This document shows, piece by piece, positions 1-64,000 of a stretch of 64,000 nt of DNA. Position numbers and translations under genes: made by a program. This DNA is from Tubulanus polymorphus (taxonomy: Eukaryota > Animalia > Nemertea). The stretch's first letter is position 1. Every line of letters starts with the position of its first letter. The DNA lies in assembly GCF_964204645.1 (NCBI RefSeq), contig NC_134028.1, positions 19,227,653-19,291,652 of the forward strand, read 5' to 3'. The notes under the pieces are model-generated. The model had not been told where the DNA came from, made no database searches, and saw only the letters and a program-made list of their open reading frames with translations.

Positions 1-1121
1 AGTTCCATCGGTATAAATGAGTTCAATGTAGTTTTTGATGAAAACACGCTCAGCCCCAAATGTACCGCTCTCACAGGCAACTTTTTCTGGACTTTTTGTG
101 CAGATCTGATGAATGAATTTGGATATTGTTCTTACAGATCAGGGAAATTAGGGAATTCCGAATTTTTTTCTTCCTCTAGGGAAAATCAGGGGGTTCTGAC
201 TTTTTTCTTGAAAATAAGGGAAAAGTCAGTACTGAAAGTTTATTTCAAACATCTGGTGCAATAGTGGCTTATAACATCTGAGCCACTATTTACCAGCAGA
301 AAAGAGAAGTTCAGTCGTACTAACAAGGCCTTCAGTCAGTCGAGCCTTTTTCTTTATAAGGTCTTGTTTAGATTTGGTAATGCTGCGGGTGTGATCTATT
401 TGTTTATACCATGTGATCAGTTCTGACCAATCAGCCTAGAGTTAGGGTTAAGCGTGTGGGCAATTTGCATACCATGTGACCGGCCTAGGGACTACTTGTA
501 TACATTTGGAGAGAATCACAAATTCTTTGATAAACCAGAAGAAATGGCCCCAGGATATCTGATGATTCAAAAAGGGAACTTTTAGTCAAGGGCCAGGGAA
601 TTTAAGGCTCCCTGATCTGTAAGAACCCTATTTGAAATGTTGGTATATTTTGCCGAAATGGCAATTAAAACTTGGCCAATAAGCAAAGAAGCTTTAACAT
701 TCCCACAATGCAGGGTTGGATTTTTCAAGTTAAACCATCCAATGATAGTGCAAGACTTTGGCCAGCTTTGTCTGACTTAACCGATCATTTTCATTTATCA
801 AACTGCGAGTAAACATTTTTTCATTTTCAAATCGGAACTCCTCAGTTCATTCGCCGTGGGAAGAAACTTCCTGTTTAACCCTTTTGCTCGTGAGCCCAGG
901 GCCTCATTTCATAAAATTGTTTAGAGCATTAACAGTTTGACATCTGTGTAACGATGAATTCATTCTACAAATGAGTGCCTGACAAAACTGAGTAAAACAT
1001 ATTCATGAAAGTAGTTCCTATTGGTGATAGATTTTGGCTCTTGCCCACAACAAACTTAGAAATCCTCTGTTTCGTGTTGTGCGAATTTTGAAACGTTTCT
1101 TATTTTTTTGTTTTGAATTAG

Positions 1122-4100
1122 CATTTAATCGATGAACAACTTTCCAACAAGAAGAGTTTGTACTTATGTGCATTTGGCTCAGAGGTAAATTCGTGTTGGA
1201 AAACTGTACGCGACGTCAATGGAAGGATGTAAGTCCTTAAGTATATTTTTAATGTAATAATTAATTCATAGATGGTGCTAGTTTGTTTTAGGTTTTCCAG
1301 TTTCGCAAGATCTTCCTTCCACTCATTTTGGTATTAAAAACATGTTATTGTAGAATTGATGAAGCTAAAGAATTTGTAGATGGTCTCACTCCAAGTGGAG
1401 GGTGTAATCTACTGAAAGCCATGAAACATGTGATGAAACTCAAAGATATAAATTCAATTGTGCTGATTCTTGGAAGTGTGTAAGTTTCCAAATGAAATTG
1501 CTAATTCTCCAATGTATATTGTGTAATTTTTGGAGGCCACCATCTTCGTGATGTTCCCAACGGTATATTTGTGTGCTGGAAAACTAGGCCTAATCGGTGT
1601 CCGAAACCCCTGTCACTCATTTTTCATTTGTTACCTTAGGCCAGATCAAAATGCAGACATCCTGTGTGATTTTGTCAGTCAGATGGGAGTTGGAAAAGAT
1701 ATGCCTCTACATACCGTAGCTTATGACTGCAGTAACCATCTCACAAATGTAAGTAGGCCTATTTATTGGAGTAAACTCCGCCTAAGTCGGATCAATTTGT
1801 ACCCGATAACTTCGTCCGACATAGCCGGAATCCTACTTGGAAGACCAATTTTTTGAATATTTTGGAACTCATTTATGGTTGCTAATATAAGGTTTATTCA
1901 CTGTAAAATCTATTATATAAAAATTGCATTATATACAAATAATCAAATGTGTACTGTCTGAATAAGTGACCTCAGTTTTTGGTTGTTTGTGGCTTGTATC
2001 ATCTGTCTCATGTATGATCGATTGGCCCTAAATCTGTAGCCGTGGAATCTCCTCGTCAGCTTTCACATGCCGGGTGCGACCTCGCATGCCAGCAGTCGTT
2101 CTGCTGTCAGCGACATTTATCCGGGATTCGAACCCACCCGCAGAATTCATTTACTGTTCGGAACCATCAGCGCTGGCCCTACGAGCTTTATCGGTCTGGT
2201 CATAAAATGTCAGAATTCAGTTTCACTTAGGTGAATACCAGTTTCACTTAGGTGTATACTAAAGCATTACTTTATAAAGGAAACTGAAATTTTTTTTATA
2301 TTGCACCGAGTTGAGCGGTAATGCGACTCGGCCGGATCCGACTTAGGCAGAGTTTACGGTACTTCTGTCCTAAACTTCTATCTTTTTGGTTTTCAGCCCA
2401 CTTGGGACTCCAGTCCTAGTGGGCTATTGCATCGACTTTTCATCCATTGTCAGTCCGTTCTTCTGTCTGGCCTGTTTGTGCGTAGACATTGAAGACGCTT
2501 CAGTTAATTGTCTTAATATTTTTTTGGTGCTTTTGTGCATGTATCTAACCTAGACACATCAAAGACACATCAGCAGCCCAAAAACTAGCTTGATCATATT
2601 CAAGATGGCCAACTGGCAGCCTTTGTTGTTTGGAAAAATCAGCAATTTTTGTGGTCAGGTTACATAGCAATGCCAACATTATATTGATGTGACTTGCAGT
2701 TCGTTTTTCCAGTTTTCTTATTTTATTTGATATAAGATAGCTTTATGATGACGCTCATTTTGTTCAATATTCATAAAATAGATATGGCCACATGTGGCCA
2801 AACTAGCAAAAACATATGCCTATCAGTGAGCAATATATATTCCCTAAACTACTGTGACTTTTACTTTTTCGGAGGGGGGTTTATCGTGAGCCAGGTAATT
2901 TGTTTCACTTAACAAAATAGCCTTTGAATCTTGCAAACAGATAGCTATCAGTGTGAAAAAGGCACGATGATAGATACAGTTATCTCCACCATTAGATTCC
3001 CCAGGCAGGAAGTGAATTCGGGTCGCCCGCGTCTCTGTAGTCAAGCATACTATACATGTATGGAGCGTCCAAACCTAAATTGTCCAAAAGTCTAAACTTC
3101 ATCGTATCGGCATGAAATTGATACTTTAACATACACACTGCCAGTACCTTTCATGTGGTACCAAAAACTTGTTAATCCAAATCACACAGACTGCGCCAAC
3201 CCGTGACAAAGTTTCGCCATTTGTCTCTTATAGCATAGACATGTAACTCTCTTTCAATTCCTCTATTCTTATACGATTCTACTTGATTTGTTGAATTAGG
3301 TGGATAAGAGTTAAACAAGATCATTGGCAGCTGCTTAATTTTTGAAATTCCTATTTTGCAGTTTAATACCAATCCTATTAACCTAACTATACATTTTTTG
3401 TCATAATTTTACTGATTTATTTAACATAATGAAAACGACTCACTGTTTCACTGTGTAGTTCAGTACAATGGATCACCGTGATATCACTGGATTTGCCAAG
3501 GAGGCATCTGCTGCAGATACCATCCACATACTCTTCTGAGGCATGTTCTCTTGAGTTCATTCTGGGCTGCTGGTGTTTTTATAGATATATGGGCCTAGGC
3601 TATCTACAATAGTGCATAACGATTCTCAATATTCAGGGAAGGCCTTGAATATTGTTAAGCATTTCAGACTGCTTTCCAAGTAGTGTTGTGTCCCTGGACC
3701 CCTAGTTATTCTTCAATAGAACCTAATTCAAGCATTCTACTTAAATCAATTAAGTATTCATTCTGGAATTCTGAAGTTGCCAGTGACCTTCAGTAGCTAG
3801 TTAATTTCAAATAGCAAGTATGCTATTTAGGCTACTGACTTGGTTTCATTTATTTACTGAAGTACCGTGTATGCCAATTATTTGGTCTAATCATTTGCCC
3901 TTAATACAGTTATTTCTGTTTTCTAGTTGACATTGAGGAAGTTAGCTGATGAATCTAAAGGCAGATATCACTGTTACACTGCGACATGTGAGGTAAAAAT
4001 TTCTCTGTTGACTGTAAGATCCCTAGCAACCAATTTGCGATACATTCAGTGAACATTAGGCCTACTTCTACTTTCGAAAAGTCGGTTCATATAGGTCTTT

Positions 4101-7100
4101 TGAGCAATATAATGAAATAACTGTGGGAAGTAATAAAATGGAGGATTGGAATTCTGATAAATATGAATTTAAAAAGAACTGTATCAAAGAAAAGGCAATA
4201 TTTTTTTTGATAACTTCTTCGAAGTCATATGAAATCTTTCATATTTCGATGACGTACTTCTAAAGTTCAGTAATCTTACATATTTAAATGCTGTAAATCT
4301 TACGTACAGCTCACATTTCATTAATTGGCATTTAGACATTTCATTGAATTCTTCCATTGGCAGGAACAAATTTACACAGGCACTGATATCAGCACATTAT
4401 TAAGAGAGATTCAAAAAGTGCAGGATGTGATAAACAAAATCAAAGAAATGAGACAAGGAATGATGGGTAGCGCTCTCATAAGCATCATGAATGAGGTAAA
4501 AACAATTGGCTACATATATATCATCATTGTATATATCCTAAAATGGACTCCTCACTGTGTTGGTAGTTAGAAAGTCAATTCCGCCAGCAGCACTGCGCTG
4601 CGTTGAGTCTGCCAGCTCCAACCGACAGCCAGATTGAAAAATGGTCTCTTTCATCAAGGCGCACGATGATGAAATATCTTCAGAAGCTTAGAGTGTTTCA
4701 TCAAGCGCGTCTCGTAGTAGAAAGAAATAATAATGTCACTCTGATAGGGTGGGGTGGGATTCTATTTTATTTGTCGTTCATCATGCGCTCTTCACGCTCC
4801 AAATTACGATTGATTTTCTTGAAAGTTGGTAGCTATGATGGGGTTGGTCCAGGAATGAAACCTATTGAAAATTAGCTTTCTCGCTCATCCAATACGGCGG
4901 AAATATTGAATTTCTTGCAATATCCCTGGGAAATTTGTACTTTGTCCCTGTAATTAGTACTTTTCCCCTAAAAAACAAGGATTTTTCCCTGTACTTCAGC
5001 CACATTAATTGTCCCTGTCAAAGCTCAAATATCCCTGCAAAAAATGTTCATGTCCCTGAGATGATATCTGTTGGGTTGGCAGGTTTGTTATACTATATGG
5101 ATATAGCCAGTCCCCAGCCTTATATAAGCGTAGTCGACTCTAGCATCATCCAAGTTCGAAAAGCCACTTGATTCTGACAATTATTATTTGCATTAGAATA
5201 TATAAATGCTTCTCCGCTTCTATTGTAAAATTCCATTGTTATGACTTCAGATCTCGACTGAAGTGTCAAAATTACCTCAATCGCGGTTCTTACCAAGACC
5301 ACCTGGACATGAGGAACCATTAACTGTTGAAATGCCAAAATTTCAACCAACAACTTCGGACATCTGGCTTAAACAACATGGACTAAAAGGTATTTTACAC
5401 ATCACAAACATAATTTTTTCTTATTTCTTCATTATTAAGATTTCATTGCTACACATTCTCTTTGTGATATTTACAGCCAAGAATTTAGATCTCTATCAGG
5501 TTCTAGCACCTAATGCGTATTCATTCAAGGAGGAATTCATTCCAGTTATTAGAAAAACTGTGCAATCACAAGTGCATGAAGTAAGTATTTCACACTAAAC
5601 AATTTTGTGGTTAAAAGAATAGGATATGCCTGTTCTTATATCTCGTAGTTCGGAGGCTAATGCCGGATCCTTAATTCGCTCATTTATTGTATGGATTAAG
5701 TAGCTGTGAAATATTATCATAATCCGTCATATTATCTATTTGTAGAAAGTAATGGCACAGTTTCAGTGGCATGATGGTTCAATGAAAAATGTGCACGTAG
5801 ATATGGCTCAGTTGTTCGAATATCAGAAACAGTTAGGTCATACAGTTCGTCTGTATGAGAAACGTATCAGTTGGTTATCCAATAATAGCAGACGCATATT
5901 TGGAGCTATAGCTGAGCAAAAGTAAGATTTAAAGCATGTTTCTTCTTATGCAAAATTTTCAGTTCATTAGAACAGTTCTTGCAAGTCAGCAGTTGTTGTT
6001 TTCTAGAATATTGATGAACTGCCTAATTAGAGAACTGCTTGGGGGAGAGTCATGTATTAATTTGATTGACAGTACTTTTAGGACTCGTTCTCATTAGATA
6101 TCTATTTCACTACCAAGTAACCAGTCTTCGTAACCAGTAAAATAACCAGTCTTAGTAATAGATTCAATCAATTTGATTTTCCATCACATCCAATTCATGC
6201 TACAGGAATTCCTTCGAAGTGGTATTGGTTTCCCAAAACATAATAGACCAGTCGTATGTAGAATGTATGCGAAGTTCCCTTAGCAGTGTCCGATCTAAGC
6301 ACTTTTATGTGCAATTTAATGTTTCAAAGCTTTTTTCCCACTTGATACAACAGATGATTGTGTCACCATTTGGACTGCTTGTGAAGGGCAAGATGATTTT
6401 TGAGGGGGCAAATGAAATTTCAGATATGCTTGCCCCACGGGCAAGTGGCTTTTATTCCTTAGATCGGACCCTGCTTAGAATGCGTTAAAAATCAATTTGG
6501 ACAACATTGCTTACATTTTATAGTGGCAATATTTTTAGTAGTGGTATCTGGATTAAATGTCACTTTCCCCCTGGTAAAAACATATCTTACGAGAAAATGT
6601 TTTTTTAACTAACAATTTATTCTAAAATTTATGAGATTTAGATCTAGGTATTGGAGCTTTAAGCATGCAACTCCCACAACCTTGAAGTGCTAAATATAAT
6701 AGCTTAATGAACAAGCTTTACGAACTAGCTTTTTATGAACTAGCTTTATACGCATGTCATGAAATAGCAATTTTTGTCACATCATATTTTGTTTGTGTTT
6801 GCAGTGTTGTATTTCTGATTGATTTGTCTGTCTCGAATGTGAATTACCTAATTCACATACAGCATTCTCTGCGTCTGCTCATGGAACAACAACTTGCCAA
6901 TAAACGATACTTCAACATTATCGGGTAAGTTGCAATGCCTTAAAAATAGACAGTGCATTTTCACATATATTTCAAGAAGAGAAATTTTTCATCCATTTCT
7001 AACGTACGCTATTAATTTGGACTTCTAAATTCATTAAGATTCATAAATAATCAGGATGCAATACAAGGTTCTTACTTACCCTGGTATTTAAACTTTATTT

Positions 7101-10100
7101 AATTACTTCATAGCATCTTTTCAACCGATTACTTCATGTAATATTACATATAAAAGTATGAAAAGGTTTAGCTAAATTTCTGATAAACATAGTTAACATA
7201 GGCCTATGCAAAACATCTTATCATTGAGTATTTGATTTTTAGGTTTGGTAGTAATCCAAAAGCATGGAGAACTGCTATGGCTAAAGTATCTCCTGAAACT
7301 CTGCAAAGCGCTTGGAAGTAAGTTTAAAGCATATTATCTTCGCAAGTCAAAGAGCTTATTTTACTTAAGTTAACATTGGGTCTAAAGTGCCAGATGGTAC
7401 AAAATCCGCATTATGTGTATATTGTAAAGTATCCGTTATACAGTCAACCCCGCATAAGTCGTAGCCCTCGGGACTGACGATTTTTCTACGACTTATGTGA
7501 TGTACGAGTCACGTGTAAGTCGTATTTTTATAGTTATCTATAAGTTGTGTTGTAAATGAATTCCGTGAATAACCCGGAAAAATACGATATATACGACGCT
7601 CACTTTTCAGCATGGTTCGTCATATTCCCGGTTGTATCCTGAGTAGTAGTAGGAGAGAAGCTTTCTTAATTTGTTACCAGAATCAAAATTAAGTTCATTC
7701 CAGTTAAATATTCATGAAATATGTTGTTTTTCATTATTCTTGTGAGAATGTGATGACATGTGGCAAAACAGGATTGTTATGGCCAAACTGCTCCTTTTTG
7801 CTAACCTGTGATTCAACACATTTTCATCCAATGTTCACAGAGTGAATTTTGGTAAAATATGTTCTATCTATATAGATACAACCATGTACTGTATAGCGGT
7901 ACAATTAATGTTGCTCTTAAACATTTTCAAAAGGTTTTGTTATGTATGTAATTATCTCTCTTATAGATGGATACTGGAATCTCAGTGTGAAGGAAGTCGT
8001 AACTTCCTAGGGGCGTTGAGAATGGCTCTCGAAAATGAAGAGGAAAATAAACATGGAATCGGTTAGTATTTGCCCTGCGCAATACCAACTGCCTAATTTC
8101 GACTTAAATGCAGACATTTCTTTGAGTCAATTTGCATGGTTCCTATGAATTTCCAAATCACAGAGTGGAGCAGATTTTACTGTATGTCCAGTTAAATCTT
8201 TCTTCATCACAGTTGAACCTACGTATCAATTATTTAGTATGACAAAAAAAATCAGGCATTTTGATCCAGAATTCAAAAGGCAAACTAGATAAAACTCGAG
8301 GATAAGTTCATGTTATGTTTCTCTTCATCCTTGCAATACATTGTCATAGCCACCAACATGTTATTGTCTAGTTAATATCTCTAGGGCAAGGTGGCAGCAC
8401 CTGTCACACATCGTGAAAGTGGGGCTCAAGTGTGCCCTACAATATGACAGAACCATTGGCAACTAACGATTCATCAAGTGCTATAACCGAAGACTGCTGG
8501 CAATGGTCGGTGATTCGGTGCTAGACTAAGTGTTGGATCAGTCAGTTTGCATTGCTGAAAGTTCATCATTTGCGACTAATTGTAAATAGCAATTGTTGTA
8601 TCACTGACAGCTATAGATAATGATGATGCTCCTCTTTGATAGGTGATAGGCTCTTCAAGAGCCTCTACTTTTGAGCCCTTCAGGACCCTGGTCCCCCACT
8701 TTCCAACAATCCTTGCTCCGCCCTTGAAGTTAACTATATTTTTTATTTTATAACAAAAAATAAAAGTATTTTATTTTATAACAAAAAATAAAAGTAAATC
8801 CTTAATTTGCAGAGGTGAATGGCGTATACTTGTTTACAAGTGGCATACCGGATCAGGTTGGAGATGTTGTCTGTTCATATGCTGAAGAGGGCTGCGCTGG
8901 ACGTGATGCTAGGATTCATACGATTCTGTTTAACGTTGATGATTATAACAGTTCAGGAGCGATTCCAAGTAGATACGCTAACATAACCAAAACAGCTGAT
9001 ACATTGAGATCATTAGCACATTCAACTGGTGGACGGTTTCACTGGTTCAGAGAAACAGGTAAAAAAAGTGATGAAGAAATAAATAATGACCAGCAAAAAA
9101 TCCATGGAAACCACAGGTTTTTTAGCTCAGTACTTTGAACTTAACGATACACTGGCAGTGAGTTTATTATGAGCTTCTGGAATGTATTATTATATTATTA
9201 ATGTGTTACGTCCATCATATTTATGATATCAAAATACTTTAACAAAATCATCTTATGATTCAGTTTGGTGCATACTTTAGAAACCTGGAAAGATACCTAT
9301 AAAACAAAGATATTTTTACATCTCCCCAGCTTAACCAATTACGTGAAGTACAATTATAAACCATGTGCCCTCTTTGCCTATTTATAGTAATATTTATTCA
9401 CTATATGTTTTGCTTGTCTTATGTTTCTGTGCCATTAGAGTTCATCCATTCATAAATTAAGTCATTCATAGATTAATATTCTCAATCCAGTTAGAAATAT
9501 TCACTTATGAATGTCTCTGTATATTCAAATGTAGGTATCATTGAGAGTGATGATATATTGAGGCTGACTGCGGAGATTGAAAGAGCCATTAACTTCTCAA
9601 AAAAATGTTCCATGTTAGTCGATTCAGTGAAACGCCGATACTCAAAATATCAGGTAAAATTTTTTCCATCAATTTTATTTTCAAAAGTATGATTTCGTCT
9701 CATGGTATGTTGCATCTCTAACAAAATCATTTGTTATGAAATGTTTTCAGGATTTCGCTGATATGCGTCCAATAAAAACAACGTTCTCTATGAAGGCAAG
9801 TCTGAATCTACTCAGACACCTGAGCCACTTGCTGTATGCTTTAACACTGCACAAAGCTTACACTTGTACTTATACCATAGGCCTAGATATGATATACAAA
9901 CTGCAAAATATATTCTTCACTTAGATAGCTCAAAGGTTGTGTGTGAATGTTTTATGGTCGACTCCTTGTCAGTGTGTATCTGGCCATTCATTATGGATCA
10001 AGACAGTTAACTTTCAATTATGTTTTCTTTGAACTTTTCATAGACGTTGAAGAGCTAAGAGCTGGAGACAATGGGGTTTCTATTTATAGTCTTTTCAGAG

Positions 10101-13100
10101 CTGCCAACCATTTTGATTTTTCCATAACCGTTTGGTAGAATTGTGTGTTAATATGGCATTCTGTTTTAAGAAAATTGTTACAGATTTTTTACACCAGAGA
10201 GTACTGGAAAAAATTAGCATGTTACAGATATGCAAAATCAATTTTTTGTGGCAAATTACATTTTATTTTCATATATTTCTCTCAATCATACCTGTAAGTT
10301 CAGCTGGATATTTTGACCCGATGATCAACGATCTTTATTTCGTTTAACTCATGGAAACCGCCAGTCTTCATCTGGTCTTTCTTACACTGAACTAGTGCCA
10401 TATTGCCAGCTGGATATTTTGACCCGATGATCAACGATCTTTATTTCGTTTAACTCATGGAAACCGCCAGTCTTCATCTGGTCTTTCTTACACTGAACTA
10501 GTGCCATATAAGTGGAGATGGGGCACTAGTAAAGCATAAAAAGTTGTGAAGCAAATATGGCGACCAACATTTGTTCTCTTAAAATGTCCTCTGGTTTGAA
10601 AATTTGGGACTACTGGAAAAATTGTTGAAACTACTGGTAAACTTGGGACATGTGTTCTATATGTATTCAGCCAAAGACAAAAACAAGGTTGGCAGCGCTG
10701 CCTATGACTGATAATGTACCTGGAATGTTGGAAGTATATGGAAGATTTTGCTATGGAAAATTGGGATGGAAACCATTAGTCCTATCTAACCCATTAGCAC
10801 TCAAGCCGTCTATTACTCTGCAAGCTGCCCGAATCTGTCCCGGCACCTTTTTCAGATGCTGCACAAAAACTGTTATGATACGAACCCAATAGCTAATGAT
10901 AAACTAGACACCTAAGTCCTCGAAATACCGAACAGAAATCAACATCCTCCTATTTCAATTTCTCGAGTATTTCGAGTATGAACATGACAGATCTGAGCGC
11001 TCAGTTCAAATCCAAGTAAGTTTGGATGAATTTCATGGGCCCACCCCATCAAATCTTTCAGCATATGAAAGCCTTGACTATTTACTACGGAATAACATTT
11101 TCTGAGGAGTTATTGACACTACATAGTGAAATTCCTGAGTGCTAATGGGTTAACGTATGGCTACGGTATGCGTACATGCTACCTTTGTAAGATCTAGCGC
11201 TTATTGCTATATATATAATATCTGCTTGGGCTGATTTCAGGTTATGCAGGATGAAGCATTTAGCAATGATGAAAGTGAAATAATGAAGAGTTTACCAGCT
11301 CCGCCAAAATGTAAAGCTTTACCTGCACCTAAATATAAGCCAAAACACAATGCCCTGTCTCTTGCTAGATCTGTAAGTCAGCGCATCTTATTTCATCTTA
11401 TTTCATGCCATCTTACATCTTATACAAAGAATCTTTAATGCTTAATGCCTAGTTTCTCTAGAGCCCATTTCCGACTTAAGTCCCAGCAGGCTATTGCGTT
11501 TTCTTTTTGTCTTTTGTTCGTCCATAAATCGAATCCAGTTATTTTGGGGAATTCTGAAGATGCCTCAATGGATTGTCTTGATATTATAGATAATGGTTAC
11601 ACAGTCAAACCTCGTTATACCATCAGGACCTGGCTTATTTTGGCGTTATAACGGGAATGGGGGTATAAAGAAATGCTCGATGTGATCCTCCAAATAATTA
11701 CCAAAAGCACCATCATCGCATTCTCTTCATATTCATTGAATTCTTCGGGCACTACTTTAAGGACTTTCCCCTCTGTTGGTCTCAGATGAAACTAATAATA
11801 TCTCTTAATTGACCAGGTTACTCAGAGTGGATTCAGGATAGATGTATTATTGTTACTTTTTGCTATAGTTCGCTAATGGATGAACTGTAAGGGAGCGTCT
11901 CTTTGTCTCGAAGCATTGTACGCTGACACAGCGTGCAGGGTAGACTAAATCTCGATGGCGGTATTTGGGGGCATATTAACAATGCATTACTGTAGGAATG
12001 TATTGTTGATAGTGTGGTGGTGGTCGGCGGAAAGCGAGGGGGGTTATTGCGAGAGCATTTAAGATCAATTAGATACAGCTAAACGGTGCGACGGGAATAA
12101 GACGGTGGTAGGTGAGAATGGCGGTAATACAAAGGGCGTAATAATGAGGTTTGACTGTACATGTATCTTTCCCAGACATATCTGCAGCCCTATGTAGCTC
12201 AAACAGAATCAAGATGTGGTGAGTGTGAAGGTTATGGATTGAAAATTGAATTTTGACAGATTGTCAAGCATTTCGACAAGGCATGATTCCCTGAACCTCT
12301 AGTTTATCTCATCATCATAAGAATGTATTGTAGGCATACTTATATAATTAGTATCTTTTATCTTTATTTGTCTAAGTTCTTTTATCTTTATTTGTCTAAG
12401 TAAAGAAGGTCTCTGTATAATTTTCAATGTGTCTAATATTCAATTGAATGCTTATTTTCACAGCATATGAGAGAAACTCGTGACAATGAGGAAAATCCAC
12501 AAGCCAAAATGAGACCATCAAGTGCTAAAATGGATGGTAAGCAGGTTAATGAAAAGTTTGAAATCTAACATCCGGTTCCAGTTCTAGATTTTATTTTGAG
12601 AACATCTTACTAATTACTATTACAATTGGATCAATATCCTACCACAACGTACTACTGTACCTGAAATCTGGATTGAATATCATATTGTTCAATAGAGACT
12701 GTAAATGATATCTGCATTACATCAAAATCCAGATTTAAATGACTGGTTTGAGCCAACCTGACTGTAGTTTCACTATCAGACTATTGTTGTTTGAACATTG
12801 ATCTAGGCTTAGTGCCTTTTTGCCATTTTACCCCTCTGGTAACTTTTACCGTTAGTCGTTTGATGACTGCTGACACATCAGCTGTTTATTATGTCCACGT
12901 GTTATCTAACCGTCATCCGGTACTGAAAATGCCTACAACTCTTTGAAAATACAATGAATGTCAACAGCAAACATCAGAATTTCCAAGATAGACTTATCAA
13001 GCAACAACACATGACCAAAAAGGTTTTTTGATAGGTCAATTGTCATGCGATTGGCAGCCACCTTAGGGTCACCAGTCCTCATTCATGGATGGAAAAATAT

Positions 13101-16100
13101 ATCAGGTTTCAACTTACAGAACCTTTGGTAGCTTATACCATATTTCCTTGAAATGAATTAACTACAATCAATTGCAAAGTTGCAGCTCATGTTCTATGAT
13201 TGTGTTCAGTTCCAAGGTCATTCACCTTGGGATGTTGAATATTGAAATTTTCAGATTGTTGAGCATTTTAAACCACTTCCCAAGTGGGCTCGGTGTCCCT
13301 GGACCCCTAGTTAAACTTTTGGATTTACTGTTTACTAGAAATTTTACTAAATCCCGAAACTAATTGCTTGAGAATTTTTTTAATCTCCTAGTAAGTAGTA
13401 GTACAAATCGATTAATGCTGACAAGACGGAGGTCGCAATCATCAAATAGTCTTCCTAACACGAGTCGTGATCCGATGGTATCCGTGCGGTCACCAATCAA
13501 AACAAACAAGAAAGCTATTCAGCAACCATTCTATACTGGGGAGAAGAATAAAGTAGGCTTGGTCTTTAAAGCCTACCCTGCACAGAAATCTATTCGCAAG
13601 AAAATTGGAGACCCAATTATTCCCACGAAAGAGGACCAAGTTACTTCGAAACAGGTAACAAATTACCAAACAAATAACCCCTCTATGGGTGGAATTTTGA
13701 TGTGTTTGATCAAAGCTTTTTCAAATTTTCAAAGGTTAAATTTCTGCTGCATTCTAGTCATCTTCTTTACTAGACAGAATAAATAGAATAGTGGCAAAAC
13801 AGAATAGTGTATGGACATGTATAGATCGTTCCCTCCACAAAATCACTTAATTCAGTTGGCTCTTGTTTGTATTATGTGCTAATTGTTAATTTTCAGGCAA
13901 GCAAATATTAATTGGCCAATAATTAATACTGGCCATTACAATATTTTTCTTATTCATATTACAATGGAAATTTTTGTTGCTTTTAACCCAGCCATCCGCA
14001 CTTCATAAGTACTGCATAAACATTTTTTTCTGCGATGCAAAATATGTTATCTTTGACAAAAAAAGCCAACTGAGCAAGTACTCTACATATGTTTATAAAT
14101 GTGTATTGTAGTCAGTGCGTATCATGCGAAAAAATTACCTAGGTAAAGTTTTCCAAGAATCTGGCTATGTCCCATCTAGCTGCCAATCAATATAGTGACT
14201 GCTGTTAAAGCTGGTAATGTGCATATACTGTATTGTTTCATTTTAAACATGGATGACACTGGGTGGCCATAGGAAACCTGGAAAATGAAAAGGAATCTGA
14301 AAAGTCTAGAAAAATCTGAGACAACTCGGGGAATTTGACTAATTTTAAAATAGATTTGAAAAATGACAAATCCTCAATTTGAACTGATTGGTGTCTTCCT
14401 CTCTGATATATTGTTCTTATTTTTTCATAGTGGTTACGGATGTATGGATTGAATCATTTGCACTTAGATTTGTCAAAACTTGTGTCGGGACCAGACTGTA
14501 AACATGTTGAATCAAAGGTGAAGTCATTGAACAAGAATGTTCAAGCAAAGTACGTACAAAGAGTATTCTGTGATGGTATGTTATCCATTGACTAGGATGA
14601 AAAATTATTAAGTGTAATTGTTTTCCAGGTATTGCAATGTGTTTCCAAGTGTAAATGTAAAAGGTACGATCAGACACTTACAATTAATGCCGCACGAAAT
14701 GGAAACATATCAACAAAAACTTGAGATTGTTCTCAAACGATACCTGCGTCGCTTACAGTGGTTGTTGAGTGGTAGCAGGCGTGTTTTTGGTACAGTTATA
14801 CACAGAAAGTGTTGCATACTGGTCGATACGTCGGGTTCGATGGAACCACACATGGATGAGTTGAAGAAAGAGCTAGTGGCTCTTGTGTGGGATCAGTTGT
14901 ATGAAATTAATGCAAGGTGAGAATGGGTTGTGCATGTTCTTGAACCATTCTCTCCAGAGTGTTCTGTTTTAGTGTGAGGTGTTCTAAGGTTTTAAGCTGC
15001 AAGACAAACCTCAGCATGATTTTCAGAGCATGCAATTTTCAATATCTTCCAGGAGAAGGTGTCATGTTGCTGCATGATGCGCTGCCTACCCTATGTACCT
15101 TGTAGTGCCTTGCCGACATATATTGAGCTTACTTGGGCTTAAGTCCCAGCAGCCTGGTGTGTTCACTTTTTGTCAGTATCCTGCATCATGCTAATTAGCC
15201 ATGTGTTTGGATTGTCGCAGTGATGAAATTATTATCAATCTAATCTGGACACTGATGATACACAAATGCAAATTCATGATTGCATTTATTATGATCATAC
15301 CCACCTGTTACACAATTATCCATAAAAGGCACATATTCCAATATGGATTTTTCCAGTCACAAATTAAAAATTCAATTCAATTTCATTCACAATGTTTGGA
15401 CTATAGGATAATTGGAAGTTTTTGTTTCTGACAACTTTCTGTAATCGCAAAAACATTATTCATACAGCAGTATGTTGACATTCCAAAGCAAATCTTTGAA
15501 TGATGTCTTCAACAAAAAATAAAAAACAACAAATAAAAGTGTTTTTTTTAATATGATTAAAACAACTTGTAAAATTTTGGGGCATTATTTTGAATTCTGT
15601 GTATAGGTTAGAAACATCAATCACATTTGCTCGCTTCACAGTATTATTTTGAGCAGTACTGAAATGTTAGCCTGGATCCGCCACTGTAGAATCAATATAA
15701 GATGACATTCATGTGGTGTGTAATACAAGCAATGATTAGGTAACTACCCAAAACTATAGCTTATGAAATACAGGCCTCTATATCAATCCTTCGTAGCTCA
15801 GGTGGTATAGGTTTTGATAACGGTTTCAGTAGTCTGGAATCCCATTGCGTTCCTGTCGTTTTCAGAGAAGTGGTTGGTCGCATGATAGATTTCTATATAC
15901 AATAGTACCAGGTTCTTATTAACTGGCAGAGCTTGTAGAAGTTTATACACAAAATAGAAGTGGCAAATACAGCCATCTGATTGGTCAAGGACATTTGACC
16001 GGGTTCTAAATACATTTAAGCTCAAATGTGTGATATGGATATCTGTCATATTATACAGGGTGTCTAAAAAATAACAGGTTTTTGATTGGTCAATTTTTCA

Positions 16101-19100
16101 CAATTGGCAGCCATATTTAATCTCATCAGACTTCAAACGTAGATGTGAAAAATTTTTTTTGAGGAAAATGTCGACAAGTTTTTAGTTACAGTCTAGATAT
16201 TTGATAATTGTCAGCATAATTATGGGAAATATCTTATATAGAGGTATAATAGACATAAAACACCTTGCTACCATCTATGTTTGTAAAATCATGAGATGAT
16301 CAGCATTTCATTATACCAGGCAGCATGTACCGTAGTTTATTGTCTATCATGTATACTGTTTTTCTTAGATTCAACGTGATAAGCTTCTCTGGTGAAGTAG
16401 AGCAATGGGAGGAGATGATTGTACCTGCCAATCAAGAAAACTGTCATAGTGCTGTACAATGGGTATCATCTCTGAAAGCCAATGGAAATACTTGCACTCT
16501 TGAAGCATTAGAGGTAAACAAATTAATTCATAAATACATGTATATGATTTAAGTTTGTTACTGTTCATATCTCTCTTACCCATTGACATTGATATGGCCT
16601 CAAATAGCAACTAGATTAGTGTGCAGTTTCATGCATTTATTTCATAGGTAGCATTCGCCGATGCAGATGTTGAAGCTATCTATTTGCTGACAGATGGCAA
16701 ACCAGACACATCAACATCTTTGGTTCTTAGGGAAGTGGCCAAAATGAATGAAACACGTCAAGTCAACATCAATACAATCTCATTCAACTGTGCTGATAGG
16801 TATTAATTTTTCAACATAATGAATTTTCACTTCTGTTTCACTCATATTTTTCAGCTTTCACCATCTATCATGTGTCCATACATGCCAACCTGTACAATTC
16901 CTCCGTATTTGTTACGTTTTTTTTTTTTCATAAAATGCTACTTGCTCACAAAAAAATATCAATAGATTTATAAACTACGATTTTAGTTTTACCGATCATA
17001 TCTTAATTACCTGTAACTAATATCAGTCTGAGGTTTGAGAAATTTCGTAGTTTTTAAATTTCTTGAGGTTGTTTTTGTGATTTTTTAACATTATTGATAC
17101 TACGGTACTGATAATTATTTTCAGTGAAAAAGGGTAACGAATACGGTCAAATTGTACAGGTTGGCATGTGTGGACACACGGGTTGATAAGTGGGATAATA
17201 TAGTATTCTAGATATTAGTGCCTATCCATTTTTTGTAACCACAATCAACTGCAGAAGTGTAGTATACAAAATGTTCTATGATTGTGTTGAGTATCATAGT
17301 TTTTTAATTCTGTACCAATATTTTTTTGGAAATTGATGTTGGAAATTGTTATCATCAGAAAGTCTAGCATTGTGTCCCTAGACCCCTGGTTTACTAACTT
17401 TGCCATCATCACTTATTACCAGTATTTTTCCTAACTGCTGCCACAAAACTTTCAAAGATTACACAACAATTCATTCGGGTACCTGGTGGTTAAGATCGGT
17501 GGATGCTATCCGCTTAGTGGTGTGACATATCACGTGGGCACACACAATGAACATCTGATAATGGTAGTCACCTGAGGTTTCTAGCAATTTTAGAATTATA
17601 TTGAAAATATGGGAATTAAGTTCATGTCTGATTCAGCTTTGTACTCAAATCATCTTCATTTCATTTGTAGCACTGCTAATAATTTCCTCAAATTGTTAGC
17701 TGCTGAAACTGGTGGAAGATACCATAGTTGTCATAGTGACTTTGACGCCGATCTGTTTGCACACAAGTTGATAAGTGAAGGCGCACATGATTTGGAGGTG
17801 AGAACCATAGAAACCAAAAAACCAGCCTAAAAAAAATAAGCCTTCAAACTTTTCTGAAACTGCTATAGAATTTTTGTTTTTAGAAGCAACATTATACATG
17901 TATGCTGTATTTGAAAATTTCAGTATCCAAAACTACCAGATTTTGAAGGAGATGATTTGAAACGATTAGGAGCTGAAATTGCACAAGCACGACAATACTT
18001 ACAACAATGTCATTCATTCAAAAAAATGTATGACTCGCATCACGGAGGGGCTGGAGATTTTGTTAAGGGAATGGCTAGGCAAGACGATATCCTTGGAAAG
18101 GTGGTAAGTAATTAATTGGACTATTAGCTTCTACTAAGTTGTCATAGAACAGTCAGTCTCAATGCAATTGTTACTCATGATCCAATGCACGTTCCTCTAT
18201 CTATACTATGAAGAATGGCAGAAAACTCTCGTAATGCTTAAATCTGCCCGCAATACTTGGGACAGCTGACATTCAGATATGCATATGTAAAGGCACTAAA
18301 CCAGTGTTGGTGGTCATTCCTCACCTGGATAAAAATCTATGTTTGGGAACCAACTTAAAGGTCAACTGCCCTCTAATTCCTACTTTTTTTTCCTAATTTA
18401 TTTCTGAAAGGAGAAATTGAAGGAATTCTGTAAAATAATTATCATTTTCCCGCCTGATGTCATATCGGGATATCCCTCGATTTTTGACACCGATATGGCT
18501 GTGGTGATCGGCCTTTCTAAAAAAAAGAATTCTTACTCGTTGAGGTGTGCCGCTACTTGTTGTATTGTATATCGTAGGCCTAAAAACAGTTTTTGATGAA
18601 ATTATTGGATTATTTCAGATTTACAGTGCTTATTTAATCAAGGATTGTTTTAAAATCTATCGAATAAAGCTAAGTTCATTGTTCTCAATCAAATCTATTA
18701 GTTTTCCATAGCTTAGCTATTCATAAAACGCACCAAAAGTTTGTTATTCTTCAGTGGTACAATGCGCGTGGAAATGTTTGTTTGACTACAATGACGTCAG
18801 CAATCGTGGGTTTTTCACAGCAAACGCGCACATGCTGTCTACGGGAAGCTGGTGAAAATAGCCGAATTTAAAGTCTTATTTCTCAGTAATGGCTTTACCA
18901 AAATCAAAATTAGTAACACACTTATGATTTATATACATACATGTGTCACATTTGAAAAATAGGTTTTACTCAATATTCTATTTAGAGGGCAGTTGACCTT
19001 TAAATGCAATTATTGGCACAGTGTTTGGCTGTCCTGAGTTTAGTGGGTAGCATTAACCATTACAGAGATAAGTCGAGATGATACACAAAATCCGTGTAGG

Positions 19101-22100
19101 ATGAATAATCGAGAGAAATCCCACTATAAATCAGCAAAAGGCGTTAAATTTCAGATGTAGACGAGAATATATTTAAAGCAACATTTTCGGCTTAAACGTA
19201 TTACTCATAATCGTAAAGTAATTTATAACAAAGACAATAAAATAAAAATTGAGTACAGAGTAAGTAAGGCCAAACAAAAAATGTATTCTGTTACTGGTCA
19301 GCATGCGCGTCGATCTAGAACCCCCGCATCAAAATTTTTTTTCGGAAACAAAAATCGGCTCCGAAATTTGCGCACTGTGCGCTAGCGCCAACTAGTCGCC
19401 GATGTCGTCAACCGCGGAAGTAAAACGCGGAAGTTTAGTCCATCTATCTATTCATTGCTATTGTCTGATTGTGAATGAAAACCAAAAGCATGTTGATATC
19501 GATGTCAATTTTGAATGGCCGGCTACTATACGTCGGTTCAGACTTGTTCCTGTCGACTAATCCATCACACTCGATAGTCAAATGTAGGAACATTTAAAAT
19601 AAACAACAACAAAAAAACGCATCACCACATCATTTCGTACAGAAGGGCCTGACCAGAAACAGAATATATATTTTTTTGGCCTAATAGCAAACAGCAAACT
19701 AGGGGTAATGATACACATTAAAGCAATTTGAACACAAAACCCAAATTTAAAGTGATGGAAAACATCAAAGCTTAATCAGTGAGTAAATGGAAACAACCAA
19801 AAGAAAGAAGGGCAGGCTAGAAGGGAAAAATTTTTATAAAGGGGTTCAAGTGAAGAGAGAAATTTTGAGATGAATAAGTTATGGGGGGGGGGGGGACGTT
19901 ATTCAAATACACATCCAAATGTTCACTTAACTGAGCAGTTTTCAGAATGTGTTGTTTGGTTTATTGGGACAGTCAAAAATGATGTCTATGATATGTTTCA
20001 CCAATATGAAGGGTGTCTCAAAAAATGTGTAGCTTTAGACTAATCATTCATGAACTATAATTGAAATACAATTTTTAGGGGGTATGGTAGGTAGACGTAG
20101 ATGTTTGTTTGAGGATGGCCAGTTGAAATGCATAACTGGGTCACGCATTGCTGGGTACTAGCATGTTTTGAATGGCCCTTAAAATGAAGTCGAACCAATA
20201 CAAGAGATAAGGATTATTGCATTGTGTGTGTTTTATTATAAATGTTCTGCTGTCATTTGACTCGATTTGAGACATTGCAATTAAATCAACTAAGACTGAC
20301 ATCTCCTTGATAAAATTGTTGGTCTGCTTTACTAATTAATCTACTCTGGAACTTGTTCAGTATGGTAACCATCTAACCAATGTACAGTTGAGCTCGACGT
20401 CGATTTTGACACATGAGATTCAGTATTTCCCAAAATCTATTACTTTCCGAACACTAAAGTATTGGATTCCTGCTCGTGGTGTTTTGAATACTGATACCTT
20501 GTTTTTTACAATTCCCCGCAGGAAAATATCACAGAGAGTGAAATCCAGTGGTTTGGTGATTTTATTAGGACGTTCGTTAGACGAACGTCCTTGTGATCGG
20601 TTTGCCGGTTGATGACGCACTTCCGATTTGGTTGACAGATGTTTAAGGTCGTTTTAAAGCCAGTTAGTTAGAGATTTCCTCGAATTCCGCATCAGAAATG
20701 GTGTCTTCAAGTTGGGATTGAATTTGGTTAAAAATAGTTGGTTAGTTTTTGCTGTGCCCTCTTGAAAAAATGCTCTTCACGCCGTTTATGTGACATCACA
20801 CATCACGTGTTGCTTATGACGTGATCGACAGAAGTGCCATTTTTAAAATCGTTGTATCGTGGATGTTAACTTTAGAGGACCGTACGAAGTCTCTTTAAAG
20901 GTGAGTGTCAACATATATGGTGACTTAACTTAATTCTTTGTGAGCGCATAGAGGCCCTGTGAGAATCTACAGACGTTCGCAGCATTGAAAATTACGCAAT
21001 GGTCCGCTCGACACGCACACACACACAGGGGTTTGGCAATGGGCTTGGATTTTATTTCCGGGTTGTTGATAATCTCGCGAGAATGGCGCTAAATATGAAC
21101 TGCGAATAAATTCAAAATATCACGGAAATACCTTGTGTTTATATTGTTTATTTATCCGCTATAAAGTTTCGATAAACAATTGGTCGTTAAGAATCATTAT
21201 CAGACGGTCGCCACGCTACTATATAAAAGAACAAGGGATGAAACGCCAGGCCTCCGCTGTACTTAAATTTTCAGCCAGAAAGTTGGGACAGTCACGTGAC
21301 ATTCTGATGACGTCATCGCATTTAAAACTTCAACATGAAAAGTTAACATATTCACAGACCGATATCAATTGTCAGATTAGGATTCATATGAAATAAATAA
21401 CTTATACAGAATAAATTATGATGAAATATACAATTCATAGTCAAAAAATGCATCTGAATGTAAGTTATTCTCAAATATTTTTCGTATCATAGTTTCCGTC
21501 TTAGATGCTTCGGGTTTGCATTCAGTCAAATAAGAAGCGTTAAGTCACGTGACTGTCCCAACTTTCTGGCTGGCACGAATTGAACTGCGTTTCATCCCTT
21601 GTGATTTTATATAGTAAAGCGTGACGACCGTCTGATAATGATTCTTAACGACCAATTGTTTATCGAAACTTTATAGCGGATAAATAAACAATATAAACAC
21701 AAGGTATTTCCATGATATTTTGAATTTATTCGCAGTTCATATTTAGCGCCATTCTCGCGAGATTATCAACAACCCGGAAATAAAATCCAAGCCCATCGCC
21801 AAACCCCTGTGCACACACATGCTGTCAGTTTGACCTACGTGACTAAATACAGCCGCCATGAATCAGAAGCAATCCACTTCAAATTTTATGAAGTGCATAT
21901 CATAATTATTATTTATCCGATATACACCAAAAAACCTTTAAGAGAAAGGTATTTGGCGTCGGATTCTGTACCGAAAATCCCGGATTGTTGCACTGTATAG
22001 TTTTTTTAGTTGGGTTCTTTTAACATTTTGCCTATAAGCCATTTGATTGACACGTGGGGCGGGGCTTGCGGTCTGCCGATGACGTCAGATGTAAACAATA

Positions 22101-22423
22101 ATATAACCACGTGCATCGCGCACATGTGTAAACAAACCTGGCAACAAATTAGATTTTTTGGCGCCAAAACTTTTTTGATTTTTTCTTTTGTCCAATGATT
22201 TTTCAACTGGGGCCAACTGCTATGCCATTAGATTGTACAATCAAGTATTCACGTTTTATAGACTCTCTCTGAAATAATTCTTGTCCAGGGGACATGTATT
22301 GAAATATCTATTGTCGTTGTTTTTGTTTTTTTTTACTTTTAGGATATAAACAGCCTAGAAGAAACATCATCTGGCAGACACACATTTGACTACAGATCAT
22401 ATCCTGTTATAAAATGTGTTTAA
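1122..22423 (+). CDS. VWA3A: von Willebrand factor A domain-containing protein 3A orthologue, spliced, 5' part outside window
   Basis: GT-AG exons with consistent phases: 1122-1228, 1354-1479, 1640-1748, 3927-3992, 4364-4495, 5251-5389, 5477-5580, 5746-5921, 6805-6924, 7243-7317, 7967-8061, 8813-9058, 9535-9653, 11241-11372, 12464-12536, 13392-13654, 14431-14549, 14629-14916, 16369-16513, 16648-16799, 17671-17797, 17924-18103, 22343-22423 (~1,057 aa). The peptides HLIDEQLSNK, LYQVLAPNAYS..EEFIP, QFQWHDGSMKNVHVD, IHIQHSLRLLMEQQL, GVYLFTSGIPDQ, GGRFHWF, DTSGSM and YLLTDGKPD match vertebrate VWA3A as I recall it. Confidence 0.92.
1771..2359. mobile_element. Tc1/mariner(pogo)-type MITE in VWA3A intron
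   Basis: 23-bp inverted repeat GTAAACTCCGCCTAAGTCGGATC (1771) / GATCCGACTTAGGCAGAGTTTAC (2335) with one mismatch. Right end is ...GG followed by TA; left end is degenerate. Confidence 0.55.
2035..2190 (-). mobile_element. tRNA-derived SINE-like fragment nested in the MITE
   Basis: Minus-strand Pol III B box GGTTCGAATCCC (2123-2134), with an A-box-like AGCTCGTAGGG about 45 nt upstream. No complete cloverleaf. Confidence 0.4.
2391..2845 (+). mobile_element. Helentron-associated (HINE/DINE-like) non-autonomous element
   Basis: T-rich start, 5' hairpin AGCCCACT..AGTGGGCT followed by ATTGC, GTCC-like degenerate microsatellite, 3' GTGAGCAATAT motif. Related heads occur near 11455, 15125 and 23443. 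Confidence 0.45.
10301..10509. repeat. 106-bp tandem duplication (intronic)
   Basis: CAGCTGGATATTTTGACCCGATG...CTAGTGCCATAT occurs at 10301 and 10407. Confidence 0.9.
10790..11149. mobile_element. piggyBac-type MITE
   Basis: TIR CCCATTAGCACTCA / TGAGTGCTAATGGG, flanked by CTAA and TTAA (degenerate TTAA TSD). Confidence 0.7.
11602..12157. mobile_element. pogo/Tigger-type MITE
   Basis: TIR CAGTCAAACCTCGTTAT / ATAATGAGGTTTGACTG with one mismatch. Right flank TA, left flank CA. Confidence 0.7.
16871..17178. mobile_element. MITE with 29-bp inverted ends
   Basis: TGTGTCCATACATGCCAACCTGTACAATT (16871) is the reverse complement of 17150-17178 with one mismatch. Superfamily unclear. Confidence 0.65.
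18359..18999. mobile_element. Kolobok-type MITE
   Basis: TTAA TSD on both sides (18355-18358, 19000-19003). TIR AGGTCAACTGCCCTCTAA / TTAGAGGGCAGTTGACCT. Purine-purine termini with a TTAA TSD are the Kolobok signature. Confidence 0.78.
19268..19681. mobile_element. PIF/Harbinger-type MITE
   Basis: TAA TSD on both sides, GGCCAAA...TTTGGCC termini, imperfect ~35-bp TIR (..TATTCTGTTACTGGTCAG / CTGACCAGAAACAGAATA..). Confidence 0.72.
21024..21811. mobile_element. long-TIR foldback MITE, possibly P superfamily
   Basis: Inverted arms of ~275 bp (CACAGGGGTTTGGC...GTCACGTGAC), nearly perfect over the first ~190 bp. An identical 8-bp CACACACA flanks both sides. Confidence 0.82.
22343..22423 (+). CDS. 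VWA3A: probable terminal coding exon of VWA3A
   Basis: Long polypyrimidine tract, AG at 22341-22342, phase 0. Reads DINSLEETSSGRHTFDYRSYPVIKCV*. The stop TAA (22421) overlaps AATAAA. No homology support for this tail. Confidence 0.6.
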   Translation, partial: DINSLEETSSGRHTFDYRSYPVIKCV

Positions 22424-25190
22424 TAAATATTTTACTCAAGTTTTCTTGCCATTAATACTTCCTGACTACTTTTATTTTATGGTTATCTAAGGGCAAGGCA
22501 AACATTGGTGGGGTTCCTTTGGCCCTCCGAATACATAGGACCAAAAGGGGTATTTTATGCCATTTGGATTTATTTTTGCTTAGAAAATCTATTCAAATAC
22601 TTTTTGGCGGGCACATTCAAATTCTGAAGGGTAGGACTAGTCCAACCCCTAAATCCACTTGCATTCAGTCTCATGAGAACTAACTTAAAACGTTAAAACC
22701 TTCACCGGCCTCCTACTCAATTTTTTGAATAGATGTAAAACTTATGGCAGAATTTATGGTTGATTCCTCGATTTTTGAATCCCAAAGAATAATTTTTGAA
22801 TTACGCAGTAGGATGACACTTGAATAGCCGGTATTCAAATTTTCCAATCAATGTGGGAGGTGTCTGGGTCTACATGCGTTTCACAAACGAACGTCCTCTT
22901 TTAAAGTTTCTTTCTAGTTTCAATTATCTTACTGGCAGCTGGTCATTTAACAATGAACATACACAATGGAAGAATATGTAATTTCGGTTCCATACCATTT
23001 TCATGGCCATTCATAAACACACTACTGCTCAGCCATGCATTGCTTACTATTGCATTTCAGCGTTTCTTCATTGAGTAAACATCTCGGTCTTCCAACCTTC
23101 CCTCCCAAAAATGTATTACATTATAGTTAATGAATAGTTAAGCTTAAAAGTTGGGTAACACATTTTCTGAGACAGCTTGTATATTGATGTAGATTCATCT
23201 ATCCAGGTTTTAGATAACTAAATCCATTTAAAACTTTGATACGCTGGATATTCTATCACATACTTTAAGTGGATTTTATAGAAAGTGTTCAGGGGTTCAG
23301 TTATTGTGGAAATGCTTGCTTTACTCAAATTTAATGGACCTTGAGATTTTTCCATCAAATTCAACCTAAAAATTTGACCTTATATTTTGGAGCATGTATA
23401 CCATGAATAAAGTGTTTCATTGCAAATGAATAGCCATCTCGTTTTTTAGCCTACCAGTGGGCTATTGCGTTCCCTTTTTGTCCTTCTGTTCGTCCATAGA
23501 CAGAATCTAGTTATTTTGGGAAATTTTAAAGATGCTTCAATGGATTGTCTTGATCTTTGGGTTATACATGTATCTAACCTAGATACATCTGTCCTTAAAC
23601 TGGCCTAATCAGAATCATGATGGCCTACTGGCAGCCATCGTTGTTAACCAAAATCAGTACCGTACATTGATTGTTTTAAACGCTCCGAAGAGAAACTAAG
23701 CCTCTTTCACAAGTAATTTTGTACCAAAGGAAGAAAGTGTCAAATGTGATAGCAAAAAAATGCACACTGCTAAAGCAAATTATGAAATTTGGCTCATTTT
23801 CACGATTTGAAATTAGATATAATTTTTGTGATGAGTTTCAAGATCATTTGTGTCTGTATAGGCTTACATTATAGGCCACCAATAGCTTTTGTTTTTAACG
23901 ATAAATTATGTTACAATAATACAGAATAATCATTCTTGAGAAATTCTAGAGCTGTAATGATTGTCAGATTAATGAAATATAAACGATTGAAAAGTGTTAA
24001 TTTGAAGGAATTATGGATACAGGGTTTCTAAGTGGCGATCTGAAGTAAAGTATATATCATTTCAAATGGTCTGAACAAAACTATTAAGGCCTTGCTGGCC
24101 TCATGGTAAAAGGGAAATGAGGTGTATACTAGCTGTACATGTATATGCATGTACTAATATTTTTCTTCATTATTTTCATTTCTTTCCAGTAAAATATCTC
24201 GGGACATATCTGGATGTCAAGAGCCTGAACCCAATATGCACTCTATTTATTAATCTAAGAAGATACAGAATCATGTAACGGACCATGACACACCTTTTAA
24301 TAATCAGACTGAAAGATTATTTCTGGAACAGAATAACCGTGTAATGACAGCAGAGTCCTAGTAGAAGTGGAGTGGCTTTACATAGCGGTAGTTCTCAGGA
24401 ACGAATTCATGTAGAAAAGATATCTGCAACTAGGAAGAGCTAGAGGACTTTTTAGGCTGGCCGAGATTTACAGAGGATTAATTGTGTCAATTATTGTAAT
24501 TATTAGAAGAATCATACTGAACACTTCTGTTCTATTATTTTACAATTTTGAATTACTTGTGCTGCACAATGAGGCCCTTTTCGCTGATCCACTTAGCTGT
24601 AGATAATAGCAGGTGTTCAAGTGAACTGGGGTATCGTCCTCTTTTTTATTTCCAGGTTGATAGGGCTACAAATGAGTATTTCAGGTTTAATTTCTGTGAA
24701 TTATTTACTTGATTCATCTTGTAGGAGGACTTTAAAAGGTACCACATCAAAATTATTTTTGTGACAAGTAAAATACTGGTTGGGTATCACATGCGACATG
24801 CTTGTAAGCCATGCATTGATTGCTAACTCAATTGACTTTGAATTATTGAGTTTATCAGACTTTGAAATAGATACATTTAGTACTTCGAGAAAACTATATA
24901 ACGTCTCAGTGACGCGCTACAAGCCAGAAATTTGAGGAGGTTTGTTTACGAAAGAAACGCAACTTTTTTGATTTTAATCATAATTGTCATCAAACCAATT
25001 CGAAAAGACATCCGCCCTATCCATCTACAGGCTTGCATTGCAGGTGAATATCTATCCGTCCGTGCAATTTGTGATCAAATCTATCATGGCTCTACTAGAG
25101 TTAAGGTTATCTTTGTACCGGTTTAATGTTTTTTAAAATGTTTTTTCATACGTTATGACAAGTTTATATGTTACGTCCAAACAACAATTT

Positions 25191-25294
<104 letters not shown>

Positions 25295-26503
25295 GTTTTA
25301 TCTATTCATCAGCAATGAGTAAAAATTTCGAAATATCCAACCACAATGCACAGCTTTAAATGTGTTTTTAAAACAAAACCATATATTTCTCGTACTGCTT
25401 TTTATATATGTAGATGGCTAGTTATGATGTTGACAATAAATTTATCATTCAACATTATTTCGTCGCATTAACTTTATCAGGTTCATGTATTTTGTCTAAA
25501 TCGGAATCCAAAGTCCTCATTCCTAATTCGGGTGGACTCACTTGTTACTTAATTTTAAAAAACACCTCTAAACATAGCTCTGCCAGCGATGAATCTAGGA
25601 TTTCTGAAGAGGTGGATAACCTGATAATTTAAGAGGCCATATGAAACATTACTGCCGGGGCTACATAAATCAACCGGGAGATATCGAGTTGAGTAATAAA
25701 CTAGAATTACTTAAAACATTTATCTGTTATACTAGAACGTCAGACGCTGTTGCAAATCCAAGAACAAATCGATTTTGTGCTCAAATGTAAAATGTACTCA
25801 GTTGATCCTACTGGACCCGTGGTCCTTTATTCTCAGTGCTCATTTTGGGCTGGGGCATGAGGAATTTGAGTAAGTGTTAATCGGCGATGTCTTAAACTAA
25901 AGGGGCAATTATATTTGCCTCAGTTTTATGGGTAATCTATATAAATACGTAATCAACGCTTGACATTCTAATATTCATTTTTGGCATGCCTGAGAGTATA
26001 TTGATGAAAAAACTCGTGTTTTGAAGTCTGGACGATTGTTGCGCTGTACTTGAGTACTGCACTTTAATTATCTGACGTTTAGACTTCTTAAAGCCCGTGG
26101 TGTAACGGATTCGATGCCCGGGCATTCTACGTAATTGATATCGACGAAGACCGAAGACGAATTGGATAGATCTTTTTATGCCCCCGGCTCAACATTAGTT
26201 GAGAGAGGCGTGTAGATTTATTTACCCGCGTCTGAATACGCCACCGCCGCCGACAGTGCACTTAACAGCCTTGTAACACAAGTGGGATATCACTTGGGTC
26301 AGAACCCTTATTATGGGTCGATTCGATTCAAATTATGGCCACCAGGGGCCGACAAGAAAAATTACAATTTTTGGAACTAAAATTTGTATTTCCGAGTAGT
26401 ACTTACCCTTTCCTATGGTTTTTGCCAATATTTTCTAAATTTGGATTTATCGCCAATGGTTTTTCTATACGACCCGCCCCTGCGGTATTGCATTTAGCCA
26501 CCG

Positions 26504-27434
26504 GGTGTCACTAAACCTAAGACCCCCTAAACCTAAGACCTAAGACCCGTTAGGTCTTATGTTTAGGGGGTCTTAGGTTTAGTGACACCTATATATAATA
26601 TACTAAACCTAAGACCCATAAACCTAAGACCCCCAAATATCTCGTCTCTGATAAATGAACCAAATTTAAATAGGCCATCGATGGATCATTTTAACTAATA
26701 TCTATATATTAGAACCATTCTGAATAGTCTAAAGTACACATATAATGATTTAGAGTCGGGTCTTAGGTTTATGGGTCTTAGCTTTAGTGACACCTATATA
26801 TAATATACTAAACCTAAGACCTATAAACCTAAGACCCTCAAATATCTCGTCTCTGATAAATACACCAGATTTAAATAGGCCATCGATGGATCATTAACTA
26901 ATATCTATATATTAGAACCATTTTGAATAGTCTAAAGTACACAAATAATGATTTAGAGTCGGGTCTTAGGTTTATGGGTCTTAGGTTTAGTGACACCTAT
27001 ATATAATATACTAAACCTAAGACCCATAAACCTAAGACCCCCAAATATCTCGTCTCTGATAAATTAACTAAATTTTAATAGGCCATCGATGGATCATTAT
27101 TTTAACTAATATCTATATATTAGAACCATTTTGAATAGTCTAAAGTACACAAATAATGATTTAGAGTCGGGTCTTAGGTTTATGGGTCTTAGCTTTAGTG
27201 ACACCTATATATAATATACTAAACCTAAGACCTATAAACCTAAGACCCTCAAATATCACGTCTCTGATAAATAAACCAAATTTAAATAGGCAATCGATGG
27301 ATCATTTTAACTAATATCTATATATTAGAACCATTTCGAATAGTCTTAAGTACACAAATAATGATTTAGAGTCGGGTCTTAGGTTTATGGGTCTTAGGTT
27401 TAGTGACACCTATATATAATATACTAAACCTAAG
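26504..27434. repeat. 86-bp palindrome followed by four ~205-bp tandem units, each with internal 31-bp inverted ends
   Basis: Palindrome at 26504-26589. Units at 26590-26794, 26795-26997, 26998-27205 and 27206-27410, built from an AAACCTAAGACC motif. Confidence 0.92.
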
Positions 27435-28798
27435 TTAACCTAAATATTTTTTAATGTGCCGCTGATTGGCTAAATAAACAAATATCTTGATATCTTGAAC
27501 TTTGATTATTGTAATAAAGTATTATTGTAAGAATTTTGATAATTATAATGATAAATTGTTTAACAAACTCAAACAGTATGTAATAAATGAAATCGTTCAG
27601 CATCGGAAGATTTCTATTTGAGTCATTGGGGAAATCCCACTACCACGTATTCGCGTGATGTATTTTGAGATCGTCTCATGTGACGCATTTTCATATAAGA
27701 ATTCCTTGGTTCAAGTGCAGACATGTTAGGCCTTTTAACTACTTGAAGCATGGATCCCCCTCTGAAATTCCACCAAAACATCACGTTGAAAAAGGTGTGT
27801 TTTCATCATTCATATGTAATTCTGAAAAAAGCAATCTTTTATTTTTATCTTGATATTTCCGTTTCAAATAAGTTTCTGCAAAAAAAGTCATGAAATTGAT
27901 TGAAGGCCAGGTCTTTGAGATCTTTTATAATTCGTGAAGCTACACGTCAAAGCCCCATGGTGCTCTTGTATTATTGCGTAATCAACTCCGGGGTAAACGC
28001 AGTTTACCGTAAATTCATATAAACTGGTCATTCTTCGACTGAGAAACATGTCCTCTTTGCTTTATAATCAGTTCGGTATATGTTTCGAATAAACAAGGAC
28101 ACAGTGAACGATCTGACGTAAGTATTTTGAGAACGTCCTGAATATCCTAATGTCGTTTACCTTCTCTCTTTTTGTCTCAAATCGTCTCAAGTCGTGTCGT
28201 TGTGTATGAAAAAGACAGCCCAGCTTGGTTATTTCTTCGGGTCGCATAACACATAGCCGCAATCAGACGAGTGCTTCTGGCCCGGATAAATTGTTCACCG
28301 GTTGCCAAATAGGCCCGTAGCCGTGTCTGATTGGCTCGACCAAAAACATGAGACCAGGCCCGAGCCAAATTTTAGCGCGAGCCCAATTCAAATTATTTTG
28401 CGTGAATTGCAACTGTTTCCGGAAATGACTCTCTTCGCTTTGCTTAAGCATTATTTTGTATCGAATGGGTGATTTGCGAGTGAACGCGCTATCGCCAAAT
28501 TTTACCTGGGCCAAATCGTCTCTATGTGATCGTTGAAAGCGATTTTGATGCGTCAAATGAATATAACGACAGAAAGAAAAAACAGTACAAAATCTGTAAA
28601 AATTTAAAAAAACAACCGGGAATTGGTTTATTGGCTTGAGAACAGCAAATTACAATGGAAGCTATAACACCGGCTACACGTAAATGAAAAACAAATATTT
28701 GATTAAACCCAAGTTTATATATACTTCATTTGGTATACTTGTATGATTGTAGAAATATCTTTCAAACTACACGATTGTTCAAACATTAGCGTCTTAAT

Positions 28799-29360
28799 TA
28801 GTCAACCTTAGTTAATCCGTATCACTCGGGACCGAGCATTTTTGTACGGATTAAGTAATTTACAGATTACAGATAATCCGTACGTAGTTCTACGAATTAA
28901 TTTCAATTCGCATTAACTATGATTTCAGTGTTTGAACCGTATGATAGCCGGTTTAAAGATGTCTAAATTGCCTCTTAAAATCATTGAATGCAATACGAAA
29001 CCAGGTACCATCATTTAATAGAGTGGTGTGAGACAATGACTTCGATGGATTAATTTAGTGTTTCCAGGAGTTATCTCATATTTCCCATTGATCATATTAA
29101 TCGAGATTCTGTTGTTTATATCTATTTTCACTACAAATATATGTTACCGACAGCTGATACGGATTACACAATAGGTTTTACTTAGAAATGGCCAACGGGA
29201 CCATACGTATATTTGTCTACGGAATAAGTGAAAATACGGATAATGACGTACGAATTAAGGACATAATTCTAAATGGAATAATGTTACTTAAAAAGGGACC
29301 GATTTATTTATACGGAATAAGCACATGGTTTAACCGGGACGATTTAACCTAGGTTGACTA
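28799..29360. mobile_element. pogo-like MITE with imperfect TIRs
   Basis: TAGTCAACCT (28799) / AGGTTGACTA (29351) with partial extension inward, plus repeated internal TACGGA(A/T)TAA motifs. Confidence 0.5.
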
Positions 29361-29393
29361 AGAGCGAGAGATTTTGCCGTACACAAGCACAGT

Positions 29394-32300
29394 TCATTGT
29401 AACTGGCTACCAAATTCGGATCTCAGCAAGGTCCAATGATTGTCTTCTAATTGGTGTCGGACATCTACCGGAATTGTTATGTATTCATATGTAAAATATG
29501 GGAAACGTCGCAAGATACAGCTCACAGAGGGGTGATAGTATCGCTTTGTTTCTCGCTTCGATGGTTCCTTTTTGCTCCAATCATTGTTGATAGGGAAGAA
29601 GTATCTCTCCATATGTGAAAAAAACAATATTGTATGGAGCAGGAGGATTAATTTTACAAAATTCAACACTGCAAGTCTTGCAGATTTTTGCATTCGTTGA
29701 TAAGAACTCTAAATAAAATTTATTGTTATTATGATGCAATTCTGTGAATGGATTCACCGACGAATGCGGTAAAGAAGCTTCCTGTCGCGTGGGACTCTCT
29801 TTACGGGAACGATAGCCATATTTATTTCTAGACCCTTTTTTCCCTGCTACAATCAAATTAACATTGGATTCAGCCAACACAGACTTCCGTTTTGTTCCCT
29901 TTTTTCGGGAAATAAAAGACAGATGCATTTCTAAAATCTCGCATTTCTCTGCAACAGCCAAGCTATGTTTGCATACTTGATCATACCTATAGCTTGCACA
30001 TTTACAGGATACATGATCTTTATACAGAACACACAGGAACTTTCCGCCCTTTCCGACATGAGAAGCCACTTCGTATTTATTGGAATTTCCTGGGTTTGTA
30101 CAAACTTGCTGACCGATTGACAGTGGCTGATTTAATAGTCTATGGACTTCTTTTTCAATCAAATTTGCAGATTCTTCGGAGTATTTCAACTTGTGATGTA
30201 AATATTGTGCTAGGTTAATGGTCAATTCTTGGTATTCTTGAGGGCCGCTATCGGTTGCTGAATCAAGAGACAGTTTTACTTTCTTTAACATATCTTCATA
30301 TTTCATTTGACGTACACTGACAACATATGCATCTCTCTCTTCTTCTGTCAAATCAAACCAAATGTCAGGTGTTAACTGATGATGTTTAACAATATCTGCT
30401 AATTCGTACTGGTCACCGAGGCCAGCGACTGCTAGTTTGACTTCTTTTGTTTGGTCACAGATGATTCGATCGAATACTTTGGTTGTAAATTCTAATTTTG
30501 TAAGATGTTTTTCTTTCGTGCTGACATAATTTTTTTTTGCCCATGACATTTTATTATTCATTGATTCCGATGCATTAGCATTAGCATTAGCATCTCATTG
30601 GTTTTCCACGTTCATCTTTAGGCATGTTAGCAGCGCTCCTTGCATCGGCAAGCATACTGTTGGCAATCATTTCAGTATGATCATTTAGATATTGCCAGAA
30701 TTTCGCCACGTATCCATTAGGTTTATCCTTTGATTCCAAGCATTAGCATCTCATTGGTTTTCCACGTTCATCTTTAGGCATGTTAGCAGCGCTCCTTGCA
30801 TCGGCAAGCATACTGTTGGCAATCATTTCAGTATGGTCATTTAGATATTGCCAGAATTTCGCCACGTATCCATTAGGTTTATCCTTTGATTCCAAACCTT
30901 CGAACACATTCTTGACTGCATTCAGTCGGTTTATGAACTCGTCTTCATTATAAGCATCAAGGAGGCCTTCTTTTCTCCCTTTGACTCCAAATATTTCAAC
31001 GAGGAACGGGCTCTGAGATTTAGAATCTCTTATCTCTAGCTGTGAAAGCTTATCCTTACAGTTGGTTTGAAAGTGGCGAAAACATCTGAGTGACCGAGCA
31101 TTTGGTATATCTGAGGTAAATGCATCGATAATTGCTTTCTCACCATCTGTTACTAAACCGCGAGCTTCTTTCAACCCAGGACTGTTTGACACACAGACGG
31201 ATGAGAACACTTTGAATGTGGCAATGTTTTTGTAGTGATGAATCATTGTTGGACCCAAAAAGACAGGATTTTCTCCGGTCCTTTTCGACTTGAAATATGG
31301 GTGATGGTAAACAAGTGGTGTCACCTCAAACTTTCCCATTTTGAACGTTGGGTCAACGCTGACTGGGTAACCCACTTGACTAAACTTGGATACTTCGTCA
31401 CATATGTTCTTTGTCCCAAGTATCCAAACATCGGAAGGGATATCGGCATGATGGAGAATATTTGCCTTATCATTATGGTGAGCATAGATCAGCAAATCAT
31501 CAGTTTCGTCAATCGGTGTTTTGTTACGTTGTATATAGTCTTCTATTTGTTTACGGTCCCTAGCATTCTGCTCTGGGCAACGACCTTCACTTTGTTCTAT
31601 CTCCATCGCTTGCAATATTCCCGATACTGATGCAGATTTCGAAGATGCCTTTTCTTGTATCGATTGTTTTACTGATTGTGCTGTTGGGTAAAAAGGCTTG
31701 GAACCTTTTTTGCTATTGCCATGAGGTAAAACATCAAGGTTTGTTATAGCCTTCGATGTAGTATACTGTATTAAACACACATCGTTAACGATTCTCTCCT
31801 CATTGTCGGTTACATGGAAAATTGACCGTTGGAGAGAATCATTAGCTTTATTTCCTCTACTGTCAATATGCAGATGATAGTGCGTGTTGGATACTAATGG
31901 TTCCTTTTTTCTGGCAACCACAATACATTCGTCTTCTTCGTATTTGATCGTCCACACCCACAACGCAGAACTCTTGAATATACACCATTCATATCGGACT
32001 TGACATCCCTGATGTGATTAAATGCACTCAAATCAATTACAAATGATGCATTTGCACGTACTTTTAGGGGCTGTTTCTTACATGTTAATTCCTGCGTAGA
32101 CATCAGTATGTTGACTGCCTGTGATGTGGTGTAACGTTCATTTTTCAATTGATGAATAGGCAATTCCTGATCACCGTTCCAAAATTGCTTTGAAATCATC
32201 GAATTTCCAGGAGTACTGGAATCAGCAATACTGCAATCACCAGCATCATCGATCTCGTTATCATCACTGTTGGTTTGACCGTCACTGCTGCTTATTACAG

Positions 32301-33362
32301 TGAAAGTATCAGCAGACCCATCAGATATCTGACCATTAGACTCAATTTCATGAATAGACTGGTGGTTACTGTCCGAAGCCAGTGTGTCGCAACCAGAATT
32401 CTCTTCAAAACAAGGGGGTTGATGTTGACCTTTCTGGGTACCAACGGAAATTCTCAAGAGAGAGAATGGCGTTTCTTCATCACGAGTTAGCCTCAATCTA
32501 CAGGCTATCCATTCGTAAAGGTCTTGACTGGACGGGAAAATCTTTAAGAGACCATTTCCATTTCCCCCAAGAAGTTTTCCAATCGGATGGGTATCAAGTA
32601 TAAAATACTCTTCTGAAAAATTTCCAAGCAGAAAGACATAGCTTTTTGCGGTCAATATGCCAATGAAATTGTCTTCGAGAGCATTTTTCATCAAATTCAA
32701 TCCATCGATGGCACTAAGTTTTATGTTATCAATTACCTCCTCCAAAAACTCTTCTTTTTCTGGGATAAGTTGAAGTTTTTTTAGGATGTCAATAACTTCA
32801 ACCGAATCGTACATTTTAGTGACATCTCTGGAACTATTGATAACATATGGAAGATTAGTTATTGTATCCTCGGCTACTTTTACCATATCGTTCCAAGATC
32901 TATGTTCATGCCTAAACAAATGCGCTAGATAGATGCATAGAAATGCGAACGCATTGGTGCCATCATTTTCACACTGTGAATTAATCTCAAGTCCGATATT
33001 GGCATCACCCTTTTCTACAGCTGAACCCTGACTGACACAGTGGATAGTTTCCGTCGATTGTGAACAAAGTACATTGAGGCTCATCAGTTGTTGGTCAATC
33101 CGATGGACGTGTGAAATGAGTGCACTTCTTGAAAATAGTGCAGATATCTTCCCAGACAGTGACATGCTTTTGATGGAATTTTCTTGAAAAAGAAGGTTTT
33201 TTCTTATTTTTCAACATTTCTTTAATGAATTTTTTTGCGTCTATTTCACCCTTAATTTAAACGAAGTACGGGGCCAGTAAGTCAGGATTTACTACATTGT
33301 AGATTGTCATCCCCAATGCCCAGATATCCGCCAACAGCAAATCATTCAGAGATAGACAAACA
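29394..33362 (-). pseudogene. decayed Mutator-like (MULE) transposase polyprotein: kinase C-lobe, peptidase-like domain, DDE core, SWIM finger, C-terminal Zn finger
   Basis: Overlapping ORFs 31894-33165, 30743-31963, 29581-30561 and 29394-29693 join by frameshifts. MULE motifs: VDPTF (D1), VTDGE (D2), RCFRH (CxxH), NASESMN (E). SWIM finger CKCASYRYDQVCKH. Upstream kinase motifs ADIWALG (IX) and CTHFTRPSD*PT (XI). Confidence 0.8.
30584..30895. repeat. 156-bp tandem duplication inside the MULE transposase
   Basis: GCATTAGCATCTCATTGG...TGATTCCAA at 30584 and 30740, nearly identical. Confidence 0.9.
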
Positions 33363-36300
33363 TTCGCGGGCGATAAAACCAAAATATTGAATTGTCGCGG
33401 GCGATTAAACCAAAATAATGAATTGTCGGGGGCAACAAAACCAAAAAAAAAATTGTCGCGGGCGACAAAACCAAAATAATGAATTGTCGCTGGAGATAAA
33501 ACCAAAGTAATGGATTGTCGTGGGCGATAAAACCAAAATATTGAATTGTCGCGGGCGACAAAACCAAAATATTGAATTGTCGCGGGCGACAAAACCAAAC
33601 TAATGAATTGTTGCGGGCGACAAAACCAAAAAAAGAATTTTTTGTCACCCGCGACAAAAAAATGAATTGTCGCGGGCGACAAAACCAAAATGGTGAATTG
33701 TCGCGGGCGACAAAACCAAAATAATGAATTGTCGCGGGCGATAAAACCGTAATAATGAATTGTCGCGGGCGATAAAACCAAAATTATGAATTGTCTCGGG
33801 CGACAAAACCAAAACAATGAATTATCGCAGGCGATAAAACCAAAATATTGAATTGTCGCGGGCAACAAAACCAAAAAAGAAATTGTCGCGGGCGACAAAA
33901 ACAAAATATGAAACCAAAATAATGAATTGTCGCGGGCGATAAAACCAAAATAATGAATTATCGCGGGCGACAAAAACAAAATATAAAACTAAAATAATGA
34001 ATTGTCGCGGGCGATAAAACCAAAATAATGAATTGTCTCGGACGACAAAACCAAAATAATGAATTATCGCGGGCGATAAAACCAAAATATTGAATTGTCG
34101 CGGGCGACAAAACCCAAAAAAAAATTGTCGCGGGTTACAAAAACAAAATATAAAACCAAAATAATGAATTGTCGCTGGCGATAAAACCAAAGTAATGAAT
34201 TGTCGCGGGCGATAAAACCAAAATAATGAATTGTCTCGGGCGACAAAAAAAAAATATTGAATTGTCACGTGCGACGAAACCAAAATAATGAATTGTCGCG
34301 GGCGACAAAACCAAAATAATGAATTGTTGCGGGCGATAAAACCAAAATAATGAATTGTCTCGTGCGACAAAACCAAAATAATGAATTATCGCGGGCGATA
34401 AAACCAAAATATTGAATTGTCGCAGGCGATAAAACCAAAATATTGAATTGTCGCGGGCGACAAAACCACAAAAAAAATTGTCGCGGGCGACAAAAACAAA
34501 ATATAAAACCAAAATGATGAATTGTCGCGGGCGACAAAACTAAAAAGGATTGTCGCGAGTGACAAAACCAAAATAATGAATTGTCGCTGGCGATAAAACC
34601 AAAGTAATGAATTGTCGTAGGCGATAAAACCAAAATATTGAATTTTTCACGGGCGACAAAACCAAAATATTGAATTGTCGCGGGCGATAAAACCAAAATA
34701 ATGAATTGTCTTGGGCGACAAAACCACAAAAAAAATTGTCGCGGGCGACAAAAACAAAATATAAAACCAAAATAATGAATTGTCGCGGGCGACAAAACTA
34801 AAAAGGATTGTCGCGAGTGACAAAACCAAAATAATGAATTGTCGCTGGCGATAAAACCAAAGTAATGAATTGTCGTAGGCGATAAAACCAAAATATTGAA
34901 TTTTTCACGGGCGACAAAACCAAAATATTGAATTGTCGCGGGCGATAAAACCAAAATAATGAATTGTCTTGGGCGACAAAACCAAAATAATGAATTATCG
35001 CGGGCGACAAAACCAAAATATTGAATTGTTGCGGGCAACAAAACCAAAAAAAAAATTGTCGCGGACGACAAAAACAAAATATTAAAAAAAATTAATGAAT
35101 TGTCTCGGGCGACAAAACCAAAATAATGAATTGTCGCTGGAGATAAAACCAAAGTAACGAATTGTCGCGGGCGATGAAACCAAAATATTGAATTGTCGCG
35201 GGCGACAAAACCAAGTATTAAACTGTCGCGGGCGACAAAACCAAACTAATGAATTGTCGTGGGCGACAAAACCAAAAAAGGAATTGTCGGGGCGACAAAA
35301 CCAAAATAATGAATTGTCGCGGGTGACAAAACCAAAATAATGAATTGTCGCGGGCGATAAAACCAAAATTATGAATTGTCGCGGGCGACAAAACCAAAAT
35401 GGTGGATTGTCGCGGACAACAAAACCAAAAGAAGAATTGTCACGGGCGACAAAACCAAAATAATGAATTGTCGCTGTTGATGAAACCAAAGTAATGAATT
35501 GTCGCGGGTGACAAAACCAAAATATTGAATTGTCGCGGGAGACAAAACCAAACTATTGAATTGTCGCGGGCGACAAAACCACAATAATGAATTGTCGCTG
35601 GAGATAAAACCAAAGAAACGAATTGTCGCGGGCGATAAAACCAAAATATTGAATTGTCGCGGGCGACAAAACCAAAATATTAAACTGTCGCGGGCGACAA
35701 AACCAAACTAATGAATTGTCGCGGGCGACAAAACCAAAAAAGGAATTGTCGGGGCGACAAAACCAAAATAATGAATTGTCGCGGGTGACAAAACCAAAAT
35801 AATGAATTGTCGCGGGCGATAAAACCAAAATTATGAATTGTCGCGGGCGACAAAACCAAAATGGTGGATTGTCGCGGACAACAAAACCAAAAGAAGAATT
35901 GTCACGGGCGACAAAACCAAAATAATGAATTGTCGCTGTTGATGAAACCAAAGTAATGAATTGTCGCGGGTGATAAAACCAAAATATTGAATTGTCGCGG
36001 GAGACAAAACCAAACTATTGAATTGTCGCGGGCGACAAAACCACAATAATGAATTGTCGCTGGAGATAAAACCAAAGAAACGAATTGTCGCGGGCGATAA
36101 AACCAAAATATTGAATTGTCGCGGGCGACAAAAACCAAACTAATGAATTTTCGCGGGTGATAAAACGAAAATATTGAATTGTCACGGGCGACAAAACCAA
36201 ACTAATGAATTGTCGGGGGCGATAAAACCAAACTATGAATTGTCGCGGGTGACAAAACCAAAATACTGATTTGTCGCGGGTGACAAAACCAAATTAATGA

Positions 36301-36750
36301 ATTGTCGCGGACGATAAAACCAAAATATTTAATTGTCGCGGGCGATAAAACCAAAATCTTGAATTGTCGCGGGCGACAAAACCAAAATATTGAATTGTCG
36401 CGGGCGACAAAACCAAACTAATTAATTGTTGCGGGCGATAAAACCAAAATAATGAATTGTCGCGGGCGATAAAACCGCGACAAAAAAAAAATTGTCGCGG
36501 GCGATAAAACCAAAATAATGAATTGTCGCGTGCGACAAAACCAAAATAATGAATTGTCGCGGGCGATAAAACCAAAATAATGAATTGTCGCGGGCGATAA
36601 AACCAAAATATTGAATTGTCGTGGGCGACAAAACCAAAATATTGATTTGTCGCGGGTGACAAAACCAAATTAATGAATTGTCGCGGGCGATAAAATCAAA
36701 ATAATGAGTTGTCGCGGGCGATAAAACCGAAATAATGTTTTGTCGCGTTA
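33363..36750. repeat. ~31-bp minisatellite, ~105-110 units, palindromic core TTGTCGCGGGCGACAA
   Basis: Consensus TTGTCGCGGGCGA(C/T)AAAACCAAAATAATGAA. Higher-order repeats of ~258 bp and ~462 bp are visible as duplicated peptides in the ORF track. Confidence 0.96.
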
Positions 36751-36855
36751 TTTTAGTTTTGTAGTTTTGTCATAATGTCGCCCTCATTTGCATATACGTG
36801 TTTTTTTTACGCATGGCCCTTATCAGCCACCATACTAAAGCCTTAAGGTCGCGTA

Positions 36856-37197
36856 AAACTCGATAAACACTTCAAGCGACACAGCGAACGATCTCCTTTC
36901 CCCTACAGCGAACGCTTAACCTAGTAGAGGCTACTAGCCTATGTAGGCCTATGTATATGCGTAGGCCTAACATCCGGACAGATTGGTCGTAGGCCTATTG
37001 AATTTAACAACCCACCTAAATATCGTAAATTTTGTTTTGAAGTTCAATCCAATGAGTCCGTTAATAAACGCAACAATTATACTGTGTTTGTTTGAGACAG
37101 TAAAGCTCAGTACCGGTAGGCCTAAAGCCGCGTCAAACTCGATAAACACTTCAAGCGACACAGCGAACGATCCCTTTCCCCCACAGCGAACGCTTAC
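36856..37197. repeat. dispersed ~60-bp direct repeat
   Basis: AAACTCGATAAACACTTCAAGCGACACAGCGAACGATC...ACAGCGAACGCTTA near 36856 and 37136. Confidence 0.8.
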
Positions 37198-38076
37198 TCC
37201 GAATGTCAAGTGTGAGTCCAGCATACGGAAAGGATTGTGTTATATACTTGTATTTAGTAAATACCTTGTGCATTTGACAATAATCGGTATGTATTGTAGG
37301 AAATATAGAGTATTGATGGTATTGATATAGAGGTTGAAGCCCGCGGCCGAATAAAGTAATATATTCTTTTATTTTGATACCACGTCGACATAACAGCTTT
37401 TCTCCGCTATATCTCTTCGGCGTGTTTAGTTTAGGCCTACGATTCCTCGGTACACTAAAGATTTATCTTAGTAAATACACGGTTAATTCGGTGAAGAAAA
37501 ATAGGTATTGTTATACTAACTCCTTGAAACCCGCAGCCAAATCACTGGTAGTAATAAATTAATTTGTACTCGATTTGATTCGCATGATGAGGAGAAACTC
37601 GCAGCTGATCCCCGGAACGACGATGTAGTAACACACGTCGATTCGTCGATGTTTACGGCTCGACAGTGCTTTTAAAATCTAAAGTAGTAAATTTCCAGTG
37701 TATCGGGAATATGATTTGATGAGGAAAATGGGCTATTGTTAAAATCACTGTTTGAAGACCGCGACTGATGAATTTGAAGTCTGCGGCAATAAATTAGTTC
37801 ATTTATACTTGAATTGATAATCGAAGTGACAGTCGGCCTGCGGGTTGATTTCGGGATGACGACTCGAAAAACATGTCGCCCCATTGAATGGGGCAAAATT
37901 TTCGATGTTTACGGCCCGACAGCGCTTTTGTAACGATGATTCGTGAAAAAACACGCGGGCTATTTGTAGATCTCAGTGAGCTGAACGATATTATATGGAT
38001 TGTATATGAAACAGTGGTAAGGTAACAAAGCCTATGTTCTTTTGGTAAAAATAGTGTGGAAGAAAATAATAATAAT

Positions 38077-38350
38077 AATAATCACGCGGATATCAATAGG
38101 GTTTTCTGTGAAATAACAGAAAACCCTAATAATCACGCGGATATCAATAGGGTTTTCTGTGAAATAACAGAAAACCCACAGAAAACCCTAATAATCACGC
38201 GGATATCAATAGGGTTTTCTGTGAAATAACAGAAAACCCTAATAATCACGCGGATATCAATAGGGTTTTCTGTGAAATAACAGAAAACCCTAATAATAAT
38301 CACGCGGATATCAATAGGGTTTTCTGTGAAATAACAGAAAACCCTAATAA
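38077..38350. repeat. 51-bp tandem repeat, 5 copies, each with a 13-bp hairpin
   Basis: Unit AATAATCACGCGGATATCAATAGGGTTTTCTGTGAAATAACAGAAAACCCT. Confidence 0.93.
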
Positions 38351-41300
38351 ATAGGTCATTCGACATCTGCGATTTACGGACGTTTAGCGGGACCTGATGG
38401 TTTTTTTCGTGATTTATGATCTATTTGTATCGTACACCTGTTTTAAGCCATTACGAAATTATCTTAATAGCACAGCCATGCGTAGGCCTGTTGTCATCAT
38501 GGCAAATTCTTTTTTATGCAGAATGAAAAAAAAAACTAACAGTCCAATTTAGAGATATTATTGACCATACTTAAACTAAAGAACTCGACAACTTGTTTCC
38601 CATTTCTGCAGCTCTTAAAAGTTGACTATTATCATGCATTTTGCATTCTATTTTCCCGAGGACAATCGCTTGATAAACTCTCGGATTTTCACATTTTCCT
38701 TCCGATTACTACAGTTGTCTCTTTTCTCCACACATTTTCTTTTGAATCAAGAAACTTAAGCTCATATAACATCATTATGGATTAAATCCTTTAAAACAAG
38801 TATTGTGCCAGATCTAATTTAGAATTTTATGATTTTTGTTTTATATTTGCGATTATAAAACATGCTGGTGCATTCATACTGTCATAAATCTTTGATTCTG
38901 TGGAAATGAATTTGTCTTCAAGGATATATGAGAGACGAAAATACAAATAAAATCACATGTTCATGAAATGGATTATGTCTTTAGATCTCTTTACTTGGAT
39001 GAAAGACTACAAAAATTTTCCCCAAAAATGTATCTAAAATACTTAGAATTAACCTACAATTGTTGTTTATTTCGATAATCAATTTCTAAGTAATCCATCA
39101 CTTTGTCAAGCTGTTCTCTACTTGTTCGTTTATGAATATTGAACCCTTTTATCGCTTGTTAGAATTGATACCTTAACCGAAATTTCATTTCATAGTTATA
39201 CAGTCTGGTTGAAATGATATTACAACTTCTAATATAAGGTCAAAATAATAGTGCATGCTATTATAATCTAATACCCATTACTTACTGAGCGTATGCTAGT
39301 GAGAATAAGCCTAACAATTATCATTATTGATTGAATAAATACTGAAATAAATTCAGTTGAGATGTTCACGTAGTTTTGAAATCAGTTATTCCAATTTGAT
39401 AAAAAAACCCCTCTTCTGGTCTAAGTAAAAGAATGCAAGGCTGAAATTTCAGTTTCACATGCTTTCCTACTTTGTTGAGTAAATTGTTTGTATAGGTTAT
39501 CAAAAACCCAGCAGCAGCTATCAGTCATCAGGTGAATTACACTGGCTAACTAGACAGTGACTGATGAACGAATAAACAAACTGCACTGACCACCAAAAAT
39601 AATGACCTCTTCATAGTAATAAACTTAGCACCTCAAAACTCTATTTGAAGATGCCAATGAAATAAAATGCCAATGAATCGCTGAATTTTAAGGTACTTTA
39701 TCAGTTTTTTTTCCCAATATAACTCATTTTCTCAAATTATCGTAAAATAAAAACTACTTTTATATCAGTGGCACCATATTCTACGACAGAAGTGCATTCA
39801 GAGTAAGAATAACGTTACCAATACGTTAAATTGGAAGTGAATGCAGGCTAGGACCAACAAAGGTGCCGATTTAAGATGCCGATATACATGGAATCTAAAT
39901 GAATCTAAACGACTAAATGACCCGAAGTAGTCGAATAGAACACTAATCCGATAAATGAAGAAATTCCGCAATAAAATTTTATACGATGACATTTAATTAT
40001 CAAAGTTAAACCACAAGAACGTTCGGATTTTCAGTGACTGCCATCTGACTTAAAGCTCAAATCACTGGAATGTCTACATTCCACCTGATAATGGCTGTTA
40101 GTCAACAGTCAAAACGTTGCGGTTTCATCTCAACACATGTCATCATATTAAGAGTTCTATTACGGTATTTCTTCATTCATGACCCCACGGTGAAGATCAC
40201 CAGAGGCCGTTACCGTACTCCAAATGAAATCTTGAATAATATACGAAATTTCTTATTTCTATTAACGGAAGATTTCTTTAGAATGCATTGATAGATCCAC
40301 ATAAATCCATTATAGGTACCGCATTTTTTACTTTAAATCAACGATTCAGCGATATTAATATAAAATCATGGAAGGTTCGAACACTCCAAAATGCACATCT
40401 TAATTTTATGACGCAAAGACATCCAGACCCCCTTTGAAAATAAACCACCATTTCAATAATGAGAGGTTAGCCTGAATTTATGATTACGCTTCTAATTTAA
40501 GAAATTAAATCAAAATATGAATGCAGACATGCTTGTAAATAGCTGCATTTGTTAAAATCGAATTCTTCATTAAACTAATATCACCATCCATAAAAAGAAG
40601 GAAATTTCGATTCATCGTAAAATCCAAAACCAATGACAATTTGTAAACTAATTTACTCCAATCTCGATTTTTATTTGTTAGACTATCTTCAGAGCTTAAC
40701 TGAGTCACTCAAAATACAACTATACCCCAAACTATAGCGTGAGAATAGAATTTTCCACTAGTTTCTCAGTGTGTCCATGTTGTCACGTATCACCGCAAAT
40801 CTTAAGTGGCTACTAAGTAAAAGTAGACGTTTAGGCTCAAATGTGCGATAGACATGTTCTTGGTTTCAGGGAACAATACATAGATATGGGGCCAGGCCCT
40901 CGTCCACTTTTCTGTAAAACCGTTATTGTCGTATTTCTGCATAGCGTTACATTCTGAAATTCTTCAACAGTTCGTGGGCTTAAGATTTTAACCTTCATTT
41001 TATACATTAGATATTCTTAGCCTCCTTGCATCTATTGTAATCGTTATTATCCTTTTTACATAAAACATGCCTGAAATTGTGAGCATATACCATTCCTAAT
41101 TTCAACTAAGAAAGTGCTCAGAAAGCACCTAAATGCATCTAATTCTTCAAAGACCACACCCCTTTTGTGCCTTATTCACCTGTGGCCCTTCTCCAAAAGC
41201 TAGATTCTCGAACATTTATCTAAATTACTCAATGGCATTTATTTCAAGTCTGCCCCCCGCGATCATGCCACTCTCCAAAAGCATCTACTTTTCAGTTTGG

Positions 41301-41994
41301 ATTCGCTTGCCAGATTCCCTGTTATAAATAGCGACATGTGCTTCAGATTTGCAGTGATACGTGACAATATAAACAGTGTATAAACAGTAGTGCAAAATGT
41401 TTGCATACACTATAGTTTTCAGGGCAGTTAAAATCTAAAGATTCTGAATATGCTCCTTGAGGATGTGAAATATATGAGCGATAAAACTCTAACCGATAAC
41501 CATCGAGCTAAATCTGTTTGTATAATGTGATAAGTTTTGAAGTTTTAAGATTAATCGAAATTGCCTTTATTTCATTGCAATAATTTAATGAAAATTCAAT
41601 TGGAAGAAATGCAGCTTTTTCAAGTATAGGTCAACATTATTTTTGATTATTTTTGTCATCAAAATGTTTTACATTCGGAAAAATCCTCCAGTAAATATCC
41701 CCCCCCCCCCGGTAAAAATCTTCTCTAGGCAAATATCCCCCTTGCTAACAGCAAAATTTAATAAAATACTTCAATATTCTGATTTTGAAAAGCTTAAATC
41801 GTTTCAAAAATTTCAAATTTTCCGTGTTGTTTTTCCCAATATTCATCTTGAATAATCTGTGACTTTTACTAAGCTGCGTACATATAAGATGACATAATTC
41901 GAGACTTTCAGCAAGCAACATATGCATAAAAATGATGATATTATCGGACGTAAGATAAAAACCCACTATTTAAAAATTAAAAGAAATCTAAAAT

Positions 41995-43330
41995 CGAGAA
42001 TTATTTATTGAAACAATCTAAAATATAAAAACACGACGTTTCGATCTCACACTAGAGATATCGTCAGGTGTGAGATATTAACTAGAAACAGGGGTATATA
42101 TAAACAGGAGAACAGGTTAATTGAGTAAATTGGTGAGTGAGTAACTAATTAGTGTTTGGCAAGGCATTGAGTAATGGAATTGTTGGGAGAAAAGCCATTA
42201 GTATAAATAATTTCGGCTTTATCAAAATTAAAACGATGACCAGTGTTCCAAACATGATTGGCTACACCACTAGCCGGTTTTTGATTTATTATATTCTTTT
42301 TGTGTTCCGAAATTCGAGTTTGTAAATCACGACCAGTTTCTCCAAAGTACATTTTATCACAGCCAAAACAAAGAATTTTGTAAACTCCGCAGTCCAAAGG
42401 TTTAGATTGATTGTTTTTTACCAAAGTCTTGCTAATTTTGTTTTCATACGTGAAAATTATTTGTTTATGCAATAATGGAGAGAATGACGAAATTTTTCCA
42501 AAACAGGTACATACGGAACTACAATGAATTCTGAAATGTGTTTTTTTTATTTTCTGGAGGTTTAGAGTTAAAGAAAGTACGTTTAGCCTTAGAAGTAGCG
42601 ATTTTCAAAATGTGATCAGGGTAAGCCAATTTTTTAAGAGAGTTGGATATGTGGTCAAATTCAGCCGAAAGGAAGGTTTCATCGCAGATCCGTAGTGCAC
42701 GGAGAAAGAGGCCTTGAGCTAGACCAATTCTGATTGATTTAGCAGTAAACGAAAAGAAATGGAGATGTCTCAGCGTTGATCGGTTTACGTTAGACTGAAA
42801 AAAACAAATTAGTGTATTTATTGTGGATTAGAACATCTAAAAATGGAATTTGGTCATTTTGTTCCCATTCAAATGTGAATTTCAAAGATGGATAGTGAGA
42901 GTTGATGAAGTCAATAAAAGAGTTAAGATCAAAATCATCAGAAACTAAGCACAGAGTGTCATCAACACATCTAATCCCACCGTTAGGTTTAGAGCCAGCG
43001 TAATTGGGAAGAATTTCGGATTCAAAATGTTAAAGGAAAAGATTAGCCAAAATGGGGGATAATGGGTTACCCATAGCGAAACCGAAAATTTGTTCATAGA
43101 ATTTGTCTTGGAATTAGAAGTATTGATTGGTTGTACAGAGCTCCAAAAGTTCAAGTTAGCAATCTACAGGAATCGGGAGATCAAGATTGGAGTCCGGGAG
43201 TTTTCTTCTTAATAAATTGAGAGTTGGTTCCAATGGTATATTTGTGAACAAGGATATAGCGTCGAAAGATATTAATTTTTGGCCATCAGGTTTGAGATTT
43301 TTGAGTTTGTCTAAAAGATCCTGTGTCGGC
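41995..43330 (-). mobile_element. 5'-truncated Penelope-like retroelement (RT + GIY-YIG), pseudogenised
   Basis: RT motifs LISFDAISLFTNIP, GFAMGNPLSPILANLF, RCVDD (from YVDD) and IPFLDVLI. GIY-YIG motif GVYKILCFGCDKMYFGETGRDLQTRISEH (42149-42472). The 3' region has a TATA-like run, a hammerhead and AATAAA. Confidence 0.9.
42031..42071 (-). ncRNA. minimal type I hammerhead ribozyme
   Basis: Minus strand reads ACAC-CTGACGA-T-ATCTC-TAGTGT-GAGAT-C-GAAA-CG-TC-GTGT. It has the CUGANGA and GAAA boxes, stem I ACAC/GTGT, stem II ATCTC/GAGAT and a 1-bp stem III with palindromic loop, the form known from Penelope pLTRs. Confidence 0.85.
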
Positions 43331-43836
43331 CTTATGCCGTATCCGTGTTTTAATTTAAACTGCAACGTAACTTTAACGTTAATTTGTTGGATGAAGATGT
43401 ACCCGGAAGTGGGGAAGACAAAGCACAATTGAAAAATAACAATAGCTCGTTCAAATCTATTTCAATCGTTTATCTGATTTGTTTACGAAGCAGGATTCTT
43501 TCAATGTGCGTTCCGTGACAGTTTATTCAATTGGATCAAGCAGTTTTCCCACGTAAGTCGAGCCGTAAAACGTCAAAATACAGCAATAATGTCGCAATCG
43601 TCCGCAACACCGTTAATACCTAAAACCTCAAAAGAAGCGAAACATTTAGGAGCTAACAAGAAGCGAAAGATCAATAATCTCCTGAAACAAATTAAACCAT
43701 TACTGGACTCTAGCGATGGCGTTCCCCACCACGAATTTAAACGTTATGCCAGTAATAGGGGTAATGGGCTTTCAAGCCAAAGGTCGAACGGTCGAGCTCA
43801 TTAAAAAACAAAACATTAAAAGTAATTAAAAACTGA

Positions 43837-46800
43837 GATTTTACTGAGAATAATGAGATTTTAGGCGAAGATTATTTTGATAAAGATAATGATAAGAAAC
43901 AGAAGACAATTAAAAGCATAAAAAATAAATTAAACAATAAAAGACCATATATGGAAGATGTAAGAAATTATATTAATTCATTAGATAATAAAAAAGATAT
44001 AGAGATAACCGAAGCATTTAAAAGTGATATTGGCCCAGCAGCTATCGAGTTTAAATTTCATAAAGGAAAAACATTAGAAGAAAATAAAAAACATTTAGAA
44101 AATATGAAAGAAATAATAAAAATAATTACTGATGTTGAATATCCTAAAATAAGTATATCTTCTAAAGTTAAATTCATCAAATCTGAAGATAAACCAATAT
44201 ATAATATAAATTCTCATTCACAACATATTATATCTAAACAACATATAGATGATAAATTAGATAAATGTTATAATGAAGTAAAAACTAAAATAGAAGAGAA
44301 ATATTTTGAAGGATCTGGTTTAATATTTGATGAAATAATATTTATGACTTTACATGTTTATAACACAAAATATAATAAGTTAACTAAATCGAAACCAATA
44401 GATGAAAATAATTTATCTTATTATAAAGATGATAGTATAAATGGAACAAGTTATATTAAACTACCATTTAAAACTAATGCTGTAATAAATGTACAAAATT
44501 TTGATAACAAATGTTTTCTATGGGCAATAATTAGTTGTTTACACCCAGTTGAAGATTATAAACAACATAGTTTTAGATTAACTCATTATAAACCATTTAA
44601 AAATAATTATAAGATAGATAAGTATCCTGTTATAATTAAAGACATCCCAAAAATAGAAAGAGATAATAATTTAAGAATAAATGTATTTGATTTAATCAAA
44701 TTACCAAATACAAAAGGTAACAACATAAAACATTATACATTAGAACCTTTATATCTATCAAAAGATTATGATTCAAACGATGTTATAGATATACTATATT
44801 ATGAGAATCATTATATGTGGATTAAACAAATCGATTTATTTTTTAAATCAGAAAATGATCACCATAAAATATATCTTTGTAGAAAATGTTTACATAGATT
44901 CAGTAATGAAAGTATATTATTAAATCATAAACAATTATGTGAAAATCATGATTATTGTAAATTAGTTTTACCAAATGAAAAGGATAAAATATTAGAATTC
45001 AAAAAATATGATTACAAAAATAAAGTACCATTTGTTATATATGGAGATTTTGAATCATTAAAAAAAAGAACTAACTGATCAAGATAGAAAAGAAATATAT
45101 TATAAAAGAAAGAAATTAAATTCTAATGAAAATGATTTTTCAGATGAACCACCAAAAACAAATACTATTAAAAAGATTCATCAATCAGCCGCAGCTTTCG
45201 GGTTATACATTAAATCTGATTATCCAGAACTAATTGAAAGTGAATATTATAATTATAGAAATGAAAATGTTATCAATCATTTTTGTGACTTATTAATTGA
45301 ATATGAAATAAGATTTAGTAAATTATTGAATACAAATATAGAAATTATAATGACAGAAAAAGATAAAGAAGAATTTGCGTTTTCAGGTAAATGTTATTAT
45401 TGTGAAAAGATATTTAATTATAAAGATAAAAAAGTAAGAGATCATGACCATTTGAATGGTAAATTTAGAGGTGCAGCGCATAAAAGTAAATTTTGTCCCC
45501 ATTATATTTCACAATTTATCGGGGTATGACGCACATTTATTTATCAAACAGTTATGTCATAAAATAGAAGAAATTAATAATGAAATAGAAATATTAAATT
45601 CAAATAGATCAAAAGATAAAATACCAACTTATAAATTTAGAATGTTAGCTAAAACATCTGAGAATTATATATCATTCCAATTTGGTTGCCTAAGATATAG
45701 ATATAGATTCATATAGATTTTTAAATAGTTCATTAGATAACTTATCAAAATCATTAGTTGATGATGAATTAAAGATCTTAAAAGAATATTACCCAAATAA
45801 TGATGATTTTCAATTAATGAGATATAAAGGAGCAATTCCATATTCTTTCTATAAAAATCATAATGATTTTAACATAACTGAATTATTAAAAGAACAATTC
45901 TATGATGAATTAAAAAATGAATATGTTAAAGATGAAGTCTATAATAGAACATTGAATATTTGGAATCATTTCAAAATAGAAAATCATGGGCAATTAGTAG
46001 ATTTATATCTAAAATCAGATGTATTATTATTAACCGATATATTCGAAAGGTTTAGAGATGTAAACCTAAAATATTTCAATATTGATCCTTGTCATTGTTA
46101 TTCATCACCAGGATTAACATGGGATTGTGGATTAAAATTTACAAATATAAAAATGGATTTGTTAACAAATATAGATCAATTATTATTATTTGAAAAATCT
46201 ATAAGAGGAGGAGTTTCAGGTGTATTAGGTGATAGATATTTCAATGTAAATGATAACCCTGGATATAAGTTATTATATATAGATGCAAATAATTTGTATG
46301 GTTGGGCAATGATGGAACCACAACCTTATGGAGTATTTGAAATAAGTGAAGTTTTACAGAATGAAAATAATGATAAATTTGATTGGAAGAAAAGAATTCT
46401 AGATATTGCAGATGATTCAGATACTGGTTACTTCTTTGTTGTAGACTTAGAATATCCTGAACATATTAAATTTAAATCTAGAAATCTAGCTTACTGTCCC
46501 GAACATTTAACTGTAGATGATAGTTATTTAAGTGAATACCAGAAGAAAATAAAACCGAAAGATCATGTTTTTACAGAAAAATTAATACTTACTCAAAATA
46601 ATAAATACAATTATATTGTTCATTATAGAATGTTAAAATTTTATCTAAAACAAGGAATGAAATTAAAGAAAGTACATAGATATATTGAATTTAATCAATC
46701 GAAGTGGTTAGAAAAATATATAGATTTCAATACTCAACAGAGAACAATATCAAAAACAGATTTCGAAAAAGATTTTTTTAAACTAATGAACAATGCATTC

Positions 46801-47616
46801 TATGGTAATACTTGTGAAAATATTAGAAATAGAAATGATATTGAGTTAGTTAGTAATGGTAAAAGAATTAGACATTTACAAACATATCCTAAGTTCATTG
46901 GTAACAGAATATTTGATGAAAATTTAGCCGCAGTTAAAATTAGAAGAACATCAATGAAATTTAATATACCAATCTATGTTGGCGCTTCAGTTTTAGAATT
47001 ATCAAAATTACTAATGTATGAATTCTATTATAATGTATTACAACCACTTTTTGGAGAAAAACATATAGAAATATTATATTTTGATACCGATTCTTACATA
47101 TTAAAGATAAAAACTGATAACATAACTGATGATTTAAAAACATTAAAGCATCATTTTGATTTTAGTAATTATCCTAAAGATCATGAATTGTTCAGCAATG
47201 ATAATAAAAAAGTTCCAGGGAAGTTTAAGGATGAATTAGGTGGTGAAGAAATGATAGAGTTCATAGGTATTAGATCTAAAATGTATTCATATAAAACTAA
47301 AGAACATGAAGCTAAAAAGTTAAAAGGAATAACCAAAAGTGTAGTAGAAAAGAATATTCATTTCAAAGATTACATCAATTGTATATTCAATGAAGAAGTT
47401 AGAAAACATAAGATGAGATGTTTAAGATCTGATGATCATGAAATGTTTATTGAAGAAATTGAAAAGATAAGTTTAAACCCATTTGATGATAAAAGATATA
47501 TTTTAGATGATGGAATTCATACAGCTGCTTATGGTTGTAATTTAGATGAATACTTAAAATTTAAAAGAGAAGAAACAAAAGAGAACGAGATAATGAAAAG
47601 AATTCTAACGTGTTAA
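43837..47616 (+). pseudogene. protein-primed family B DNA polymerase (pPolB), frameshifted and 5'-truncated
   Basis: ExoI YGDFES, endonuclease-VII-like CYYC..VRDHDHLNGKFRGAAH, ExoII FHNLSGYDAH, ExoIII YLKSDV, PolA YIDANNLYG, PolB KLMNNAFYG, PolC YFDTDS. Frameshifts near 45061, 45485 and 45700. The C-terminal 599-aa ORF (45817-47616) is intact. Confidence 0.95.
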
Positions 47617-47645
47617 TCAAATTTTAATAAAAATATGTTATTAAA

Positions 47646-47958
47646 ATGGAGAGTAAACAAGCTCAAATATAATACCTTTTACACACTTTTATATTTATTG
47701 CAATTTAATCGATCCTACAAAAACATTCGAAGCAACTAAAGAAACAATTTGTAGTTCTAGTATACTAAATATTTTACCGCTAAAAAATGTTAAACAATTT
47801 GGAACTCAAATAAATTATAATTTAACAGAATGTGATTTTAAACCTTGCATTCCTAAATTTAATAATTTTAATTAGAAATAAGAAATCATAATGGATACTT
47901 AATTGATTTAAATAATTTCCCTGTAATTTATGAATTAGTTATAAGATGTAGAGAGTAA
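47646..47958 (+). pseudogene. short minor-capsid (penton)-like ORF with two frameshifts
   Basis: Joined reading: MESKQA/NIIPFTHFYIYCNLID...SILNILP...FGTQINY...FKPC...FNNF/LEIRNHNGYLIDLNNFPVIYELVIRCRE*. The pattern resembles the C-terminal strands of Polinton pentons. Not in the ORF track. Confidence 0.55.
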
Positions 47959-47959
47959 T

Positions 47960-48415
47960 TTTTTTCAACTAATATATGAACAAGTTTTAAAATAATAAAG
48001 GTTATTTATTATTACTGAGGTTTCAATATAAATTTAAAAAAGAAATATAATTTAAAACATTTTCAAATAATATATATTAAATACGTATTAGATACGTATT
48101 AGATACGTATTAGATACGTATTAGATACGTATTAGATACGTATTAGATATGTATTAGATACCTTAATACTTAAAACCCCTTTTTTAAAGTAAATATTATT
48201 CATATAATTTTCAACCAATTTATTTTTATTTTTTTCAACTAATATATGAATAAGTTTTAAAATAATAAAGGTTATTTATTATTACTGAGGTTTCAATATA
48301 AATTTAAAAAAGAAATATAATTTAAGGCATTTTCAAATAATACGTATTAGATATGTATTAGATATGTATTAGATATGTATTAGATACCTTAATACTTAAA
48401 ACCCTTTTTTTATTT
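47960..48415. repeat. duplicated viral non-coding block with an 11-bp VNTR (TAYGTATTAGA)
   Basis: Two direct copies (~47960-48185 with 7 units; ~48230-48412 with 4 units) between convergent genes. Confidence 0.9.
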
Positions 48416-48445
48416 ACTATTATTTTATACAATTTTCAACCTTTA

Positions 48446-49356
48446 TTACTTTCTGAGTGTTAGATAATTACTTTCTGAATCACTTTCATCATCACTCTCC
48501 AATTCATTATCAGACCCTAACAGTTTATTCAAATGCTCTACCGAATCTACATCAATAATTGGTTTATTGATATACTTATTAGTCATCTCATTTATATCAT
48601 CAATAGTTGTTTTATTGTTATACTTATTCATCCAATCAAATTTATCACTATTTTCTACTTTATGTTTCATAGAATCTTTATTATCAATATGCTTATCTGT
48701 AACTATATCACCATGTGGGTGCCGTATGGCACCATTTTCATTATCATCTTTCTTAGTGTTTGACCTTAATATTGTATTTACAATGCTTGATTCTAGTATT
48801 GATTCTATATTTTTAGCAGCAGATAAATCTAATTCATCATTACTAGGTTCCTTAGATAAAAATTCACCTAATAAATCTTTATATAAATCTTTGCCGTCTA
48901 CTTTTTTATTTGAAACAAATTTTGTAACATAATTAAATGGGTGTTCTATAAATTCTTTTAAACCAACACGATCTATAACATTAATAATATGTGAATTTGT
49001 ATTCATATGATTATTCCAATTTGATGGAGCGTTTGAAAATTCACCTTTACAATAGCACAATAATTTCTATTTTCACTAACATCTAATATCATTTTATTAT
49101 TAGATGTAGTAGGTATTATATTATTAGATGTAGTAGGTATTACTGTAGTAGGTATTACATTATTATCAATTACATTACTTAAATTATCAACAACTTCACT
49201 CTTATTATTATCGATTTCTATTAGTTTAGTTTTATAAATTTTGAAAATAGGATCAAATATCAAAGCTATATTACAAGGTATTACATAATATAAACCATCA
49301 TTATTTTCATGTGTATCGATGTATGGAATATGTTTATATACTTTACCTCCTTCCAT
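48446..49356 (-). pseudogene. ~300-aa viral protein with a C2H2-like zinc finger and acidic tail, one frameshift
   Basis: ORFs 49003-49356 and 48446-49060 overlap. Joining them gives NYC/YCKGEFSNAPSNWNNHMNTNSH. Start is in TAAATG. Confidence 0.6.
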
Positions 49357-49388
49357 TTATTATATATATTTTTATTAAAGTTAAAATT

Positions 49389-50636
49389 TTAATACATAAC
49401 ACTATTTAATTGAGAATTTACAATATTTAATTGCGCGTCAGATATAATATAAATGTGCATTTTAAAATTTTTGATTCCTTTATTCTTTGTCATGAATAAT
49501 TGTATTCCATCTTTAGTGTTTTGTAATTTTTTTCCAGAACCATGTAATGAATTATCCTCTGTTGTTCTAAAATCTAACCATAATGCGTATTTATTACCGG
49601 TATAATAATCAATTTGATTAATGTTACAATTTTCAAATGATTTTACTTTTTCATTCATAAAATGTTTTCTAATTTCTGGCCATTGATCAATCATTCTCAT
49701 TCCTTGACAAAATATTTTATTTGCTATTCCTTCGATAGTTATTTCTACTTTTGTTATTTCAGGATTATAATAATTATCAACATTTATTGCGCCATTAGTA
49801 TATGTTGCAATGGTAAAAAATATTAATATGCCTTTAATAGATCTTCTTGGGAAGTTAATATTCTCATTAATAATTTCATCATTTGCATTAATAGTTACGG
49901 TTTTAAATTTATCAATATAATCATATAATAATGAAAATCCTTGATTGTATTTAGTTTGAATTATACTTGAAATATTTTCATCAGTTACTGTGTCATATTC
50001 TAAACATATATTCGATAATTTATAACTCATATCTTTAACAACGCTAGATAATACAATTTCATTTACAGGAGCAAATGTTATCTCAAATATAATATCTTCT
50101 TGAATTGCGTATTTATATAAAGGTGCATTATTATTTATCAATTCAAAGTCTAATGGAATTTTATATTTGCTTCCATATATACTTTTTATCAATTTATCTA
50201 CAGCATTAGTTAATATTGCGCTATTAGCTTCTGATCTTAATTTATTTTGGTTTTCTGATTGGATGCCTTGAAATATCTTATTATTTCTATTTTCTTTTGT
50301 TAACCATAAATCTTTATAATGCATAAATAAATTATAATCATCTAATGAGAAAACTGTTTCTGGACCAATCTTTATTGTTAACTTTTTAATCAAATATCTT
50401 CCAACATTATCAACAACATAATTATTATTATTACCGATTACTTTTATATCAGCCGATAAATAAATACTATTTGGAACATAAAAAGTATTTTGTGTTAATC
50501 TAGGAATTCTAACATATAAAGTTTCATCGGGATTAATATTAGAAGGGTTATGAGTAATTATATGATGTGATCTTTCTGCTTTAATAGCATTAGATATTCT
50601 ATGATTCTTAGAAGGATTGATATAACTCCCACTCAT
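49389..50636 (-). CDS. major capsid protein copy A (predicted double jelly-roll), intact 415 aa
   Basis: Size, beta-strand-rich pattern (LYVRIPRL, IIFEITF, LSNICLEYD, KYALWLDFRT, DGIQLF, MHIYIISDA) and Polinton context. Start is in TAAATG. Confidence 0.8.
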   Translation of the reverse strand: MSGSYINPSKNHRISNAIKAERSHHIITHNPSNINPDETLYVRIPRLTQNTFYVPNSIYLSADIKVIGNNNNYVVDNVGRYLIKKLTIKIGPETVFSLDDYNLFMHYKDLWLTKENRNNKIFQGIQSENQNKLRSEANSAILTNAVDKLIKSIYGSKYKIPLDFELINNNAPLYKYAIQEDIIFEITFAPVNEIVLSSVVKDMSYKLSNICLEYDTVTDENISSIIQTKYNQGFSLLYDYIDKFKTVTINANDEIINENINFPRRSIKGILIFFTIATYTNGAINVDNYYNPEITKVEITIEGIANKIFCQGMRMIDQWPEIRKHFMNEKVKSFENCNINQIDYYTGNKYALWLDFRTTEDNSLHGSGKKLQNTKDGIQLFMTKNKGIKNFKMHIYIISDAQLNIVNSQLNSVMY

Positions 50637-50656
50637 TTATTTAACAAAAAAATTAA

Positions 50657-51757
50657 TTATTTATTTTTTGATATCATGTTTACTAATCCAAAAATAATAG
50701 CACTTACAACAGTTATTAAAAATAAAATAATATGTTCAGCAGCAAAGTTAATAATGTTTCCTGCAGATTTCAATATAAAACCAACAATTGAAGCAATAAC
50801 TCCAGGTAAAGCTGCAGCAGATTTTTTAGATAGTTCCCATAAATATTTTGCTAATTTCTTTAAACCATCTTTAACTTTATCTTGTATAGAATTATTACCT
50901 GGGGGTTTATTGGGAGTGGGAGTAGGAGTAGATTTCAAAGCATTTGATATAGCTAAACCAATTGTTGTAAATAACATAGTTACAGCTGTTAGAATTGAAA
51001 GAATTGTTATACCTTCTAGTTTAAATAATAATTGTATTCTATCTTTTAATGATATTTCGGAATTTGGTTTAATCAACAAATCTTTAAAAATAACTTTTAT
51101 CTATTAATATTATAATCATATGATTTTAATAATAATTTAATTTCTTCTTTTTGTAATTCTATGTTATATTCTAAATCATCAATTTCTTTTTCTAAATATG
51201 CATTTCTTTTTTAAATTCAATTTCTTCAATAACTTTATTATCTCTATCTAATTTTAATTGTTCTATTTCTTTATCTTTATCAGTTAATTCTTTTTCTAGT
51301 TTCTAAATTTTAAAATCTCTTATACTTTTATCATGCGCAATTTTATCAGATGCATTTCTTATACTAATAATTTCTCTTATTGCTTTATCAGAAAATATAT
51401 CTAAATCTTCAAATTCTTGATCTGTTGCATCAATTAATCCATTCGGTAAAAGTTTTTCAATTGAAACTTTATTTGATTTAAGTTTACTAGTTTTGGAAGT
51501 TATATTCTGTTCAGAAGTTGTTTCTGTTTCTAAATTATTATCGATTGTTTCAAATAATTCATTAATTCTTTGTTTAAATACTCTTTCATTTTTAATAATT
51601 TCTTCTTGTGTTACATCTTCTATTTCATTACTATTTCTTATTCTTTTAATTCTAGATAGGTCTAACTTAAGCAAAGTTGATTCTGCTAATATTTTGTTTT
51701 TTTTTTATAAGAGATATCAATATAATAATCATCTTTCAAATCTTTCATTTCTAAAAA
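50657..51757 (-). pseudogene. coiled-coil plus C-terminal multi-TM protein, copy A, 5'-truncated
   Basis: ORFs 51303-51674 and 50657-51079 are collinear and highly similar to 54510-55622. Hydrophobic segments ITILSILTAVTMLFTTIGLAI and IILFLITVVSAIIFGLV. Confidence 0.75.
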
Positions 51758-52368
51758 AATACTAGAATCAAGCATTGTAAATACAATATTAAGGTCAAAC
51801 ACTAAGAAAGATGATAATGAAAATGGTGCCATACGGCACCCACATGGTGATATAGTTACAGATAAGCATATTGATAATAAAGATTCTATGAAACATAAAG
51901 TAGAAAATAGTGATAAATTTGATTGGATGAATAAGTATAACAATAAAACAACTATTGATGATATAAATGAGATGACTAATAAGTATATCAATAAACCAAT
52001 TATTGATGTAGATTCGGTAGAGCATTTGAATAAACTGTTAGGGTCTGATAATGAATTGGAGAGTGATGATGAAAGTGATTCAGAAAGTAATTATCTAACA
52101 CTCAGAAAGTAATAAAGGTTGAAAATTGTATAAAATAATAGTAAATAAAAAAAAGGGTTTTAAGTATTAAGGTATCTAATACATATCTAATACATATCTA
52201 ATACGTATCTAATACGTATCTAATACGTATTTAATACATATCTAATACATATCTAATACGTATTATTTGAAAATGCCTTAAATTATATTTCTTTTTTAAA
52301 TTTATATTGAAACCTCAGTAATAATAAATAACCTTTATTATTTTAAAACTTATTCATATATTAGTTGA
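51758..52368 (+). repeat. inverted copy of 48235-48800
   Basis: Encodes the same peptide (MKHKVENSDK...SNYLTLRK) on the opposite strand, plus the non-coding block with 8 VNTR units instead of 4. Confidence 0.93.
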
Positions 52369-52817
52369 TTCCTCATGATATAAATAAAACTAAATTAAAA
52401 ATATATTTAGAAAAACAAATATTAGAATTTGAAAGTGACTTAAAAGTTAAAAAGAAAAAATATTTAAAATCTAAAATTATATATTATTTGATTATAAGTG
52501 GTTCGGTTACAATTAGTTCTGTAATAACATTTCTAGCAATATTAAGTCCATTAACACCTTTAGCTATATCAATTGGTGTATTAGGATTAAGTTCAAGTGT
52601 TTTAACTGGTATACCAATTGGTGTATTAGGATTAAGTTCAAGTGTTTTAACTGGTATAAGTTCAAAATTAAATATAAAAAGTAATAAAGAATAAATTAAA
52701 ACTAATATAAAAGAAATTAATAAATTAAAGAATACACTAGATTATATAATAAGTTTAAATGGCCATATAACAGTTGAAGAACAAGATAAATTATTAAAAG
52801 AATTAATAAATTATTAA
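52369..52817 (+). pseudogene. two-TM viral membrane protein lacking its start codon
   Basis: Basic N-terminus followed by two hydrophobic helices. In-frame 45-bp duplication (IGVLGLSSSVLTGI twice). Stop at 52692, after which the frame continues IKTNIKEINKLKNTLDYIISLNGHITVEEQDKLLKEL. Confidence 0.6.
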
Positions 52818-52833
52818 TTTTTTAATTAAATAA

Positions 52834-54155
52834 ATGGTAGATAGTTTTCCAAAAGCTTTCCAATATAATAAATCAATTAAATATAATATTCCTGCAATAG
52901 ATTTTAATAAAGATATTACATATAGAAATGAAGTTTTAGATTCATTAATTGATTTATATATTTATGTTACTGAAAGTAATAATTTTCATGTAAAGATGGA
53001 AAATATATTTCATGTGTATACAATTAATTTCAAAAATTTAAATGAGGCAAAACAATGGTTATTAAAATCTAATATGAAGTATTGGCAGAACCAATTAAAT
53101 TTTGCTGTTTATTGCGCAACAACAGGATGTGGAATTAGTTGGAATGATCATTTAAACAAACCAAGTTTACCATTGATGTTATCACTTTTTAGATTTCATA
53201 CATATTTTCAAATAAAATTAATATTAGATGAATTAGAATGTCCTTTACAAGGTTCAAAATATTTTAAAGAATTGAATAATAATATTAATTTTTCTAAGTT
53301 TTATAAAATATGTAATGAATTTAATATTAATTCAAATAAAGATTTTAGAGCAAAAATTGGAACAATGGGTGGATTAGGAATATTGTATACTAAAGAATTT
53401 GGAAAAATAATGACAAATTCAGATATAAGAACACTAAATTGGAATGAATTACCAAAATATTATATAATAATATACAACAACAAAACAATAATGGTTGGGT
53501 TAATTTCATTTTAGAAAATAGTGAAGGTTTTACTAAAGCTGGAATACAAAGAATAAATCAATCTATTAGAACTTATTTGATATGTATTTTAGGCGCGCAA
53601 GTTGAAACAAGATCCCCAATAATTGGAAATGATAACACTTCATTCGATGCGCAGAAACAATTCAAAGTATTATTTGAAGATTCAATTCATAATGATAAAA
53701 ATAGGTCGATTCCAGAAAACATTGTAAGATATCAAAATTATCTAGATAAATCACATATTAGATTAAATTATTGTATAGGCCCTAATTTATTAATTATTTC
53801 TAATGATTTAGTATTAAAGATGGGAAACATAATTGGTTATAATAATCTAATTAAAACTGCAACAATAAATAATTCATTTGGATTAAATGATATAAATAAA
53901 AAGATTATTACTGCTCCAAAATTAATGGAAGGCGAAAAAATAAAAAACATATTCAATCAACAGAAACTAAAACTAAGAATATTAAATTGGATAATGATTC
54001 CAAAATAAAAGATTACGATACTACAGAAAATATTAGAACTGATAATATTCAACATGATATAATTAAACTAAATGATGATAATAAATCCCATGAAAATACT
54101 AAATTAGCTTTAACTTGTATAGGAATTGTTATAGGAGGAATATTGTATTTTAAAT
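52834..54155 (+). pseudogene. uncharacterised viral protein (~430 aa) with C-terminal TM, frameshifted
   Basis: ORFs 52834-53514 and 53577-54008 are linked by ENSEGFTKAGIQRINQSIRTY. Tail reads KLALTCIGIVIGGILYF. Motif WQNQLNFAVYCATTGCG. Start is in TAAATG. Confidence 0.65.
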
Positions 54156-54176
54156 TTTAACTTTTTTATTATGTAA

Positions 54177-55622
54177 ATGGATGTAGAAGGTGGAGAAGAT
54201 ATTGGAATGGATCCTTTAGATGAACCTGGTATAACTGATGAACAACAACCTGATTTTAGTGAAACAAGTTTTAATGATGGTAATGAGCCAGAATATAATA
54301 ATTTAAATATGCCTGATTATATTAAAAATGCAGAATCACAATTAAATCCTGAAAATTTAGACCCATATTTAGTAAAACAAGATTTAGATAATTTAAACAA
54401 AATACCTAAATTAAAACATTTAATTGAAAATTCTAAACTTAACATAAATAATGAAGACGTTGGGCCTTTAGCAGATCAATTAAAATTTTTAGATAATGGT
54501 AAATGTTATTATCGTTTGAAAGATGATTATTATATTAATATCTCTTATAAAAAAGAAGAAAAAATAATAGCAAAATCAACTTTAAAAAAATTAGAACCAG
54601 ATAGAATTAAAATAATAAGTAATAGTAATGAAATAACTGATGTTACACAAAAAGAAAGAGATGATAATATAGACGTATTTAAACAAAGAATTAATGAATT
54701 AATTGAAATAATCAAAAAGAAATCAGAAATAGAAACAACTTCTGAACAGAATATAACTTCCAAAACTAGTAAACTTAAATCAAATAAAGTTCCAATTGAA
54801 AAACTTTTACCGAATGGATTAATTGATGCAACAGATCAAGAATTAGAGGATTTAAATAATATATTTTCTGTTGAAGCAATTAGAGAAATTAAAAGTATAA
54901 GACTTGCATCTGATAAAATTGCGCATGATAAAAGTATAAGAGATTTTCAAATTAGAACTTTAGAAAAAGAATTAACTGATAAACATAAAGAAATAGAACA
55001 ATTAAAGTCTGATTTAGATCATCAAGTAACTGATGAAATAGAATATAGGCAAAAAGAATTACGTTTAGAAAAAGAAATTAATAATTTAAAAGATAATTTA
55101 GAAGTACAGAAAGAAGAAATTGAATTATTATTAAAATCATATGATTATAATATTAATAGATTAAGTTATTTTTAAAGATTTATTGATAAAACCAAATTCT
55201 GAAATATCATTAAAAGATAGAATAAAGTTATCATTTAAATTAGAAGGAATAACAATTCTTTCAATTCTAACAGCTGTAACTATGTTATTTACAACAATTG
55301 GTTTAGCAATATCAAATGCTTTGAAATCGACTCCTACTCCTAATAAACCGGATAAACCCCCGATGATAATTCTATACAAGATAAAGTTAAAGATGGTTTA
55401 AAGAAATTAGCAAAATATTTATGGGAACTATCTAAAAAATCTGCTGCAGCTTTACCAGGAATTATTGCCTCAATTGTTGGTTTTATATTGAAATCTGCTG
55501 GGAATATTCTTAACTTTGCTGCTGAACATATTATTTTATTTTTAATTACAGTTGTAAGTGCTATTATTTTTGGGTTAGTGAATAGATATCAAAAAGATAT
55601 CAAGAAAAAAATAAATAATTAA
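54177..55622 (+). pseudogene. acidic N-terminus, coiled coil and multi-TM protein, copy B, frameshifted
   Basis: ORFs 54177-55175 and 55183-55401 and the downstream frame match copy A's C-terminus. Start is in TAAATG. Confidence 0.75.
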
Positions 55623-55638
55623 TTTTTTTGTTAAATAA

Positions 55639-56886
55639 ATGAGTGGGAGTTATATAAGTCCTTCTTAGATTTCTAGAATATCTAATGCTATTAAAGCAGA
55701 AAGATCACATCATATAATTACTCATAATCCTTCAAATATTAATCCCGATGAAACTTTATATGTTAGAATTCCTAGATTAACACAAAATAATTTTTATGTT
55801 CCAAATAGTATTTATTTATCCGCCGATATAAAAGTAACTGGTCATGATAATAATTATGTTGTTGATAATGTTGGGAGATATTTGATTAAAAAATTAACTA
55901 TAAAGATTGGACCAGAAACAGATTCTCATTAGATGATTATAATTTATTTATGCATTATAAAGATTTATGGTTAACTAAAGAAAATAGAAATAATATATTT
56001 CAGGGTATTCAATCGGAAAACCATAATAAATTAAGATCTGAAGCTAATAATGCAGTAGTAACTGTAGTGCTGTAGATAATTTGATAAAAAAGATTTATGG
56101 AAGCAAATATAAAATTCCATTAGACTTTGAATTGATAAATAATAATGCACCTTTATATAAATATGTAATTCAAGAAGATATTATATTTGAGATAACATTT
56201 ACTCCTGTAAATGAAATTGTATTATCTAGCGTTGTTAAAGATATGGGATATAAATTATCGAATATATGTTTAGAATATGACACAGTAACTAATGAAAATA
56301 TTGCTAGCACAATTCAAACTCAATACAAGCAAGGATTTTCATTATTATATGATTATATTGATAAATTTAAAACTGTAACTATTAATGCAAATAATGAAAT
56401 AATTAATGAGAATATTAACTTCCCAAGAAGATCTGTTAAAGGTATATTAATATTTTTTACTATTGCAACATATTCTAATGGCGCAATAAAGGTTGATAAT
56501 TATTATAATCCTGAAATTATAAAAGTAGAAATAACTATCGAAGGAATAGCAAATAAAATAAATTTTGTCAAGGAATGAGAATGATAGATCAATGGCCAGA
56601 AATTAGAAAACATTTTATGAATGAAAAAGTAAAATCATTTGAAAATTGTAATATTAATCAAATTGATTATTATACCGGTAATAAGTATGCATTATGGTTA
56701 GATTTTAGAACAACAGAGGATAATTCATTACATGGTTCTGGGAAAAAACTACAGAACACTAAAGATGGAATACAATTATTCATGAAAAAGAAAAAAGGAA
56801 GCTTAAATTTTAAAATGCACATTTATATTATATCTGACGCAAAATTAAATATTGTAAATTCACAATTAGATAGTATTCAATATTAG
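55639..56886 (+). pseudogene. major capsid protein copy B (stop at codon 10 plus ~3 frameshifts)
   Basis: Collinear with 49389-50636 along its whole length (MSGSYISPS*...; ORFs 56081-56578 and 56575-56886). Start is in TAAATG. Confidence 0.85.
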
Positions 56887-56920
56887 AAACATAAAGTTAA
56901 AATTAAGGATATATAAGTGG

Positions 56921-58042
56921 GTGGTAGAAAAATCTCCTAATACTAAAGAACAATATTTAAGAAATTTATATTACAACCCTGAGAGTTCGGTTGCTTATTC
57001 TTCTACCAAAAATATATGGCGTCAAGTAAAACAAGATAAATTAGATAAGATAATCCCACAAAATTTAGTTAAATATAAAGATATAAATGAATTTATGTTA
57101 GAACAACCAACATATACAACACATAAAAAAATTGTTAGAAAATATAAAACTCGTAAAACTATGGTAAGTTATGTAGATCAACAGTGGCAAGGAGATTTAA
57201 TTGATATGAAAAATGTTAAGAAAGATAATAATGATTATTGGTGGTTATTGAATATAATTGATATTTTTAGTCGTTATGTATGGAGCTTCCCACTTTATAG
57301 AAAAGATGCTGTACAAACATCAAATATTTTAAGAAAATTTCTTTCGGATGATAAACTAAAACCAGATAAAATACAATTTGATGATGGAAAAGAGTTTGAT
57401 AATTCACTTGTTCATGAACTCTTAGATAATCATAGTATTAAATACTTTTCAACAAAATCGGATAAAAAAGCAGCAGTTGTTGAACGATTTAATAGAACAT
57501 TAAGAACAAGAATGTGGAAATATTTTACAGCAAATAATACTTTTAAATGGATTGATGTTTTACCAAAATTGATAGAAGGATATAATAATTCTTATCATTC
57601 TTCTATTGGAATGAAACCTATTGATGCTAGAAAACCTGAAAATGCTGAAATTGTTTGGAATAATTTATATGGAGCATTTCTTGTAGATGATTTTGGTGAA
57701 CCTAAATTTAAAGTTAGTCAAAATGTTAGAATTTCTAAGTATAAAAAGATATTTGACAAGGGATACGATCGAAATTTTACTAGAGAAATATATAAAATAA
57801 AAAAGGTAATAACAACAAAACCATATGTCTATAAATTAGAAGATTTAGATGGTGAAGAAGTTGATGGCTACTTTTACGAAGAAGAATTAAGTTTAACTAC
57901 TGAAAATCCAGAACAAGAATATAAAATTGAAAAAGTATTAAAAACAAAAACTATTAAAAGAAAAAAATATTCTTTAGTATGGGTTGGATGGCCAGATAAA
58001 TTCAATGAATGGATATTATCAAGTAAAATTAAAAATATATAA
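56921..58042 (+). CDS. retroviral-like (rve) DDE integrase with C-terminal chromodomain; start region mutated
   Basis: WQGDL (D), IIDIFSRY, QFDDGKEF (D), VVERFNRT (E), YNNSYHSSIGMKP. Chromodomain YKIEKVL...SLVWVGWPDKFNEWI. Confidence 0.93.
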   Translation: MVEKSPNTKEQYLRNLYYNPESSVAYSSTKNIWRQVKQDKLDKIIPQNLVKYKDINEFMLEQPTYTTHKKIVRKYKTRKTMVSYVDQQWQGDLIDMKNVKKDNNDYWWLLNIIDIFSRYVWSFPLYRKDAVQTSNILRKFLSDDKLKPDKIQFDDGKEFDNSLVHELLDNHSIKYFSTKSDKKAAVVERFNRTLRTRMWKYFTANNTFKWIDVLPKLIEGYNNSYHSSIGMKPIDARKPENAEIVWNNLYGAFLVDDFGEPKFKVSQNVRISKYKKIFDKGYDRNFTREIYKIKKVITTKPYVYKLEDLDGEEVDGYFYEEELSLTTENPEQEYKIEKVLKTKTIKRKKYSLVWVGWPDKFNEWILSSKIKNI

Positions 58043-58651
58043 AAGAATAAGGAATTATTTATATTTGAGCCTCATAATATGTTAATTTCTGGCGTAACAA
58101 ATTGTGGAAAAACTTATTTTATATTAAATTTATTAGAAACTGTTTAATAAAACTATTTTGATAATATAGTATTATTTTGTCCAACATATGAATTTAATCA
58201 AACTTATGACAGAAATATTACTAGAAATAATAAATTTATTATATTAGATCCTAAAACAGTAAAAGAAAATTTAGATAATTGTATTAAAATAGCAATTGAT
58301 ATTTATAAAGGATCAAATACATTATTCATTATAGATGATTGTGCTAATCTACATGATTCAAAAGTGAGAGAGAGTGAGTTATGTTATTTAGCTTTTTCTG
58401 GTAGACATTTTGGGATAAGAACTTGGGCTTTAAATCAAAAATATAATTCAATTGTTAAAGACTTTAGAGAAAACATTAGATTTCTAGTTTTATTCTACAA
58501 TAAAGATAGAAAATCGATGAAAGATGCACTTGAGGAAAATGATATTATTCCACATGATTTACATAATGAATATATGGATAAGTTGAAAAATATTAAAAGA
58601 TCAAAATTACTATTTAGATTACAACACCCATTTAAATATGAATTTATTTAA
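58043..58651 (+). pseudogene. A32/FtsK-HerA-type DNA packaging ATPase
   Basis: Walker A ISGVTNCGKT, Walker B LFIIDD, SGRHFGI signature. Two adjacent in-frame stops near 58145. The start appears to be ATG mutated to AAG, directly after the integrase stop. Confidence 0.88.
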
Positions 58652-58925
58652 ATTCAACTAGCTTGTTAATCTAGTATATTTTTAGTTACATTCTAGTTGA
58701 ATTCTAGTTATTAGTAGTTGGAACAAAAATCAAATAAAATTCAACAATATTTTAACTAGCTTGTTAATCTAGTATATTTTGAGTTACATTCTAGTTGAAT
58801 TCTAGTTATTAGTAGTTGGAACAAAAATCAACTAGATTTAACAGAAATAAATGAAAACAATATTTCAACTAGCTTGTTAATCTAGTTGAATTCTAGTTAC
58901 ATTCTAGTTGCAACAACACAACTAA
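58650..58925. repeat. three ~100-bp imperfect repeats rich in CTAG/CTAGTT
   Basis: AACTAGCTTGTTAATCTAGT near 58656, 58755 and 58867. TCTAGTTGAATTCTAGTT occurs in each copy. Confidence 0.85.
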
Positions 58926-58941
58926 TTTATTTGTTATATAA

Positions 58942-59547
58942 ATGGGAGGTGAAAAGAAAATAAAATCTAAAAATGGTGATGTTCCAATTGAAAAAACTTT
59001 AGATGATTTAGGAATAACAGAAACCAAATTAACTCCAGATGATGGTGCTTTAAATAATGTTACAACAAATAATAATTATAAATATTATCTTTATTGTAAA
59101 CATCATTTAGAAATATTAATAGCATCTGGAAAATGTAAAAATTTTACCGGTAAAAATTTAACTTATAATGAATTAGATACAATGAAATCAGATGAAATTA
59201 TTAGATTATTTAAGATTTATGAAACCGCGAGAACAGCTAGAATTAATGACGCGATATCAGAAAATGTAGTAAAAGGTTATAGTAAATTATGTAATTATAT
59301 GCTGCCAATTGGAGATGAAAATAGATTATATTCCGATTTAAAAAATGATTATTTAGTTATGACTGAATTAAATAAATGGATTGGATATCTATCATTTCAA
59401 TTAGGCGGATTTATGACATTATTATCAACTGGGGTTATAACATTTTCAAATATTGAAAGTAAAAATATTTCTATAATAAATGAGCGAGGTGGAAGAAGTG
59501 AAGGAATTAACTGTGAAGAAAAAAACGAGAACTCAGAAACAAATTGA
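58942..59547 (+). CDS. uncharacterised viral protein, 201 aa
   Basis: Intact ORF with viral AT-rich codon usage, TAAATG start and a hydrophobic C-terminal segment. Confidence 0.75.
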   Translation: MGGEKKIKSKNGDVPIEKTLDDLGITETKLTPDDGALNNVTTNNNYKYYLYCKHHLEILIASGKCKNFTGKNLTYNELDTMKSDEIIRLFKIYETARTARINDAISENVVKGYSKLCNYMLPIGDENRLYSDLKNDYLVMTELNKWIGYLSFQLGGFMTLLSTGVITFSNIESKNISIINERGGRSEGINCEEKNENSETN

Positions 59548-59835
59548 ATGGTCGCGGCAATTAGGAATTAAATCACAAGAATATAAAAAAGCTGTAAAAA
59601 AAAAATAAGTAATAAAAATGGTAAAAATATTGTTATTTCTACTCCTTCTAATAATAGAATATTTGATAAATGTCTATATTTTACAGTTGGATTTGTAATT
59701 GTATTCATTTTGATTGGGTGTAATTGGTATAAGGAATCAAATAAAATTCATGATATTTATAATTCTGAAAAAACTGCTATCAAAAATGAAAATACTTCTG
59801 AAATTCCAAAATTGATAATAAAAAAAATGGATTAA
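59480..59835 (+). pseudogene. small single-TM viral protein, frameshifted in an A-run
   Basis: TAAATG start, MSEVEEVKELTVKKKTRTQKQIEWSRQLG..., shift near 59600, then CLYFTVGFVIVFILIGCNW...KKMD*. Confidence 0.6.
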
Positions 59836-60869
59836 TATTTTAGAAAAAAAAGCAAAAAAAATAATTGAATATCTCACTACTTTTGTCTATCTATGCGGAG
59901 CAATTAAATTGTCCAGATAAGTCATTTCGGATTCTAGATATTCATTATTTTTATTAATTTATTTTGTTTTTTTAATTTGAAGTTTTTACTTGAATATTGT
60001 ATTACAGTCGTTTCTTATTATTAGTTTTTTCTTAAATTGAAAGATGGCAGCACTGGGTGTGGTGCTAAAATGAATATTTGAATTTGAATTTGTTAATCAA
60101 TTAACATGGTAATTGATTACTAATTTGATTAAAAATTATATCATAATTAAGCTAAAAATCCATAATTCATTTATCAGTTTTCATTCTTATATTCTTTTCA
60201 TTCGGAATAATTTATAATTTCAAATTTCACATATTTTTTTAGCACCAGCAACATTTACTTAGGTGTTTTAGCTAAGTATATAAGGCAATTCAGTCGACGA
60301 CTGGAGTGCCGCCGGGCTTGGCTTGCAGGGGCATTTCGAAAATGCACCTTTGTCCACCCTCCGTGGTTCTCCTTCAGTTTCGACTTTCGATCCTCCTTTC
60401 GGGGGTAAGGGGTTGATAGGAAATGCATTAGGCGCCTTTAATATAATCTGTTTCCTGTCAACCATTGAAGGAGAATTGGTGAGGTGTGGGTCACAGGGGT
60501 GTAAGTAGAAATGCTTGGGGATAGGTATCTCGTGGCGCCTCTCAATAACGGGATGCTTATCCCCTAAAAACTCTGTGAGTCAAGTCGGGTGGTTTTGCTA
60601 AAACTTACCGTAAAAACATTGAAATATTCCTTTTAATCACGAGAGAGAATGTATCCTCCTGCCCTGTGTGTGTTGTATGTACTGCGTGCTTATTATATAA
60701 CTGCTATAACAACAACGTTGAATTGCAACACCTGTTTGATCGATCAATATTCAAATGAAGCACTCTCTTATAATAACATGTAACAGATGTTTGACTGTAT
60801 GATTGTAGTTGTTTGTAAAACGACTAAGGTCATTTTGGATTCTAGATATTCATTATTTTTATTTTTTAT

Positions 60870-61196
60870 TTAATCAACAATTTCTAAATCATGATGACCA
60901 TCTTCATTTTTCCCATGATAGATTACTTTAAATCCTTCTAAATCTTTTAATTCCTCTGTACTCAATGAAACCCATTTATCGGGTAAAAATACTCTAAATT
61001 CTCGCGATGTACTAACATTACAGTAGCTTAAATTCGCTGATACTTTCTCTCCATATTTAGTTTTTATCTTTTCTAATTTCAATATTTTATGTTCAATTTC
61101 TTTTGTAACATCAACTAACTTTTTTATTTCAAATTGTTTTTTTGCTGGTTTAATTCTGTTATTTACTATTGCTAAGAATGCTTTTCTATCTCCCAT
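60870..61196 (-). CDS. 108-aa viral protein, possible OB-fold ssDNA-binding protein
   Basis: Intact ORF with TAAATG start. The TKYG...RVFLP pattern recalls small Polinton proteins; the fold is inference. Confidence 0.6.
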   Translation of the reverse strand: MGDRKAFLAIVNNRIKPAKKQFEIKKLVDVTKEIEHKILKLEKIKTKYGEKVSANLSYCNVSTSREFRVFLPDKWVSLSTEELKDLEGFKVIYHGKNEDGHHDLEIVD

Positions 61197-61417
61197 TTAT
61201 TAGGAAAAAAAATTACTTGTGGTGATGAGTGGTGTCTCGACCTCTCGACCTCTGGTATGAAAACGCCATCTTCTAATTACTATAGATGACAGAATTTTGA
61301 GAAATATAGATCACTGCACTATACCTGTATTGTATTGTGATAATTTTTTTGCAGCCTAGAAGAATACAACTTTTGATTAACGGACTATTATTCAAAATTT
61401 ACTTTCTTATTTTCAGA

Positions 61418-61700
61418 TTTGACAGCAATCATCCAAGAAAGGTGTTTAGAAAGTTGTATGCGGATTCAGCGGTATTCACCCTTGCTATCGATCCGAATGT
61501 GATACCGCACAACACAAAACCGGACATTATTCCTCCACCTGGATTATCGGTAGAAAGACAGTTGTATCTGTACCAAAAAATCCGGGAATTCTGCAGTTTT
61601 GAAACTAGAGACATAGCTTGTCCGTTACCGCAGGCTTTACCAGCTGCACCACAAGACTTACCTGTACCTGTAGTTGTTCCTTCCACTAGTGACTTGCCGG
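61418..61700 (+). pseudogene. exon-like fragment resembling the C-terminus of a DNA-transposon protein
   Basis: TTTTCAG acceptor, then FDSNHP...PPGLSVERQLYLYQKIREFC...DIACPLP. I recognise this motif from invertebrate transposon-derived proteins; superfamily uncertain. Confidence 0.45.
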
Positions 61701-63672
61701 TACCATCAGATTCTGGATTTGTGAAATCAGTGTTTCGAAGTGAATTAAACTTGATAGTAATCAGCCGTTTTCGCTGTCAAGTTCCATACGTAGCTCCGGA
61801 GATACACTTTATACAGGCATATGTGATAACTGTATTCTAATTGGTTGATCTGTGCAGTTTTGCTGTTGTAAGTGATGAAATAATAATTGAGTTGAATATT
61901 ATGAAGATAAAAATTTTCATTTATTGCCGATTTTATCTAGTTCCTGGATGGACTGCTGCTCTCAGTTTAAATATAAAATACTTTCATACAATAAGTGTTA
62001 TATGCTCTAGAATGATAAAGAATGACTTATTTATTTGATATAGTGCAATAATAAGTTACATTACTCAGAAAAAATCAATTAACTGTGAAATTCAATTTTT
62101 CCGAAAATATTTTCATCCTAAATCTATCATCCTAAAAAACCAATCCAGGAACTTAATTTTTGCTTGAAAAGGGGATGATGTCTTGTACCCCTGGTAAAAA
62201 TTTGGAGTCGATATCTCAATTCTAAGATACTGGTTGCTATGGTGGATTGATATTCCTAAGTACCGAGACTTTAACCGTCGATTTCTCAGAATCCTCTTCC
62301 GCTGACTTACAGTCTTCAACATTTAATAACTCAGTGAGTTTTTGAGATATCAACATAATTTTTTTTGCATTGGATTCCACACAATTGTGGCTTTCAAAAT
62401 ATGTATAGTACTCAATTTTGATAAGGTGACCCAAGTAACTGATTTTGCCAGCACCAGTCACATATTATCATAAGCGAAGAAGATAATGAACTGATATCAT
62501 TAGCCGAAATGGCATATATTCGAAAACCAGGCATGGACGAATAGATAAACACCAACTTTCAAAAGGACAACATGATAGAATTGTACGAATCGTTGGATTC
62601 CAAGTTCAGTACTGATACTATCAAACAATCTGTGCCGAGATACATACCAAATGGGACATCTATAGACTGTATTCCGTTCAACACAATGTCGCCACAGGTG
62701 TATAACAATCTCCCTGATTGCCAGTCTACTAGCATGTTGACCCCCTTGCTTGCTAACACCAACATTTACTCAATGTTAGCATTAGTTGTTGGGAAGTTGT
62801 TTTTAAATATTGGGCTGTAAAACATTGTAACAACATTTAGACAATGTATATATACAAACACGCCATCTGTTGAGGATACCAAGAGAAACTAATGATAATA
62901 CAACATTTCAGCAACATTGACCAAATTGCCAGACTAAATAAATTGAATTGAATTTTATTTAGTTTAGTTAGAAATCGAACACATTTTGCTTGTTCTTACA
63001 TAGTGGTTAGGCTACTAAAATGATATGAAGATTAGTTAATTTGTTAACTATTAGAAAGCTGTTAGAAAGCTGTTTGGAAGAAATATCCAAAATAAATAGG
63101 CCAAAAAGCGACAGTGTTGCCCCCGTCCCCGCCATTTTGGTTCTCACTGCGAGTTAAATAATAAGTTTAATAATTTTCCTTAGTTCATGCTTTAATACAC
63201 ATTTTACATCGATCTTGAATTGATTTCTGGTATCAATTGCATTTGTTTTTAATTGTTATACATCTCCGGACCCAACTAATAAGTATTGTAAAAGTTTTTT
63301 TACTGATGATTATATAAAAGGTTTTCATGAATGAACTGGAATTCATTTATAGGCCTATGCAGTAGAGTCGGCGAATGTGGGTCACTCTACACTTACAATG
63401 CTACTCCGTGTAAAATAGACATTAGTACCGGTACTAGCCTGGAGTGTGACCGAATCAGTGGCTTATTGGACAGATTTTTGATCACTTTTTACAGCGAAAA
63501 GATTTACTCCAAAAAAGCCTGTGACACTGAACAAATTTCATCAGATCATTTATCCTACGAATAGTTTTTCTAAAACTGCGATTGGTTGGTCAATTTTGAC
63601 AAACTGCGTGCAAAAAAAAGGTGCGTGGCTAATCCAAGAATGATACCATGTTTTTTTCACCTAATTATAGCC

Positions 63673-64000
63673 ATGAAGCGTCGACTCTCTAATCACGCAT
63701 GGATGTCTGCGAAACGGTCTCTTCAAAAGAGAACTATCATTCGAAATCAATCTAGTAGCGATGATGATGGTGCTGTTGCAGAACATAACTTTGAGGAACA
63801 TACTAGAGAAATTGTGATTGCGGCTGAAAATGAAATGAATGCATTGGAAAATGAGTGGAATTCCTCCGAAAACTCAGAAGATCAGGAGGAGATTGAAGGA
63901 GGCCATGAACAACATGAAATGCCACCAGCTGTCGAAGAAGCATACGTATTGGAAATAATTGATGATTATGATAATCGAAGCAGTGATGGCGACACAATGT
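63673..64000 (+). CDS. open frame running off the window; basic then acidic N-terminus, possibly a transposase
   Basis: MKRRLSNHAWMSAKRSLQKR...SSSDDDG...EDQEEIE..., no stop before 64000. No catalytic motif visible. Confidence 0.35.
   Translation, partial: MKRRLSNHAWMSAKRSLQKRTIIRNQSSSDDDGAVAEHNFEEHTREIVIAAENEMNALENEWNSSENSEDQEEIEGGHEQHEMPPAVEEAYVLEIIDDYDNRSSDGDTM

Follow-up and report, generated by a model that had tools for sequence, protein, structure and literature searches.

Polintons or Mavericks (adintoviruses, Polintoviricetes; PMC8502044) occur in many copies in animal genomes and typically carry pPolB, an rve integrase, an A32 ATPase and a double-jelly-roll capsid. It has long been asked whether the animal elements live autonomously in the nucleus or as parasites of larger viruses, and their transcription has hardly been studied; the part of the adintovirus account considered here contains no promoter analysis and not one occurrence of the word “promoter” (PMC8502044). 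Mavirus and the EMALE provirophages of the protist Cafeteria are also small dsDNA viruses that integrate by an rve integrase, and they carry one promoter motif on most of their genes, which has been taken to indicate that they depend on a helper, promoter sharing with the helper being the accepted basis of their activation (PMC8547959). In animals, Polinton-like viruses associated with entomopoxviruses have been proposed as Polinton-type hyperparasites of poxviruses (Barth et al., PMC11296320). They come from insect occlusion bodies, no rve integrase was detected in them and the main text of that study is without promoter analysis (PMC11296320). As for the poxviruses themselves, the late promoters of vaccinia have TAAAT(G) lying over the start codon and a conserved T 10 nt upstream (PMC11980589), and a T-rich stretch upstream has been described for chordopoxvirus late promoters (PMC11980589, PMC4542343, PMC6211774).

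A decayed Polinton in a nemertean genome

The window, i.e., the whole stretch of 64,000 nucleotides that was analysed, contains a decayed and rearranged Polinton in the genome of the nemertean Tubulanus polymorphus, with the set of pPolB, rve integrase, A32 ATPase and double-jelly-roll capsid. Outside the element, an exon of the host gene VWA3A (8806..9057, + strand) was 100% identical to a T. polymorphus protein, the next best reaching no more than 74% among the full-length matches. Integration is indicated by the host flanks on the element and by its high depth in the DNA run of a second study, and the genomic reads correspond to roughly 40–100 copies or fragments in this species. Both ends of the window copy are truncated, and no terminal arms were found among its longest inverted repeats.

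The pPolB gene is in several pieces and lacks its 5′ end (43837..47616, +; tblastn to residues 194–1207 of the L020 polB, E 3e-162). The L020 protein matches Pfam DNA_pol_B_2, and the window pieces also match the polB of L083 by tblastn. The true start is absent from this copy, and the ORF start at 43951 lies inside polB and is not genuine. Next to it is the remnant of a candidate penton-like gene (47620..47952, +; tblastn to L009:565-1329), so labelled from its position, the candidate having no Pfam or PHROG matches; its upstream stretch gives an 85% alignment with the L009 counterpart, yet the promoter site before its ATG at 47646 is degraded. A clade-specific orphan gene (48446..49356, −; tblastn to L001:2461 and L004:2287) is split into two ORF pieces and starts at 49356, the ORF start at 49006 being that of the second piece and not a genuine one. 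Only two matches to this gene were found among 1.84 billion representatives. The major capsid protein (49389..50636, −) is an open frame of 415 aa, the AlphaFold model of which (pLDDT 87) matched in Foldseek the capsids of PBCV-1, iridovirus, mavirus and Sputnik (E 1e-16 to 9e-11). It had no Pfam match, whereas those of L081 and L142 match Sputnik_MCP_1st, and capsid scans of IMG/VR and GTDB gave no relatives; judged from its sequence, the element does not appear to carry the Sputnik/mavirus-family capsid of the virophages (Maveriviricetes). By repeat search this capsid gene is within an inverted segment that is 86–95% like 54.5–56.9 kb, and beside it there is an inverted partial copy of a conserved 485-aa gene (50666..51706, −; repeats and tblastn).

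On the + strand there follow two broken conserved Polinton genes of 442 and 485 aa in L009 (52834..54157, 77–81% to L009:2996; and 54177..55595, by tblastn), a second, broken capsid gene copy (55639..56886; repeats and tblastn), the rve integrase with a damaged start (56914..58042; Pfam rve E 4e-10; 60–77% to L001, L004 and L009), the A32-type packaging ATPase, interrupted and also with a damaged start (58040..58650; 80% to L009:8470, which matches Pox_A32 at E 5e-11), an open and conserved 201-aa Polinton gene (58942..59547; 73% to L009:9410) and the 5′ piece of a broken 130-aa clade gene (59480..59608; 58% to L009:9951 from residue 1, E 8e-12). An open 108-aa clade gene (60870..61196, −; 72% to L009:125) is found at the right end. 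Among the ORFs of the window and of the 11.5-kb L009 there was no RNA polymerase gene. No cysteine protease was recognised in the window or the near loci by general annotation, and a protease-like stretch at the N-terminus of a protein in L083 was not significant (E 0.06).

The start motif and its distribution

An earlier note on this DNA had listed TAAATG at eight ATG starts of seven distinct genes, seven of the eight reading ATAAATG, and had interpreted it as a poxvirus-type late promoter. The motif is where it had been described: TAA precedes all eight ATGs, seven in the longer form, and the genes are indeed seven because the capsid gene occurs in two diverged copies, headed by 50636 and 55639. 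In addition, all eight have a T at position −12, a feature absent from that note. The resulting promoter-like sites, T(−12)…TAAATG, are located at 49354..49368 (−, start 49356), 50634..50648 (−, start 50636), 52822..52836 (+, start 52834), 54165..54179 (+, start 54177), 55627..55641 (+, start 55639), 58930..58944 (+, start 58942), 59468..59482 (+, start 59480, inside the upstream coding sequence) and 61194..61208 (−, start 61196, with the right junction about 35 nt away). These starts were set by homology and not by the motif, since the orthologues in L001, L004 and L009 begin at matching places, including the one at 59480 inside the upstream ORF. For the integrase and the ATPase, which had been described as single substitutions away from the motif, there is no in-frame ATG where the orthologues begin, and neither was counted.

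An internal ATG that is in frame cannot be preceded by TAA, and therefore all other ATGs and the frequency of the upstream trimer were used as control. TAAATG was found at 49 of the 668 ATGs of the element (7.3%; both strands of 43.5–61.3 kb, the eight starts included) and at 40 of 1280 in the host flank (1–30 kb). The motif is thus commoner at starts, seven of seven genes, than at other ATGs, as the first reading had predicted. The chance of seven out of seven at 7.3% is ~1e-8, and that of at least seven out of ten, with the penton-like gene, the integrase and the ATPase scored as misses, ~1e-6 (both hand-calculated). In about 590 genomic reads the site at 52822..52836 was invariant (<2%), with variation at spacer positions; as no more than 28 of 141 positions vary overall, the invariance of the motif among genomic copies is in keeping with the promoter reading but carries little weight.

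Conservation in related elements had also been expected, and in 16 close relatives (GC 20–44%) the motif stands at 52 of the 60 ORF starts, against a background of 7% (upstream trimer) or 4.2% (other ATGs). Near loci with a GC content of 33–44% have it at 10 of 12 starts. The 64 more distant Polinton loci have it at 5 of 299, eight AT-rich ones among them (<42% GC) at 1 of 21, and in other elements we found 0/13 (L081), 1/10 (L219) and 1/9 (L221). The boundary between near and far loci was drawn after the starts had been seen, and it agrees with a capsid identity of at least 49% and with the tree. This quick capsid tree omits 33 of the 80 loci, those with short capsid matches, and four of its AT-rich rows are of odd composition; the rows with the motif fall in one clade of 15 (14 of them plus L011; SH-aLRT 97). 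In L043, the one flagged row outside the clade, the motif is at an internal ATG. The signal is confined to one capsid clade and a few linked elements. L083 has the motif at six of six starts, polB and integrase among them, and a weaker T(−12), in four of six. Clade-specific accessory genes, e.g., the deoxynucleoside kinase of L009, are also headed by it. Several exceptions (L006, L008, L011 and L082) keep TAAAT slightly upstream of the ATG, as expected if the unit is TAAAT rather than the reading frame. Our literature search found no report of such promoters in animal Polintons.

The signal is bipartite, with a fixed upstream T, a short spacer and TAAATG. The upstream profile has A at −18 in 76%, T at −13 in 76% and T at −12 in 87%, the last two being the 10th and 9th base upstream of TAAAT, and the spacer between T(−12) and TAAATG tolerates C or G. 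Of 47 starts, 41 had T(−12), compared with 26 of the 82 TAAATG away from starts (p 5e-10), and 32 of the 47 had G at +4. Inside genes TAAATG is not avoided (35/36.0). The TCTA motif of CroV and mavirus showed no enrichment (4/47 vs. 2/47 in a control stretch), and splice-site counts did not discriminate. A trans-splice acceptor was ruled out, there being no AG after the T run.

Likeness to poxviruses and virophages

With the vaccinia and chordopoxvirus late promoter the clade shares TAAAT fused to the start codon and a conserved T lying some 10 nt upstream amid a T-rich stretch. However, here the signal is on about 87–89% of the genes and not on one temporal class, its upstream part is more sharply defined (A at −18, T at −12), and the mobile element that carries it lacks a polymerase of its own. 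In our control of three poxvirus loci, which rests on about eight orthologous genes in three related genomes, TAAATG was found at 22 of 69 starts, with a local T peak at −12 in 14 of the 22; over the whole T profile the correlation with this control was only r 0.27. Applied to 120 viral loci, the pattern derived from the clade matched 63 of their 644 ORFs, and the two loci that came out on top were a virophage and an orthopoxvirus. TAAATG starts are not specific to poxviruses, as they are also carried by a Sputnik-type virophage (L207, 8/13) and by giant-virus contigs (10/30). The former belongs to the uncultured Sputnik-type virophage L142/L205–L208, which resembles the clade in this and in its upstream T run, but it has a Sputnik-family capsid and its T peak is at −15/−16, not −12. 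The L009 kinase and the orphan gene, taken as tracers of a helper, had no named viral donor among their relatives.

The other systems differ in different respects. From the Polintons and adintoviruses as described (PMC8502044), whose core genes it shares, the clade is set apart by a promoter-like TAAATG signal across the whole genome. Mavirus and the EMALEs have a protist host, a Maveriviricetes capsid, the TCTA motif and a known helper (PMC8547959), in contrast to the animal host, Polinton capsid and putative helper here. The entomopoxvirus-associated elements, which the first reading had invoked as precedent, cannot be carried over directly: the host is a marine nemertean and not an insect with entomopoxvirus occlusion bodies, and what connects the clade with poxviruses is its promoter signature, seen in a worm and without the helper.

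Candidate readers of the signal

We consider it probable, from the sequence patterns above, that a co-infecting large DNA virus supplies the cytoplasmic RNA polymerase that reads the gene starts of the clade as late promoters, which would make the clade an integrating hyperparasite. The motif far above chance, its conservation in the clade, its absence from sister Polintons and the vaccinia layout support the part of the original proposal that concerns a large DNA virus's polymerase, but they do not identify the helper as pox-like. One sequencing run, presumably of RNA, gave no genuine alignments to the element and speaks neither for nor against transcription. Given a helper, a little over half of our expectation goes to a poxvirus-related one and a little under half to another nucleocytovirus. 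Poxviral late mRNAs begin within the AAA of TAAAT and gain a 5′ poly(A) leader by slippage. A leader of this kind would make up for the A missing from the DNA at −3. Helper infection may, as in mavirus, turn on every gene, those for polymerase and integrase among them, and new copies would integrate by the rve integrase.

The signal could instead be a core promoter or a transcription/translation element read by the host (RNA polymerase II, a very short 5′ UTR, perhaps an activator encoded by the element) in an autonomous nuclear clade that resembles poxviruses by convergence on AT-rich DNA. The high copy number in the animal germline, the lack of a helper among our findings and the existence of clade-specific proteins without assigned function fit this explanation, as does the AATAAA test: the observed/expected ratio of this cryptic poly(A) signal (1.09 in near loci, 0.82 in AT-rich far loci, 0.87 in GC-rich far loci and 0.87 in the window, none significant) did not set the groups apart and gives no significant sign of cytoplasmic relaxation. 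We nevertheless regard it as rather unlikely, because any such signal is absent from sister Polintons that share the core genes, a TATA-like role would set the start site past the ATG, the fixed T(−12) is in the vaccinia register, and like starts occur in a virophage, which is helper-transcribed. Chance in 78% AT DNA, with starts chosen by the motif, might be suggested by the 49 occurrences in the element, but it is refuted by the near and far start counts, including those of the GC-richer near loci and the AT-rich far ones. Starts fixed through homology and the low counts in L081, L219 and L221 also speak against it, and its probability is practically nil.

A signal for translation, i.e., an in-frame stop before the ATG for termination-reinitiation or for blocking upstream reading on read-through RNAs, would account for the TAA in frame with the ATG and for the 7 of 53 motif starts that overlap the upstream ORF. 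However, the codon before the ATG was TAA in 47 cases and never TAG or TGA, while the actual stops were 39/5/9 (about 5e-7, hand-calculated), so that we are not dealing with a stop-start signal of the generic kind; in L083 it was 6:0:0 even though just one of the six stops there is TAA. The stop of the upstream gene is the TAA of the motif in only 1 of 53, the motif also heads divergently oriented genes (L001, L083), the upstream T is at a fixed position and the exceptions keep TAAAT out of frame, all of which makes this explanation improbable. We give equally little credit to a leftover, no longer in use, from an ancestor that depended on a helper, present copies spreading only as nuclear transposons or by duplication. 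The broken and rearranged window copy invites it, and for that copy alone it may hold, but the signal has been kept across capsids 49–77% identical, over the whole GC range and on accessory genes such as the L009 kinase, and such retention needs ongoing selection.

Returning to the helper-read promoter, a provirophage-like system in an animal genome had been proposed at the outset; of this, the integration is seen, at high copy in a nemertean, the window copy itself being a broken relic. To reach 40–100 germline copies the element would have to be expressed in germ cells again and again; host transcription makes this easier, which counts against a helper. More tentatively, these animal-integrating Polintons might be provirophages of an undescribed poxvirus-related lineage in marine invertebrates, their gene starts a fossil record of its late promoter and the dozens of copies in the worm germline a reservoir comparable to mavirus in Cafeteria, triggered by the helper and possibly protective. 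The signature predicts a cytoplasmic large DNA virus in nemerteans, a phylum for which our literature search found none described. Being clade-wide and fixed in position, it divides animal Polintons into two regulatory classes, and the sequence by itself is enough to score them.

TAAATG at the gene starts of one Polinton clade

The promoter signature is real and clade-wide in an animal Polinton lineage. The earlier note had reported TAAATG at eight gene starts of the element, and this was borne out: the hexamer is present at all of them (49356(-), 50636(-), 52834, 54177, 55639, 58942, 59480 and 61196(-), positions set by homology to relatives), compared with 49 TAAATG among the 668 ATGs in the element; seven read ATAAATG, and T(-12) is found in 8/8. 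The apparent exceptions at 43951 and 49006, which have other contexts, are internal pieces of broken genes, and the degraded start regions of the penton-like, integrase and ATPase genes were not counted as matches. A capsid search gave 925 homologues, and in the best 80 of 117 metagenome loci we scored the first ATG of non-overlapping ORFs with a minimum length of 100 aa. TAAATG was found at 52/60 starts in the 16 loci whose capsid identity is at least 49% (near loci) and at 5/299 in the other 64 (far loci), a boundary drawn after the start contexts had been inspected. Four near loci with 33-44% GC had it at 10/12 starts, and eight far loci below 42% GC at 1/21. The split persists within each gene family, both for the capsid (near 13/16 vs. 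far 2/59) and for the ATPase (5/6 vs. 0/40).

A quick ML tree, built from 48 capsids, places the motif rows in a single clade of 15 (SH-aLRT 97), made up of 14 motif rows plus L011, a locus whose start reads TAAATGA-ATG. The IMG/VR contig L083 (38% GC), which has no capsid, is tied to the clade by its integrase (43-48%) and polymerase, and carries the motif at 6/6 starts, including those of polB and the integrase. The polB start of another compared locus, L082, is TAAATAG-ATG; the motif is at 0/13 starts of the virophage L081 and at 1/10 and 1/9 in two further elements. The signature is apparently new to the literature: no report of it was found in work on Polintons/Mavericks, virophages, poxvirus late promoters or nemertean Polintons, in a search outside which most subscription papers lie. 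Polinton-like viruses have been described in entomopoxvirus occlusion bodies, in a paper whose main text, as available, contains no promoter analysis (Barth et al., PMC11296320), and there is none in the accessible portions of PMC8502044, PMC8363768, 10.1101/2024.03.23.586382 and 10.64898/2026.10.13.758929.

Some relatives have features of their own. One clade member includes a deoxynucleoside kinase (L009:10340-10981; nearest relatives 60-67%) with the motif at its start. The integrase L083:2740-4251 has an N-terminal extension whose His and Cys motifs resemble those of proteases, and its pairwise match to a virophage protease was not significant. The P0046 cluster comprises near-clade capsid pieces (54% identity); they come from assemblies labelled Bartonella sp., where they occupy contigs of 0.5-1.6 kb, and are probably carry-over from a eukaryote. 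The closest capsids (P0001-P0057) lie on contigs no longer than ~17 kb, and megabase contigs carry many of the 37-40% relatives (P0058-P0120). Free genomes, collapsed repeats or simply the composition of the database may explain this difference.

Anatomy of the signal and its likely reader

The profile was built from 47 motif starts (47/53 ORFs) of 13 dereplicated loci, with the near-copies L002, L008 and L011 removed. A peaks at -18 (76%), T climbs to 87% at -12, C and G are tolerated from -11 to -7, and the starts have A at -4 in 80% of cases and G at +4 in 68%. T(-12) is present in 41/47 starts vs. 26/82 non-start TAAATG of the same loci (p 5e-10). The codon before the ATG is TAA in 47 cases and never TAG or TGA, while real stops are 39, 5 and 9, respectively, and the motif TAA doubles as the stop of the upstream gene in only 1/53 (L083 included). 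This fixed spacing to an upstream element, the independence from stop usage and the occurrence on divergently oriented genes argue for a promoter acting at the DNA level rather than a translation signal.

As to what reads it, the likeliest mechanism, which we favor on balance, is that the genes would be silent in the host nucleus and transcribed by the late machinery of a co-infecting nucleocytovirus. Transcription by a helper virus is established for mavirus and has been proposed for EMALEs, according to the parts available of PMC8547959 and 10.1101/2025.10.09.676808. The main rival, a compact promoter read by the host, would fit the many copies in the germline and the fact that no helper sequence was found; we consider it rather improbable. 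Relaxed avoidance of coding-strand AATAAA, taken as an independent test of cytoplasmic transcription, went in the expected direction without reaching significance (observed/expected 1.09 in near loci, 0.82 in AT-rich and 0.87 in GC-rich far loci, and 0.87 in the window).

The earlier note had proposed an integrating element transcribed by the RNA polymerase of a pox-like virus. Helper dependence of the clade is likely, given a motif that is clade-wide and in a vaccinia-like register, but the motif is not exclusive to poxviruses. TAAATG is at 8/13 starts of an uncultured virophage with a Sputnik capsid (L142/L205-L208), with a T run peaking at -15/-16 instead of -12, and at 10/30 starts in two giant-virus contigs. 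A clade-derived pattern matched at least 120 IMG/VR loci (flanks taken for 80; TAAATG at 63/644 ORFs), and a Sputnik-type virophage and an orthopoxvirus ranked highest among the matches listed. This cuts both ways, the signal being typical of virus-transcribed genes yet not peculiar to poxviruses. The mavirus TCTA motif showed no enrichment at clade starts.

The register modestly favors a pox-related helper, a narrower claim that we consider less likely than not. In the available text of PMC11980589, the vaccinia late promoter has TAAAT then G over the start codon, and the T ten bases upstream is conserved, close to the clade peak at the 9th-10th; initiation occurs within this element, slippage producing poly(A) leaders (PMC4542343, PMC6211774, as far as accessible). 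Three poxvirus loci also have a local T peak at -12 (14/22 motif starts, among 69 ORFs), although over the whole T profile the correlation with the clade is only r 0.27.

Two loci with a long-branched capsid lineage (branch 1.54 in the capsid tree), L053:546-5129 and L054:1157, have starts of TATATA-ATG or close variants in place of TAAATG. The asfarvirus late TATA initiator resembles these starts, which may mark a second helper type.

State and surroundings of the element

The element is visible as a region of 21-24% GC (ca. 43.8-61.2 kb) against 33-40% in the flanks, one of which has an exon 100% identical to VWA3A of the nemertean Tubulanus polymorphus. It contains a broken protein-primed polymerase gene, an rve integrase gene, an A32 ATPase (80% to a Pox_A32-matching relative), an open capsid ORF of 415 aa with a predicted double jelly roll fold (pLDDT 87; Foldseek E 1e-16) and several other conserved Polinton genes; neither the window nor L009 has a recognisable RNA polymerase gene. 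It is truncated at both ends, and an inverted segment of 3.3 kb is only 86-95% like its partner, indicating that two diverged copies are mixed. A DNA run of another study had a read depth of mostly 250-700 over the element vs. 5-7 at single-copy flank positions, which corresponds to roughly 40-100 copies or fragments.

A 32-nt direct repeat with one mismatch (59921-59952 and 60829-60860) bounds a GC-richer 0.9-kb stretch within the element. Tandem arrays with an 11-bp unit border the inverted segment, and CTAG-rich repeats of ~98 bp separate the ATPase from the gene that follows it (jointly, 48070-48412, 52172-52270 and 58634-58910). Adjoining the truncated polymerase gene is a retroelement remnant with a GIY-YIG-like ORF piece (42100-43750), which may be Penelope-like. 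The window also holds a large host tandem array of 31-bp period (33200-36800) and, on the minus strand, three long open frames (337-438 aa) in a transposon-like element (29581-33210).
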